Assembly (NCBI GenBank): GCA_965205335.1
Contig: OZ242164.1
Span: 1,024,001-1,088,000, forward strand
From: Candidatus Woesearchaeota archaeon
GTDB taxonomy: Archaea; Nanobdellota; Nanobdellia; Woesearchaeales; UBA583
Length of the DNA stretch: 64,000 nucleotides
Direction: 5' to 3'
Shown piece by piece: positions 1 through 64,000 of the stretch. Below the pieces are notes generated by a model. That model was not told where the DNA came from, did no database searches, and was given only the letters and a program-made list of their open reading frames with translations. How positions within the stretch are numbered: the first letter of the stretch is position 1; the number at the start of each line of letters is the position of its first letter. The position numbers were made by a program, and so were the translations under genes.

Positions 1-204
1 TGTTTTCAGAGGGATAAGTCCTAATCTGTGAGCTAATGTTTCATCATATAAGGGAGAATCATTAATAACTATTTCAACATCTTCAATAGCAAAGGTCGGA
101 ACTTCATCAAGGATAATTCTTCTAAATGCATTTATAATAGTAGGATGAGTGTTTTTAAATTCAATGACTGATGCCTCTTTTTGATTTTTAATTGTCTGAG
201 CCAT
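1..204 (-). CDS. rpoD: RNA polymerase subunit D (Rpo3), 5' part, truncated by window edge
   Basis: Manual translation MAQTIKNQ...[19 protein letters not shown]...[19 protein letters not shown]; follows rps11 as in the conserved archaeal cluster. Confidence 0.95.
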
Positions 205-206
205 TT

Positions 207-749
207 TTATACTCTTCTCCCTCTTCTTCCCCCTTTTTTTCTGCATGAGTCATGTGGAATAGGAGTTATATCTTCAATTCTTCCTAATTTGATTCTATAT
301 CTTGTAAGCATCCTAACTGCCGCCTGAGCCCCAGGACCTGGTGTCATTGGACCATTATGTCCTCCAACTGCTCTTAGTTTAACGAATAAATTAGTTATTC
401 CCACTCTTCGACATGTTTCGCTAACCTGTTTAGCTGCTGCCATTGCAATATTTGGTGTTGCTTTTAATCTATCTGATTTTGTAACCATTCCCCCTGTTAC
501 TTTGATAATTGTTTCACTGCCTGTTATGTCTGTTACATGAAGATGAGTATTGTTGTATGAAGAGTAAATATAAAGAATACCCCAATGCTGATTTTCATCT
601 TTTTTTAGTGGTTTTTTATCTAGAATTGGTTTTATCTCTTTTTCTTTAGATGCTTTTTCAAGTTCTTCTTTTGCTTCTTCTTTTATTTCTTCTTCTGTTT
701 CTGTTGTTCCAGCATATAATTCTTTATTTTTTAAGTCCTCTTTTGCCAT
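207..749 (-). CDS. rps11: 30S ribosomal protein uS11 with charged N-terminal extension
   Basis: [41 protein letters not shown] motifs. Confidence 0.97.
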
Positions 750-1390
750 TATTCTATTACCTCATCTGATTCTTCATTATCTAATGCTTCTTCTTTTTTA
801 TCAAAGTCACCTTCTTTTGGGGTTGAGTCTGGCATTTCTTCCATTTCTTTTTCCATATCATCCATTCCTTTTGTCTGAATTTTTCTCTCCGGGTGATTTT
901 CATCAGATAAACTTGAGTTGCCTTTAAATTCAACAGTTGTTTCTTCTCCCAATGATACGGAATATGATGGAGATGTTACAACTTTCCCACCCACTTTGAT
1001 GTGTCTGTGCACTACAAACTGTCTTGCCTGTTCAGGTGTTCTTGCAAGTTTCATTTTGTAGATAATGTTTGATATTCTTCTTTCTAATATATCTCTTAGA
1101 GTGATGTCCAAAATTTCATCTAATGAGGTTGCCTGCTGATTTAGATATCCTAATGCTTTTAGTTTATCAACAAAACGTTTTGCCTCAGGACTGTTTTTTG
1201 TTTCAACATTTCTGTTTAATTCTTTGGCAATTTTTTTATATTTAGAGATTACAAATTCCACTTTTCTTATTTCTCTTTTATTTTTCAGAGTGTAATCTGT
1301 AACAAGAACTTTTTCATCCTCAATTGTTTGTTTGTCCCATCTCTTTTTATGGGAAACATATTTTTTTCTGTGTTTTATTGGAAGACCCAT
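749..1390 (-). CDS. rps4: 30S ribosomal protein uS4 with acidic C-terminal tail
   Basis: [24 protein letters not shown]4 motifs; position between rps13 and rps11. Confidence 0.96.
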
Positions 1391-1864
1391 TTATTTTCTG
1401 CCTCCTGATTTTGATTTCATAGCAGCGATGGTTTTAGAATGTCTGAAATTGGATTTGGTTCTCTGCCCTCTAACAGGAAGTTTTAATCTTAGTCTTAAAC
1501 CTCTGTATGATTTGATTTTACCTAATCTTCTTCTTACCTGAAGGTCATTAAATTCAATGTCTTTTGTTGCTAAGTGCAAATCATCTCCTGTATCATAATC
1601 TTTTCTTTGATTTAGTAACCACTTGGGTATTTCCTCTTTCTTAGGGTCTGTTAGGAATTCTTCAATTTTAGATATTTCATCATCAGATAAGTCTGTGACT
1701 TTTTTGTTTTTGTCTAATTTTAGGTAGTGGCACATAGCATTAGCAAACATTACGCCAACTCCTTTTATGTTAGATAAACCATAGATTAGCGTTTTGTTTC
1801 CCAAAACTCCTGTTCCCATAATTCTTACAAAGTTCTCTTTTGGTTTTGCTTGTGGCTTTCCCAT
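1391..1864 (-). CDS. rps13: 30S ribosomal protein uS13 (start moved to MGKPQ)
   Basis: IKGVG, SYRGLR..LPVRGQRTKSNFR; TATA-like element about 25 nt upstream of the ATG at 1864. Confidence 0.96.
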   Translation of the reverse strand: MGKPQAKPKENFVRIMGTGVLGNKTLIYGLSNIKGVGVMFANAMCHYLKLDKNKKVTDLSDDEISKIEEFLTDPKKEEIPKWLLNQRKDYDTGDDLHLATKDIEFNDLQVRRRLGKIKSYRGLRLRLKLPVRGQRTKSNFRHSKTIAAMKSKSGGRK

Positions 1865-2060
1865 AGTATGAAAAATGAGAGTTGCTTTATAAAAGTTTGC
1901 TGGTTGGATTTTATTTATATAATTTATTGTTATTGTAAGTGACAATACTAAGGTGTGTGTGTGTCAAAGGTGAGTTATTTTAGTAATGCCTTTGTAATTT
2001 TTATTTAAGTGGTTTGGTAAGATTTATAAAAGTATGGAGTTTAATTTAGTTATAAGTTAT

Positions 2061-2145
2061 GACTGGGTTGCCAAGTCTGGTCAAAGGCGCAGGACTTAAG
2101 ATCCTGTCACATTCGTGTTCGTGGGTTCGAATCCCATCCCAGTCA
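2061..2145 (+). tRNA. tRNA-Leu(TAA)
   Basis: GACTGGG/CCCAGTC acceptor stem, CAGGA-CTTAAGA-TCCTG anticodon arm, long variable arm, GTTCGAATC T-loop. Confidence 0.95.
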
Positions 2146-2295
2146 TACTTTTTATAGTAATACATACTTCCAAAAGTGTATGCTGTTTCTGAATTAAAAA
2201 ATTAAATTTCAAAAATTGTTTTATTTAGTTTTTTAAGGTATATATTTTGCTTCTCCTATGAATAAATTTATAATTGATTTAAGATTAAATTTCGT

Positions 2296-2795
2296 ATGGA
2301 ATTTGCTTTTTTAGATGAAAGTGGTGATAATGGAAAAAATGGAAGTAAATACTTAGTATTAACATTATTATGCACTAATAAAAGAAAACAATTAGTAAAG
2401 ATAATTAGAGAAACTAAAAGACAATTATTAAGGAATAATAAAAAAATTGAAAAGATTACAGTTGATTTAAATTTTTTTAATAAAGATAAAGAAAACTATT
2501 TCAAATTAATTAAATCTGATTCTACCCCCAATAAAGGAATACAATCAATACTATATTTTACTAAGATTGACAAAAAACATATAATGAGTTACTAAAAGAC
2601 AAAGAAAATGCTATTAAGGTTGAACATCATAATTCAAGATTATCAGAAGAGTTACAGGCATTAGATTTACTATGTGGTGCAATTGCTACAAAATTCGAAA
2701 AAAATAATTCTGAATTCTTTGATATTATTAAAGATAATAAACTATCTATAGAGGGAAGTGTGGGGAGTAAGATTAGATTTGAGAATAACAAATAA
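2296..2795 (+). pseudogene. DUF3800-family protein, frameshifted near 2590
   Basis: N-terminal FLDESGD motif; downstream frame reads KVEHHNSRLSEELQALDLLCGAI, the QxxD motif of DUF3800. Confidence 0.75.
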
Positions 2796-2796
2796 A

Positions 2797-2870
2797 ACAC
2801 AAAACCTTTTTTACTTGTCAAACCTTACCACTTAAGCAATAAGTCCTTTCAAAAAGGATTTTATATGTGT
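2797..2870. ncRNA. Candidate structured RNA downstream of the DUF3800 gene
   Basis: Nested complementarity ACACA/TGTGT, AAAACCTTTTT/AAAAAGGATTTT, ACTTGT/ATAAGT; DUF3800 genes are known to neighbour RNA motifs. Confidence 0.4.
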
Positions 2871-2920
2871 AATATTATCTAATACTACTATATATATAAA
2901 TTTATCTTTTTACTAAATTG

Positions 2921-3416
2921 TGTGTAAACGGGTGACATATGTCACCAGTCTAAAAATTAACAATTCTTATTAATTTTATGAAAAATACGAAATTAGGAAA
3001 GTTTTCATAAGACTAAGAGTTAAACAAAACTCTTATTCAAAATGCAAGAAAATACTGCTGAGAAGTGCAAATACTTTGTAAGTATTCGTACTTTAAAACT
3101 TTGGCAACACCGTTTTGATAAAGAAATATGGGATTATCAAGATAAGTCTACAAGACCAAACAAGATCTATTACAAAGTTACTTTAGAAGATGAGAAAGCA
3201 ATTTTAAATCTTCGATATAGAACTGGTGGGGGAAGCTAAAAAGCTTCATAAATTCCTACTAATCAGGATATTTCAGAGTAACCATTAATAGAGTTATTTA
3301 GGTATAGATACAATGTTTTTAGACCTCATGAGAGCTTATTTGGTCAAACTCCTTCTTATGAGTTTGACAACTTTCAGAGAAAGTTGAGGTGGTGACATAT
3401 GTCATTGCACTACACA
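2921..3416 (+). mobile_element. Internally deleted IS481-family element
   Basis: TGT...ACA ends; imperfect 26-bp TIRs TGTGTAnnnnnnTGACATATGTCACC; transposase remnants (IRTLKLWQHRF..DKSTRP and YNVFRPHESLFGQTP) similar to the element at 33171. Confidence 0.85.
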
Positions 3417-3547
3417 CCATATGCTTAAAAGTAATTCTTATAGAATAATTATTTAGTTACTTGATGTTTTCAGGTTAAAACTAAATTTATAATGTCTGTG
3501 TCTTTGGCAAAATATTTATAAGTAAACTCTATTTTCTTTATAGTGTA

Positions 3548-3715
3548 ATGGTTGAAGCAAAGTTTGATGAGTATGGAAATAAGATAATAAATGAAGCAGG
3601 TTCAGTTACGTTTAATTGTCCTAAATGCAATGATGTAGAGATTTCCAGATCAAGAAAAGCAAGAGAACTCTCAAAGGAGTATGTGTGTCCAAGGTGTGGA
3701 TTTGTAGGTCCTTAA
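3548..3715 (+). CDS. Small zinc-finger protein, DUF1610/HVO_2753 family (55 aa, missed by ORF track)
   Basis: MVEAKFDEYGNKIINEAGSVTFNCPKCNDVEISRSRKARELSKEYVCPRCGFVGP; FxCPxC and YxCPxCGFxGP signature. Confidence 0.88.
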   Translation: MVEAKFDEYGNKIINEAGSVTFNCPKCNDVEISRSRKARELSKEYVCPRCGFVGP

Positions 3716-3719
3716 AAAA

Positions 3720-4385
3720 ATGAAGAAAAAGTCAGAAGATTTTTACAAGAAGTATTCAATAGTTATGGGAATTGTTTTAGTTGTTCTTGTATTTGTTTTT
3801 CTTTATGTTAATAATACAAAGGATGGCAATACTTCTGAGGAAAAAACAGATGAATATGTTAATGATTCAAAAATGGATGAAGTAAAAAAGATTGCAGTTC
3901 TAAATACAAATCATGGAATTATAAAGATTAAGTTGTATTTAGAGGAAAGTCCGATAACAGCAGGAAATTTTAAAAAACTTGTTGAGGAAGGTTTTTATGA
4001 TGGAGTTAAGTTTCATAGGGTTATTCAAAATTTTATGATTCAAGGAGGAGATCCTCTTACGAAGGATGATTCTTCGCAGAATGGATGGGGGACAGGTAGT
4101 CCTGGGTATGCAATTGAGGATGAGTTTATTGAAGGACTGTCAAATGTTCGGGGGACAATTTCAATGGCAAATTCAGGTCCTAATTCAGGAGGTTCTCAGT
4201 TTTTCATTAATGTTGCTGATAATACAAGATTGGATTGGGACAAAGAACCTTCCCTGAGTAAACATCCTGTGTTTGGAATGGTTGTAGAAGGAATGGATGT
4301 AGTTGATGAGATTTCAAAAGTTCCAACAGTTTCTGGTGATAGGCCTTCTGAACATGTTGTAATTGAGAAGGCTTATATGGAATAA
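3720..4385 (+). CDS. Cyclophilin-type peptidyl-prolyl isomerase with N-terminal membrane anchor
   Basis: FYDGVKFHRVIQNFMIQGGDP, SMANSGPNSGGSQFFIN, HPVFG. Confidence 0.95.
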   Translation: MKKKSEDFYKKYSIVMGIVLVVLVFVFLYVNNTKDGNTSEEKTDEYVNDSKMDEVKKIAVLNTNHGIIKIKLYLEESPITAGNFKKLVEEGFYDGVKFHRVIQNFMIQGGDPLTKDDSSQNGWGTGSPGYAIEDEFIEGLSNVRGTISMANSGPNSGGSQFFINVADNTRLDWDKEPSLSKHPVFGMVVEGMDVVDEISKVPTVSGDRPSEHVVIEKAYME

Positions 4386-4482
4386 TTTTTGGATTTTTAT
4401 TTTTTTATTTTTTGCGGTTTTAATTTGAATTAGTTTAGAAGGAAACCTTAATCTTATAAAATAAGGTTAATTTTTAGATTGT

Positions 4483-5481
4483 ATGCAGTTAAGCAATCAG
4501 GCAAAGTCAGTTCTTGAAAATCAGGGGTATAGAATAGTTGGAACTCATAGTGCGGTTAAGACTTGTGGCTGGACTAAGAATACTTTAAGGGGGAAAGGTG
4601 GTTGTTATAAACTTAAATTCTATGGTATAAAGTCTCATAAGTGCATGCAGATGTCAACGTCTATTTCTTGTGCTAATAGATGTACTTTTTGTTGGAGAGA
4701 TTATAAGTCCCCAGTTTCAAAGACATGGGATTGGAATGTTGATGAGCCTGATATGATATTTGATAAGTCGCTTGAGGCTCATCATGATTTGCTTGTGGGG
4801 TTTAAGGGAAATCCAAATACTCCAAAGGTTTTGTATGAGCAATCAAATAAAGTTGAACATGTTGCATTATCACTAACAGGAGAACCTATTACATATCCCA
4901 GAATGAATGAGTTAGTTAGGAAGTTTCATAGTCAGAAGATTTCAACTTTTCTTGTGACAAATGCTCAATATCCAGATGCAATTAGGAATTTAATTCCAGT
5001 AACTCAATTGTATATTAGTTTGGATGCTCCAAAGAAGGAGTTGTTAAAGAAAGTAGATGTTCCATTGTTTAAGGATTATTGGGAGAGGTTAAATTTATCT
5101 CTTGAAATTATGGCGAAGAGACTGGATAGAACCTGCATCAGATTAACCTGCATTAAAGATTTGAATATGATTGAACCAGAGAATTATGCTAAGTTGATTA
5201 AGAAGGCGTCACCTGATTTTATTGAGGTTAAGGGTTATATGTGGGTTGGAGCATCTCAGGAGAGGTTAAAGTTTGAAAATATGCCAAAGTCATATGAGAT
5301 AGAGGAATTTGCAATGAAGGTTTTAGAGCATCTTGATGATTATGAATATGTAACAGAGCATAGTCCATCAAGAGTAATTCTTCTTGCAAAAAAAAAGTTC
5401 AATAAACAGACATGGATTGATTATCCTAAATTCTTTGAAGAGTATCCAAGTCTTCTAAGAGAATGGAAGAGAGTGAAGTAA
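4483..5481 (+). CDS. taw1: 4-demethylwyosine synthase (radical SAM, Taw1/TYW1)
   Basis: HSAVKTCGW, CYKLKFYGI, CANRCTFCWR, HVALSLTGEP. Confidence 0.95.
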   Translation: MQLSNQAKSVLENQGYRIVGTHSAVKTCGWTKNTLRGKGGCYKLKFYGIKSHKCMQMSTSISCANRCTFCWRDYKSPVSKTWDWNVDEPDMIFDKSLEAHHDLLVGFKGNPNTPKVLYEQSNKVEHVALSLTGEPITYPRMNELVRKFHSQKISTFLVTNAQYPDAIRNLIPVTQLYISLDAPKKELLKKVDVPLFKDYWERLNLSLEIMAKRLDRTCIRLTCIKDLNMIEPENYAKLIKKASPDFIEVKGYMWVGASQERLKFENMPKSYEIEEFAMKVLEHLDDYEYVTEHSPSRVILLAKKKFNKQTWIDYPKFFEEYPSLLREWKRVK

Positions 5482-5565
5482 TATTGAGAATTAGGTTTAG
5501 ACTTTAGGGAATTTTTTAATTTTAGAATAAAAGTCTTTATAAAGGCTCTTTTCTTTTTTTTAAGT

Positions 5566-6663
5566 ATGAGTTTAGCAGAGAAATTAAAATTTAGAAAGTT
5601 TATTAAACAATTGAAAAGATATAAAGGCAGGCATACGGAACTTATTAGTGTTTATCTGCCGCCTAAAACTGAGATTTCCAAAACAATTCAGACACTTTCT
5701 GATGAACAGGGCACTGCAACAAATATAAAGGATAAAAATACAGGTAAATCAGTTATTACTTCGCTTGAACGTATGATTAGAACACTTAAAACTTTTGACA
5801 GAGTGCCTGATAATGGAATCGCTATTTTTTCAGGAAATGTTTCAGACAGGGATAATATTTCAGATTTTAAAGTATTTTGGGTTGAACCTCCCAAACCAGT
5901 TTCAACAAAATTATATAGATGCGAACAGAGATTTATTACAAAGCATCTTGAAGAGATGGATGCAAATGAAACTACTTACGGACTTATTGTTATAGATAAA
6001 GGTGAAGCAACAGTTGGAGTTTTGTGTGGTTCATCAATTAGAACAATTAAGACAATGGTTTCAAATGTTCCAGGGAAACATAAAACTGGCGGGCAATCAG
6101 CTCAGAGATTTGAGAGAATTCGCGAAGGTGCAACAATTGAGTTTTTTAAGAGGGTTTCTGATGTTGTAACAAAGGAATTTACATATATGAATGAGTTAAA
6201 GGGAATTTTAATTGGAGGTCCTGGTACTACAAAGAATAATTTTGTTGATGGAAATTATATGAATGAACAGATTAAGGGAAAAATTATTGCAGTAAAAGAT
6301 ATTACATACACTAATGCTTTTGGGTTAAAGGAGTTATTTGATGCATCAGAAAATGATTTGGCAGATACGGAAGTTGTTGAGGAGAGAAAAACTATTGAGA
6401 AATTTTTTGATACATTAGGCAAGAATGTAGATATGGTAGTCTACGGACTTGAAAATACGAAAGCCGCTCTAAAAATGGGGGCAGTTGATTCTCTGATTAT
6501 TATTGATGATATTGTTTCCGATGAGGATTTAGAGGAACTAACAAAGATTGCCCAGATATCAAAAACTAATGTTAGTTTAGTGACAGATAAGACTCCTGAA
6601 GGTGTTCAGTATAAGGGTTTAACGGGGATTGGTGGCATTTTAAGATATCCTATCTCAAACTAA
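5566..6663 (+). CDS. prf1: Peptide chain release factor aRF1
   Basis: GRHTELISVY, NIKD (NIKS-like), YRCEQRF, GGQSAQRF, GIGGILRY. Confidence 0.97.
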   Translation: MSLAEKLKFRKFIKQLKRYKGRHTELISVYLPPKTEISKTIQTLSDEQGTATNIKDKNTGKSVITSLERMIRTLKTFDRVPDNGIAIFSGNVSDRDNISDFKVFWVEPPKPVSTKLYRCEQRFITKHLEEMDANETTYGLIVIDKGEATVGVLCGSSIRTIKTMVSNVPGKHKTGGQSAQRFERIREGATIEFFKRVSDVVTKEFTYMNELKGILIGGPGTTKNNFVDGNYMNEQIKGKIIAVKDITYTNAFGLKELFDASENDLADTEVVEERKTIEKFFDTLGKNVDMVVYGLENTKAALKMGAVDSLIIIDDIVSDEDLEELTKIAQISKTNVSLVTDKTPEGVQYKGLTGIGGILRYPISN

Positions 6664-6718
6664 ATCTCTTGTAAATAACAACTAAACTTTATATACTTTA
6701 TTCTTAGTTTTATAGTAT

Positions 6719-7921
6719 ATGACTTCTTTTAGTGATATTTTCAAATTTGTGCTAAAGAACATGTTTGAAAAGAAAGGAAGAGTTTTGTTAACAGTTTCAG
6801 GAATTGTTATAGGAATTTTTACGTTTATTTTTTTTGTGTTTGCATCACAGGGTTTGTCAAATGCAATTTCTGGGCAATTCACTGCGTTTGGCGTAAATGT
6901 TTTAATAGTTCGCTCAGCAGATTCTAGTAGTGGAGGTCCTCCTGGAGGAGGTGGATTAACAGATACGGATATTGAGAATATAAAAAAGGTTGCAAGAGGA
7001 TATAAGTATGTAGCACCTTTTATATTTCATACCGGGTTGTATGAGTATGGAAGAAGTAGGGAAGTAATTGTGTCGTTAGCGTATCCTGATAAGTATTGGG
7101 ATGATGTGGGATCAGATATTGGAATTGAGATGGAGAAAGGGAGGTTTTTACGGCAGGGAGATAGAGGAGTTGTAGTAGTTGGAGATAAGGTATCAAAAGA
7201 TGGATTTGGGGAAGGAAATGAAATTATAGTAGGTAGTTCTATTAAAGCTGAAAATAGAAGTTTTAGAGTAATTGGAATAATAAAGAACAGGGGGGATTTG
7301 TTTGTTGATAATTCAATTCTTTTAACTTTTGATGATATAAAGAAAGTGTCAGGTCAGGATACTTATGGGGGGATAAGAGTGAGTTTTCTTGAAGGGGTTG
7401 ATTTGGATGAACAAAGAAATGCTATTGAGAGGAAGCTTAATCCAAATAGTCGTGAGAAGAATATAGAGATAACATCTCCTAATCAGGCAATTGAACAGTT
7501 TAATTCAATATTAGGAGTTCTTAGAATGATAATTTTGTTTGTTTCATCAATTGCTTTAGTTGTGGGTGGAATTAATGTTATGAATACTATGTATTCTAAT
7601 ATTTTGGAGAGAATAAATGAAATTTCTGTAATGAAGGCTCTTGGAGGGACAAATTCAGATATTAGAAATATGTTTTTGATTGAGAGTTCTATTCTTGGGT
7701 TTATCGGGGCTTTTGTAGGGTTTATGTTAGCATACGGGTTAGCTGAACTTCTTTCGTATTTGATTACAAATTTTGGGGGTTATAATGTTCCAGTGAATTT
7801 TAGTTTTGAACTTTTTATTTACACAATGCTAATTACTACATTTTTTGCTATGCTTTTTGGAACTTATCCTGCAATAAGAGCTTCTTATGTTGATCCTGCT
7901 GATAATTTAAGAGATGAGTGA
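6719..7921 (+). CDS. ABC transporter permease, MacB/FtsX family
   Basis: LTVSGIVIGI, VGGINVMNTMY..ER..EI..MKALG, YPA.RAS..DP...LR.E. Confidence 0.92.
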   Translation: MTSFSDIFKFVLKNMFEKKGRVLLTVSGIVIGIFTFIFFVFASQGLSNAISGQFTAFGVNVLIVRSADSSSGGPPGGGGLTDTDIENIKKVARGYKYVAPFIFHTGLYEYGRSREVIVSLAYPDKYWDDVGSDIGIEMEKGRFLRQGDRGVVVVGDKVSKDGFGEGNEIIVGSSIKAENRSFRVIGIIKNRGDLFVDNSILLTFDDIKKVSGQDTYGGIRVSFLEGVDLDEQRNAIERKLNPNSREKNIEITSPNQAIEQFNSILGVLRMIILFVSSIALVVGGINVMNTMYSNILERINEISVMKALGGTNSDIRNMFLIESSILGFIGAFVGFMLAYGLAELLSYLITNFGGYNVPVNFSFELFIYTMLITTFFAMLFGTYPAIRASYVDPADNLRDE

Positions 7922-7999
7922 AGTTTTTTGGTTTGAAGTTTAATATGAGAATTTTAGTATTGAGAGAGAATAAGGATTTTGCATAAATATAATAATTTT

Positions 8000-9772
8000 T
8001 TAAATCTCTTCACTTGTTTTTTCTCTTCTTACTACTTTTCCGTCTCCTGTATAAAAGTTTAAGATTTGGGGGCGTCTATTTTTGGTGTTAACTAAAACGC
8101 ATTTTCCAATGTCTGGATACATTCCCATTTTTTCTTGGTAATCACTCATTTCAACCCAGCATCCGCACGAGATAATAGAACATCCTTTGTAGTTTTTAAT
8201 AGCTAATTTGTGAGTATGTCCCACTACAAAGAAGTCAGGCATTTTACGAATTACAAGGGGGTCTCTTTGGTTATCAGGAATGTATAGTGTTGAGCCGTGA
8301 GATGGGGCAAGATGTCTTTTTTCAAGTAAATAGGCAACAACCTCTTCTGGAACTTTCGCTCCGCCTTTTTCACGGAGTTCACGGATTTTGTCAGCATAAT
8401 AGAAGATAGAACCCCCATGATATAAGAAGAAGTCAAGTCCTCCACTTGGGTCATCTTGAAATAATTTAATTATTGCCGGGTTGCTTAGCATTAGAACATT
8501 TGGCATATTGTATAGAGCATATGCTTTTTCGTAAGCAATTTTTGGCTGAGGCTCTGATAGTCTGTCTGTATCATGGTTTCCCGGAATTATAATTAAGCAT
8601 TTGTCTTTGGGGATTTGTGAGAACCATCTTGCGGCTTCATGGTACTGTAATTCTGTTGAGAGAATTCTTGCATCCATTCCCTGATTTGGATATATTCCAA
8701 TGCCTTCAATTACATCGCCTGCAACTATTATGTATTTGACTTTTTTGGCTATTTCATTTAGTTTCTTGCTTTTTGTCTGGGAGTTTATAAAGTCAACAAA
8801 TCTTGAAAAGGCATCATCAACAAAGACTTTTGCTCCAAAATGTAAGTCTGAGATAAAGACAACATATTCTTCTTTTTCAGTTTTTTTTAATTCAACAGAG
8901 TTAGGCGGTGATGGGACTATGAATTCATCAACCCATATTATTTCATTTCCTACTTTTCCTTTAACCCCAATGCCTTCGTCAAGACAGAATCTTTGAATTT
9001 GTTTTATCATATCAGTTTTTTCTTTGTTTGTAAAGCATTTAATGGTTCCTGATTTGTCTTCAATTGAAATCATATAATGTCCGTTTTTTGTTTGGGATAT
9101 GTCTGAAATAAGCCCAATTACAGTAACCTGAGAATTTGATCCGTACAAGTCTTTTAGTTTGTCTATTCTAACAATGTTTTCGCTTTGAATTCTGTTTTTT
9201 AAAAGTTCCGTAAAGTACTGGAGTCTTCTGTTAAAGTATAGTGTGAAGTCTGAGACCGTTATTTTTTTTGAGGGTTCAACGTAATCAAACAGAATGTCAA
9301 TTTTAAATTTTTTTGCTTTCTCCAATTTGTCTAAATTGTAATTGAAATTCTCTTTTGGTTTGAATATGCTTAAATCAATAGGATATGATTCTTCTTTTCT
9401 TTCTTTTTGAGGTGTAAGGGAAGTGTCTGTTAATGGTTTTTCATCGTGTAAAACTCCTAATTCGGCTTTGAGAAATCTTATGAAGTTGAGATAGATTTTC
9501 AAAGCTCTTTTGTCTTTGTGATTTTTAAATACTATGTGAAAATCATCCCAGTTTGTTCTTTTTAGTTTTGATAAGTTTTCTTCGTTTAGTTCTATTTCTG
9601 AGAAGATGTTTATTAAGTCTTGATTTAGAAAATCAATGTTAAGTCCTTCTTTTTTTAGTGTGTCAAATTTATTTAGAAAGTCAATTTCTTCGTTTTGGGA
9701 TTTGAATTTGATGTTTCCTAATATCTGAATGTTTTTGGATTCAAATATGTCTAGGATGTTATTTTGTGACAT
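8000..9772 (-). CDS. DNA polymerase D small (exonuclease) subunit DP1
   Basis: OB-fold plus phosphoesterase motifs ISDLHFG, AGDVIEGIGIYPNQ, IPGNHD, YHG, HLAPSHG, GHTH. Confidence 0.95.
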   Translation of the reverse strand: MSQNNILDIFESKNIQILGNIKFKSQNEEIDFLNKFDTLKKEGLNIDFLNQDLINIFSEIELNEENLSKLKRTNWDDFHIVFKNHKDKRALKIYLNFIRFLKAELGVLHDEKPLTDTSLTPQKERKEESYPIDLSIFKPKENFNYNLDKLEKAKKFKIDILFDYVEPSKKITVSDFTLYFNRRLQYFTELLKNRIQSENIVRIDKLKDLYGSNSQVTVIGLISDISQTKNGHYMISIEDKSGTIKCFTNKEKTDMIKQIQRFCLDEGIGVKGKVGNEIIWVDEFIVPSPPNSVELKKTEKEEYVVFISDLHFGAKVFVDDAFSRFVDFINSQTKSKKLNEIAKKVKYIIVAGDVIEGIGIYPNQGMDARILSTELQYHEAARWFSQIPKDKCLIIIPGNHDTDRLSEPQPKIAYEKAYALYNMPNVLMLSNPAIIKLFQDDPSGGLDFFLYHGGSIFYYADKIRELREKGGAKVPEEVVAYLLEKRHLAPSHGSTLYIPDNQRDPLVIRKMPDFFVVGHTHKLAIKNYKGCSIISCGCWVEMSDYQEKMGMYPDIGKCVLVNTKNRRPQILNFYTGDGKVVRREKTSEEI

Positions 9773-9933
9773 TATTATTTTGTGTCTTTGTGAGTTTATA
9801 AATTTGTTTGTGGATGATTGTTTTTATGGTTTGATGAGAGATGAGAAGTAGGGGATGGGAGAGTGGTTGAATTGTTTATGTGTTTATGTGGTAAATAGTT
9901 GTCTTTATAAATTCCAATGGATTTGCATAAGTA

Positions 9934-10500
9934 ATGAGATTGGATTATTCTTTTTTTGGAAGGGATACTGTTGTAGTGGCAGAGGATTTGGTTGGGAAGA
10001 TATTAGTGTATAATAGTAGGTATGGAGTGATAAAGGGTATTATTAATGAAACAGAGGCTTATTCTCAAGATGAGGAGTCATGTCATTGTTTTGGGGGAAA
10101 GACTAAGGGAAATGAGGTTATGTTTAAGAGTGGGGGACATTTGTATGTTTATTTTATTTATGGGAATCATTTTTGCATTAATATTGTTACAGAGAAAGAA
10201 CATAGAGGTTGCGCTGTTCTTATTAGATCAGTGATTCCTCTTGATGATATGAGTTATGAGATTATGGTTAGAAATCGGAGGAAGGATAAGAATTTATGTG
10301 ATGGGCCTGGGAAACTTTGTATTGCTTATGGGTTTAATAGAGAGCATAATGGAGTTAATCTTTGTGATGAAAGTTCGGATTTATATGTTGAGGATTTGGG
10401 ATTAAAACCAAAGAAGATAGAGAAAACTAAGAGAATTGGCATTAGTAAGGCTGTTGATTTGGAATGGAGATTTGTAGCAAAGGAGTTTGTTTCTTCTTAG
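9934..10500 (+). CDS. mpg: DNA-3-methyladenine glycosylase (AAG/MPG family)
   Basis: INETEAY, LYVYFIYGNHFCINIVT, AVLIRS, GPGKLC, RIGISKA. Confidence 0.93.
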   Translation: MRLDYSFFGRDTVVVAEDLVGKILVYNSRYGVIKGIINETEAYSQDEESCHCFGGKTKGNEVMFKSGGHLYVYFIYGNHFCINIVTEKEHRGCAVLIRSVIPLDDMSYEIMVRNRRKDKNLCDGPGKLCIAYGFNREHNGVNLCDESSDLYVEDLGLKPKKIEKTKRIGISKAVDLEWRFVAKEFVSS

Positions 10501-10712
10501 GGTTTTTTGTTATTTCTTATTTGTGTAATAGTTTTGGTTTGAAGTCTAATTTAATTGCTCTTATATACTTATAATCTATTATCAAAATACATAAACAATT
10601 AGAATTCGTGTGTTTCTAACCAAAACATTTAAAAATAATTAAATCATAGTATTTTTTCTAAAGGTACAATAGTAAGGGAGAACAGATATAGTAAGTTCTC
10701 CTATAAAATTTA

Positions 10713-11348
10713 ATGATGCGAGTTCTGATATTGATAGATACTGAGAATTTTACAAGAAGTATTTCTAAGGTGTGTAAAGAAAGGAAACAAAACAGATATA
10801 TAGATTGGCATAAGATTAATTCTTTTGTACTTGATTATTTAGGAAAAAATAGACAGTACGAAAAAGAAAATTTAATACATACAAGAACTTATTATTATAA
10901 TGGTGAGATAACCGATAAATTATTAAAGAAGATAAAAAATGCAGGTGTAGATGAACATATTGAAAAGGCACAAAGAATAAAAAGTAAATCTGAAATTTTT
11001 AGCAAACATACTAAGGATTTTTATTTTTTTGAAGTGAAAAGCAAACCATTGCATTATAGCAAGGAAAAAGGTTTATTTCAAAAGGGAATTGATGTAGAGT
11101 TAGCAGTTGATTTGGTAAAATGGGGGTTTGGAGATTGTTATGATGTTGTAGCATTATTTTCGGGAGATGTTGATTTGCTTGAATCAGTTAAGACAATAAA
11201 AGATTTAGGCAAGCATGTTATAACTTTTTCCTGCGATGGAGTTATGGCACATGATTTGAAGTCTAATGTGGATATGTTTGTGGATTTTTCTAAGTTATCT
11301 GATGAATATTTAGATTTATTTTCTCATATTTTTGTAAAGAGGACATGA
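10713..11348 (+). CDS. NYN/LabA-DUF88 PIN-fold nuclease
   Basis: LIDTENF, QKGIDVELAVD, FSGDVDL, GKHV, L...D.FVD. Confidence 0.9.
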   Translation: MMRVLILIDTENFTRSISKVCKERKQNRYIDWHKINSFVLDYLGKNRQYEKENLIHTRTYYYNGEITDKLLKKIKNAGVDEHIEKAQRIKSKSEIFSKHTKDFYFFEVKSKPLHYSKEKGLFQKGIDVELAVDLVKWGFGDCYDVVALFSGDVDLLESVKTIKDLGKHVITFSCDGVMAHDLKSNVDMFVDFSKLSDEYLDLFSHIFVKRT

Positions 11349-11356
11349 TTATAACA

Positions 11357-11484
11357 GGCTCTGTCCGAAAATTCAAGAGAACTTAAAATATTGTATCAAT
11401 AAAGCAACTTTTGACGAATAATTTTTTTCTTTGATTGAATATAGTTAGCATAGATTTTGGAAAAAGCAATTTCCGGACAGAGCC
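11357..11484. mobile_element. 128-bp MITE with GGCTCTGTCCG(A/G)AAATT terminal inverted repeats
   Basis: 17-bp inverted repeats with 1 mismatch enclosing non-coding AT-rich DNA between convergent genes. Confidence 0.75.
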
Positions 11485-11765
11485 TATGTGAAAAAGAAAC
11501 TTAATATAATCTTGTATATTTCATATATAACAAGAGTCCACCATATAAAACTCCATAAGTCTCCAATAACCATAAAGAGCATAATAATACCTACAATTAT
11601 GTCAATAAAGCTAAGTACATCACGACTTGTCAGATAGAAAAAGAGTCCTTTCATCATTGGAAGAGTTGCCCCCACTAATACATATATGGTACTCATATAA
11701 TCTGCAAAGAATAGTACAAGTAATGTGTGTAAGTCTATTAGGGCAAGCAGTTTAACTATTAGCAT
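11484..11765 (-). CDS. Small multi-pass membrane protein
   Basis: 93-aa hydrophobic ORF with upstream TATA-like element. Confidence 0.7.
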   Translation of the reverse strand: MLIVKLLALIDLHTLLVLFFADYMSTIYVLVGATLPMMKGLFFYLTSRDVLSFIDIIVGIIMLFMVIGDLWSFIWWTLVIYEIYKIILSFFFT

Positions 11766-11895
11766 AGTATGTACAAGATTATTATTTGATTATAAATTTT
11801 TCTAAGTTAAGTAATTTTATTATTAATGTAGTACTTGCAATAGTAGAAATATTAATCTGGAAAGTTTTTTAAATAAAATTGATTTATGATTATTT

Positions 11896-12444
11896 ATGGG
11901 GAAGAAACCAAAGAATGTTTTAATTGTGGAGAATCAAAGTTGTCCTGTTTGTTCTAAGAAGAAGGCAACTTTTTCTGAGTATGAGGTTGAAGATCCTTTT
12001 GCAGGTGTTATTGCAATTTTTGCTGTAAAGTGTAATTCATGTGGTTTTAAGAATTCAGATATTGAGTTTGCAAATCCCAAGACTCCTGCTCTGTATTGTG
12101 TTGATATTGAGAGTGTTAATGATTTGAATATTCGTGTTATTAAGTCAGGGCTGTGTCAGATTGAAATTCCCGAGTTCAAAGTTAGTGTTGATTCTACAAT
12201 GGAGGGATGTGGATTTATTTCAAATGTTGAGGGTGTTTTAAATAGGTTTAAGAAGCAGGTTGAGTTTTTAATGGAGGATTCTGCTATGGATAATTCTAAG
12301 ATGAAGAAGTTAAATGGTATTTTAGATGGGATCGAAGAAGTTTTTAATGGCACTAGGAAGATAACTTTGAAGTTAGTTGATGATTCAGGGAATTCTGCAA
12401 TTGTTTCTGATAAGGCAAAGGTTAAGAAGTTGAAAAAGTCCTAA
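11896..12444 (+). CDS. ZPR1 zinc-finger domain protein
   Basis: CPVC...CNSCGFKNSD, DLNIRVIKS, GFISNVEGVL, DDSGNSAI. Confidence 0.93.
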   Translation: MGKKPKNVLIVENQSCPVCSKKKATFSEYEVEDPFAGVIAIFAVKCNSCGFKNSDIEFANPKTPALYCVDIESVNDLNIRVIKSGLCQIEIPEFKVSVDSTMEGCGFISNVEGVLNRFKKQVEFLMEDSAMDNSKMKKLNGILDGIEEVFNGTRKITLKLVDDSGNSAIVSDKAKVKKLKKS

Positions 12445-12566
12445 GTTTAGTTCAAATTTGAAAGTAAAATATGTAAGTTTGTATGTTTTGTTCTGAGTGG
12501 TTTTTTAGATTTTTACCCAATGGAGTAATAACTAATGTTTAAAAGTTATGTTTTTGGTTACGTTTT

Positions 12567-15210
12567 ATGGATATTAGAAAGGGGCTTAGATATTTTGTTA
12601 TTTTAAGTTTGGGTTTAGTATTTTCTTTATATTCTGTTTATTCTGCTTGCGATACCATTCCTAAAAATATTACTGTTAGGTCAGGTGGGATTGATGTTGG
12701 AACTTTTGGTTTGGATGATCAAGTTTTTGTTAAACCTGATTTTATAAATAGTCCTTTAACGCTTAGTTTTTTGTTTCATGGTTCTCAAAAGGATTGTATT
12801 ACTTCTGATAATATTAAATTTAGGTTAATTCCAGATGCAGGATATGGGCCTTTTGGTTCGGTATCATCAAGTCCGATTAATGAGAATTTGTATGTGTTTG
12901 TGGTAAGTGTTACTATAAATACTATAAGTATTTCAAATTCTATAACTCCTTCTTATAAGGTGACTACTAAGGATGATAGTAGCGGGAGTGGGAGTATTAC
13001 TCTTTTAAAAGATGATATTGGACCTGAGATAACTGTTACTTATGATGAAAAAGATGTCTACTGGGATAATAAGTTGATTGAGTTTGAGATTAGAGTTAAG
13101 GATTCGGGAGCAGGGCTTTCAAGTTTGATTTTGCCGGGGGGAACTTCAGGAATTATAGATTATGAAGGAAATAAGTCTGATGTTGTTGTTTATAATGATA
13201 CTCCAAGCAGTTCAAAAACTTATAAGTTTACAGCAGAGGATGTTTTAGGTAATACTTATGAGAAGAATGTTAGTATTGTTGTTGATTCTGATTCTCCTGT
13301 TATTTCCAATGTAGAGAGTGAGATGAATTTTTATAATTCAAAGAGGTATTTTGATGTCTCTGCAACTGTTTCTGATTCATCTGTTGCTCTTGGCAAGGAA
13401 ATTAATGTTTTTGGGAATTTTTCCCAAGTAAATCCTTCTGCCAATTGGGTGCGTGTAAACTGTCAAAATTTAGCAAGTTCTGAAAATACTCTTAATTGCA
13501 GGTGGAGGATAGAGGTAAGTCTTGATAAGACTTCAGAGGTTATGGTAAAGATTTTTGCAAAAGATGAGTTTGGGCATAATGATTCCATTCATAAAGATTC
13601 TCAGGTGTTTATTGATAATTTAGGACCTCATATTATTGATTTTTATCTTAAGAACAAGTTAGGTGTTAGAAATGTTTTAAGTCCAGAGGATAAGAATGCT
13701 TCTATTGTTGTTAAGTTCAAGGATGATTCTCTGCCTCAAGATATTGAAGGAGATATGAGAAGGTCTGAGAAATTTGGTAAAAGTGGATTTTTCCCCCCAA
13801 ATCCTTCTTGTGATCCTGAGGGAGATGATGTTACATGTGTTTATTTACTGAGAACTGCCCCACGGGCTTATAGGGGTTTTATTTCTTATAGTGATAATTA
13901 CAGTATTACTTTGTATGATGAGTTTAGTAATTCTAATAGTAAGACTTTTTCACTTGAGGTTGATAATGTTGCTCCTGTTATTGATAGAATTGAGTTAGAT
14001 GAGGTTGGTACTGATATTGATGACAGGGTTATAACTTCTGGTGAGAGTATAGAGTTTAAGGTGTATATTAATGATTCTAATTTGGATAGTAACGGGAAGT
14101 ATTTTGTTTTTGGAAATTTTTCAAAGTATTGATCTTTCTGATGACAATGACAGGAGTTGAAGGTAATTGCAAGGCTTGGGATGAGGTTTCGTATGAGTGT
14201 TCTTTTAGCGGCATTAGTGTTGGGAATGGTTATTTTAAGAGAAATGTTTCTTTTTTGGTTTTTGATGCTGCGGGGAATGGAGTTAATGAGATGTATGAGG
14301 TTGAGGTGTTTAAAGTAGGTGATGAGGTTTCAAGTTCTTTTCGAATACCTGATTTGAAGATTTTAAATCCTATTCACAGAGAGCGTATCAGACAATCTTC
14401 TGTTAAGGCATGGTTTAGGGGAAATATTGAGAGAGTTGATGAGACTATGTTTATTGTTAATTATCAGATTAAGGAGTGTGATCTTTCCTTCATTAAATCC
14501 TCTGCTTATTGTAGATGGTCCCAAGTTATTTCCAAATGAGGTTGTTTATTTTGGTGATCAGGAGAATGTTTTTGAGTTTGCTATTGAGTCCCAGTTAGCA
14601 GCACATAATGGATTAGATACTGATTTAAATGATAAGTCAATGGAGTGCACTATGAGTATTTTAAAGAGAGATAATACTACTGTGTACAATAATCCAGAAT
14701 TTGTTAATTTCAGTTTAACATATTCCTTTTATGAAGAATATAGGGGCGGATTGCTTAGAGCACATGCAGAAGATATCTTAAGCGATATAGAAGATGCGGA
14801 GAGATTAGGAGATTTTTTTGATAAAACATGGAAAGTTTACAGATTTTTTGATAATATCTGTTCAGTAATATCCAAAACAACTGGAGTAGTTAGTACTTTT
14901 ACTAATGCTTTAAATGGAGTTTCTATGATTCTTAAAGCATCTGGGGTAAAGTCGTTTTTAGGTATTACTCTTAGCAAGTTAAGTATGAAAACACAGGGAC
15001 CTCTTTCTTGGTTATTTGGCACAAATCCGGTTATCCAGAAAGCATGTGGGTTTGTAACGTGTGAACATGGAGGTTTTATAACTACTAATCGTTTGGCAAA
15101 AACTAAGATTGGAAGTAAAATTTCAAAAGGATTTAATAAGTTTGAAAATGCCTGTGTAGATTTAGTAAGTAATCCAATAACCCCAAAAAAAAAAACGGTT
15201 GAAAGAATGA
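12567..15210 (+). CDS. Large secreted Ig-like repeat surface protein with Cys-containing helical C-terminus; frameshifted near 14130 and 14490 (ORFs 12567-14132, 14129-14539 and part of 14427-15536)
   Basis: Signal peptide; repeated A.D..GN......VD...P beta-sandwich motifs continue across frames; likely indel errors or decay. Confidence 0.65.
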
Positions 15211-15918
15211 TCAATCATAAATATAAATTCTGGAAAGTGAATTTGGTTTTGTTTTTAGTTCTTAGTATGTTGTTAGTTATTCCTTTGAATATGAGTTCTG
15301 CATTTGCCGATGATATAAAAGGAGGTGAAGTGTCTTCTAGAACTTGCAAAATCCCTTTTAATGTTAAGGATTCTCTTGTTATGTCTATTGTAACTTTATG
15401 CATCCCAGGAATTTTAGAGAAAGCACATGAATTGAAGAACAATAAATGCCAGTTAGTTGTATGCAAATATAATGCAGTTCTAAATGATTTAGACCCAGCT
15501 TTTTGTGATAAGCAAGACGCTTACAGGAACTTGTAAATTTGTTTGGGGAGAATTATTTGCAATTCCTCCTGCTAGTATAGTTGAATTTTTCAGAGGGATT
15601 GTTGCAAATATGCACTTGCAGATCCAATAGCTTTTGGATTTAGTGTAGGAGTAACAGTGCTCAGACACAAAGTCACTTCTTGTATATTGGACAGATGATG
15701 CAACTCCACGGTGTAATGTAGGAGCGATTATTTTAGGAATCACAGATATTACAGCGAGTATTCAAAGAATTAAAGGTATTGCAGAATATGGGTTTAGATA
15801 TTTCAATCCTACAAGAGCTGAGTATTGTGAGCAGATTGATGACATAAAAACAGAGATGGAAAAAATAATAAATGCAACAAATAATGAAAACAAATTAGCA
15901 CAAGGAGGAGAAGGCTAA
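15207..15918 (+). CDS. Secreted Cys-rich protein, frameshifted near 15525 and 15610
   Basis: Own signal peptide (NLVLFLVLSMLLVIPLNMSSAFA); SLVMSIVTLCIPGILEK..C....C..FC continues as TCKFVWGELFAIPP in another frame; stop at 15916-15918. Confidence 0.55.
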
Positions 15919-15919
15919 A

Positions 15920-18900
15920 ATGAAAAAAATACTTATTATTACTTTATTTGTTATGATGTTGTGCTTTGGAGTTTAGTTTTTGCTCCAGAGGAGATTAAAA
16001 TTCCAGCTGAACTAAGTACTAAAATTATGGGATTTATGAAAATATCCTGAATACCATCTAACACCGTAATGGTGATAGTTATACATTTAAAGTTACAATT
16101 CAGGAATGATATGTATGGATAAAGAAAAGTAATTAGAGCAGGTAGTTTTTCAGATGCACTTAATCTTTACATGGAAATAGAATTTCTAGATGAAAACATC
16201 GTTATTATAAGCAAAATGAAAGATTTGCGTATTTTGGTGATCGGGGAGAAGAATTTACTATTTAATGCTGAATTCTATGAGAAATAATTAGCGTGAGGCT
16301 ATTCCTCCCATTAAGAACAGCGCAACAGGTAACTGAAACATTATTTTGGTAGTCCTGAGGGATCATTACCAGAAGGGTAACAAATTACTAATAAAGATGG
16401 AAGAAAGTCATGCATTACAGTATAATAGGAAATTTTCTTGTGATGTGAAGGATGGAGATATAAAGAAATATTATTAAGGTACAAGATGGAGAAGAAAGAC
16501 TTAGTACAAACCTATTCCAGTCTGGGTCTGCTGATGGTGCTTCTGATCTTCTGATCTTCTGATCTTCTGATCCTGCTGCTACTGATCAAAATGCTCCTAA
16601 ACCTGCTCCAAAATGGTGTTCCTTCTCAAAATGGTGTTCCTTCTCAAAATGGTGTTCCTTCTCAAAATGGTGTTCCTGATCCTGCTGCTTCTTCCTGCTT
16701 CTTCTGCTCCTAAACCTGCTTCTTCTAGTCTTGATTTTACTATTACTCTACAGTTCAATTAGTAGAAGAGTAGCTAGTTCTGGACCTCTACAGATAGTTT
16801 GTGAACCCAAAAGTCTATGTCAAAGTTGCTAAAAGATTAGAATGCAGGGATCCCAGTGGTTGTGGAGATATTGAATATAGTTTAGAAGATGTAAATGATG
16901 AAGACCTTAAAACCGTTTTTGAAAGAAGAAGCTCTCTTAATACAATTAAAGAAAAAGAAGATTTTTTGAGAGTTTTGAATGAAAATGGAGATTATTTAAG
17001 TGAAAATATTGATGGTGTTTTGGCGGAATTTTATAGTAAGTGTAGAATCTGAAGGGTAAGAAAAGGATTGTTAATTTGAATGGATTATGCTCCAAATTTA
17101 GGGGAGGTAAAATGGATTGTCTGAAAATTTTTATTGAAAAAAACTCAGAACATTTAATATCCAGAATTGGAGATAGAAGTTTTGTTATTGGGCCAGAAAC
17201 TATAGTGAAAATGTTTGAAGAACGAGATTCTAAAAGTTTAAAATTATATGGACATATAGCAAAAGCAGTTTTGGAAAAATACTAATTTTGATAATTTTGA
17301 TGGAGAAGAACTTGAAGCGGTTTATTATAACAGAGAGAAATTATTTCCTGAAGGTGATGAAAGTAATGATATAAAACTTGTGAAAGCTTTGAGTGAAAAT
17401 GGTGTTATTGGAAAGAATCCTGAAATGGTAGGATATGCAATGGATGTAGATGAAAAAGCAGAATCAAATATTATTGATTGGGAGAAAGCATGCCCTAAAG
17501 GGACTAAAGCGAATTGTCTGATTAAAATGGTAGAAAAAAATTCTGATTATGCAGTATCTGTAGTTGAGAATGGAAGATTTAAACCTGATAGAGAAGCTTT
17601 GGCAAAATTAGTTGCATACTCAGGATTTGATCATGAAACAAAACAACTAATCTTCGACGGTATTAATGGGAAACGTTGTAAGGGAATCTGGGGAAAAATT
17701 ACCTGTCTTTTTAAGGATAAATTAATACAACAAGAATTACATAATGAAAATTTTGATGCAGAAATATACAATGTTATAGATAGAAATTCGAAAGTTTCAA
17801 AAAAAATTGATACTTGTTTGGAAGGTGATAAATGTGTGAAAGAAGAAGTGATATGTGAAGAAGGAATGAGTGCTAGTAATTGTCGGGAATCTATTGAAAT
17901 AAAATTATGTCCTCCTACAAAATCTAAAGATGTTTGTGATAAAGCAAATAGGATATTAGATGAAAATCGAAAATTAGATCCTACTAAATTAGTGCAGTAT
18001 AATAAAGATGTAATAAAAGCAAACATAAAGGCTGGAGGAGTTACATGTGAATATGAAGAGGATAAAGATTGTGAAAGGGTTGCTAAAGCGTGCAGTGGAG
18101 ATCCTATTTCATCGGGTTGTAGAGATGCTATGACTTCTTATTGTGAGGTTATGGCCAAGAAAAGAAAAGGGAAAATAGACTGTTCAAAAATAATAGGTGG
18201 ATTAGAAAAAGCTAAGAAAGACCAGTTTGTTGAAACTAATGTTGGTTTTACTATTCTTGATGCTATTCTAAATCCTGACCAAAGTGCTATGGATACAGTC
18301 AGACTCATAGGTGGAATCTTCGGATATGAAGCAGATTATACTTGGCTTCCGAATTGGCTTAAAGAGGATGTAAGTTCATCAATATGCCTCGCTAAAATTG
18401 ATGGATACCTTGATGAAGCAGTTTCTGATGGAAGAGGAGGTCTTACTCAATATGAACGTGAACTTGAAACAGAGCCAAGAACTGGACAACCATTTGATTC
18501 AAATGTGGTTGTAAGAGCAGATCTGAGAGGACAACGCTCACGAATTCTTCCAGATGATTCTGTAAATATCATGTATTCATATTACCTAAGAGCACCTGAC
18601 GATAAAGACTTATTATATAATTTAAGACTTGGTTATATTAAAGATGGAAATAAAGTAATAAAGGATTTATTTAGCGAACCAAGAATTAGAAATCTCTCAA
18701 AAGGCCAAACCGTTTCAGATTTCCAATCAATAAAATTACCACCAATTAATGATTCTGAAGATGTAGACCCAAACTCATTCTCACTTAATTTTAGAGCAAA
18801 ACATAATGATAATAAAATAGTTGATTTAATTGCCCCTATGGTCCTTATAGAAAGTGGAAATACAATCTCAGGCAGAGCTAGAATTTCATCAGGCGGTTCT

Positions 18901-18948
18901 GGTGTAAGTAATCAGGAAAACGCTTACAGTGATTTCTGGGATGATTAA
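15920..18948 (+). CDS. Very large secreted Cys-rich protein; 5' half fragmented by many indels, 3' half intact (17380-18948)
   Basis: Signal-peptide start MKKILIITLF at 15920; coding-like fragments 16801-17052 and 17076-17285 resemble the start of the 522-aa ORF; Pro/Ser linker repeats. Confidence 0.5.
16540..16677 (+). repeat. Tandem repeats: (CTTCTGAT)x4 and (CAAAATGGTGTTCCTTCT)x3.8, encoding a QNGVPS linker
   Basis: Read directly at 16540-16571 and 16609-16677. Confidence 0.9.
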
Positions 18949-19080
18949 CCCTTGAAATAATGGTTCACAAGAATTTAGGTGGATTTTAAATTCTTCTATT
19001 TCATAACTGATTCATTGTTTCTTAAAAAGAGTGGATACTATAACAATTAAATGCATTTCTATTAATTACTATTAATAGTA

Positions 19081-19120
19081 AACTGATAGTAATTGATAGT
19101 AATTGATAGTAACTGATAGT
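19081..19120. repeat. 10-bp tandem repeat AA(C/T)TGATAGT x4
   Basis: Read directly; intergenic. Confidence 0.9.
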
Positions 19121-19247
19121 AAAATAATATTTTCCCTTATATGAAAATGTCTTAAAATTCAGGATAGATTTTAGATTGAATTATTAAGAAATATTGTTTT
19201 TCATAGAAGATATTTGATTAAATTTTTATTAAGAACAACCCTAAAAC

Positions 19248-19266
19248 CTTTCGTTTCAAACGAAAG
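19248..19266. promoter_or_regulatory. Perfect 9-1-9 palindrome CTTTCGTTT-C-AAACGAAAG abutting the TATA box of the AAA ATPase gene
   Basis: Palindrome followed by ATTTATATATAAA about 25 nt before the ATG at 19297. Confidence 0.55.
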
Positions 19267-19296
19267 ATTTATATATAAATTAATACATTACATTGT

Positions 19297-20568
19297 ATGG
19301 ATAGAAATAAATTAAAATTAATCATGTTAGATCAAAGAAGTTCATTTCTATCAGAAAAAGAATTAATTGATAGAGAAATAGACATAGATAATTACATTAA
19401 ATCAAAACAAATAGTTCTAATTTCAGGCATAAGAAGAACAGGAAAATCATCTCTACTATATCTCATAAAAAATAAATTAGAAATAAATGATGAGAACATT
19501 CTATATTTCAATTTTGATGATGTGAGATTAAGTGATTTTCAAATTGATGATTTTAATTTAATATATGAACTTCATTTAGAATATTTCAACCCAGACTTAA
19601 ATAAACTAACCATCTTTTTTGATGAAATTCAAAATATGTCTAACTGGGAAAAATTCCTAAACAGAATGTATGAAAAAGGCATAAAGATATATGTCACAGG
19701 TTCAAATGCCAAACTATTAAGTTCAGAAATTGCAACATCTTTAACAGGAAGAAATCTTCAATTACAATTATATGTCTTCTCCTTTAAAGAATACCTTAAA
19801 TATCACAAATTTGATTTTGAATTAAGCACACTAACAACTGAAAAAAGGGTTAAACTATTATCCTATTTTAACAATTATCTAAAATTCGGAGGATTCCCCT
19901 TAGTAGTTATAGAAAAAAATTTAGAATTAGTTAAATCATATTATAACGATATATTATACAGAGATATAATCGCAAGATTCAATATATCCCAAGTTGAAGA
20001 AATAAAAATATTAGGAAGTTATCTGGCTTCAAATACTGGGAAATTAATTTCATACTCAACATTAAAAGAAATTAGCAAGTTAAAAAGTTTAAGCACACTA
20101 AAAAACTATATTGATTATTTTGAAAATTCATTTCTATTTTACTTTTTAAAAAAATATGATTATTCAGTAAAAAAGCAGATATTGAATCCAAGAAAAGTAT
20201 TTGTTTGCGATGTTGCATTTAGTTCCCAGATAGGATTTAAATTTTCAGAGGATACTGGAAGAGATTTAGAAAATTTGGTATTTGTGCATTTGAAACGATT
20301 AGGAAAGGAGACATATTACCATAAAGATAAATATGAATGTGATTTTGTAATTAATGATAAAAGCAAAATAATACAGGCACTTCAGGTCTGCAAGAATTTA
20401 GATAGTTCAGAAACAAAAAAAAGAGAAATAAGAGGACTACTTGATGCTATGGATAAATATGAATTAAAAGAAGGCTTAATTTTAACGGAAAATGATGAAG
20501 GAAAAGAGATTATTAATAGAAAGAAAATAATCATAAAACCTATATGGAAGTGGTTACTTGAATTTTAA
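19297..20568 (+). CDS. AAA+ ATPase with DUF4143 C-terminal domain
   Basis: Walker A GIRRTGKS, FFDEIQ, VTGSNA, LTGR, GGFP, LENLVF..L, ECDFV. Confidence 0.92.
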   Translation: MDRNKLKLIMLDQRSSFLSEKELIDREIDIDNYIKSKQIVLISGIRRTGKSSLLYLIKNKLEINDENILYFNFDDVRLSDFQIDDFNLIYELHLEYFNPDLNKLTIFFDEIQNMSNWEKFLNRMYEKGIKIYVTGSNAKLLSSEIATSLTGRNLQLQLYVFSFKEYLKYHKFDFELSTLTTEKRVKLLSYFNNYLKFGGFPLVVIEKNLELVKSYYNDILYRDIIARFNISQVEEIKILGSYLASNTGKLISYSTLKEISKLKSLSTLKNYIDYFENSFLFYFLKKYDYSVKKQILNPRKVFVCDVAFSSQIGFKFSEDTGRDLENLVFVHLKRLGKETYYHKDKYECDFVINDKSKIIQALQVCKNLDSSETKKREIRGLLDAMDKYELKEGLILTENDEGKEIINRKKIIIKPIWKWLLEF

Positions 20569-20832
20569 ACAAGGCGGGTTCTGTTCAAAATTTTTCGGTT
20601 TTTATTGCTTAAGCAAGAAAAGTTAGAGTTTGAAGATTTAAAAAAAGTGGATATGATAAATTACTACAATTTCAAACATTCCCCCGAATTTCAGAGGTAC
20701 TTTACCCCACCCAAACTAAAAGAGTCTCCTACAAATTGATTTGAGAAAGTGTTTTTTTGGGATTGGTGGGAAAATACACAATTTAGGGAATTTCAGTAAA
20801 TTTATAAATAAATAAATACATAAGTATTTATT

Positions 20833-21081
20833 ATGGCTTTATTAGATGAAGAAATTGAAACTTTTAAAAAGAATAAAGAGAATTTGTTACAAGATCATTT
20901 AGGTAAATATGTTTTAATAAAAAAAGATAAAATTATAGGAACATTTTTTGATAAAAGAGATGCAATAAATCAAGGATATAAAAGATTCCCAAATCAAGAG
21001 TTTTTAGTAAAAGAAATTCAGGAATGTGATGAAGAAATAAAATTAAGTAATTATGGTGTTAAAGTCTTATGCCCTTTGTGA
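20833..21081 (+). CDS. DUF5678-like small protein (cassette cargo)
   Basis: FKKNKENLLQDHLGKYVLIKKDKIIGTF...DAINQGY pattern; TTTATAAA at 20801. Confidence 0.75.
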   Translation: MALLDEEIETFKKNKENLLQDHLGKYVLIKKDKIIGTFFDKRDAINQGYKRFPNQEFLVKEIQECDEEIKLSNYGVKVLCPL

Positions 21082-21467
21082 ATAAAAAATTTCCTGATAA
21101 AATTACTCATCCAGTTTTGGAATGTAATTTTATAAATCCTAACGATAATAAAAAAATAGAAAAGAATTGTATTTCTTTAATTGACACAGGAGCAACACAT
21201 ACAGCGGTAGATTTATCTATCCCTAAAAAATTAGGATTAAAACCAATAAGTAAAACATCAGCAATTACAGCAGGTGGAAAAGTTGAAGATGTGTATATAT
21301 ATGAAATTAGTTTAACCATAAAACCATTTGAACCATTAATTTTACAATGTCTTGCAATGGATTTATATGATAAGCAAAGAATATATGCTTTAATTGGATG
21401 TGATTACTTATGTAATTTTTATTTTGTATTTGATGGACATTTGAATATGATAAAAATAGGAAAATAA
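21069..21467 (+). CDS. Retropepsin-like (clan AA) aspartic protease (cassette cargo)
   Basis: LIDTGAT catalytic motif, TAGG flap, LIGCDYL; overlaps upstream gene; stop lies inside the right TIR. Confidence 0.88.
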   Translation: MPFVNKKFPDKITHPVLECNFINPNDNKKIEKNCISLIDTGATHTAVDLSIPKKLGLKPISKTSAITAGGKVEDVYIYEISLTIKPFEPLILQCLAMDLYDKQRIYALIGCDYLCNFYFVFDGHLNMIKIGK

Positions 21468-21535
21468 AAACCGACAAATTTTGAACAGAACCAACAAGGT
21501 GATAAATTTATAAAAAATCACATTATAAGATTAAT

Positions 21536-21673
21536 ATGGAAACTAAAAAAGAGATGATAGAGAAATTCAAGAAGGGAGAATATGATAGAGGTAAAACAAT
21601 ATCATATACTAAACCAGATGGAAGTTTGCCAACTTTTAAAGAATTTAATGAAATGATAGAGAAATATAAATAA
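21536..21673 (+). CDS. Small hypothetical protein (45 aa)
   Basis: METKKEMIEKFKKGEYDRGKTISYTKPDGSLPTFKEFNEMIEKYK with TTTATAAA about 25 nt upstream. Confidence 0.5.
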   Translation: METKKEMIEKFKKGEYDRGKTISYTKPDGSLPTFKEFNEMIEKYK

Positions 21674-21732
21674 GAGATAGCATTAATGGAGTTTAAACCT
21701 CAGGTGATAAAATTATTTTACAGATTAAAAAC

Positions 21733-23049
21733 CTATTTAAATATCCTGATCTTTTTAACAAAACTTAAATCCCTATTTAAAATTTTTTCAAAATCCTTTA
21801 AATTAATCTGGGATATTTCTGATAAATCCATTACTCTTCTTTTTTCATAAGAACACACCCTGCCCTCTTTAACAAAATAAAAATCCCTGTTCTTTAAAAA
21901 CTTTTTAATAGAATCTCTCATTGTTACCTTAGGACCTTCTACTTCTTTTATATTTGGAAGATTTTGCTTTTCAAAAAGAAATACAAATAAACATTTCTGC
22001 TCATCTAAATTTATCTCAAATTCGCAATGGAAAATTTTAAAATCAAAAGATTCAAAGTATTTTTTGGTTTTATTAAAAGCTCTTTTAAGCTTTGAACCAA
22101 TAATATCACAACTCTCATTTTCCAAATTAAAATTAAACAAATACGCTATTCTTTTCAAATTATTCTCTTTTGCAAATTCTGATGAAGATTTTAATATCTC
22201 GTTTATATTAATTTTATTCTCTTCAAAATCGGAAACAGATAAAGTATTTATTCTATTGCATTCAAAAATAAATTTGGAATAATTATCATAAGAGAGTGCT
22301 CTTGCGCAATTTCTATTTTTTACTGTCGGGTCAATTACAACTAAATTTGAAAGTTTATCATGCTCAATGGAATTTTTTGCTAAATCAAATGATTTATAAT
22401 AAGAATTTATATCAATGAAAGTTTCATCTTCCCATTTCTGAGCATTTTTAATTAAATTAGAGAATGAACCATAATATATTATAAGAATTTCTATAACATG
22501 AGCTGAAAATCCATTAATATATCCTTCTGCCCCATATAATTTTTTTGATCTGAAAAACTGCTTTGCAATCCTTATCTCATTAGATAAATCTGGATTCTCC
22601 TCTATTTTCTTTTGAACAAATTGAACATGCATAGGAGATAAATCCGTTGAGTTCATATAATCAGAATATTTTCTAATCTTATAAACAGGAACTACTTCAA
22701 ATCTGATTTTATATTTTTTTGGAGAAAAAATCCCTGAGAAGTAATCTCTTGAACCTTTCTGTTTTTTGTGTTTGATTTTAGCCTCATTTAATATATTCTT
22801 AAGATATTGACTTAATCTCTCATCTTTATATTTCATATCAAACCGTACAAAATAATCAATATCACAACCCCTAAGATAAGTTCCCTTTCCAAAACTGCCT
22901 CCCACAAAGACATCACATTTCAATCCAAGTCTGTTTGCGGCTCTTTTTAATTTCCTTTTCAGTTTATTTGCTCCCTCTGTTAGGAAATCATGTTCCTTGT
23001 TAGTTGGTTTTATATTTTTTAAAACCTTTGATTTAGTTAGATTATCCAT
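21733..23049 (-). CDS. cca: Archaeal CCA-adding tRNA nucleotidyltransferase
   Basis: GSFGKGTYL..CDIDYF, EVVP, D.SP.H, LYGAE..INGFS, VIDP....RN. Confidence 0.93.
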   Translation of the reverse strand: MDNLTKSKVLKNIKPTNKEHDFLTEGANKLKRKLKRAANRLGLKCDVFVGGSFGKGTYLRGCDIDYFVRFDMKYKDERLSQYLKNILNEAKIKHKKQKGSRDYFSGIFSPKKYKIRFEVVPVYKIRKYSDYMNSTDLSPMHVQFVQKKIEENPDLSNEIRIAKQFFRSKKLYGAEGYINGFSAHVIEILIIYYGSFSNLIKNAQKWEDETFIDINSYYKSFDLAKNSIEHDKLSNLVVIDPTVKNRNCARALSYDNYSKFIFECNRINTLSVSDFEENKININEILKSSSEFAKENNLKRIAYLFNFNLENESCDIIGSKLKRAFNKTKKYFESFDFKIFHCEFEINLDEQKCLFVFLFEKQNLPNIKEVEGPKVTMRDSIKKFLKNRDFYFVKEGRVCSYEKRRVMDLSEISQINLKDFEKILNRDLSFVKKIRIFK

Positions 23050-23105
23050 TTTTATATTGGTTGGTATGTACTTATTTATATTTTTTTAGTTATATTCCCA
23101 AATAA

Positions 23106-23777
23106 TTAAAGAAACCCAAAAACCTTATTTAGAAGAATTTTCGGGTATCCAAGCCATGGAATTCTAATAAGTGCAACTCCTAATACATCTTCTTGTGGAA
23201 TATCTTTTTCGTAACTTTCAATCATATGCGCGTTATTATCACCTTTTGTCTGAAAATGATAATTGCCTTCCTCATCCTGCCATTTATGTACTACCCTGTG
23301 AATTAGCGGCCCAAAATTATTAAAAAATGTTCTATCATTTGGAATAAATATCAAAATGTCTCCTTTTTCAATTTTATCAAAGTCTTTCCCGCGTAAAACC
23401 ATAACATCTCCTATATTCAATCCATTTTTGTATTCATAATTCTCAAATTCAGATTTTGTGATATTATATCTTGATTCATAATATGAACCGCATAAAACCC
23501 AGTACTCATCAAAGTTTAATTTTTTGGAATTCGTATCAAAAACGCTATTTCCACAGATATTACTATTAACAATTTTATGTTCCATACTTCCGCTAACAAT
23601 TGCAACAACTGGATAATCACTTCCCAAAACAAAACCAAGAGATGGGAAAAATATAAATTTAACAAATAAAAATGCAAAAAAAAATGCTAAAATATACGAT
23701 AAAACAGAATCATCATACCACATAAATTTCCAAAACTTTTTCATTAAATTAATCAAATCTTTGAATTTTCTCTTCAT
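23106..23777 (-). CDS. Signal peptidase I (archaeal Sec11 type)
   Basis: VSGSMEH, GD, IHRV, TKGDNN, RIPWLG. Confidence 0.92.
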   Translation of the reverse strand: MKRKFKDLINLMKKFWKFMWYDDSVLSYILAFFFAFLFVKFIFFPSLGFVLGSDYPVVAIVSGSMEHKIVNSNICGNSVFDTNSKKLNFDEYWVLCGSYYESRYNITKSEFENYEYKNGLNIGDVMVLRGKDFDKIEKGDILIFIPNDRTFFNNFGPLIHRVVHKWQDEEGNYHFQTKGDNNAHMIESYEKDIPQEDVLGVALIRIPWLGYPKILLNKVFGFL

Positions 23778-23794
23778 TTATAATACGTTAATTA

Positions 23795-26700
23795 TTATTT
23801 CTTTTTATTCTTATCTGATGGGCTATTGGATTTCTTGGTATCTATACTGGATTTTTTGTCCTTATAGAATTTCTCAAAGTCCTGAGCTTCATCTTCTAAA
23901 CTCTTTTTCGGACTACTTTTCCCAGATGCTTTTGATTTGGAGTAAAAATCATCAAAATCATCTTGTGAGTATTTTGCATCTTTTCTTCTCTTAAGCAATG
24001 TATCCTCATATTTGTCGACTTTTCCTTTATCCACTTTATCAAATTTATCAAATACACCCTGCCCAGATTTTAAAGTGTCATCAATGAATTTGTTTAATTT
24101 ACTTAGGTGGGAATCATATTTAGTCTTTGGCTTTACACTCTGCTTGTTATCCTGACTAACATTACTACTTCCTGTTGTAGTAAATCTAACTGGTGATTTT
24201 CCTAATGGTTTTAATACCTTATTACTTCTTTTAATTCCAAATTTCTCTAATTGAGTGTCTAAATATCCCTTTCTGTATGCATAATATGCTCCTCCACCTG
24301 AAATAGATAATACTACAAGTACTATTGCTGCAATTATTAAACCTCCACCACCACCTGAATCTTCCGGATCATCAATACCTTCGAAGTCGAATATACCGCA
24401 TTCATCTTCACTTGGCTCTGCTGGGGCAGTTGCATCACAAATACCATCAACTATCTTCCCCGGATTACAGTCTTCACATGAATTACATTCTTGGCATGAA
24501 TCATCGTCTCCACCGCCACCACCTCCAGAAGGACCAGGTTCAGGGGGTAGAGGTGGTGATGGACTAACTTTCTCTTTAGCTCTAACTTCATTGCCTGCTC
24601 CATCTTTTGCCCACACGCAAATCCATCTGTTATTCCCCACTTCAATAGAACCACTTATGTAATCTATACTTTCAGTACAACTCTCTTTGGAATTTGATAA
24701 GGAATATTTTATCTGCAAGCACTCTCCAGAATCATCAGTGCAGGTTATAGATACTTCATATGGATTCTGGGGATCTCTGTTAATTTTAAGAGTTGGGCTT
24801 ATAAAATCACACAAATTTCCCTCACAATCAGAAGAGACTTCAAGCATTTCTTCAATATAAACATCATTGCCTGCTCCATCTTTTGCCCACACGCAAATCC
24901 ATTTGTTATCTCCTACCTCAATAGAAGAACCACTTATGTAATCTATACTTGGAGTACAGTTATCCTTAGAGTCTGATAAAGAGTATCTTATCTTCTCACA
25001 CCCACTTAAATCATCAGTGCAAACTATGGTTATTAGGGATGAATTCTGGGAATCAGTATTAACTACAAGAGTTGGATGAGTAAAGTCACATTCAGAATCT
25101 GTAGAATCTTCTTCTATACATTCTGAATGAAGTTCAGTGCATTCAGGACTTTCAGAATCCTCTGTGCAGGGGGGTTCTTCATTAGGTGGTGGAGGTGGTT
25201 GTGGAGGAGGAGATGCTCCAAGAGAATAATTATTACTAGGAGCCTCATTGCCCACTTTATCCTCTGCTAAATAGCAAATCCATAAATAATCCCCTGCCTG
25301 AATTGAATCGCCTGTATAAATAGTAGATGGGTTGCAATCAAGTGAACCTGATAAAGAATACTTTATTTGTGCACACCCACTTAAATCATCAACACAGGTT
25401 ATGGACACATTACCCAATGACTTATCAATCTCTAAATTTGGAGGAGTAGAATCAACTAATATATCTTTTCTTAATTCTGAGCTATTAACTCCAATTTCAT
25501 TTTGACCAATAATAATTATCTCTTGGGCATTGTCAAGATCATGAGTGATTTTTCTTGGTTTTGAAGTACTATCATCAAGTTTCTCAGAAGAATTTTCACT
25601 TTTTATCTCTACGTAATATTTATCTATTTCAATTAAAGATTTAACTTCAAAATCAATTTCAAAGTTACTTGAATTCTTCACATAATCACTTTTTATCTTA
25701 TTGTTCACGAATGTCAGATTAGATAGCACAAGACCTTCTGAATCATATGTTATTGTAATTCTATTTGGGGATGATACTTCCCTTTCAACATTACAGTATA
25801 TGTAATATATATTTTCTCCTGATACTAAATCGGATGTAGTAAATGTCTTGATATATCCATCTCCAACCAGAGCAGGTTTGTTATTGTATTCTCCTGCATC
25901 AAATTGTGTTTTTGAATATTTACACTCATGATTTGCAGATAGGGTAACTGATACATCTGTTGAGGGCAGTGAAGCATATTTAGGAGTCCAATCAAGAACA
26001 TTTGAATTTCCAGTTGAGTTTACAATTAAATTATGAATTTTACTATCTGTATTGTATACTTTATCATAACATGTAAAATTTAATGCATGAGTTCCATCAT
26101 TTAAATCTAAACCTAATTTGTTGTGGTTTTTATTATTTGTTGTGTTTAATTTGATTTTATCTTGCGTACCTGTTTTTAAGAAACAAATTCCCTGCTCTGT
26201 AGTTCCAAGGGCTATATCAAATGGATTAAGAGATACTTTGTCCTTTGGAAGAATTTCATATATTTCAATTCCTTCAGTATATTTAGATGTATTTATAAGT
26301 TCTTGTTTTCCATATAAACTCTCACTTAGATAAGCTATATCAATGCTATGAGCTTGATTCTGACATGCTATCCAGAACCTGCTTGATGAAGAGAATTCCA
26401 CATTAATAGAATGGTCTAACATATTTAGAGAACTGTCCATAGAATGTTCTTCTAAATTTCTAAATTTGTGAATAGGTTTGAATCCAAGTAAATTGTCTGT
26501 AAAGTAACAAAGTGCACGAACATTTGTTTTAACTTTTATTGCAAAGTTATCCTGAGTATAATAAAGTTTATTTAAGAATAAATCACTGTTTTCAGTTTCA
26601 AAGTAATATTTTAGACTGTTATCATCTTTTCTTGTTAAAAGAGTTATGTTAATGTCTAAAGTTCTATACACTGCTTTAAAAGTAGCACTTGAACTTACCC

Positions 26701-27349
26701 CATAAATGTCAGTAAAATCAACTTTTACAATATTCACTCCATCAGATAAAGCGTCAAGTGGAAATCCAAATTCATTCTCTAATTTGTAATCTGTTTTATA
26801 TAAACTTTTCTGAGACATTTTATATGCAAGTTTTTCCTCTATGTAAACTTCATATTTTTGAATATGTTTTGAAAATTCTAAATTAACTGTTCCATCAGTT
26901 GGGGTTAATTGTACTACTTCATCTTCACTTGGAGAGTTTAATACAGGAGTAGAATTATCAAAATTAACAAAGAATTCACTTGGAGTTGAACGTTCTTCTG
27001 TGTCTAATTCATTTCCATAACTGTCAAGAATATTTAATTTGAAAGGACCTAATGATCCTAATGACAAAGGAATTATGCTTGAATTCACAGAACTAATAAG
27101 TTTGCTAAAAGATCTTCTTGGGCCACTTGGAACTTTTTTATTAATAACCAGGACATTCCCTCTCCCATATGTTATATTTTTCACAAAAACAGGTTCAGTA
27201 GGATTTGTTACAGTGAAATTTATATAAGGGTCTCCCTTTGACACATAGAAAACAAACTCTCTACTTTCATCAAATAAACCTATGGAATAAACTGTCTGTA
27301 AAAACAAAAACAAACACAGAAAACCAAATATAATTTTTATAATTTTCAT
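23795..27349 (-). CDS. Large membrane-anchored surface protein with three Cys-containing Ig-like repeats and Pro/Gly linkers
   Basis: Signal peptide; repeat ITCxDD.SGC..I.YSLS.S...C......WIC..A.D.AGN x3; TM helix then charged cytoplasmic tail. Confidence 0.85.
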   Translation of the reverse strand: MKIIKIIFGFLCLFLFLQTVYSIGLFDESREFVFYVSKGDPYINFTVTNPTEPVFVKNITYGRGNVLVINKKVPSGPRRSFSKLISSVNSSIIPLSLGSLGPFKLNILDSYGNELDTEERSTPSEFFVNFDNSTPVLNSPSEDEVVQLTPTDGTVNLEFSKHIQKYEVYIEEKLAYKMSQKSLYKTDYKLENEFGFPLDALSDGVNIVKVDFTDIYGVSSSATFKAVYRTLDINITLLTRKDDNSLKYYFETENSDLFLNKLYYTQDNFAIKVKTNVRALCYFTDNLLGFKPIHKFRNLEEHSMDSSLNMLDHSINVEFSSSSRFWIACQNQAHSIDIAYLSESLYGKQELINTSKYTEGIEIYEILPKDKVSLNPFDIALGTTEQGICFLKTGTQDKIKLNTTNNKNHNKLGLDLNDGTHALNFTCYDKVYNTDSKIHNLIVNSTGNSNVLDWTPKYASLPSTDVSVTLSANHECKYSKTQFDAGEYNNKPALVGDGYIKTFTTSDLVSGENIYYIYCNVEREVSSPNRITITYDSEGLVLSNLTFVNNKIKSDYVKNSSNFEIDFEVKSLIEIDKYYVEIKSENSSEKLDDSTSKPRKITHDLDNAQEIIIIGQNEIGVNSSELRKDILVDSTPPNLEIDKSLGNVSITCVDDLSGCAQIKYSLSGSLDCNPSTIYTGDSIQAGDYLWICYLAEDKVGNEAPSNNYSLGASPPPQPPPPPNEEPPCTEDSESPECTELHSECIEEDSTDSECDFTHPTLVVNTDSQNSSLITIVCTDDLSGCEKIRYSLSDSKDNCTPSIDYISGSSIEVGDNKWICVWAKDGAGNDVYIEEMLEVSSDCEGNLCDFISPTLKINRDPQNPYEVSITCTDDSGECLQIKYSLSNSKESCTESIDYISGSIEVGNNRWICVWAKDGAGNEVRAKEKVSPSPPLPPEPGPSGGGGGGDDDSCQECNSCEDCNPGKIVDGICDATAPAEPSEDECGIFDFEGIDDPEDSGGGGGLIIAAIVLVVLSISGGGAYYAYRKGYLDTQLEKFGIKRSNKVLKPLGKSPVRFTTTGSSNVSQDNKQSVKPKTKYDSHLSKLNKFIDDTLKSGQGVFDKFDKVDKGKVDKYEDTLLKRRKDAKYSQDDFDDFYSKSKASGKSSPKKSLEDEAQDFEKFYKDKKSSIDTKKSNSPSDKNKKK

Positions 27350-27392
27350 TGAGATTTCAACGAAAAAAAAGAATATAAACTAATGTATACAC

Positions 27393-28025
27393 TTACTTGT
27401 AGTGGAGATAAAGATTAATATTAAACTCTCTTTTTGATGTTGCCCACGTGTAGAGCCCCGATGGAGCCCTTTTATATCCTAATTTCCTTAATTCTTTTTC
27501 CGAGTCTTCAAAAGAGAGTTTACTTGTATTTTCATAGAATGTTTTATGATTGCTATAATTAAAGCCATGAAGAAGTGTGAATAATTCCTCATTAGGTAAT
27601 TCAAAACTAATGTAGAAAGGGATTTCCCCTATCAAAGGTTTTATCTCTTCACTATTACTCTGTGTTGCATTGAAAAATCTGTTTAATTTTGATGAGATTA
27701 AGAATTTTGCATATTGGCATGCACTTTTATCTTCAGTATCACATTGCACAGAGGTATCAGCATAATTGTGACTATTATCAATGCACAGATTTATTAGATT
27801 TTTAATGCTGTCCTCATCTCCTCTTGTCACACAACCACTGCTTGATTTCATAAGAGTGTTTAATGTGTTCTGGGCTAAAATTTTATATTCTTCTTCCTGC
27901 TGGCTTAGTTCTTCTCTTTGAGGGTCTAAGGATTTTACCTGAGAATAAATTATTAATCCAAGAACTATTAAGACAAACATAAGAGCAATTCCAAACATTT
28001 CTCCCTGACTTTTAAAAGATTTCAT
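27393..28025 (-). CDS. Class III signal peptide (pilin-like) protein
   Basis: MKSFKSQ-GEMFGIALMFVLIVLGLI. Confidence 0.75.
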   Translation of the reverse strand: MKSFKSQGEMFGIALMFVLIVLGLIIYSQVKSLDPQREELSQQEEEYKILAQNTLNTLMKSSSGCVTRGDEDSIKNLINLCIDNSHNYADTSVQCDTEDKSACQYAKFLISSKLNRFFNATQSNSEEIKPLIGEIPFYISFELPNEELFTLLHGFNYSNHKTFYENTSKLSFEDSEKELRKLGYKRAPSGLYTWATSKREFNINLYLHYK

Positions 28026-28170
28026 ATTTAACTAAGTGTTTAATATAAACTTTTATAAATGTTATTTATCTAGGAATAGTTAATGAAATTAAATAGATTT
28101 TTCTTTGTTGTGATTCTTCTTACTGATTTGAAGTTTGAGATTGAGGTTTTGGAGTTTTTTGAGCTATAAA

Positions 28171-29292
28171 ATGGAAAATTTAGATGAACAAAGATATGAA
28201 ATGCTTATTGAAAACCTGCATGGGGCTCAAATGCATGGCTCAAAGGAAGATAATATTGCGGCATATATTGCTATTTCTGAATATGAATATAATTTTGGGA
28301 TGCTTCAAAAGGCTAAGATTCATTTAAAGAAAGTGTTAGGATTAGATTCTAATGTTATTAATATTAATTATTATCTTGCTTTGATTGAACTGAGTTTGTC
28401 ACATAATAATTCTGATGCAAAAATGTATTTAGAGCATGAATTGAAGATAAATCCAGATAATAGAAATGCAGAAGAGATTCTTGAAAAATTACAAATTAAA
28501 TCAAATATTCCCTTTGGTACAATTACTGTTTTCATATTATGTGTTTTAACTTTTGTTATTTTTTATCCCCAGCCTATTTATTCTGAGTTATTAAAGTTTG
28601 CACTGTCTGATTATAATTTCGGGTTTGCAACTCTTGTTTCATCAATTTATATGCACGCTAATCTTATGCATTTTGCTTTTAATATGATTATTTTAATTCT
28701 TTTTGGTTTGCATTTGGAGAAATACATAGGAACTGCAAGGTTTGTTTTTATTTTTTTTATTTGCGCAGTTATTGGTAATTTGTCTCAGGTTCTTTTTAGT
28801 CCTGCAAATTCATTTGTTTTGGGAGTGTCAGGAGGACTTTTTGGAATTTTTGGAGCAATTGTTATGCGTGAGCCATTACTAGGTATCAGAGTTCTGGGAT
28901 TGTTTAAACTTCCAATTATAATTCTTTTCGGAAGTATTTTTATTCTTAGTTATTTGGTTTCAAATTACTTTTCAGGAGGTGTTATGCTTGGCGAGATTTC
29001 CCATATCGCAGGGTTTTTGATTGGAATGTTTTTAACAGGACTCTTTTACAGAAATACTATTGGAGTGTTCTATAACTGGGTTGTTATTTCGCTTGGGTTT
29101 GTTGCAATTACTTTTTCTTTTGGAAATTTTATTTCCATTTATTATAAGTATCTCTCTGTTAATGATTTTAATCTTGTTTTAAATGATGTTTTAATAGCAT
29201 CTGGCAGTTTGCTTCTTGGAGTTTTTTTAATTTTTTATAGTTATGGTAAACTTAAGTTTCTGAATAGGATGTCTGAAGGTGATGTTAGATGA
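28171..29292 (+). CDS. TPR-fused rhomboid intramembrane serine protease
   Basis: N-terminal TPR helices; MHANLMHFAFNM, GVSGG, HIAG. Confidence 0.88.
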   Translation: MENLDEQRYEMLIENLHGAQMHGSKEDNIAAYIAISEYEYNFGMLQKAKIHLKKVLGLDSNVININYYLALIELSLSHNNSDAKMYLEHELKINPDNRNAEEILEKLQIKSNIPFGTITVFILCVLTFVIFYPQPIYSELLKFALSDYNFGFATLVSSIYMHANLMHFAFNMIILILFGLHLEKYIGTARFVFIFFICAVIGNLSQVLFSPANSFVLGVSGGLFGIFGAIVMREPLLGIRVLGLFKLPIIILFGSIFILSYLVSNYFSGGVMLGEISHIAGFLIGMFLTGLFYRNTIGVFYNWVVISLGFVAITFSFGNFISIYYKYLSVNDFNLVLNDVLIASGSLLLGVFLIFYSYGKLKFLNRMSEGDVR

Positions 29293-29786
29293 GAGGAGGT
29301 AAATTTTTAGGTATTGTTTTAGTGTTGTTTTTGATTGGATTGTATTATTTTGTTTTTTATATGAACACAAGTCCTAATGCAATAGATTTGTGTAATTCTG
29401 AAGATGATTGCGTTAATAGTTTAATTAGAGAGTTTTCAAATATTAGTTATTGTGAGTATCATAGTAATAAGTCAAAGTGTTATAATTCTTTTGCGACAAG
29501 GTTTAATGATAGTTCTGCTTGCGATTTGACGCAAAACAAGAGTAAGTGTTTGATTAGATATGCTGTTTTGAGAAATGAGCCTTCTTTATGTAATAATTTT
29601 TTGGATAGGGATTTTGATTATTGTATTTTCCAGATTGTTAGTAATACAAAGAATTTAGAAATGTGTGAGTTAAGTAATAAGCCTTCTCTTTGTTATTATT
29701 CTTTTGCTGTTGAAACAAAAAATGTATCTATTTGTGAAATAAGCGAAAAATATAAAAGCAAGTGTTATGATAAAGTATTAGGATAA
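29289..29786 (+). CDS. Exported Cys-rich helical repeat protein
   Basis: N-terminal TM; repeated CY..FA....D...C units of about 23 aa. Confidence 0.75.
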   Translation: MRGGKFLGIVLVLFLIGLYYFVFYMNTSPNAIDLCNSEDDCVNSLIREFSNISYCEYHSNKSKCYNSFATRFNDSSACDLTQNKSKCLIRYAVLRNEPSLCNNFLDRDFDYCIFQIVSNTKNLEMCELSNKPSLCYYSFAVETKNVSICEISEKYKSKCYDKVLG

Positions 29787-31112
29787 ATGGATTTGGAGAT
29801 TGTTAATATTGAAAGAGCGAGGCTAAATGCAAAAAATGATAGTGTTTTTGTAAGGATATATTTAGATGATAAGTCACTTTCCAAGTTTCCAATGCAGATT
29901 ATGTATTCAAAAGAGGATGGCTTTGATAAATTTGTTTTGGATTATTCGTATGAACGTGTTAAGTTCAGTTTTCATAGGGTAGCTCAAAGGATAGTTCCAA
30001 ATGTTTTAAATTCTATCAGGAATTATGATGTTAGCATTGGGATAGCAGGACTTCCAAGGTGTGTGTTTGAGATGTATTTTTTAACGCCTAAGAGAAAGTT
30101 TGAGTTTGAGAACAGGTTGTTTTTTTATGAGGATAATTCAAACAGAGAGGATTCTCAAAAGTGTATTGATTGTGTTGACTGCACTTATGATAGTGTGTGT
30201 GATGGGATTTCCAAAGGTTATTTGGAAAAGTATAAGGAGTGTGTTGAACCTGTTTTTAAGAGTTCTTCTCTTCGTTCTTATTATGAGAAGATTGGAGATT
30301 ATTTAGAGGATGAGGAGATTGTTAGATTATTTAATATGTGTTTAGATGATTTCTGTTCTGATGAGCGTTTTGGGTACAAGAAGATTTACTTTAGGGATAG
30401 AATTTCAACAGGTTCTGATGATTTCAGGGAAGGGTTTTATTATTCAATTTTTAATTCTCGGTTTCAGTTTGATGAAGGTATGGAGTTTTTGGAGAGTGTT
30501 TTTGGAGGGAATATTTATCAGTTTAAGAAGTATTTGTCAGATGTTGCATTTTATACAATTGCTTTTGAGATTTTGTCTGATGGTATTTTGAGAAAGAGGT
30601 TAATTATCCCTGTTAGTAATATGGACTGCAGTGAGATTTTAGAGATTTTTTCTTTATGCAGATTTGAGTATGATGGTTTAGATAAAGTTAGTTCAATTAA
30701 GATTGATTTAAGTAATGAACCAGAGATTGTTGAGGTTGCAAGGGATATGGATATAGTCAAGCCTATGGGCGTTAAGTCAATGTTTAGTGAGTATGATATT
30801 GAACAAAAGAAGGCTTTGTTTAGGTTTCTAAATTCAATGCATAAGGATATTGTCTGTGCTAAGTTTAAGGAGAGGTATGAGAATGGGGTTTTGGTTTCTC
30901 GAGGATTTGAAGTTTCTCCTTGTGAGAATCTTATTAGGATGAGAGCTCTGGGGGTTTTGTTTGATATGAATTTGTCTCATCTTGAGAACAGAGAGATTTT
31001 AGATATATGGTTTGAGGAAAGTGAGTATTCAAATGAGAAGTTTGGGTTTTATTATGCTCCAAGATTGCCAAAAAGAGAACCCGAGATTGAAGAGAGAGCA
31101 TGGAAGTATTGA
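29787..31112 (+). CDS. Hypothetical protein with radical-SAM-like C-terminal Cys cluster but no CxxxCxxC
   Basis: GLPRC and CVDCTYDSVCDG..KGY motif; remainder unassigned. Confidence 0.6.
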   Translation: MDLEIVNIERARLNAKNDSVFVRIYLDDKSLSKFPMQIMYSKEDGFDKFVLDYSYERVKFSFHRVAQRIVPNVLNSIRNYDVSIGIAGLPRCVFEMYFLTPKRKFEFENRLFFYEDNSNREDSQKCIDCVDCTYDSVCDGISKGYLEKYKECVEPVFKSSSLRSYYEKIGDYLEDEEIVRLFNMCLDDFCSDERFGYKKIYFRDRISTGSDDFREGFYYSIFNSRFQFDEGMEFLESVFGGNIYQFKKYLSDVAFYTIAFEILSDGILRKRLIIPVSNMDCSEILEIFSLCRFEYDGLDKVSSIKIDLSNEPEIVEVARDMDIVKPMGVKSMFSEYDIEQKKALFRFLNSMHKDIVCAKFKERYENGVLVSRGFEVSPCENLIRMRALGVLFDMNLSHLENREILDIWFEESEYSNEKFGFYYAPRLPKREPEIEERAWKY

Positions 31113-31179
31113 TATAATTCTTAGAGAGGGTTTTTGTTTAATTTATTGCTCAATATAGATTATTAATAGGTGTGGAATT

Positions 31180-31836
31180 TTAAAATCCATCTATTAGTTC
31201 TTTTATTGCTTTTTTTGGTTCTGATACTTTTGCAACACCTGATGCTACAAGAACTCCTATCGCCCCAAGTTTTATTCCTAATTTGACGTCTTCTTTTGTT
31301 TTAACGCCTGCTCCAATTAGAAGGGGAATGTCTCCTACAATTTTTTTTGCTTCTTTGATTAGTTTCGGGTTTGCAGTAGTTATTGATGTGTCCCCACCTA
31401 TTAATTCTTTTGGTTCTATTGCAATGAAATCTGGGTTTAGTTTTGAGACTTCCTGTGCTGTTTTTAAGTCTCTGACGCAAACACATGTTTGTAATTTCAC
31501 TTCTTTTGCGGCTTTTATATTCTTCTGTATTTGATTTATGTCTAAGATATGTTCACTATGGGAGATAAGAGTTCCTAAAACTCCAATGTCTTTTAGCGTA
31601 TGAGGTATTATATAACCAGTATGAGCCCCGTAATCATAATTGTCTATGTGCTGGGAATATGTATTAATTTCTTCTTTTATTATGTCTTTAATGTCTGTTA
31701 TGTTTGGGCATACTATTATTTCAACCCTTTTTGATGCCGCGTAATCATTAAGTTCGGATACTGATTTTGCAATTTTTATAGCATTATTCCCAGAGGATTC
31801 TTGATATGTTTTCAGGTTTATTATAAGTTTATACAT
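31180..31836 (-). CDS. tpiA: Triosephosphate isomerase (archaeal type)
   Basis: INLKTY, QHID, GAHTG, HSEH, IAIEPKELIG, GAGV, GVLVASG. Confidence 0.96.
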   Translation of the reverse strand: MYKLIINLKTYQESSGNNAIKIAKSVSELNDYAASKRVEIIVCPNITDIKDIIKEEINTYSQHIDNYDYGAHTGYIIPHTLKDIGVLGTLISHSEHILDINQIQKNIKAAKEVKLQTCVCVRDLKTAQEVSKLNPDFIAIEPKELIGGDTSITTANPKLIKEAKKIVGDIPLLIGAGVKTKEDVKLGIKLGAIGVLVASGVAKVSEPKKAIKELIDGF

Positions 31837-31906
31837 TATTTTAATGATAATTTTCTGATTTATAAAATTTTGTTATTAGTTGGTTCTGATGTAAATTCAG
31901 TTGCTT

Positions 31907-32080
31907 TCAGAAAAATGGTGCACATCGGTTGTTAACTGCCTTTTTCAATATATCTTCCCAATTTGCAGAAATATTTAAACCACTAACTTGTGCTGAAGTT
32001 TTACCATTCAAATTTAAATGTGGTCTAATAAAATTATAATAATTCTTAAATTCTGTATTATTAATTTGAACTTCAATGCA
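31907..32080 (-). pseudogene. DDE transposase C-terminal remnant
   Basis: Translates EFKNYYNFIRPHLNLNGKTSAQVSGLNISANWEDILKKA. Confidence 0.8.
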
Positions 32081-32162
32081 CAAAGTGAAATATAATGAGA
32101 AATATTTATATGTTGGGAAATATTTTGGAATTTATGAATGTGAAAATCTTCCGTAACGCAAG

Positions 32163-32912
32163 ACCAGAGTTCTCTAAAAATTGTAACACATTATCAGAGT
32201 TCTCTAAATATCGTAACACATTACCAGAGTTCTCTGAATTCAATAAAGCATAATTAGAGTTCTTTGAATTCCATAAAGCATCACCAGAGTTCTTTGAATT
32301 CCATAAAGCATTATCAGAGTTCTCTGAATTCCATAAAGCATTACCATAGTTCTTTGAATTGTCTAAAGCATCACCAGAGTTCTTTGAATTCCATAAAGCA
32401 TTACCAGAGTTCTTTGATCCTCGTAATGCATTACCAGAGTTCTCTGAATTCAATAAAGCATAATTAGAGTTCTCTGAATTCCATAAAGCATCACTATAGT
32501 TCTCTGAATTCCATAAAGCATTACCAGAGTTCTTTGAATTGTCTAAAGTATTGCCAAAGTTCTCTGAATATCGTAATGCATTACCAGAGTTCTCTGAATT
32601 CCATAACGTAAGACCAGAATTCTTTGATCCTCGTAATGCATTATCAGAGTTCTTCGAATTCCATAAAGCATGACCTGAGTTCTTTGAATTCCATAAAGCG
32701 TTACCAGAATTCTTTGATCCTCGTAATGCATTATCAGAGTTCTCTGAATTCCATAAAGCAAGACCAGAATTCTTTGAATATCGTAATACACTACCAGAGT
32801 TCTTCGAATTCCATAAAGCATGACCTGAGTTCTTTGATCCCTGTAATGCATCACCTGAGTTCTTTGAATTCCATAAAGCGTTACCAGAGTTCTTTGATCC
32901 CTGTAATGCATC
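32163..32912 (-). repeat. 25 tandem 30-bp coding repeats (consensus NALWNSKNSG)
   Basis: Counted 25 decapeptide units, frame preserved throughout. Confidence 0.95.
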
Positions 32913-33170
32913 ACGATTTAACTTTGCTCCCCAAAGTTGCCTATCCTTAAAGACCATGTTATGTCCTCCTGTACTTAGAATTATTCCTAATCCACCAGTA
33001 TCACATGCTCTAACGTATTTCAGATCTCCCGTAATCATAGCGTATGAAGCAGTTGCAACACCTACTACCGCTTCATTTTCATGAGAAAAATAACTTTTCA
33101 AATCATCTGGGTTTTCCTTGTAGTTCTTTACTATTATTTTCGTTATATCTCTTACTCTATTTGAATTTAT

Positions 33171-34091
33171 TGTGCAGTAAAGTAGCATATGCTACCAATC
33201 AATTTTATTGAAGACTTCAGCAGGAGTTTTCTGATGAAGGCTTAAATGAGGTCTAAATTGATTGTAATTAAAACGAAATAACTCTAAATCATTATTATAA
33301 AAAGAACATTCACTTTTAATAGTACCAAAAAGTCTTTCGACTTTTCCATTCGTTTGAGGTCTTTTGACCTTTGTACGAATGTGTTTAAGATTTCTTCTTC
33401 TACACCAAACATCAAATTTTGAATACTTTGATTTCCCGCCATAGGGACTTCCATTATCACTAATTATCTGTTTGGGAGTTCCAAACTGGGAAATTAAAGT
33501 ATCTAAGAACTGCGTAACTACAAATGTGGTGACTGTTGGAACATATAAAATACCTAAGCAGTAACGTGAACAGTCATCAATTACTGCAATTACTTTACCT
33601 GATTCACCAAACTCACTATCATCAATATGCCATAGAGAGTTTGGATTTTTACGTTCGAAACGAACGTATTTAGCTCTTTGCCCACGATTATGTTCTTTAC
33701 GAGTTAAACCATTACATTTTAGAACTTTATTGATTGTAGTATGAGATAATTGAACAGATTTAATCTTTTGCTTTAGCTTTAGTGCTCCAACCAGTTTTAT
33801 TACGTAACTCAATTATCTCTTTTTCAGCTTCTTGAGTTACTTTGTAATAAACTTTATTAGGGATTTTAGATTTGTCTTGAAAATTCCAAATTAATCATTA
33901 AATCGTTTATACCTACGCTTTAATGTTGAAATATGAAAAGTTCTACTGAACTTTTTCTCTAAAAGTATTTGACATTTAGAGTACGAATACTTACATTTTA
34001 ACTTTATGAATTCACGGCGTAAATGTTCTTTTTTCATAAAAATTAGAAAAATTCTAATTTTATATGGTAGCATATGCTACTTTACTGCACA
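33171..34091 (-). mobile_element. IS481-family element, 921 bp, frameshifted transposase (34037 to 33192)
   Basis: Perfect 27-bp TIRs TGTGCAGTAAAGTAGCATATGCTACCA; 16-bp TSD CTCTATTTGAATTTAT (33155-33170, 34092-34107); WHID, DDCSR, SDNG, PQTNGKVER. Confidence 0.95.
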
Positions 34092-34304
34092 CTCTATTTG
34101 AATTTATCCTGAATGCATTAAAGTTTACAACTTTATCCAATATTCTCTCAAGTTTTGGATTAGTTTTTTCATTCATAATGTTGGCAGCACCTATTCACTT
34201 ATAAACTTATTCACTATAACATAGTTATAAATTAAAGTTTAATTAATACAATAATATGATAATTTAATGATTAATTTTTTACAAATTTTAAGTAGTTTAG
34301 ATAG

Positions 34305-34547
34305 GGCTTTGTACAAAAAGTAAATAATTCATATGAAAAACCTATTTTTTAGATTATTAATTCTTTTTCAAAAATTTTATCTATTTTAGATAGAACAAAT
34401 TTCATATTAGAATCTAAATTGTTAATAATATAATATTTTTTGATTATTTGTTTCATATTTCAATCTAATTTAAATTTGGTAGTACTGCACAATTATTACC
34501 AACTTATACAATAAGTCAAAATATTTATTACTTTTCGTACAAAAACG
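34305..34547. mobile_element. Degenerate MITE
   Basis: GGCTTTGTACAAAAAGTAAATA versus reverse complement CGTTTTTGTACGAAAAGTAATA. Confidence 0.4.
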
Positions 34548-34772
34548 AAGTCAGCATTTTATAAAAAATGGGAAGTGATTGAAGATATTGATCATTTAAA
34601 TCAAGAATTTAGAAATTTGACAACTTAGAAAATTTCTTCAAAGTAATTTAAATATTCATTTTTTAATAATATATTATTTTACACAAATTGGGAAGAAATA
34701 ATAAATCAAGCAATATAGCAAACGAATTTGCACCAGAACCGTGATTAGGAGATTGTTTAGGTTATAATCCAT

Positions 34773-36056
34773 TTATTGTTTTAAGAGTTTTTTTGTAAAG
34801 GCTTTGTATTCTTCTACATTGGGCTGGTCAAAGGGATTAATGTTAAGTAATCTTCCAATAATCATTGTTTCAATCATTTTGCACTGCATTATTGCACCAA
34901 TTGTGTATTCGTTTATTTCATCAATTTCAGTTATTATGAGAGGTTTTTTTCTTTTTGCAAATGCATTTTTTGTTCCATCAATTATAGAGTCCATAATGTG
35001 GGTAAATGTTTTAGAACTTATTAGAGGGTTAAAGTTTTTGTATTTGGAACTTATTTTAATATTCTTGTCTGATTTTACTTTAATGAATGAATATATTTTA
35101 TCATCAGGTCCTCCTAAGTAGAGTTGCCCTAATGAGTGTAAATCAACTGAACCGATTGAAACAATGGGAGTGATTCCTGTTTTTACTATGTTGCCTTTTG
35201 TATCAAATTCTTTGCCGCAACTTTCTGCTAAGAGTTGTCTTCCCCAAAGCCCTAAGTTTCTAAGTCTTTTGGAAAAAATGAAAGATACGCTAATGTTTCT
35301 GTTATTTTTGTAATTAGAGTACGAGAATAAGGCAGAGTTTAAGGCAGAGTTCTTTGATATAGAAGATGATAAGCATAAATCTCGCATATCTTTTGCTCCC
35401 TGAAGTAATTTTTTGCAGTTAATTCCTAAAATCATCAGGGGGAAAATTCCAACCTGAGTGAAGACGCTATAACGCCCTCCAATGTTCTTATTCATTTCAA
35501 GAATGTGAAAGCCATTTGCTTTTGAAAAATTATAGAGAGGAGAGTTAGAGATTGTTGTTGCAACAATGTATTTTTTATAGTCTTTAATGTGTTTTTTAAA
35601 TAAGTCTAAGCAAACTAGAAAGTTTGAGGTTGTTTCAATAGTGCCACCTGATTTTGATATAACATTTAATATTATTTTTTTGTTCTCTTTAAGGTTTTCT
35701 TCAATTAATTGTAGTGTGTTTTTTACATCAAAGGAATCAACTGTGTCTAAAAAGAATATGTCTGTATTTATTTTATATGAACCATATATGCTTTCATAGA
35801 CTGCTCTTGTACCTAAATCTGAACCGCCAATTCCTATTACAATAATTTTATTTGTTTTTGGGATTTTTCTTAGAACTTTTGCACATAAGTTAAGTATGCT
35901 TGGGTCAAACGGAGCATTAATTGAACATCTTTCATCTAAGTAATTGTTTGATTTGGCAACTTTTTTTAGTTGTTTTATTTCATTTTTCGCTAAGTCAATA
36001 GTCTTTTTTGTGTAATTAGTTTTGGCATAGTTAAAGTCAAAATTGATATGTTTCAT
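34773..36056 (-). CDS. pgi: Glucose-6-phosphate isomerase (PGI family)
   Basis: IGIGGSDLG, ISKSGGTIET, GGRYSV, QLLAESCGKE, DLHSLGQ, NPFDQPNVEEYK. Confidence 0.95.
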   Translation of the reverse strand: MKHINFDFNYAKTNYTKKTIDLAKNEIKQLKKVAKSNNYLDERCSINAPFDPSILNLCAKVLRKIPKTNKIIVIGIGGSDLGTRAVYESIYGSYKINTDIFFLDTVDSFDVKNTLQLIEENLKENKKIILNVISKSGGTIETTSNFLVCLDLFKKHIKDYKKYIVATTISNSPLYNFSKANGFHILEMNKNIGGRYSVFTQVGIFPLMILGINCKKLLQGAKDMRDLCLSSSISKNSALNSALFSYSNYKNNRNISVSFIFSKRLRNLGLWGRQLLAESCGKEFDTKGNIVKTGITPIVSIGSVDLHSLGQLYLGGPDDKIYSFIKVKSDKNIKISSKYKNFNPLISSKTFTHIMDSIIDGTKNAFAKRKKPLIITEIDEINEYTIGAIMQCKMIETMIIGRLLNINPFDQPNVEEYKAFTKKLLKQ

Positions 36057-36164
36057 ATTTTTAATCCGAATATACTATATTTAAAAGTTTGTGTATTACT
36101 TCTAAAATTACCACTGTGTATTACAAGCCAAATATTAAATAAGTGAAAGTTTTTGGTATCTTAC

Positions 36165-36581
36165 ATGAAACAGACTAAAAAGAAAAAAGTAGGCAAAGAG
36201 GATTGTTGTTGTCCCTTACATAAGTGGGGTAAGATTGTGTTTAGCATTGGTATTATAATAGCAATTATTATGACTTTGGTTGCGGCATTTAATGAGCCAG
36301 GTGAAACTATGACTAGAGTTGTGATTGCATTACAAATTCTAATTGGTATTGCAGTTGGTTTTCTAAATATTACAAAAGATGAAACAAGGGAATTTCTGTT
36401 AGCATCATTAGTTCTTGTAGTGCTAATAGGACCTTTTTTAGGACTTGTAATACAGATGTTTCCGGGATCAGGAGCTACATCAAATATGCTTGAGGAGTTA
36501 TATAAGTATTTAGTTGTATTAATTGTGCCTGCGGCAACAATTGTAGCACTTAAATCTATATTTAGAAGCGCAAGGGATTGA
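36165..36581 (+). CDS. Four-TM membrane protein
   Basis: Hydrophobic helices, GIAVGFLNIT..ET..FLLAS, VPAATIVALK. Confidence 0.75.
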   Translation: MKQTKKKKVGKEDCCCPLHKWGKIVFSIGIIIAIIMTLVAAFNEPGETMTRVVIALQILIGIAVGFLNITKDETREFLLASLVLVVLIGPFLGLVIQMFPGSGATSNMLEELYKYLVVLIVPAATIVALKSIFRSARD

Positions 36582-36614
36582 TTAAATAAAATCTTTTGTT
36601 AAAATATTTTTTGA

Positions 36615-36953
36615 TTAGAATTCTTCAATGTTGTTTAGGCTTTCAAGGATGCCTTTTTTTTCAAGTTGTTTTATTTCATTAGGTTTGTATTTGTATATTA
36701 AATCTGCTTTGCTTTTGTCAAGTTCCCATGGTTCAAGCAAGACGATGTCTCCTTCGCGAATCCATAAGTATTTTTTAACTCTTCCAGGGACTCTTGCCAT
36801 TATATCACGCCCATCTATTGAACGAATATTCATACGTGAGCCTCCTAATCTTTTTTCTACTATTCCAATGAATTGTTCTCCTTTTGGCATCTTAACTCGG
36901 GTAGATTCAGAATTCTGTAAATCATCAACTCCCTTCTTTAAGTTTTTAGCCAT
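36615..36953 (-). CDS. eif1a: Translation initiation factor aIF-1A
   Basis: RLGGSRM, RVPGRVKKYLWIREGDIVL.EPW. Confidence 0.96.
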   Translation of the reverse strand: MAKNLKKGVDDLQNSESTRVKMPKGEQFIGIVEKRLGGSRMNIRSIDGRDIMARVPGRVKKYLWIREGDIVLLEPWELDKSKADLIYKYKPNEIKQLEKKGILESLNNIEEF

Positions 36954-37099
36954 TTAAAGATAATTATAAGAGAACATTTATAAATTTAAGTAAGAGTTTT
37001 CTAATTAATTTTTTTGCATTAAAGAATATCTTGGATTTGATTTTGTGAAAGAGTGTTACTTCTCAGTGAACAAATATGTATATATATAAAAATTAAAGA

Positions 37100-38140
37100 A
37101 TGGAATGTATGAGGTTAATTAAAAATAATACAGTAATTAACAAATTTGTTTTTGTTTTAGTTCTCCTTTTAGGAGTTTATGTGGTTTTTGGGGCAACAAG
37201 TAATGTTGACCCAAATATTGGTTATTATGAAGATCCTTATGGTAACAATGTTGATTATTATGATCCTTATGATCCTTATGATCCTTATGGTAACAATGCT
37301 GAAGAGAGTATATTTCCTCCAACAACCGATAATTATGTGAGAAATGAAACACCTATAACAGAAGAAGAGATTGAGGATTTTTGTAGTACATTGGATGTGG
37401 AAGAATGTATTGAAGGTAAACTATGTGAACCTAAATATTATGAGAATTTTGATAAATGTGTAAATGGACAACAACTTATAACGGAAGAAGAGATGGAGAA
37501 TTTTTGTAGTACATTGGATGTGGAAGGATGTATTAAAGATATACAATGTGAACCTGGGTATATAAGAACATGGCAAACTCTATTCCTTTTTGAGAGTTTT
37601 GATAAGTGTGTAAGTTTAAATATTTTTGAAGTTAGACAACAACTTATAATGGAAGAAGAGATTGAGGATTTTTGTAGTGCATTTGGTGTGGAAGAATGTA
37701 TTAAAGATAGACTATGTGAGCCTAAGTATTATAAGAGTTTTGATAAATGTGTAAAAGGACAACAACCTACAACGGAAGAAGAGATTGATAAGGAAGAGAT
37801 TGATAAAAAAAGAGAATCGAACTTAGAGATGGTTAACCAAAGCCTGGAAGATGAATTTGGATATGCTGTTGCTTCAAAGGCGGCAGATGGTATCATTTTG
37901 ATTGCTGTAGGTGCCCCTGGAGACGATGAAGTTGAGGAGAACACCGGCGCAGTATATGTCTTCGGGCTTCACCGTGAAAAGGTATGGTTTGAGAAGAAGA
38001 TACTGGCCCCAGAAGAATTTCTTCCTGGAGATGGCTTTGGGCACTCTGTAGAATTTGTTGATGAGCATCTTTACGTTAATTCAAGGAGTGGTCGGGACGG
38101 AATGTCCATCCCAATAGTTAATTTTTCAACTATTGAATAG
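37100..38140 (+). CDS. Secreted protein with YDP repeats, three Cys-rich repeats and a C-terminal FG-GAP fragment
   Basis: Signal peptide; EEEIEDFCSTLDVEECI...CEPKYY..FDKCV x3; FGYAVA...AVGAPGDD...TGAVYVF, FGHSV. Confidence 0.75.
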   Translation: MECMRLIKNNTVINKFVFVLVLLLGVYVVFGATSNVDPNIGYYEDPYGNNVDYYDPYDPYDPYGNNAEESIFPPTTDNYVRNETPITEEEIEDFCSTLDVEECIEGKLCEPKYYENFDKCVNGQQLITEEEMENFCSTLDVEGCIKDIQCEPGYIRTWQTLFLFESFDKCVSLNIFEVRQQLIMEEEIEDFCSAFGVEECIKDRLCEPKYYKSFDKCVKGQQPTTEEEIDKEEIDKKRESNLEMVNQSLEDEFGYAVASKAADGIILIAVGAPGDDEVEENTGAVYVFGLHREKVWFEKKILAPEEFLPGDGFGHSVEFVDEHLYVNSRSGRDGMSIPIVNFSTIE

Positions 38141-38258
38141 ACCAAACACAACTACAAAAAGCAGAAATGTTTTCACGTTTCTGCTCTTTTTTCTTATCAA
38201 CCGACCACCAAACCAACAAAAACAGTATAATAAATGCACGCCTGATAACGTTTAAAAA

Positions 38259-38489
38259 ATGAAAAACTTGCTGCCAGTCACTATAATAGTAATACTGATA
38301 GTCATCACACCCGTATTTGAACAAAAACAAGAAAACATTGAGCTGGAACTGAATATGTAGCAAGAACTCATCCATCCATTTGCCCCACAAAAAACAGAGC
38401 AGGAAAGAGTAACAACTGAAGTACTGAAAATAGATATCTAAAAATGGAAAATAAGTAATGTTAACCCAATCAGTGGATTCACCGACTAA
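38259..38489 (+). pseudogene. Decayed exported-protein gene with in-frame stops
   Basis: MKNLLPVTIIVILIVITPVF...M*QEL...DI*KW; the minus-strand ORF 38130-38531 is probably its shadow. Confidence 0.4.
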
Positions 38490-38550
38490 CCAAAAGAAAA
38501 CACCACTAACAAACCTGAAGACATCCCACATACAACATCATAATCCCTTA

Positions 38551-39210
38551 TTATGCATCAGCATTTACTTCTTTTACTTCTATTTTAAGTTTGTAATCTT
38601 TGTAATCAGAGATTGCTTCTTTAAATGTTTTTGATAGCATTTCTTCCATACCCGCAAACTGTTGGGGAGCTTTTAAAGTTATATTTTTATCTGCAACGCT
38701 TACTTCAAAAAGGTTTCTTGGAATTCTCAGAACAGTTTCCATAACAACTGAGATCTTCTCTGCCATATCATCAACTTTTGAAAGTACTTTGTAATTAAGT
38801 TTAATGTCTTTTCCTGCAAGAGGATTGTTAAAATCAACCATAATCCTACCTCCTGTAACACTTTTTACTGTCCCATACATTCCATTGAAATCATATGTAA
38901 TTCCAACAACAGGTTTTAGTTTGTGTTCATCAAAAGCAGATTTGGGGAATGTTTTTATGTAATCTTTTTTTCTATTTCCATAGGCTTCATCGGGTTTTAA
39001 TTCTAATTCCCCATTATCTCCTTTTATAATAGCATCATCTAATGCCTTTAAAATAAATGATTTGCCCAAAACAATAGTCTGCGGAAGGTAATCTTCAATT
39101 TGCAAGTTAGCTTCTTTTCCTAATTTCTCATTAGTGGTCTGAACTAATTTGTTATTTGCATATATATCAAATTCAATCTTTACAAAATCATTTTCTTTGT
39201 ATTCAGCCAT
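38551..39210 (-). CDS. FKBP-type peptidyl-prolyl isomerase, archaeal long SlyD-like
   Basis: DFVKIEF, P.EAYG.R, GRIMVDFNNPLAGK. Confidence 0.92.
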   Translation of the reverse strand: MAEYKENDFVKIEFDIYANNKLVQTTNEKLGKEANLQIEDYLPQTIVLGKSFILKALDDAIIKGDNGELELKPDEAYGNRKKDYIKTFPKSAFDEHKLKPVVGITYDFNGMYGTVKSVTGGRIMVDFNNPLAGKDIKLNYKVLSKVDDMAEKISVVMETVLRIPRNLFEVSVADKNITLKAPQQFAGMEEMLSKTFKEAISDYKDYKLKIEVKEVNADA

Positions 39211-39418
39211 ACAAAAAGGAAACTCCAAAACTTTATATATTTTATTGTTGAAAAAATACTTAAATAATTAAAATAAATACAATGAATATAAACAATGAAT
39301 GTAAAGTTTTAATCTCTAAGATTTGTATGATTTTAGACTTCTATGGTTTCATTTCCTAGTACATACTATTACAAAGCAACAACAAATACTTATAAAAAAA
39401 TTATAAGGTAATAAATAT

Positions 39419-41653
39419 ATGGGTAAGGCAAAGAAATCCCAAGTTAGTATGTTTATTATTATTGGGATAATTATAATTATATGTTCTATTGCATTTATTT
39501 CTTTTACTGATTTTGATATAGATATTTTTACAGATGAGAAGTCTTCTACAAAAGTAAAGGAATTTGTTGAATCTTGTCTTGAACTTGAAACAAATAGAGC
39601 CCTTGAAAGAATTGGTAATACTGGTGGATGGATATATCCCCCCCAAGTAGGTTTTTATGCACCTTTAGAACTTGAAGAAAAACAACTTTTAGATGACCCA
39701 TTGGTAAAAGGAGCAGAAGGTGTTGATTTTTTTAATGTTGAAATACCTTATTGGTATTATTATGATGATTCTAGTGAAAGTTTTAGAAATAATCTTATTC
39801 CCCCATATAATAATCCCGATGACCCAAATTCAATTCAAAATCAGATGGAGAGATATATTGAAGAAAATATCGAACGTGAATGTTTTAGAAATTTTAATGT
39901 GTTTGAAGATGTATATGATATAGAGTATGATAGAAATGAGATTAATGTTGATGTTGAATTGCCCAATAAGGAGAGTAAGGAGATTTTCGTGAGTTTGGAA
40001 CTTCCAATTCATATTGATGAAATTACAAGTGAAGGAAAAGAGTATGTTGACTTTTTTAGTTTTGAAACTGAAAATGTTCTGTATATTCCATATCTTTTAG
40101 CAAGAGATGTGGTTGTAGCAGAGGATAATACATCATTTCTTGAACACAAGATAATTAGTTTTATGAATCCTTATGAGACTACTGATGATAGGGATGAACT
40201 TCCTCCAAAGTATGCATTTGAACTTAGTTATGATTTTGACCCATGGAGTGTATCTGATGTTGTAATTAAAGTTAAAGAGATAATTAGTTCAAATTTATTT
40301 CTGGTTAAAGATACTAATACTAATATTACACCGGTTGAACTCCCAGCAGGACTTGAGAATAATGATTTTGCAGATGCAGTTCTAAATAGGATACACACAA
40401 AAAATTATCTAAGTCAGCATAGTATATTGCTTGAAGATGGAGAATATAAGTTATTTAAAAGGTTTAAAGATTATAAACTTGATTTTGAGTATGAAATGCA
40501 TCATCCTATGGCGTTTAAAATTAGTCCAAGTGTTGGAAATATTTTAGTTCTTCCAAGACCTGAGGCTTTTGCAGGTATACTTCCAATATTTTTTACAGAG
40601 TATGTTAGTGCATATGACATAACAACTGCTGTATTTGTTGAGATACAACCTTCTAAGGGTGATGGTTATACTTTTAGATTCCCTATTGAAGTGAATATTG
40701 ACAACAATAATCCTCTAAGAAATAATTATGATTTGGAACTTAATTTTAGCGCTTTAATAGATACTTCGGCAAGTACTCTCTCATTAACATGCAATCCGAT
40801 GCAGTTTATTTCAAAGCCAGTTAGAATTAATATAACTGATCCTATTAATTATGGAGATAGAGAAAGTGATGACCCTTTGACAGGAGTTGAAGGAGCAATA
40901 GTTGAGTTTACTTGCAAAAATCTTGAGAAGTGCATAATATTAACAGATACTCCTATTAATGGAAGGTATCCTTCTAAGAATATAACAGAACTTGAGTTCA
41001 GTCTTCCTATTAATTGTAATCCTGGAACACTTGAGATATCTAAATTTGGGCACAAAACTATAAGAATTAAAAATTTAAATCCTAATTTAGATGATGAGAT
41101 TAATCTTGGAGAGTTTGAAATGCCATCCTCTAAAACATTAGAGTTAAATGTATATAAAAATAAAAAAGATTCAGGTACTTCAAAATTTGACGAGGGTGAT
41201 GCTTTAACACCTGATGAAACAGGATTTTTAATTTTTGAAAGTTTAGAAGAAGAGAACTTTGTTAGAGCTATTGAAGTTAATTCTACAAATCAATATTATT
41301 TAGAGATAGACTTAATGCCCGGAAATTACTCAGTTACAGGATTTATCATAGATAATAAGAATAGAACAATCCATGCTGAGACTATAGAATATGATAAAAA
41401 TGCATTTATACCTGGAGGTAAAGAAGAAGTCCATTTACCTCAGATTAATCTATCAGCATGGATTAGTGCGAGTCTTGAGAGAGATACGTTTGAGATTAAA
41501 ACAAAACACCTTCTACAAAATGAAGAATTGACAGTAAATTTAATTGATCTTGGAGTACCCAAAGATTATGATGATTTAGAAGATAGTTCCGATGTAGTGA
41601 GTAATACAAAAAATATAAGCAACTCAAATAGTTTTGAACCATATTTTGATTAA
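39419..41653 (+). CDS. Large class III signal peptide surface protein (744 aa)
   Basis: KKSQ-VSMFIIIGIIIII; V..FVESCL...GG; IPYWYY. Confidence 0.8.
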   Translation: MGKAKKSQVSMFIIIGIIIIICSIAFISFTDFDIDIFTDEKSSTKVKEFVESCLELETNRALERIGNTGGWIYPPQVGFYAPLELEEKQLLDDPLVKGAEGVDFFNVEIPYWYYYDDSSESFRNNLIPPYNNPDDPNSIQNQMERYIEENIERECFRNFNVFEDVYDIEYDRNEINVDVELPNKESKEIFVSLELPIHIDEITSEGKEYVDFFSFETENVLYIPYLLARDVVVAEDNTSFLEHKIISFMNPYETTDDRDELPPKYAFELSYDFDPWSVSDVVIKVKEIISSNLFLVKDTNTNITPVELPAGLENNDFADAVLNRIHTKNYLSQHSILLEDGEYKLFKRFKDYKLDFEYEMHHPMAFKISPSVGNILVLPRPEAFAGILPIFFTEYVSAYDITTAVFVEIQPSKGDGYTFRFPIEVNIDNNNPLRNNYDLELNFSALIDTSASTLSLTCNPMQFISKPVRINITDPINYGDRESDDPLTGVEGAIVEFTCKNLEKCIILTDTPINGRYPSKNITELEFSLPINCNPGTLEISKFGHKTIRIKNLNPNLDDEINLGEFEMPSSKTLELNVYKNKKDSGTSKFDEGDALTPDETGFLIFESLEEENFVRAIEVNSTNQYYLEIDLMPGNYSVTGFIIDNKNRTIHAETIEYDKNAFIPGGKEEVHLPQINLSAWISASLERDTFEIKTKHLLQNEELTVNLIDLGVPKDYDDLEDSSDVVSNTKNISNSNSFEPYFD

Positions 41654-41656
41654 GGC

Positions 41657-43840
41657 TTAATTGTTCATAAGAAATCTTTTTTCAAAGCCTAAGACCTTGT
41701 TTTTAATTGCTTCAAGTTCATCTGGTGTTGAAATGTCTTTTATAAACAAAAGATCAATTTTATTTATGTATTCTGCAATTAAATCAATGTCTTTTTTCAC
41801 AATGATTGCTCCTGCTAATTTGCAGACTTCAAAGCATTTTTTTAGGTAATTTGGTTTTATGTCATCATCTATATACGATAGGTTTACAAGATACTTAAAC
41901 TTGTCGTCATAATCCATTAAAAAAAAGTCCCCTAATTTGTTTACAATATAATAATATTCTGTTAGTCCTTCTGTTTTAAGTCCAATTGGCAGGATATATT
42001 TCATATGAGGATTATTAATTTCATTAACTGATGAAGTAAAGTAATATATTTCCCCTTCTCCTGTAACCAGATTTAATGTGTTTGAATCAACAAAACAAGC
42101 TTGTGGGTTAAATTGCGGAGATGTGATTATTTTAGTTGCGAGAATATTGTTATATTTAGATGTATTAGAACTTGGGGTTATCTGGGGTGCTAAGTCAAAT
42201 GGTTTAATTTCTTGGGGGTTTGCATCATCTATTATAAGCGAACTTTTCAAAAAATCCTTATTGGGAGGTTCTCTTTGAATTTCATTTCCTGAAGAGTTAG
42301 AATTACCCTGCGGAATCTCTTGGAATGGTTCCTGAGAAGGATTATGTGAATCCTTATTTAGAACAGAATTTGCAAGCATGCCAATAGCACTTAGTTTTTC
42401 ATCTGATGAACCCCCAAATGATGAGAGATTTGATGTGTTTTCTGAATTGATTTTTGAGTTAGGGCTTGATATTATTTTTTCTGTAATGTTTGAAACTTGG
42501 GAAAAGTTATCGTATTCTTGTTTTTCTTGCGTTTTTGGAGTTGATAAATCTATATTTTTTAGTCTGTCTAAAAATTCATCTTTTTCTTCTTTTGGTTCTG
42601 AGATGATGTTTGAAAATGGATTGTTTTCAAATGGGGCTTCCTCTTGTTTATTTCCTATTTCAATATTTTCTAAGTCTAATTTAATTTCAAATGTTTTGTC
42701 TAAGTGATATTTGTAGTATATTATGTCTAAATCAAATTTCTCTCCAATGTAATCAAGAACAGGAGAGTAAAAGTTCTCAATAAAGATTAATCCATCAATT
42801 TTATTTAATATTTTAAAATTAGACAGTATTTCTTCTACTTCACTTGGATTTCTAATTAAGAGATATTTTGGATTGGGTAATATTTCATCTAAATTATCTC
42901 TTAGTCCAACAAGGGATATTCTATTGTATGATTTGGATGATTTGTTTAGGATTATTCCATTTAATGAGCCTTTTTCTAATTTGTTATCAACAAGCGATAT
43001 GTTTAGGATTCTAAGGTTTCCTTTCTTGTTTATGTATAATTCAATGATTGCATCATTTATGTCTTTTGTTGCTTTATTGATTGAAACTAAATCTCCATCT
43101 GATAGAATTTTTTTCTGTTTGTGTATTTCACTTTCATTTAATTTCGCGTGGTCTCTAAAAATTGCATGGGTTTGTGTGTTTTCAAAGAATTTAAATTCTT
43201 CTCCTTTTGAGTAATAAATCTCACTTCCAGTATAATAATCCACAGGAGTATTATTTGCAAATCCAAAGCTTGATGCAAGAATTAGTGAGATGTCTTCTTT
43301 TTTTAAGTAAATATGTTTGTATACATCTTCCGTTTCATATATTTCAAATTGAAAGTTCTTAATTTTTAATAATCTTTGTGAATTTCCCTCAAATTCTAAG
43401 TATTTTTTAAGAAGTTGTTTAATTGATGAGAGTATTGCTCCTTTTTCCTCAAAGTATCTTGTGTTAGAGAAATTTTCAGTTCTTAAAACTACATTGAACT
43501 TAGAGTTTGAAACTGAATTTATAAAACTGCAACCTTTTAGTTTTATATCCATCATATTTTCAGATATTAGATTTAGTTTTTCCTGAACTGATGCATAAAA
43601 GTCATTATCTAAGTTTGATTCAAGTAAATCTGATTCTAATGCATCATTGATTTTCTGCATATAAATCCTAGAATCAATATCTTTTAAATTTTCAAAGAAA
43701 TCCTTAACTTTTGAATCTTCAAAAGAAGATAGTACTTTTTCTGATGTGATTATTATTTTGTTTATGTTCCCAAACTGCTTATTTAAATTGTAATATATTA
43801 TATCATTCTCATTTCCTAATATTTCTAATTTATTTTCCAT
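41657..43840 (-). CDS. Degenerate PEP synthase/pyruvate-water dikinase-like protein
   Basis: Order and spacing of segments recall PpsA, but GGK, RSS, SFAG, GLGE and the phospho-His motif are absent. Confidence 0.45.
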   Translation of the reverse strand: MENKLEILGNENDIIYYNLNKQFGNINKIIITSEKVLSSFEDSKVKDFFENLKDIDSRIYMQKINDALESDLLESNLDNDFYASVQEKLNLISENMMDIKLKGCSFINSVSNSKFNVVLRTENFSNTRYFEEKGAILSSIKQLLKKYLEFEGNSQRLLKIKNFQFEIYETEDVYKHIYLKKEDISLILASSFGFANNTPVDYYTGSEIYYSKGEEFKFFENTQTHAIFRDHAKLNESEIHKQKKILSDGDLVSINKATKDINDAIIELYINKKGNLRILNISLVDNKLEKGSLNGIILNKSSKSYNRISLVGLRDNLDEILPNPKYLLIRNPSEVEEILSNFKILNKIDGLIFIENFYSPVLDYIGEKFDLDIIYYKYHLDKTFEIKLDLENIEIGNKQEEAPFENNPFSNIISEPKEEKDEFLDRLKNIDLSTPKTQEKQEYDNFSQVSNITEKIISSPNSKINSENTSNLSSFGGSSDEKLSAIGMLANSVLNKDSHNPSQEPFQEIPQGNSNSSGNEIQREPPNKDFLKSSLIIDDANPQEIKPFDLAPQITPSSNTSKYNNILATKIITSPQFNPQACFVDSNTLNLVTGEGEIYYFTSSVNEINNPHMKYILPIGLKTEGLTEYYYIVNKLGDFFLMDYDDKFKYLVNLSYIDDDIKPNYLKKCFEVCKLAGAIIVKKDIDLIAEYINKIDLLFIKDISTPDELEAIKNKVLGFEKRFLMNN

Positions 43841-43913
43841 AGTGCTTTTCTGATAGAAATCTTTTTAAAATTTTCTTGAATTGTGTGGTAATAACAAATT
43901 ATAAGATATGATA

Positions 43914-44792
43914 TTATTGTTTGTTTATGTCTTCAAAAACTTTGTAGAGTGCCTGAGTTCCAAGATTTTCATAACCGCTATCTTTTGCCTTTAGATAGAA
44001 CTCATACGCTAATTTTAAGCCCGGAAGATGAAGGTTCATTTTTGACGCTTCGTCTAATGCTATGCCCATATCTTTGATGAAGTGCTTTATGTAAAATCCT
44101 GGTTCAAAATCATTTTTAACTATTCTTGAGCCCATATTAATTAACTGCCATGAACTTGCAGAACCTCCACCAATTACTTTAAGCACCTTGTTAAGGTCAA
44201 GTCCTGTTCTGTATGCATACATAAGGGTTTCAACTGTTCCTATAATAGTTGATGCAATTGATATTTGGTTTGCCATTTTTGTGTGCTGACCTGAACCTGC
44301 GGGTCCCATATATTGTATGTTTTTTCCCATGATTTTAAATAATGGTTTTATTTTCTCAAAAATTTGTATGTCTCCTCCTACCATAATTGAGAGAGTGCCA
44401 TCTTTTGCGCCAATATCACCTCCTGATACAGGAGCATCTAATGAGTGAATTCCTTTTTTTTTTGCTTTTTTGTAAATCTTCATCGCAAGTTCTGGTTTGG
44501 ATGTTGTCATATCAATTAATATTGAATCTTTTTTTGCACCTAAGAGAATTCCTGATGAGCCTAAGATTACGTTTTCAACATCATCTGGGTAACCTACCAT
44601 TGTAAATATTATGTCACATTTTTTGGCAAGTTCTTTTGGATTTATAGACCAAATTGCTCCTTTTTGTATGAGATTTTGACATTTGCTTTTTGTTCTTGAA
44701 TGCACATAGAGTTTGTATCCTCTATTCTGCAAGTGCAATGCCATAGCATTTCCCATAACACCAGTTCCAATCCAGCCAATTTTTATATTCAT
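43914..44792 (-). CDS. NAD(P)-dependent beta-hydroxyacid dehydrogenase (MmsB/GarR family)
   Basis: IGWIGTGVMG, LDAPVSGGD.GA, GQHTKMANQI, F.PGF.IKHFIKDMGIAL. Confidence 0.93.
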   Translation of the reverse strand: MNIKIGWIGTGVMGNAMALHLQNRGYKLYVHSRTKSKCQNLIQKGAIWSINPKELAKKCDIIFTMVGYPDDVENVILGSSGILLGAKKDSILIDMTTSKPELAMKIYKKAKKKGIHSLDAPVSGGDIGAKDGTLSIMVGGDIQIFEKIKPLFKIMGKNIQYMGPAGSGQHTKMANQISIASTIIGTVETLMYAYRTGLDLNKVLKVIGGGSASSWQLINMGSRIVKNDFEPGFYIKHFIKDMGIALDEASKMNLHLPGLKLAYEFYLKAKDSGYENLGTQALYKVFEDINKQ

Positions 44793-44899
44793 TTTTCAAA
44801 TTAAAGATTTGTCATAAGTTTTTAAAAATTTTGAAATTTATGAAAGTTCTATTATTATACTATAAGTACAGATAATTTCTTATATCTTATAAGTTTTAC

Positions 44900-44940
44900 T
44901 GTGTAGTGCAGTGACATATGTCACCAGTCTAAAAATTAAC
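44900..44940 (+). mobile_element. Solo IS481 left end
   Basis: TGTGTAGTGCAGTGACATATGTCACCAGTCTAAAAATTAAC; last 30 nt identical to 2932-2961. Confidence 0.85.
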
Positions 44941-44988
44941 GATTAAATAGGTAAATTTATAAAAAAATTAGAAGTCCATATTATAATA

Positions 44989-46128
44989 ATGGAGACAGAT
45001 TATGAAAACAGAGTTTTAACATTATCAAATATGATAGTTAAACACTTAGAAAGGTTAGTTGAGGGACAAGAATCCCCCAAGGAAGTTTATACTTATGCGG
45101 AATACATATGGTTGGATGGCTCCAACCCACAGCAACTGAGATGTAAAATTAGGATTTTAAATCGTCTGAACTCTCCTAAGTTGGAGGATTTTCCTGTTTG
45201 GAGTTTTGATGGTTCCAGTACGGGACAGGCTAAAGGGAGTGACTCCGATTGTGAAATAAGACCAGTCTATGTGGTGAGAGATCCTTTAAGAGGGCAGGGG
45301 AACTATCTGGTGTTATGCGAAGTTTTTCATTTGGATGGAAGGCCTCATGAGACTAACACAAGACGAGAGCTCTATCGGATGATGAAAGAGCAGGGGGGCG
45401 ATGATTTTGAAGTGTATATAGGCTTTGAACAAGAGTACACTCTTGTAAACCAGAAAGGCACTCCTTTAGGTTTTCCTGAATCAGGCTATCCATCTCCACA
45501 GGGTCCCTACTACTGTGGTGTGGGAGCTTCCAAGGCTTTTGGAAGACAGATCATAGAAGAACATTTGCGGCTTTGTGTGGAAGCGGGACTGAGTATATAT
45601 GGAATTAATGGAGAGGTGATGCCTGGACAGTGGGAATTTCAGATTGGGTATCGGGGAGATAAGGAGGGCGCTGATCCTTTGAGTGTTTCGGATCAACTTT
45701 GGGTAGCTCGTTATCTCTTAGAAAGATTAGCAGAAAACTACAAAGTAGACGTGAGTTATTCCAACAAGCCTGTTAAGGGGGACTGGAATGGAGCAGGCAT
45801 GCACACCAATTTCTCCACTAAGTTCATGAGGGACTCGCAGGAAGGGTCGCAGGCCGTTCAGAAGGCCATTGAGACTTTGAAGGCTCGTCATGATATTCAT
45901 ATTCAAGATTACGGTCAGGGTTTAGGTGAGAGGCTAACAGGGGTTCATGAAACTTGTTCCATTGATACTTTCACGAGTGGGGTCTCTGATAGGGGAGCTT
46001 CTGTGCGTATTCCTCCCAAGACCTCTCAGAAGGGCTATGGCTACATCGAAGATCGCCGACCGGGTGCTAATGCGGATCCCTACAAGATATCTATTTGTCT
46101 TGTGGGGAGTATTTGCGGTCTGGCTTAA
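44989..46128 (+). CDS. glnII: Glutamine synthetase type II, high GC, likely horizontally acquired
   Basis: AEYIWLDG, WSFDGSSTGQA, QGPYYCGVG, EVMPGQWEFQIG, DWNGAGMHTNFST, RLTG.HET, EDRRP.AN.DPY. Confidence 0.93.
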   Translation: METDYENRVLTLSNMIVKHLERLVEGQESPKEVYTYAEYIWLDGSNPQQLRCKIRILNRLNSPKLEDFPVWSFDGSSTGQAKGSDSDCEIRPVYVVRDPLRGQGNYLVLCEVFHLDGRPHETNTRRELYRMMKEQGGDDFEVYIGFEQEYTLVNQKGTPLGFPESGYPSPQGPYYCGVGASKAFGRQIIEEHLRLCVEAGLSIYGINGEVMPGQWEFQIGYRGDKEGADPLSVSDQLWVARYLLERLAENYKVDVSYSNKPVKGDWNGAGMHTNFSTKFMRDSQEGSQAVQKAIETLKARHDIHIQDYGQGLGERLTGVHETCSIDTFTSGVSDRGASVRIPPKTSQKGYGYIEDRRPGANADPYKISICLVGSICGLA

Positions 46129-46335
46129 AGGAAAACTCTTCCCACTGTTGGGCCCAGAACAAATTTATAAATATAATTTTTATATGTCTTGTTTTTTCCT
46201 ATATTTTATTGGTTTTACACCTCTTATGTTTTTATTCTTTGAATTCATGTAATTGGAAGATAAACTTGATTTATAAATACTCTTGTATATTCTTAATGTA
46301 ATTTGAATTTGAAATCTAAAGAGAGAAGTACTGGA

Positions 46336-46479
46336 ATGAAAGTTCTTGCAGTAGTCTTAATTGTGATGGTTTTGGTTAATTTCTTTTTTATGATTATAGG
46401 AAAGATTAGCTTAACATGGTTCTGGATAATCTTAGTATTTTTCTTTCTTATTGTTAAATTGTTATTTGGTAAAAAGTAA
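46336..46479 (+). CDS. Small two-TM membrane protein (47 aa)
   Basis: MKVLAVVLIVMVLVNFFFMIIGKISLTWFWIILVFFFLIVKLLFGKK. Confidence 0.6.
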   Translation: MKVLAVVLIVMVLVNFFFMIIGKISLTWFWIILVFFFLIVKLLFGKK

Positions 46480-46506
46480 TATAAATCCCAAAGTTTTAGG
46501 ATTGTT

Positions 46507-47664
46507 ATGAAGGCTGATGAAAAGAAAAGGATTTTAAGTAAGACAAAAATTGATTTTTACAGGCAGGTTAAGTTGTATCAGTCCACTCTGAAACCAACTA
46601 AGGAAATTGAAGGGGTTGGAAGCGCTTTAATTGTTGGTGAGAAAAATTATCCTTCTCTTAAAATGCACAGTGTGTCAACGAAGGATAGGGAAAATTCTTT
46701 TTTCAAGTCATCAGAGGTTGTTAAGAAAGAGTATTTTGATATCTTCAAGTTAAAGGCTAAAAATATTTTAGGTTCAACTGATAATTCACATATTAGAAAA
46801 GTGGATTCAAGGATTAAGAAGGAGATTTCAGATATTTACAAGTCTAAGTCAGAGATTGAGTTCACATCAGAATTTGAAAAGGAATTAAAGTTTGATAAAG
46901 TAGTTTTGAATAAGGTGTCTGGGATTGTTGGTTCAAAGAATCCTCTTCTTTCTCTTTTGGCAAATGAGAATACTAAGACATCAAAACAAATTGAGAAGTA
47001 TACTGAGCATGATGTTAAGACAAAGGATGCTCTTATTTCTTTGTATGAGAGAGGTGTTAATGAATCCCAAATAATTCATCTTTTGTCTCTCGGGGAATTT
47101 GGTGTAAGTGTTAATAGAAAACTTGTTCCAACGAGATGGGCAATTACTGCTTATGATAAGTGTATTGAGAGTTATCTTCATAAGAGAATTATTGGTTATA
47201 ATGTAATTAAGAATTATGAGATATATTTTTATAAAAATAAGTCTGATACTCATATTATTATTTTTCTGCCTGATATTTATAGGGCAGAGCATATTGAAGA
47301 TTGGGAGGGGAAAGTAGGAAGAGATTATGTAGGCTTTGATAATAAACTAAAAACAAGTGAGCCAAATAATGCGGGAGGATATTATGCTACCAAGATTTCT
47401 GTTAATGAGTTTTTAGATAATAAGAAGAGGCAGGCAAGTTTTATTGCCATTCGTGTTATAAGCGAGTATGAAGTTCCTTTGGGAGTTATTTTTGTGCGTG
47501 AATGTGTTCGCGAGTGTTTGAAAAATAAAGTGTTTGAAACTTGTGATTTAAATGAAGTCCACAAATATTTAAGAGAGAATTATCCTGCTTTTTATAATCA
47601 TTTTATTAAGAGCAAAGTTGTAGATGAGATTGGGAAACAAAGCAAGTTAGATGAGTTTTTTTAG
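46507..47664 (+). CDS. nreA: Nre-family DNA repair protein with C-terminal PIP box
   Basis: VGEKNYP, RKLVPTRWAITAYD, GGYYA, Y.VPLGV..VRECVR, QSKLDEFF. Confidence 0.9.
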   Translation: MKADEKKRILSKTKIDFYRQVKLYQSTLKPTKEIEGVGSALIVGEKNYPSLKMHSVSTKDRENSFFKSSEVVKKEYFDIFKLKAKNILGSTDNSHIRKVDSRIKKEISDIYKSKSEIEFTSEFEKELKFDKVVLNKVSGIVGSKNPLLSLLANENTKTSKQIEKYTEHDVKTKDALISLYERGVNESQIIHLLSLGEFGVSVNRKLVPTRWAITAYDKCIESYLHKRIIGYNVIKNYEIYFYKNKSDTHIIIFLPDIYRAEHIEDWEGKVGRDYVGFDNKLKTSEPNNAGGYYATKISVNEFLDNKKRQASFIAIRVISEYEVPLGVIFVRECVRECLKNKVFETCDLNEVHKYLRENYPAFYNHFIKSKVVDEIGKQSKLDEFF

Positions 47665-47667
47665 ATT

Positions 47668-48147
47668 CTATTTTGTAACACAGACTCTTGGTTTTTTAAT
47701 TATTTTTCCATTTAATTTATAACCTTTCTTAACTGTTTTAATTATCATCCCCATTTTCATTCCTTTAGCATCAGAGTATGAGGCAATTTCATACATTTCT
47801 GGATTATATTTTTCTTCATCTGCTGATATGCTTTCAAGGTTTAATTGTTTCATCATTTCATTAACAAGTTTCTGTGTGGTATTAACATCTATTAGCAGTC
47901 TTTGAATATTTTTATCTAAGCTATTTACTTTAAATGAATCGTTTTTTGTTATTTCAATAGATTCAGCTATTTTAATTAGATTTTTTGCAGATTCAAAATC
48001 AATTCTTTCTTTTTGTATGTTTAATTCATCTTTATGTTTGTTTTTTAGTTTTGCATTTTCTAATTTAATTTGAGAGTATCTGTAATATAATGCTTCATAT
48101 CTATCGTCGTTACCTGAAAATGCCTCTTTGATTTTTCGAAATACCAT
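47668..48147 (-). CDS. grpE: GrpE nucleotide exchange factor-like protein
   Basis: Coiled-coil N-terminus, YNPEMYE, KKGYKLNGKIIKKPRVCV. Confidence 0.8.
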   Translation of the reverse strand: MVFRKIKEAFSGNDDRYEALYYRYSQIKLENAKLKNKHKDELNIQKERIDFESAKNLIKIAESIEITKNDSFKVNSLDKNIQRLLIDVNTTQKLVNEMMKQLNLESISADEEKYNPEMYEIASYSDAKGMKMGMIIKTVKKGYKLNGKIIKKPRVCVTK

Positions 48148-48220
48148 AGATATTTGATAATTCAAACATTTATAAAACTTACGAGGAAAAGTTCAACTTT
48201 TGGATATTTTAGATTAATGA

Positions 48221-48330
48221 AAAAAGCTCCCTGCCAGGATTTGAAGCTATTTTTCGCTTTAGCTAAAAATAGTTCCGAGCGAAAACAAAGTTTGAGCGAA
48301 CGAATAATGGTGAAAATCCCATAGGGGTAA
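48221..48330 (-). repeat. tRNA 3'-end duplication with internal hairpin (mini-element)
   Basis: Minus-strand TTCAAATCCTGGCAGGGAGCTTTTT resembles the tRNA-Glu 3' end; hairpin CTATTTTT..GC/GC..AAAAATAG. Confidence 0.55.
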
Positions 48331-48344
48331 ATATTTAGAAAAAG

Positions 48345-48419
48345 CCCCCCCGTCGGGATTTGAACCCGAGTCGTTGCCTCGAGAGGGCAACATGATTGGC
48401 CGAACTACACTACAGGGGG
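48345..48419 (-). tRNA. tRNA-Glu(CTC)
   Basis: Minus strand CCCCCTG...TTGCC-CTCTCGA-GGCAA anticodon arm, TCGGG-TTCAAAT-CCCGA T arm. Confidence 0.92.
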
Positions 48420-48525
48420 ATAGTTCAATAAGAAAGGTAAAAGTGAGAGGTTTAAAAGTTTTTTGTGTTTGTACGAACTTCAAACGTAGATTTAGACCCA
48501 CCCCCTTAAAAGAGGGTGACATCTC

Positions 48526-49509
48526 TGTGTTGTCCTAATTCTTTTTCCCACTTTTATTACCTCCAATCATTTTTATAAACCTACCTAATGTCCATGGCAT
48601 TAATTCACGCCAGAACACTTGTTCAGGCGTATCAAAATCCAAGCTACCATGCGGTCTATGATTATACCTGTCCATAAATTCATTAAATGTGTTGAATTTC
48701 TGTCTATGAAGTTCATAGGTATGATTCCACTTCTCAAACTTACCATTGGTTTGAGGGTGTTTATATCTACATTTTGAATGTGTAATTCCTAACCTGGCAA
48801 GGACTCTTTGGAACTCAGATATGCCCTGCTGTTTACCCTCTTGCTTATTTGCATAAAACTGACTGCCTCTATCAGTCAAACAAATATCAATTGGTCTTAT
48901 ATTCAAATACGTTTTGTAAGCTTGTTTGATCAACCCAATATTGTGTTTTGCTTCTTGTTTTTTGAACTCGCCTCCACAAAGGATTTTCCTTGATTTATCA
49001 TCTAAGACCGCACACATCCACATTTGCAAATGTGAATTATAGTGCCAATCCATATGAACCATATCTAAAGACCATGGTTTTTCATAACGAATCCATGGCT
49101 TTCTTCTCTTTTGCTTTTTAGGATTGGCAGTTGCTTTATTATTTGCAAGTAACACAATATGAACATAGTTATTTGCAATTTTAAAGTTTTCTTTCTTACG
49201 CAGATATTGAGAAATGTAATTTGCTCCAAACCCTAGTTTTGAATGCAAAGAAAGAATTCTTCTTTCTAAACTTCTAGGATAGACTCTTTTTGGTTTCATG
49301 CCATTCTTCTGCAAAATAGGAAGTAACCCTGTTTTCTTAAATTCTAAGAAAAGTTGATTAACTCTTCTTTTACTAATATTGAACTGCTTAGCAATAAAAA
49401 CAGATGAAACACCTTTATTCTTACGCTTAATTATCTTTTCAATGTCCAAAGCATTTAGTTTCATAAAAGACTCAATTTCCAAAGTGGGAAATTTTTTGCG
49501 GACAACACA
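48526..49509 (-). mobile_element. IS481-family element, 984 bp, apparently intact
   Basis: TGTGTTGTCC...TTTCCCACTTT imperfect TIRs; 15-bp TSD AGAGGGTGACATCTC (48511-48525, 49510-49524). Confidence 0.95.
48535..49464 (-). CDS. IS481-family DDE transposase
   Basis: N-terminal HTH; VHMDW, LDDKSR, TDRGSQF, HPQTNGKFEK, YNHRPHGSL..TP. Confidence 0.93.
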   Translation of the reverse strand: MKLNALDIEKIIKRKNKGVSSVFIAKQFNISKRRVNQLFLEFKKTGLLPILQKNGMKPKRVYPRSLERRILSLHSKLGFGANYISQYLRKKENFKIANNYVHIVLLANNKATANPKKQKRRKPWIRYEKPWSLDMVHMDWHYNSHLQMWMCAVLDDKSRKILCGGEFKKQEAKHNIGLIKQAYKTYLNIRPIDICLTDRGSQFYANKQEGKQQGISEFQRVLARLGITHSKCRYKHPQTNGKFEKWNHTYELHRQKFNTFNEFMDRYNHRPHGSLDFDTPEQVFWRELMPWTLGRFIKMIGGNKSGKKN

Positions 49510-49577
49510 AGAGGGTGACATCTCCGAAAGAGTTATAAATTAAAAAATCCATAAAATTGTAAGAGGTGAGTTTGCGA

Positions 49578-50702
49578 ATGTTAAGAAATTATTTTGAAGT
49601 GGATGAAAATACAAGTGTTACTGGCTTTTTAAGGGAAATTAATGAAAAGAAGAATTCTCAATATATTATTCTTGATACTGATAAGGGACATTTTGTTGAT
49701 TTGAGAAATATTGCCTTAAATGTTACAGATTCAGGAGAAAAATTAAAGAATATTAAAAAAACTCTTTCTAAGTGTGAAGGGAATACTGATTTAGAACATT
49801 TAGAACATATGATTAAATGCGGTGATATAGTCATAGAAACAAGTAATGGCGTTTATGATTTTCTTGATGCTATTGACTGGATTTTGGAACGGGGTTTTGA
49901 TTTTTTAGATGAGCCTATTTCAAATATAAGCAAAAAAGAAATCTATGCCCTTGAGGGAGATGAGAAAATTTCTACTGCAAAGAGGATCCTGCTTGATAAT
50001 AATATTAATATTCTTCCGATTATTGATTCAGATTTAAATGTGGTTGGTGAAGTTAGGACAATTGATTTTTTGGCATCTGATTTGTTTTCCAATGATGTTT
50101 CAGGAAAGAGTGGGTTTTATAATAAGAAGTATAAAGAATCCGCTATGAACATGAGTGTTTCAAATTTGATGAATGGAAAGCCACATCTAATAGACAAAAA
50201 TTTAAAGATTCGTGATGCAGTTATGTTGATGAGCGAGAAATCTCTACCTTCTGTAATTGTTGTGGATTCAAATAAACTTCATTCTGTTATTTCGTATAAG
50301 GATGTGTTTAAGATAATTAAAAATTCACTTGATGGTTCTGGTTATTCAATTGAGTTTGTGGGCAGTTCAAATTTATATGAAGATGAGTTTGATATAATTG
50401 AGAAAGCTGCAAAAAAGTCAATGGAGAAAATTTCAAAAATAAGTGAGTATAATAATTTGAAGATAACTTTTAAAGTGCTTGGGAATACTCTTGGTTCTCA
50501 TCAGAAAAAAGTCCATATGAAGTTTCTTTTATTAGTGGGGAAAAAAGTAATTTCTATTGATAAGGAGATATCAACTGGAACATCAGATGAGGTTTACAAT
50601 AATAAGAAAAAAGATTCTTGGAATATTCCACAGATGGCTTCTGAGGCGTTTAGGTCTTTAGAGAATAAGGTTAAATCAAAGAAAAGTAGGTTGAAGAGAT
50701 AG
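49578..50702 (+). CDS. CBS-domain protein with C-terminal HPF/RaiA-like domain (candidate ribosome hibernation factor)
   Basis: CBS pairs (NINILPIID..VVGEV, LPSVIVVD...VISYKDV); C-terminal alpha/beta domain ending W....A.EAF..LE. Confidence 0.7.
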   Translation: MLRNYFEVDENTSVTGFLREINEKKNSQYIILDTDKGHFVDLRNIALNVTDSGEKLKNIKKTLSKCEGNTDLEHLEHMIKCGDIVIETSNGVYDFLDAIDWILERGFDFLDEPISNISKKEIYALEGDEKISTAKRILLDNNINILPIIDSDLNVVGEVRTIDFLASDLFSNDVSGKSGFYNKKYKESAMNMSVSNLMNGKPHLIDKNLKIRDAVMLMSEKSLPSVIVVDSNKLHSVISYKDVFKIIKNSLDGSGYSIEFVGSSNLYEDEFDIIEKAAKKSMEKISKISEYNNLKITFKVLGNTLGSHQKKVHMKFLLLVGKKVISIDKEISTGTSDEVYNNKKKDSWNIPQMASEAFRSLENKVKSKKSRLKR

Positions 50703-50790
50703 GTTAGTTTTTTTAGGTACACTTATATGTGGGATTTGATTTGTAATGTTTAATCTTGATCTTATGAAATCAAAGATTGAAGATAAACTT

Positions 50791-50877
50791 AATGGTGAGT
50801 TGCTGTGAAGATGCGAGATAGTTAAATAGTTGTATCAAAGTGGAGAGTTAGAAGAAGTTCTTGGGATTAAGAATTAA
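50791..50877 (+). pseudogene. Monothiol glutaredoxin (Grx4-like) C-terminal relic
   Basis: NGELL*RCEIVK*LYQSGELEEVL versus consensus NGELxGGCDIVxELYxSGEL; single-base changes explain the stops. Confidence 0.65.
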
Positions 50878-50984
50878 CAAGAGTTAAAAATTTTAGATTT
50901 TTATTTTGAAGGAAATTTTATATATTTATTATTTATATTCTAATAATATTTATAAACACAAACAAATTAATTCTATTGTGTAAT

Positions 50985-51056
50985 GGCGGGGTGGCCAAGT
51001 GGTTAAGGCAAGAGGCTGCAACCCTCTGATCGGGAGTTCGAATCTCCCCTCCGCCT
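50985..51056 (+). tRNA. tRNA-Cys(GCA)
   Basis: GGCGGGG/CTCCGCC acceptor, AGAGG-CTGCAAC-CCTCT anticodon arm, GTTCGAATC. Confidence 0.95.
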
Positions 51057-51135
51057 TTTGTTTTTTGCAAGAAACTATTTTTTACCCAAAGTAACATCTA
51101 AAAAGATTTATAAACTTATAAGTGTGGAGTAATTT

Positions 51136-51519
51136 ATGGTTTCGCAACTTCCTCTTCTAACGTTTAATTCTTTGTATGGGATACGCCGAGAGGAGAAAAG
51201 ATATAAGATACTTCAAACACTTCCTGAAAGGTTTTATGAGGCATTAGAGAATTTTTTTAGTTCCAAGAAATCAGAGATAAAAAAGTTAAAGGAGAATAAG
51301 GATGAGGAGAGATATTTAAAGGAAAGAAGAATTTACAAGAACTCAAAAAAGATAGTTCAGGAACTAATTTCATTGAGGTTAAGCAAAATTTCAAGTTCGG
51401 CAATTAAATCATGTTTGTTTGGAGATAGTTTTCTCTCGGAAAATACACTGGAGAGAGAAAAAGATTTTTTTAATGCAGTTAATAAGGAATCATTAAAGAT
51501 TAAAAAGGATTTAATATAA
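51136..51519 (+). CDS. GINS-family helical (A) domain protein
   Basis: LT...LY.I.REEK...LQ.LP..FY and ELISLRLSKI; no B domain evident. Confidence 0.6.
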   Translation: MVSQLPLLTFNSLYGIRREEKRYKILQTLPERFYEALENFFSSKKSEIKKLKENKDEERYLKERRIYKNSKKIVQELISLRLSKISSSAIKSCLFGDSFLSENTLEREKDFFNAVNKESLKIKKDLI

Positions 51520-51520
51520 A

Positions 51521-52585
51521 ATGGCATCAGACAAAACATTAGAGAATGTTAGAGATAAAAGATTTTCAAAAGAGATAGAGAAGTATTTCATAATAGGTGT
51601 TAGTATATTATTTCTAATTCTTACAGTATTTGTATTAAAAGGACTTTTTTCAGTAATTGTGTTTAGTCTTATTATCTCTTATTTTATGTATCCAATGTAT
51701 CAGTATTTTGAAAATAAAATTAATAACAAGAAGTTATCTTCGCTATTGACAATTCTTATTATGACACTTTTGATATTTGTCCCTTTTGCTCTTTTATCAT
51801 ATTTTTTAATTCTTAGTATAATCAAAACTATTTTGCAATATAATATTTACATTGAACATCCCGAAATTTTAAATGATGCGTTTGTTAGTTTTTTAGAGAA
51901 ATTCACAAATTCAACCGTCTTATCCTCTGTTAATTTTTCAGAGATATTTTCAACATTAGTAATATATGTATCAGATTTTGCAAAGGGATTTTTTTCATTT
52001 ATTCCGTTAGCACTTTTTTATTTTTTTATTACCCTTTTTTTAACTTATTACATTCTCGTTTACAATAGAAAAATTTTATTTTATGTTAATGAACATGTTC
52101 CCTTAAGCATAGAGAAACAAAAAGAGATATTAGATAATATTAAAAAGAATATTAATGTCTTGTTTCGAGGACATTTTTTAACAGGAGTTATCCAGACATT
52201 AGTTGCATTATTTGGGTATATTATTTTCGGTACTCCAAATATTCTAATTCTAACAGCTTTAACGTTTATCGTAAGTTTGATTCCATATCTGGGAACTCCT
52301 TTGGTATGGATTCCTGTGAGTTTTTACATGATTATGATAGGGGAAACATTTGGAGGTACTGCATTGTTTCTTTATGGAGTTTTTGTAATAAGTACAATTG
52401 ATAATTTCATAAGACCTATTTTAATGAGTGATAAGGATACACTTTCTCCACCTATAGTATTTGTTGGGTTTTTGGGAGGATTTATTACGTTTGGGATTAG
52501 TGGAATCTTCTTAGGACCTATTATTATTTCAATTACAGTAACTCTCTTAAAATACTTGAAAGAGTATTATGTGAAGTCATATTAG
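51521..52585 (+). CDS. AI-2E family transporter
   Basis: Multi-TM; IPYLGT.LVWIP, IDNFIRP, GG...FG.SGIFLGP. Confidence 0.92.
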   Translation: MASDKTLENVRDKRFSKEIEKYFIIGVSILFLILTVFVLKGLFSVIVFSLIISYFMYPMYQYFENKINNKKLSSLLTILIMTLLIFVPFALLSYFLILSIIKTILQYNIYIEHPEILNDAFVSFLEKFTNSTVLSSVNFSEIFSTLVIYVSDFAKGFFSFIPLALFYFFITLFLTYYILVYNRKILFYVNEHVPLSIEKQKEILDNIKKNINVLFRGHFLTGVIQTLVALFGYIIFGTPNILILTALTFIVSLIPYLGTPLVWIPVSFYMIMIGETFGGTALFLYGVFVISTIDNFIRPILMSDKDTLSPPIVFVGFLGGFITFGISGIFLGPIIISITVTLLKYLKEYYVKSY

Positions 52586-52648
52586 GATGCAATATATATG
52601 TATATGTATCTTAGAAATATATATAAATTGAAATACATTCCCTTAATT

Positions 52649-53596
52649 ATGGAGCAAAGAAAAATCATTAAATTTGGTAATTCTTCATATGTCATAACTC
52701 TTCCTTTAGAATGGGTTAAAAAGCATGAATTAAATAAAGGTGATTGTATTGCGATGGCAGAAAATGAAGATTCAATTATAATTTCAGTTGAGAAGCAAGA
52801 AAGTGATAAAACAGCACAAATATCTCTTGATAATGTTCCATTAAAATTGTTTAACAAACAGTTAATATCTTATTACCTGAAAAATTTTAAGTATATTAAA
52901 ATTACTTGCCAGAATTGTATTGAGAGATTAGAAGAGATTAAAGCCTTAAAGGAAAAACTTTCTTCTGTTGAAATTGTTGAGATTCAAAGAGATTATATTA
53001 TTCTGAAAGATTTAACAAGTCCTGAAAAGTTGAATATTCATTCATTGATTAGTGAAATTATTAATATGGAGAAACTTCTGTTTAGAGAGTTGAGAAAAGG
53101 GGAAGGAAGAGATAGACAACATTTGCTAACAAGTTTGGATGCAAATGTAAATAAGCTGTCTTTTTTAGCATATAAGGCAATTAATTATAATTTGGATTCT
53201 TGGAAAAACCCAAGGGAAGTAAAGGATACAATCCATTATAGAAGGATCGTTAGTTCGTTTGAGGAATTAGGGGATGTGTTAAAGATGCTTGAATTCTATG
53301 TTAGAGAGGATAAGCCTTACATGCCACAAATTTATTCAACAATTAAAGATTTGGAGAATTATTTTACTTTTATCGCATCATTAATAACACTTGAAAGTAA
53401 TTTGGATAATAATTTAGAACTTTATTTGGATAAGAAACAATCTCTTCTAAGACAGTTTGAAGATTTAAGGGACAGTTTTGGAGAGGATGTAAATTTATTT
53501 CTTGTGATAAAGCAGTTATTTAAAGGGATTATCGCACGATTAGAGAGTATTCTGCTTTCTGTAATTGATTTAAATTGTAATAATTGTTCCGCCTGA
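52649..53596 (+). CDS. AbrB/PhoU phosphate uptake regulator
   Basis: MEQRKIIKFGNSSYVITLP.EWV....L.KGD followed by helical PhoU-like domain. Confidence 0.85.
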   Translation: MEQRKIIKFGNSSYVITLPLEWVKKHELNKGDCIAMAENEDSIIISVEKQESDKTAQISLDNVPLKLFNKQLISYYLKNFKYIKITCQNCIERLEEIKALKEKLSSVEIVEIQRDYIILKDLTSPEKLNIHSLISEIINMEKLLFRELRKGEGRDRQHLLTSLDANVNKLSFLAYKAINYNLDSWKNPREVKDTIHYRRIVSSFEELGDVLKMLEFYVREDKPYMPQIYSTIKDLENYFTFIASLITLESNLDNNLELYLDKKQSLLRQFEDLRDSFGEDVNLFLVIKQLFKGIIARLESILLSVIDLNCNNCSA

Positions 53597-53673
53597 AAAA
53601 TAAGGCTTTTTTAAGTTTGTTGAGCTTGATGATTGTAAATAAAGTTTTTAAAGCAGTATAATTATAGTTTTTT

Positions 53674-55299
53674 ATGGGTAAAATTTTTGGTAAGAGAATT
53701 ATTTTAGTTGTTGTTGGTTTTGGTTTGATTTTTTATGGTTTGTATAGTCTGTTTGGGAATTTTTTACCATTCTTTAAATCAGAGCATGATGGAGAGTTAG
53801 AAGTAATTTTTTCATTAGGAGATATTTTAATTGCATTTGGTGTTACAATGCTTGGTTTGTCTTTGTATTATGTTGGTAAGTACTGGCGCAAGTCTCTTAA
53901 ATATTTAACAAGTTTGTCTGTCTCGTTTGCTTTGCTACTTTTAACTTTTTCAATGATTTTATATCCGATAAATTCTAATGCACAAGAAATTGTAGATTCA
54001 ACTCAGCCAAGTATAGATTATTTAGTAACCAATTCTCTGGATGTAGGTTTTAATAATTTAACAGAGATTTACTATGGAAAAAATCTGACTCTTGAGTTAT
54101 ATGAAAATGTGGATGTAGAAAAGTACTATGTTAATTCTCTTAATGTCAATCAGGTGGATACTCTAGCGCAGATTCTTGGGTATAGTTATAAGAAGTATAT
54201 GGATAAATTTATTCTTTCACAATATGCAGTTTCAATAATATATAATCAGATAGCAGTTTTGTCGCCAAAAATCTTGGATGCACCAGTTACACTAAATTCA
54301 ATAATTGAGAGAGTTGATTTTTCTTTGATTGGAAATTTAAATCCAAGTTTGCTTCAAAGTAATTATCCTATAAATGATAAGGCATATTTTACTGTTCTTT
54401 TGCCAAGAGATTTTCAAACAAGGATTGTTTCAATAGGAAATGTTTCTGATGAGGATATTGACTCAATTTGGCCAAATACGAAGCTTGGTTATTCTAATTC
54501 GTTAGAGCATAAGAGAAGAGTTATAGATATAACTTTATCAATGGTTTCAAGTGAATTAAATAATTCAAATGTTGAAACTTCTTCATTTCCTGTTCCAACG
54601 GTTTTTGCTCTAATTCCTGAAAATATCAGGGTATTTTTTTCATATGATTTTCTTAATCCAAATGTTTCAAAGAGAGTTTTGGAGGTTGGAAGAATGCGTA
54701 GTGATTGCGTTAGTGGAAGTTTGACAAATGAGCAGGTGTGTTCTGGAATTGTAGCCACAGAGTATGGGAATTTTATTGCAAATATTGGAAATTTGTCCCA
54801 GATAGGAGATAGTTGGGTGTCGTTTAATGTGTCTAAAACTCTTGAACCTGTAAATACTATTGAAAAGCTTGAGAGAGAGATTAAAGAAGTGTCAAGTTTG
54901 TGGAAAGTTTCTTTAATTGTTGCAATGTTTTTCTTTATTCTTGCATTTGTACTGTATTTTTGTCATTTCAAGTTGTCTAAGAAGGAAGTAGTTTTCTGGT
55001 ATATACCATATTATATTTCAAAGCTTAATTTGTTAGGTTTTGTATCTGTGTTCATTTTGATTTTGGTTGGTAGATTAGTTTTATATTCAGATAGATTTGT
55101 TGAGTTAATTTCATATGTTGTTGGCAAGGATTCAAATCAGATTATTCCAAAGGAAGTTTTTTTAAGCCTTCCTGCTTATCAGGTAACTGTTGATGTAACT
55201 TCTCAGATTGCAGCTTTGTCTTTGTACTATCTATTTTTTAGTGTCATTCTGTTTGCATTTTTTCATTTTATTCTTAAGAAGTCAGTTGACGTTTATTGA
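53674..55299 (+). CDS. Multi-pass membrane protein with large extracellular loop
   Basis: Three N-terminal and three C-terminal TM helices; many N-x-S/T sequons. Confidence 0.75.
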   Translation: MGKIFGKRIILVVVGFGLIFYGLYSLFGNFLPFFKSEHDGELEVIFSLGDILIAFGVTMLGLSLYYVGKYWRKSLKYLTSLSVSFALLLLTFSMILYPINSNAQEIVDSTQPSIDYLVTNSLDVGFNNLTEIYYGKNLTLELYENVDVEKYYVNSLNVNQVDTLAQILGYSYKKYMDKFILSQYAVSIIYNQIAVLSPKILDAPVTLNSIIERVDFSLIGNLNPSLLQSNYPINDKAYFTVLLPRDFQTRIVSIGNVSDEDIDSIWPNTKLGYSNSLEHKRRVIDITLSMVSSELNNSNVETSSFPVPTVFALIPENIRVFFSYDFLNPNVSKRVLEVGRMRSDCVSGSLTNEQVCSGIVATEYGNFIANIGNLSQIGDSWVSFNVSKTLEPVNTIEKLEREIKEVSSLWKVSLIVAMFFFILAFVLYFCHFKLSKKEVVFWYIPYYISKLNLLGFVSVFILILVGRLVLYSDRFVELISYVVGKDSNQIIPKEVFLSLPAYQVTVDVTSQIAALSLYYLFFSVILFAFFHFILKKSVDVY

Positions 55300-55377
55300 T
55301 TTCTATTGGTTCTTTTAGGATTAATCACTTTGTAATTGTTATAAATAAATAAAATCGTTAGGACTTGAAGATATTAT

Positions 55378-55821
55378 ATGTTAGGTAAGACTCTTTTAAC
55401 TCCAGTGGATGATATTGTTGATTATGTGAAGGAAAAGCAAAATTGTACTATTTCATATCTTAAGGATAAGTTGAATGTACCCTCAAATGTTTTGGAAAGG
55501 TGGCTTGTAATACTTGATGAGAGTGAAGTAGTTACGATGCATTATAGAGGGTTTGAAGGGTTCGTGAGTCTTACAGAAAAGCAAAAAGATGAGGACAACA
55601 AGGGATCGGATATTGAAAAAATAGAGCAGGTTTTCATTGAGAAATGCAGAAAGAAGAATTTAAGTTTTGATAAGATGCAAGAACTTTGGCCAAAGTTTTT
55701 AGAGGAATATATTAATGAGATAAAAAAAGAGTTTTTTGAGAAGGCAAAGAAGAGAGGGTTTAATGAGAAGAAGACTGAAAAGGCTTGGGGAAAGTTTAAG
55801 GAGAGTTTGAAGTCGTTATAA
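55378..55821 (+). CDS. Winged-helix-like protein heading the pilus operon
   Basis: TPVDDIVDYVKEK...LNVP...LERWLVILDE. Confidence 0.65.
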   Translation: MLGKTLLTPVDDIVDYVKEKQNCTISYLKDKLNVPSNVLERWLVILDESEVVTMHYRGFEGFVSLTEKQKDEDNKGSDIEKIEQVFIEKCRKKNLSFDKMQELWPKFLEEYINEIKKEFFEKAKKRGFNEKKTEKAWGKFKESLKSL

Positions 55822-55822
55822 A

Positions 55823-57667
55823 ATGGAAAAAGAAATAGATAAGTTTTTAGATGATATGGAAGAGGACGAGGAGGAACCTACGGGAGAGGAAGTTGTAAAG
55901 ATAGAAGGGAGGGAGAAAAAGGAAGAAAAGCCTATTGATTTGTCTTTTGATGAGGGGTTGAAGAGAAAGTTTCAGGAATTGAGTCAAAGAATAAATGAGG
56001 AGGACTTTAAGTTTCTTGTCAAGGCTTATGAGGAGGTTAAAAAATTTGATGAAACTCTGCCTTCAAAGTTATTTGGAATTAATAAGGTTTCAAGTGATTC
56101 AGTTATACAGATGGGTTCAAAGTATAGTGATGAATTCTTGAAATTGGTAGATAATCGCGCAAATTCTCTAAATTTTTCAATAAGAAATAATTTGGCTCAA
56201 GTGGATAAGGCTTTGGCTGAGAATAATTTTGGAAATGTAATTTATTATTTTAATGAGGTTTCAAAGTTGTATAAGGTGTTTCCAAAGGAGTTTATGGAGC
56301 AGAAGATGGAACTTGGAAAGGAGTTAAGATTGAAGGAGATTAAGATAAATGAGAAGTTTGAAATTTATAAGAAAGGGGAGTTAGGAAGAGTGCGTGAAGA
56401 GATAATTAGTCTTATAGCCAATCTGAGACAGTCTTTAAGGTCTGAAAATATTTTGGAGATTGAAAGTAATATTAGTAAGTTGATTTTTACTGTTGATATG
56501 ATTCCAAGGGTGTTTTATTCAGATTTGACAAAAGAGAGAACTAGTGTTGCAAAGATACTTGTTATATCAGAAGATTTTCTAAAAAAGGAATATGAAAAAG
56601 ATTTTAATAGGAAAAAAGAAGAGATCCAAATTTTAATAGATAAGTATCACAAGTACCAAAATGATAAGAATAGTCCTAATGCTCTTGCAACTTACAACGA
56701 AATTTTAATTTTGTTTGAGAAGATTCCTGATGTGTTTATAAAGAAAAAACTTGATTTGTATAGGCAGATAACAAGTGTTTTTAATGGATTGAATAATTTA
56801 ATTCTTTCGGACAATATTAATTATTTTATGAAGATTTATGAGGCAAGTAAGGTTATTGAGAATACAAGGGATTATATTAGTTATGTGAAGAGAACTAATA
56901 GGTATAATGCTTCACTTGTCAATGATTTTAGAAGTAAGTTACTTAGGGTTCCAGCGAGTTTGAAGACAGAGACAGAAGACTTGATTAGGGATTTGGATTT
57001 GTTCGACAAGGGGAATTCTCCTCAGTTAGGTGTGATAAATAAGGTTGAAGAGAAGAGTGTACCTCCCAAGATTTTAATTAATAATAATTTTGAACAGGAG
57101 AGTGTTAATCCTGATTTTTTAAAGAATTTTAATATTTATTATAATAAGTTAAAGAATGAGAAGGATAAGGAAAAGGCAATGGAATATTATAGGCAGATAG
57201 TTTTTTGTTTGAAATCTCTTGATATTGATGATAGTGCAAGAGCAGAGATTATTAGCAAGATTGAGGAGTCTTTTAAGAAGAATGGAATATTAGAAGAGTC
57301 AAAGGCAGATATGAAGAGTAATAAAGTTAAGGCTGTAAGTGAGAAGAGTTCACAAGTGTTTCCTGTTATGGAGAACAATAATGCTAAGGCAATAAGCAGA
57401 GAGAGTTCTGATGAGATTGTTAAGGAGGATTTGGGTTTGAAAGATGAGGATTTGCATAGAACTATTAATTTAAAGGTTATAAGTGAGGCTTATAATTATT
57501 ATAATAAGTTAAAGAATGAGAGAGATAGAGATAAGGCTATAAAGGATAGCAAAAAAATAGCTTTTTATTTGAATGCGGCAGGTATTGATGAGGATATTAA
57601 AAGGAGAATTCTTCTTAGAGTAAGGGAGTTGGTAAATCAAAATATAAAAAATGGAAGTTATAGATAA
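55823..57667 (+). CDS. Large helical cytoplasmic protein with duplicated C-terminal module
   Basis: Charged helical; YYNKLKNE.D..KA repeated twice; overlaps the ATPase start. Confidence 0.75.
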   Translation: MEKEIDKFLDDMEEDEEEPTGEEVVKIEGREKKEEKPIDLSFDEGLKRKFQELSQRINEEDFKFLVKAYEEVKKFDETLPSKLFGINKVSSDSVIQMGSKYSDEFLKLVDNRANSLNFSIRNNLAQVDKALAENNFGNVIYYFNEVSKLYKVFPKEFMEQKMELGKELRLKEIKINEKFEIYKKGELGRVREEIISLIANLRQSLRSENILEIESNISKLIFTVDMIPRVFYSDLTKERTSVAKILVISEDFLKKEYEKDFNRKKEEIQILIDKYHKYQNDKNSPNALATYNEILILFEKIPDVFIKKKLDLYRQITSVFNGLNNLILSDNINYFMKIYEASKVIENTRDYISYVKRTNRYNASLVNDFRSKLLRVPASLKTETEDLIRDLDLFDKGNSPQLGVINKVEEKSVPPKILINNNFEQESVNPDFLKNFNIYYNKLKNEKDKEKAMEYYRQIVFCLKSLDIDDSARAEIISKIEESFKKNGILEESKADMKSNKVKAVSEKSSQVFPVMENNNAKAISRESSDEIVKEDLGLKDEDLHRTINLKVISEAYNYYNKLKNERDRDKAIKDSKKIAFYLNAAGIDEDIKRRILLRVRELVNQNIKNGSYR

Positions 57668-59177
57668 GTATGATATATTTTTTGAAAATACAATTATTCC
57701 TATTTTGATTTATAGAGATAAAGATGATTTAGTTCCGACATATGAGGTAGGGATTTTGGAAATAGGTAAGTATACTAATATGGTGGTTGAGAAGGTAAAG
57801 GAAGATTTGCTAAGGGAAGGTATTTTTGAACAGAAAACTTCGCAGACAATAGGTGATCTTTCGTATGAGGATTTAAAGAAGGCATATATAAGCAAAGTTG
57901 AGGAGTTAATTAAGTATTATTTGCCAATGCTTGATTTTGAGACAAGAGAGAATTTAGTGACATATATTATTCAGAGATCGCTTGATCTGGGTTTTGTGGA
58001 TATTTTAATTTCGGATTCTGGAATTGAGGAGATTACTGTTAATGGGTCAGAGTCTCAAGTTATGATTTATCATAGAAAGTATGGGTGGCTGAAGACTAAT
58101 TTGAAATTTTTGTCTGATGGTGAGATTAAGAGCATTGCAACGAGAATTGCTCTTGATAATAGAAAGTTCTATTCAAATTTAACTCCATTACTTGATGCTC
58201 ATTTGAGAGGGGGACACCGTGTGAATGCAACACTTGATGCTGTATCTAAGAATGGAAGTACTATAACAATTAGACGGTTTTCGGATAAGCCTTGGACTGT
58301 TTCTGATTTGATAAATACAAAGACTTCTTCGTCAACTGTTCTTGCTTTGATTTGGATTGCAATTGAGAATGAGTTGTCAATTATTGTGGCAGGTGGTACT
58401 GGTTCAGGTAAGACTTCGTTTCTGAATGCCATTTCATCGTTTATTCCAGCAGATCAGAGAATTATTTCAATTGAGGATACAAGAGAGATTAGATTGCCTG
58501 AATATGCTCACTGGGTTCCAATGGAGGCAAGGCAACCAAATCAGGAAGGAAGAGGAGAGGTTTCTATGCTTGATTTGATTATTAATTCTCTTCGTATGAG
58601 ACCTGATAGGATAATTATTGGAGAGATTAGAAAGAAGGCGGAAGCTGAGGTTTTGTTTGAGGCAATGAGAACAGGGCATAGTGTTTACGGGACTTTTCAT
58701 GCTAATACTGCAAATGAGACTGTGTTAAGACTTTCAAATGCACCTATTGAGATTCCTAAGATTTCTCTTAATGCTTTAGGGCTTGTGGTAGTGCAACACA
58801 GAGACAGGAAATCAGGGCGAAGAATAACTCTTCAGGTTGCAGAGGTTAATGAGAGAGGTGATGAGAATGTTGTTTTTGCGTATCATCCAAAGATGAAGAA
58901 GTATATTTATAGGAACAAGCCTTATTCTCTGCTTAAAAAATTTGAAGAATTTCAGGGAATTTCTGAAAAGGAATTTTTTAGTATGGTTAAAGAGAGAGCG
59001 GCAGTTCTAAGTTATATGGCAAAGTTTAAGATTGATAGTATAGATGAGGTTGGGTTAATTATTAATAAGTTTTATTCTAATAAATCAAAGCTTTTTAGAG
59101 AGATTAAAAGAAAGATGATTTCCCGGAGGAAAAAGTCTCTTCGCAAAAGAGAGATGTTAAATGTGAGAGATAAATGA
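57651..59177 (+). CDS. Type IV pilus/Tad assembly ATPase (CpaF/VirB11 family)
   Basis: IEEITVNG, GGTGSGKTS, SIEDTREI, LRMRPDRIIIGEIR, TGH..GTFHA. Confidence 0.95.
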   Translation: MEVIDKYDIFFENTIIPILIYRDKDDLVPTYEVGILEIGKYTNMVVEKVKEDLLREGIFEQKTSQTIGDLSYEDLKKAYISKVEELIKYYLPMLDFETRENLVTYIIQRSLDLGFVDILISDSGIEEITVNGSESQVMIYHRKYGWLKTNLKFLSDGEIKSIATRIALDNRKFYSNLTPLLDAHLRGGHRVNATLDAVSKNGSTITIRRFSDKPWTVSDLINTKTSSSTVLALIWIAIENELSIIVAGGTGSGKTSFLNAISSFIPADQRIISIEDTREIRLPEYAHWVPMEARQPNQEGRGEVSMLDLIINSLRMRPDRIIIGEIRKKAEAEVLFEAMRTGHSVYGTFHANTANETVLRLSNAPIEIPKISLNALGLVVVQHRDRKSGRRITLQVAEVNERGDENVVFAYHPKMKKYIYRNKPYSLLKKFEEFQGISEKEFFSMVKERAAVLSYMAKFKIDSIDEVGLIINKFYSNKSKLFREIKRKMISRRKKSLRKREMLNVRDK

Positions 59178-59992
59178 TTCTTAAAAATTTTATTAGAGGG
59201 GTGGTTCGTAACCATCCTGAATTGAGAATGAAGTTAAAGAGTGCTTCAAGTAATCAAACGCCTTTTCAGTATGTGTATATGGCAATAGCTATGACATTTT
59301 TTAGTGTTATTGCGTTAGTGGTTATTTTTTTTTTAATTTTTTTGGATGATATTTTGATTTTGGGAGGAATTCTTGCTCTCTTGATAATTATTATTCCTAT
59401 TGTGTATAGGTTTTGGTTTAATATTGTTGATGTTCAGATAAGAAAGAAAGCAAGAGATATTGAAGGGGATTTATTGTTTATTTCTGAGTATTTTCTTGTA
59501 AGTCTTGAGTCAGGGCTGCCTTTGGGAAATGCTATTGAGAGAATTAGTAAACTTGATAGACCAGGGGGAGTGTTTTTTAAGAAGGTTTTTACGGAGTTTC
59601 AAACTGGAAAGGATTTGGAAGAGGCTTTAGAGGAGGGAGAGAATTTTTGTCCTAATAATAGTTTGAAAGTGCTTTTGAAGAGGTTAAAAGATAGTCTTGA
59701 AATTGGGGTTGATTTAAGGAAGATTCTTGAGAATTTTATTGAGGAGTCGTCTGAGAAAAAAATTATACAGGTTCGTGGGTATGCAAAGAAGTTAAATCCT
59801 ATTGTTACTATTTATCTTTTGCTTGGGATTGTTATTCCTTCTCTTGGAGTGACGTTCTTTATTCTTGGTTCAGCTTTTTTGAATCTGACACCTGATTTTC
59901 TTAGAGTGATTCTGTTTGGGATATTTTTGGCGATGTTTTTGTTTCAGTACATAGCATATACTGGATTTAGATTTTCAAGGTCCACGTTATGA
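59174..59992 (+). CDS. Type II secretion F / TadC-like platform protein
   Basis: ESGLPL.NA, GKDLEEAL, YAKKLNP.V..YL..GIVIPSLGVT. Confidence 0.9.
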   Translation: MILKNFIRGVVRNHPELRMKLKSASSNQTPFQYVYMAIAMTFFSVIALVVIFFLIFLDDILILGGILALLIIIIPIVYRFWFNIVDVQIRKKARDIEGDLLFISEYFLVSLESGLPLGNAIERISKLDRPGGVFFKKVFTEFQTGKDLEEALEEGENFCPNNSLKVLLKRLKDSLEIGVDLRKILENFIEESSEKKIIQVRGYAKKLNPIVTIYLLLGIVIPSLGVTFFILGSAFLNLTPDFLRVILFGIFLAMFLFQYIAYTGFRFSRSTL

Positions 59993-60003
59993 GGTGATTT
60001 TTT

Positions 60004-61056
60004 ATGGTTAGTTCAAAAAGATTAAATATGTATGATTTTGGGAAGGTTATTACTCCATACAAGTTTCTTTCTTTAAGGTATACAGTAGAGTTAGAGAATG
60101 TTTATGAGAAGGTGAATTTTAGGAATCTTAATTATGCTGTAATTTCTAAGTTGTTTTTTTTGTCGTTGCTTTTATCTGTTTGCTTGTATTTTTTTTCGTA
60201 TGAGATTTTGCTTGAGTATCTTGGTCAGTATTTGCAAGATAGGGGTATTACCGGTATTTTAAGCGTGTTTGCAACGTTTTTTGTGTATAGTTTGATACTT
60301 TATTATTGTGTGCTTTTGGGTTATCTTTTGTATAATCATGGAAGGTATAAGGTTATTGAGGAGGATATTGAGAGGGACTTGCCTGAGTTCATTGATAATT
60401 TGGTGTCTAATTTGAAGGGAGGTATTTCTATTGAGAAGGCTATTTTGAAGTCTGTTAGGTATGAGCAGAAGTCTCTTTTAAGGGAGGTTACTTTGATTAA
60501 TGAGAAGATTATGATGGGAGATAGTGTTTATAAGGTTTTAGAGGAGTTTCGGGCAAGATTTCCGTCACCTGTAATTAATCGTACTTTTCTTTTGATAGGA
60601 GAGGGAGTTCGGGGAGGAGGAAATTTGACTTCTCCTCTCGAGAGGATTTCTGAGAATTTGAAGAAGGTTTATCTGCTTGATGAGGAGATTAAGAATAGTT
60701 CAGCAGGGTTTTCTATAGTTATTCGTGGCATTGCCCTAATTCTTGCTCCTATATTGTTTTCTTTGGCTCTTACTATTTTGATTTTTGTTAGGGATTTGTT
60801 TGAGCTTCTAAGCAAGAGTGGAGGTGAGTTAGGTTCTTTTGCAAGTATTCCTCAGGAGTTTGTTTCATATTTAGAGGTGTTTTCGTATGCTATGATTTGT
60901 CTTATTACAATTTTTTCATGTTTGATTACATCTCAGTTGAAAAATGAGAGGCAGTTTGTGGCTTTTAAGTATATTCCTTTTTATTTGGTTTTTGTGATTT
61001 TGCTGTTTAACTTTATTTCAGGGATTTTGATTGGTTTTTTTGGAAATATTATTTAG
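60004..61056 (+). CDS. Type II secretion F / TadB-C-like platform protein
   Basis: IERDLPEF...L.SNLKGG.SIEKA, GGNL...LERI. Confidence 0.9.
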   Translation: MVSSKRLNMYDFGKVITPYKFLSLRYTVELENVYEKVNFRNLNYAVISKLFFLSLLLSVCLYFFSYEILLEYLGQYLQDRGITGILSVFATFFVYSLILYYCVLLGYLLYNHGRYKVIEEDIERDLPEFIDNLVSNLKGGISIEKAILKSVRYEQKSLLREVTLINEKIMMGDSVYKVLEEFRARFPSPVINRTFLLIGEGVRGGGNLTSPLERISENLKKVYLLDEEIKNSSAGFSIVIRGIALILAPILFSLALTILIFVRDLFELLSKSGGELGSFASIPQEFVSYLEVFSYAMICLITIFSCLITSQLKNERQFVAFKYIPFYLVFVILLFNFISGILIGFFGNII

Positions 61057-61119
61057 AAATTCCACACTGCTTAGAAGTGAAAAAGTAATATAAAGATTTT
61101 GAATTGTTTTATTAGTATT

Positions 61120-61728
61120 ATGAAATTTAGAAATAACAACAGGAAAGGTCAAGTAGCAGTTGAATTCCTAATGACATATGGTTGGATGCTTTTGATTGTG
61201 CTAATTGTTGGAGCCTTAGTCTTCAGTTTTGTAGACTTCGGGGGATTGCTTCCCAATTCTCTAAACTTTGATAAGAGCTTCAGAGGAGATGCATCGCAAA
61301 TGAATGTTATAAGTAATAGTGATGGTGGTGAGATGTTAATTGTTTTAGATTACGTAGGTACATCTGGAAGAATTCAAATTGATCCAGAAGGTATAAAATT
61401 TATACCTGATGGTGCTATTGGTGCTGTATGTGGTAGTGCAAATACTGGAAATGATTCTCGTTCAGGAATTAGAACATTTACTATGTCTAGTATTAACTCT
61501 ATATTTAGTGATGGTAAGACAAGAGGTAATGTTACTTTAATTGCTCCTAATGATGTTCTTCAACTATCAAGAGGAGATGGTTTAGTTGTTGATATTGAAT
61601 GTCCTAGTACTAATAGTCCTATAATCTCAGGTAACTCAATTGAAGGAATAGTTGAGGTTAAATACATAGATATAAGAACTAAAGTTGAACATACAACAGA
61701 AGGAGTTTTAAGAGCATCGGTTAATTAA
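61120..61728 (+). CDS. Archaeal type IV pilin
   Basis: RKGQ-VAVEFLMTYGWMLLIVLIV class III signal peptide. Confidence 0.9.
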   Translation: MKFRNNNRKGQVAVEFLMTYGWMLLIVLIVGALVFSFVDFGGLLPNSLNFDKSFRGDASQMNVISNSDGGEMLIVLDYVGTSGRIQIDPEGIKFIPDGAIGAVCGSANTGNDSRSGIRTFTMSSINSIFSDGKTRGNVTLIAPNDVLQLSRGDGLVVDIECPSTNSPIISGNSIEGIVEVKYIDIRTKVEHTTEGVLRASVN

Positions 61729-61802
61729 TTTTTTTAATATTGCTTTTATTATTTTCTCTTGAAAAAGAATAGATTTATTAATGATGAGAGGAGGATTATT
61801 TT

Positions 61803-62306
61803 ATGAATAATTTAGCTCAGTCTTCGTTTGAGTATTTGAGTATTTTAGGAACGGCTTTTGGGATTATTATTTTGGTCGGAGGGGCATTTGTTGTGTATTC
61901 AAATGATGCTAAGTCAACGTTTGATTTTTCGCAGATTAGTTATGTTGGAGATGAGTTAATTGATAATGTGCATCAAGTTTATTTTTTAGGCAGGGGAAAT
62001 AAGTTTCTTATGAATGCTAAGTTCCCTTTAGGAATTGATAATTTAACTATTATTCATATTAATAAGTCAGGAACACAGATTGATTATTTTAACTTTTCGT
62101 TTATAACAGGCGATGGGTTTTTGCTTAATGAGATAGTTATAGCAGATGAGACATATATTAGGTTTGATTGCACGGATTGTTATAATTCAACGCCAGTTGG
62201 AGGGAATTGGACTTCATGGTATGAGCCTTCGGATTATGGTAAGGGACCTAAGAAGATTTCAATTGAGTCAAAAGGAGATTGGGTAAGTGTTGATTTTATT
62301 GATTGA
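61803..62306 (+). CDS. Pilin-like protein with class III signal peptide
   Basis: LAQ-SSFEYLSILG; VYFLGRG. Confidence 0.82.
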   Translation: MNNLAQSSFEYLSILGTAFGIIILVGGAFVVYSNDAKSTFDFSQISYVGDELIDNVHQVYFLGRGNKFLMNAKFPLGIDNLTIIHINKSGTQIDYFNFSFITGDGFLLNEIVIADETYIRFDCTDCYNSTPVGGNWTSWYEPSDYGKGPKKISIESKGDWVSVDFID

Positions 62307-62380
62307 GTGGTTTTAATGTCTGGGTTTTAGTTCTGGTTAAAATTTAGAACAGAGTTTAAAAACAATAGATTTATAGAATT

Positions 62381-62626
62381 ATGAATATTTTAGATTATCC
62401 AAGATTAGATACTATTCTTATGGTAGAAGAAACTCTAAAGAACTTAGACTTTTACCTAACTAAAAGAGAGTTATGGCAAAAATTACCAAAAAAGGTTCAG
62501 TACCAAACATTTAGCATAATTATTGATTATCTTATGAAATCCAACAAAATCATGATTGAGAAAAGAAGGATTATCTGGATATTTAACCCCAACCTGACTA
62601 AAAAATCTGTTGAAATTAATGCATAA
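62381..62626 (+). CDS. Small winged-helix protein, putative antitoxin
   Basis: YPRLDTILMVE, LWQKLPKKV.YQT...IIDYL..SNKI; directly upstream of RelE-like gene. Confidence 0.7.
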   Translation: MNILDYPRLDTILMVEETLKNLDFYLTKRELWQKLPKKVQYQTFSIIIDYLMKSNKIMIEKRRIIWIFNPNLTKKSVEINA

Positions 62627-62628
62627 GA

Positions 62629-62974
62629 ATGATTAAAAGAGAAGAGAAAAAAGAATTTAAAGTTAAATTTATTGATAATTCTCTAAATGAAAGTTTAAAA
62701 AAATTAAAAAACGGCAATTCATCGGAAGTCTTCTTGTACAATTTAATTATTGGAGGAATCAAACATATTAAAGAAAATCCAAGAGATTCAATTATTGTTA
62801 AAAAGAAACAAATTCCTAAAATATATATATAAAAAATACAAAATTGATAATCTAAGGCTCCTCAAACTAAATCAAAATTGGAGAATTGTTTATACTATTG
62901 CTTCTGACGAGATAGAGATAATTAGCATTGTACTTGAATGGCTAAATCATAAAAGTTATGAAAAAAAGATTTAA
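62629..62974 (+). pseudogene. RelE/ParE-like toxin, frameshifted at an (AT)5 tract (62821-62830)
   Basis: IKENPR.SI.VKKKQIPKIY continues as KKYKIDNL...L.QNWRIVYTI...IVLEWLNHKSYEK in another frame. Confidence 0.75.
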
Positions 62975-63025
62975 TTATAGAGTAAAATAAGATTTTAAGT
63001 TTTATGTAACCTACAACAATAGAGA

Positions 63026-63478
63026 TTATAACATCTTTGTAATGAGTTCACCTATTTTATCTCCTCTATCACCTAATACTCCCTTTTTAGCATAAGGCAT
63101 TTTTATACCTCCTTTTTCAAATCCGCCAATTGGAGGGTGCAACCTGAAAAATGGTTTTATTTTGTATAGGGATTCAAAGTCTCTTAGTTTAACTTTTCCC
63201 TCAAAGTAATCTTTTGCAATTTTTTCGGTGTCAATTTGAACATCTGATTTGCCTACACTCTGAACTCTTCTGTCAAGCATTTCTTTGTATGTGCTTTCAT
63301 CAATTGCACCATAAGTTATATGATCTTTAACTTTATCAATCATCCCTCTGTTTTCATGAGTATCATCTAAAACAGAACATGCATGCTTTTGTTTTAATCT
63401 TAAGTATTCAAGTGTTTTCTTTTTTTCATATGATAAATTAACCATCCCACGAACTAATATTACTGCTATTTTATTCAT
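63026..63478 (-). CDS. rpl30: 50S ribosomal protein uL30 (archaeal long form)
   Basis: TLEYLRL, GMIDKVKDHITYG, FRLHPPIGGF, LGDRGDKI. Confidence 0.96.
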   Translation of the reverse strand: MNKIAVILVRGMVNLSYEKKKTLEYLRLKQKHACSVLDDTHENRGMIDKVKDHITYGAIDESTYKEMLDRRVQSVGKSDVQIDTEKIAKDYFEGKVKLRDFESLYKIKPFFRLHPPIGGFEKGGIKMPYAKKGVLGDRGDKIGELITKML

Positions 63479-64000
63479 CTTTACTTCCCTCTCTTATGCC
63501 ACGATTTTCCACAACGGATGGCATCAGTTTTATTTTCTGTAATTGTTTTAATGCATTAAAACTTGCTTTAACTAAATTGTTCTTGTTCTTAGTAGAACCA
63601 AGCGTTTTTGACCATACATCTTTAATTCCTGCAAGTTCAAGCATTTTTTTAAGTTCTGATTCAACAACTAAACCCGTTCCTTTTGGTGCTGGCATTAGTC
63701 TTACTTTTACAGAGCCTGATTTTCCTTCAACTGCAAACGGAATTGAATGAGCGGTTCCACAGAAACAATCCCAATCACCACAGCCTCTTCTAATCATAAT
63801 TAAATTTTTCTTAGCTGATTTCACTGCTTTTTCTCTTGATGGAACTGTTTCTCTTGCCTTGCCAAACCCAAGCCCAACTACTCCGTTTTTGTTCCCCGAA
63901 AGAGTAATCATGGCAAAACTCATTTGTGGACCTTCCCTTGTTACTTTTTGTGTAGCTTTTGAGATTCTTCTTTTTCCACCGCCAAATTTTCCTTTCGCCT
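63471..64000 (-). CDS. rps5: 30S ribosomal protein uS5, 3' part
   Basis: GNKNG.VGLG.GK, RRGCGDW, GSVKVRLMPAPKGTGLV, AGIKDVWS. Confidence 0.96.
   Translation of the reverse strand, partial: AKGKFGGGKRRISKATQKVTREGPQMSFAMITLSGNKNGVVGLGFGKARETVPSREKAVKSAKKNLIMIRRGCGDWDCFCGTAHSIPFAVEGKSGSVKVRLMPAPKGTGLVVESELKKMLELAGIKDVWSKTLGSTKNKNNLVKASFNALKQLQKIKLMPSVVENRGIREGSKDE

Follow-up and report, generated by a model that had tools for sequence, protein, structure and literature searches.

Mobile insertion cassettes (MICs) are described, in the accounts available to us, as elements without a transposase that combine insertion-sequence-type ends with passenger genes. A family-type end of the IS6 group has been printed for IS257 as a 17-bp inverted repeat, GGTTCTGTTGCAAAGTT (PMC4856351). 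In the IS6 review, two MITEs and one element with a passenger gene are counted in this family, and its cointegrate mechanism is not known to move cassettes of this sort (PMC7986276). As for possible cargo, characterised bacterial retropepsin-like enzymes serve to modify ribosomes or to help cells tolerate stress. Our literature search turned up no link between an aspartic protease toxin and an antitoxin, nor any toxin-antitoxin or defence system with a retropepsin-type aspartic protease at its core.

Here we describe an insertion of 916 bp, with transposon-like ends and without a transposase, in a stretch of archaeal DNA of 64,000 nt (64 kb; hereafter the window), located directly 3' of an ATPase gene with AAA_14 and DUF4143 domains (19297–20568, + strand). 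We suggest, at a probability of roughly 0.55, that it represents a transposase-less insertion of the MIC type in the chromosome of an AT-rich archaeon, probably of DPANN type, carrying a self-contained, horizontally moving gene pair which is most likely toxin-antitoxin-like.

The insertion is bounded by two 30-nt inverted repeat arms (20577–20606 on the + strand and 21463–21492 on the - strand), which lie 856 nt apart and are 97% complementary (29/30), the single mismatch being T versus G. A search of the window for the 30-mer arm at ≤3 mismatches returned just two places, the arms themselves, and two matches were reached in 0 of 100 shuffles. Flush with the arms are direct repeats of 9 nt, AACAAGGCG on the left (20568–20576) and AACAAGGTG on the right (21493–21501), identical at 8 of 9 positions (a single preset pair of 9-mers with the base composition of the locality would reach at least 8/9 identity with a probability of 5.8e-4), which we read as a target-site duplication. 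The consensus AACAAGGYG is seen three times in the 64-kb window against 0.47 expected, a count reached in 1 of 100 shuffles. The upstream ATPase stop codon (20566–20568) touches the left direct repeat, its last base being the first base of that repeat, and the stop codon of the second cassette gene (21465–21467) falls inside the right arm. The original prediction had claimed 30-bp terminal inverted repeats with one mismatch, 9-bp repeats, two overlapping genes and these positions of the two stop codons, and our recount confirmed each of them; a family search detected no transposase domain in either cassette ORF, so that the predicted anatomy of inverted repeats plus target-site duplication without a transposase held as well.

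Between the arms there are only a non-coding leader of 226 nt (20607–20832, + strand) and the two overlapping genes. The leader has no further copy within the window, and Rfam gave no matches in 20300–21800. A 44-aa ORF with a TTG start at 20605–20739 showed no family match. A TATA-like A/T-rich stretch, TTTATAAATA, at ~20802–20811, ~25–30 nt upstream of the ATG of the first gene, may be the archaeal promoter of a leaderless transcript. We take the two genes to be translationally coupled and to make up an operon that is self-contained and probably leaderless. In GC content the cassette (0.23–0.29) equals its flanks (0.25–0.26), and composition therefore shows no sign of recent arrival.

The second gene (21069–21467, + strand) encodes a 132-aa protein whose assignment to the retropepsin-like aspartic proteases of clan AA is solid. 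It matches the Pfam family Asp_protease_2 (PF13650) with 35.3 bits, the cut-off being 24.3, and contains the DTGA motif (D39-T40-G41); D-T-G is invariant in 26/26 aligned proteases. At the G-R-D motif it has C where R is usual. Its scores against NCBIfam TIGR03698 and TIGR02281 are far below the cut-offs of these models, and its best sequence matches in the PDB are HTLV protease (1.3e-3), Ddi1 (1.9e-3) and ApRick (3e-3). The enzyme is expected to be cytoplasmic and should work as a homodimer like other retropepsins.

The first gene (20833–21081, + strand) overlaps the protease gene by 13 nt and encodes a protein of 82 aa, which we propose as a regulator or antitoxin-like partner. Its own DUF5678 label is weak: against PF18929 it scores 14.6 bits (E = 0.031), below the gathering cut-off of 23.2. 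Matches to this Pfam family at E ≤ 0.01 occur in 19 of 60 of its relatives (best 4.5e-8), and the Atlas feature score of the window protein to DUF5678 clusters is 0.93; it is treated here as a peripheral DUF5678 relative. We know of no function assigned to DUF5678. Apart from DUF5678, Pfam searches with the small protein revealed no DNA-binding or known antitoxin domain (no HTH, RHH or AbrB). The predicted model consists of a helix, two strands, a helix, a strand and a disordered C-terminal tail; it gave no Foldseek matches to the PDB at E ≤ 0.001, and no sequence match was found in the PDB. At E ≤ 1e-3, the relatives of the small protein comprise 773 representatives, P0005 (65% identity) and P0004 being the closest. 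A PHROGs search gave 0/10 matches.

That the two genes form a linked module had also been predicted, and the co-occurrence check bore this out: the pair was present in 27 of 30 genome loci and on one plasmid, and is fused in one protein. The next ORF downstream on the same strand matched a retropepsin family of Pfam (E ≤ 0.01) at 26 of the 30 genome loci, which had been collected via the small protein with a 12-sequence alignment subset and are biased to proteins with the motif GK[YF]VLIK. The 27th paired locus (L017) has a downstream protease gene that runs off the contig end, and a Methylobacterium plasmid displays the same arrangement of small gene followed by protease. The second gene usually overlaps the first: for 24 of the 26 pairs, the longest second ORF starts between -53 and +8 nt from the first stop. 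In one protein (P0128), two DUF5678-like domains are fused to an Asp protease domain; one fused form has a C-terminal hydrophobic anchor. A profile search for longer fused forms yielded three proteins with no Pfam domains. Pairwise identities of the small protein and of the protease are correlated (r = 0.825, reached in 0 of 2000 permutations), which may partly result from shared host ancestry. In four loci (L004, L006, L016 and L027) the protease is degraded and the small gene intact, an observation biased by the fact that the loci were found via the small protein. A second DTG-containing ORF in one locus (L003, 4632–5066) was considered as a second pair and rejected, as it gave no protease-profile match at E ≤ 1e-3.

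Pair hosts belong to many bacterial and archaeal phyla. In tblastn searches against plasmids, the protease gave no matches and its partner one; P0018 had no matches among plasmids, nor did the partner among phages. Near-identity protein searches returned the window's own proteins and one distant match each. The genomic contexts of the pair are mutually unrelated and include a ribosomal operon, ArgRS, leuCD/leuB, rho and rpoB, as well as MNT/HEPN pairs, RelE, an EcoRI-type methylase (one locus) and a partial integrase. In our reading, the pair in the window belongs to a widespread module whose genes are passed on together and which spreads horizontally between bacteria and archaea; in other places it lacks flanking repeats of this kind. 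At least 773 representative clusters of the small protein, pairing at 27 of the 30 sampled loci and one natural fusion mark the module as both tight and widely spread.

How the window copy came to lie between such ends is best judged from the ends themselves. The cassette tip, GGTTCTGTT...AAA.TT, agrees ungapped with the IS257 inverted repeat at 14/17 positions, these being the first 17 nt of the left arm; the identity is to one printed repeat, not to a profile of family ends (PMC4856351). The resemblance to IS257 ends put forward in the original prediction is borne out for this one repeat. According to the IS6 review, family members measure 700–890 bp, close to the 916 bp of the cassette, and their repeats are likewise short and near-perfect, whereas they duplicate 8 bp of target as opposed to the 9 bp seen here (PMC7986276). 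The cassette also differs from them in having no DDE transposase. With MICs, as far as the accounts available to us describe them, it shares terminal inverted repeats, a flush target-site duplication, the absence of a transposase and the carriage of one or two passenger genes. Unlike them it is a single copy, and neither signs of movement nor a cognate autonomous insertion sequence with the same ends were found in the 64-kb window or by exact 21-mer search of species genomes.

Specifically, neither the repeat nor any other part of the cassette recurs in the window, and a 21-mer of the repeat tip has no exact match in 185,579 species genomes, a set from which the source genome is apparently absent and in which divergent copies would be missed. 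The two transposase genes of the window are IS481-like, and we rejected the idea that the cassette is a decayed IS481-like element because the ends of these two elements are unrelated to the cassette ends. Flanking inverted repeats of ≥14 nt were absent from all 31 related loci, as was the repeat of the window copy, so that the repeats are an accident of this one copy and not a property of the module. Given repeat-free relatives, a repeat seen nowhere else in these searches and a duplication of 9 bp instead of 8 bp, it is from the anatomy of the insertion that we would argue for a putative IS6-like transposase acting in trans. The earlier proposal of movement in trans agrees with that anatomy, but no second repeat copy, matching transposase or empty site was found in the window or by the exact search of species genomes. 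We envisage that the cassette landed in intergenic DNA just after the ATPase gene, duplicating 9 bp of target, and that one copy of the duplication mutated later. The site before insertion would read: ATPase stop, a single AACAAGGYG, then ATAAATTTAT.

The single occurrence of the repeat pair, the lack of a cognate transposase in our searches and the repeat-free relatives would also suit a different origin, in which the inverted repeats have nothing to do with transposition, but either mark where an invertible segment recombines or are structural or due to chance, and the pair does not sit on a mobile cassette. We consider this very improbable. An invertible segment leaves the flush outer 9-nt direct repeat unexplained (P ~6e-4), no recombinase gene adjoins the cassette, the 30-mer pair arose in no shuffle, and the tip is similar to the end of an insertion sequence already known. 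Accepting an insertion of the MIC type, one still has to ask what its cargo does, and an ordinary processing or regulatory unit has some claim here: a protease dedicated to the small protein could use it as substrate or adaptor or process it from a precursor, with spread reflecting a modest accessory benefit. Cellular roles are described for characterised prokaryotic retropepsin-like proteases (RimB, the osmotic-stress enzymes of P. aeruginosa, APRc), the small protein has no DNA-binding or antitoxin signature, the anchored fused form would fit such a role, and many loci lie among housekeeping genes. Yet the module is scattered patchily over both domains and over phyla far apart; it lies inserted between genes that have nothing in common, turns up on a plasmid and next to known toxin-antitoxin or restriction-modification genes, and has repeatedly suffered decay of the protease alone. 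Selfish or defence modules behave in this way, a conserved pathway does not, and we regard a processing unit as possible, though on balance rather unlikely.

A system for anti-virus defence, with the protease as effector and the small protein as a sensor or as an inhibitor released on infection, would share that behaviour, and several neighbourhoods speak for it. The ATPase gene adjoining the window copy is a PADLOC candidate for PDC-S01 (E = 4.7e-114), one locus adjoins the EcoRI-type methylase, and in four Poribacteria loci the pair lies directly 3' of a type I restriction-modification specificity gene (Methylase_S), followed by an R-subunit-like gene in both of the loci whose next gene was scanned. 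In addition, the PADLOC model PDC-M08B weakly matches the window protease (17.8 bits, E = 6.3e-4) and 8 of 26 of its relatives (best 8.2e-6), and the B component of PDC-M08 belongs to a related protease family. On the other hand, many pair loci have no defence neighbours, and PDC systems are guilt-by-embedding candidates that are mostly unvalidated (PMC12988326). The small-protein family matches no PADLOC model (0/60), hence there is no PDC-M08 A, and with B weak we rejected the pair as a PDC-M08 system. We hold a dedicated defence function to be improbable. Of the toxin-antitoxin or protease-based defence pair originally predicted, the two-gene linkage is borne out, whereas the function itself we infer.

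Returning to the toxin-antitoxin-like reading, we infer that the pair is a toxin-antitoxin-like or addiction-type module, whose two proteins would bind each other physically and have a role in toxicity or defence. The small protein would bind the protease, perhaps via its disordered C-terminal tail, and either keep it inactive or direct it; a protease set free would cut cellular or viral proteins. The natural fusion P0128 is an indirect pointer to such binding. More speculatively, the locus might exemplify an undescribed toxin-antitoxin or abortive-infection class, in which a dimeric aspartic protease toxin is checked by a small protein of new fold, the two having been captured between IS6-like ends as an addiction module on a transposase-less cassette in a small-genome archaeon. 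We offer this fuller version tentatively and think it doubtful as a whole. If it were true, a protease class would be added to the known effectors of selfish and defence modules. In any event, a testable hypothesis is now at hand for both the DUF5678-like and the retropepsin-type families, and the window copy provides a single instance of such a module packaged between insertion-sequence ends.

Compared with known systems, the protease resembles the retropepsin-like enzymes of HTLV and FIV, the RVP domain of Ddi1 and the Rickettsia enzyme APRc/ApRick in being a single-lobe member of clan AA with DTG and a G-x-D motif; the similarity is very distant, however, and none of these has been described with a DUF5678-type partner. 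Type II toxin-antitoxin systems differ in that neither protein matches a known family of toxins or antitoxins and no DNA-binding domain is seen in the small one. At the same time, the pair agrees with them in its adjacent, co-oriented, coupled and co-inherited small genes, overlapping on the same strand with the smaller first. Like them, it is patchily distributed across domains, some copies being plasmid-borne or neighbouring other toxin-antitoxin or restriction-modification genes, and, as in those systems, it is the larger gene that decays while the small one is kept.

The two genes of the cassette form a conserved, widespread and uncharacterised two-gene module. Thirty loci were recovered when 12 aligned sequences of the small protein were used to search one genome per species (185,579 species); in 26 of them, the ORF that follows on that strand matches a retropepsin Pfam model (E <= 0.01). 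A 27th locus, L017, has its protease gene cut by the contig end, so the gene linkage claimed by the original prediction was borne out in 27/30 loci and in a Methylobacterium radiotolerans plasmid, which has the same arrangement and whose second gene carries the annotation aspartyl protease family protein; with this plasmid included, 27 of 29 tested downstream ORFs score for retropepsin Pfam models. Protease copies are truncated or frame-shifted in L016 and L027, only remnants persist in L004 and L006, and L025 has no protease gene. The distance from the first stop codon to the start of the longest second ORF is -53 to +8 nt in 24/26 pairs, and three archaeal loci share the 13-nt overlap of the window pair. 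Over 26 pairs, pairwise identity in one protein correlates with that in the other (r = 0.825, with 0/2000 permutations as high), a value to which shared host ancestry contributes. Family HMMs for both proteins detect exactly one pair per locus and, in the window, the cassette pair alone. In one relative of the small protein, P0128 (385 aa), the two are naturally fused as two DUF5678-like domains followed by a retropepsin domain; its C-terminus consists of a Pro/Ala-rich stretch, a hydrophobic segment that is probably membrane-spanning, and basic residues, hinting that the module has a membrane-anchored variant.

The 132-aa product is, by its profile matches and motifs, a clan AA, retropepsin-type aspartic protease. 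It scores 35.3 bits against PF13650 (cut-off 24.3), slightly below the cut-off for PF13975, and only far below those of the NCBIfam clan AA subfamilies. All 26 aligned family members carry D-T-G, and nearly all carry a G-x-D motif. The solved structures nearest to the family profile are the HTLV and FIV proteases, the Ddi1 retropepsin domain and Rickettsia ApRick, all of them distant (E-values 1e-3 to 1e-2).

The DUF5678-like label originally given to the 82-aa partner holds for its family rather than for the window protein itself, which reaches 14.6 bits against a cut-off of 23.2. The family is coherent, with 19 of 60 aligned members matching PF18929 at E <= 0.01 (best E-value 4.5e-8), and the ESM Atlas groups the small protein with DUF5678 clusters (score 0.93). 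At E <= 1e-3, an exhaustive HMMER scan with the family yielded 773 representative proteins, 20 of them at E <= 1e-10. In the AlphaFold2 model (mean pLDDT 80.7) a long helix at the N-terminus is followed by a β-hairpin, a second helix, a third strand and a C-terminal tail that is disordered; Foldseek gave no match to the model in the PDB at E <= 0.001, the sequence profile found no solved relative, and no recognisable DNA-binding or antitoxin domain is present. A Pfam scan of 19 longer relatives showed no added catalytic domain in the two-domain forms except the fusion P0128, which hints at a dimeric working unit.

Bacterial hosts of the pair include Poribacteria, Chloroflexota, Acidobacteriota, Gammaproteobacteria, Parcubacteria, Ignavibacteria, Desulfobacterales and Phycisphaerae, and archaeal hosts include Woese-, Pace-, Nano- and Iainarchaeota and Thermoplasmata. 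Its neighbours vary between loci, from housekeeping genes (a ribosomal protein operon in L002, ArgRS in L014, leuCD and leuB in L020, rho in L010, rpoB in L008) to nearby MNT/HEPN pairs in L008 and L018, RelE in L026, an EcoRI-type methylase in L021 and, in L030, a partial integrase. At L004, L005, L007 and L019 (Poribacteria; about 3400-9300) the pair lies immediately 3' of a type I restriction-modification specificity gene (Methylase_S), and an R-subunit-like ORF of about 986 aa follows it in both Poribacteria loci scanned, L004 and L005. An IS1595-type transposase adjoins the protease remnants in L004. As in the window, L015 has an AAA_14 and DUF4143 ATPase as neighbour (3363-4526, - strand).

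In the window, the pair lies between two 30-nt inverted repeat arms (20577-20606 and 21463-21492), 97% complementary and 856 nt apart, abutted by the direct repeats AACAAGGCG (left, 20568-20576) and AACAAGGTG (right, 21493-21501). With up to 3 mismatches the arm 30-mer has only two sites in the 64-kb window, the arms themselves, and two matches occurred in 0/100 dinucleotide-preserving shuffles. Only a 9-nt reading makes the direct repeat abut the two arms directly; given the local base composition, one fixed pair of 9-mers would agree at 8/9 or more positions with a probability of 5.8e-4. A 226-nt non-coding stretch precedes the small-protein ORF (20833-21081) and the protease ORF (21069-21467), whose stop codon lies within the right arm, and an A/T-rich TATA-like box ~25-30 nt upstream of the first ATG suggests a leaderless, archaeal-type transcript. 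The stop codon of the AAA_14 and DUF4143 ATPase gene upstream (19297-20568, +) touches the left direct repeat. All the sequence features that the original prediction listed were found where it had placed them. The ATPase matches the single-gene PADLOC candidate PDC-S01 (E = 4.7e-114), with a weak Mrr_cat (PD-(D/E)XK) match in its C-terminal part. Directly 3' of the cassette, a 45-aa ORF (21536-21673, +) without any family match contains a 19-nt direct repeat (21548-21566 and 21647-21665); at the presumed pre-insertion site, the A/T-rich region upstream of this ORF would have followed directly on the ATPase stop codon.

The GC content of the cassette equals that of its flanks. The window has 31% GC and archaeal gene content (class I CCA-adding enzyme domains, eRF1, eIF-1A, Nre and the D-family polymerase small subunit), which, taken with the nearest relatives of the pair, suggests a DPANN-type archaeon. 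One 1-kb bin (45001-46000) reaches 44% GC, against about 31%, and coincides with a glutamine-synthetase-like gene (44989-46128) that may be horizontally acquired or strongly constrained. Two ORFs have no Pfam match at E <= 1e-5: 17380-18948 (+, 522 aa) and 23795-27349 (-, 1184 aa), the latter resembling a surface protein in its N-terminal hydrophobic segment, repeated Cys-containing blocks, Pro-rich linker and C-terminal hydrophobic segment.

Judged by its repeat and duplication anatomy, the cassette DNA was placed here by a transposition event. Among the loci examined, the inverted repeats belong to the window copy only. Apart from the cassette itself, the window contains neither the repeat nor any cassette part, and no exact copy of the 21-nt repeat tip was found in 185,579 species genomes. 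In the 31 related loci, which are distant (51% identity or less), the repeat has no match as a 20-mer (<=4 mismatches) or 30-mer (<=7 mismatches), three 14-mer matches (2 mismatches) all lie away from the pairs, and no flanking inverted repeat of at least 14 nt is present, the best being 13 nt in L014 and L018. The tip resembles IS6-family ends, as proposed: it is identical to the IS257 inverted repeat as given in PMC4856351 at 14/17 positions, and with 916 bp the cassette comes near the 700-890 bp typical of IS6 elements. Two points misfit, both from the IS6 review (PMC7986276): its duplications are 8 bp rather than 9, and no more than two MITEs and a single element carrying a passenger gene are listed there. 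A decayed IS481-like element, of which the window holds two, was rejected as a reading of the cassette, their ends being unrelated to its own; in one (33159-34103), inverted repeats of 39 nt (87%) accompany a 206-aa transposase ORF (33192-33812) covering only family-model positions 81-284, and in the other (48526-49509) the repeats are 29 nt long, starting TGTGTTGTCC, and the transposase (48535-49521) has 328 aa. Descriptively the cassette can be grouped with mobile insertion cassettes, though no known insertion sequence was identified as its cognate. It is one insertion event of a known kind, probably old.

As to function, component B of the PADLOC candidate PDC-M08 is a protease distantly related to that of the window, which matches it weakly (E = 6.3e-4), as do 8/26 of the relatives, and 0/60 small-protein family members match PADLOC models. 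PDC systems are described in PMC12988326 as guilt-by-embedding candidates, mostly unvalidated. A limited library yielded nothing related on DUF5678, no paper naming PDC-M08, and nothing relevant tying aspartic proteases to antitoxins or defence; one paper that names both retropepsin and toxin-antitoxin mentions a small protein with a retropepsin domain close to type III CRISPR loci in Sulfolobales. Patchy spread, unrelated insertion contexts, plasmid carriage and decay of the larger gene where the small one is intact (L004, L006, L016 and L027) are shared with toxin-antitoxin-type modules, although this asymmetry is biased, as the loci were found through the small protein. Together with the toxin-antitoxin and restriction company of the pair, these likenesses lead us to infer, as the best-supported if unproven hypothesis, a toxin-antitoxin-like working. 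While belonging to no known family, the pair would in its working be most like type II toxin-antitoxin systems.
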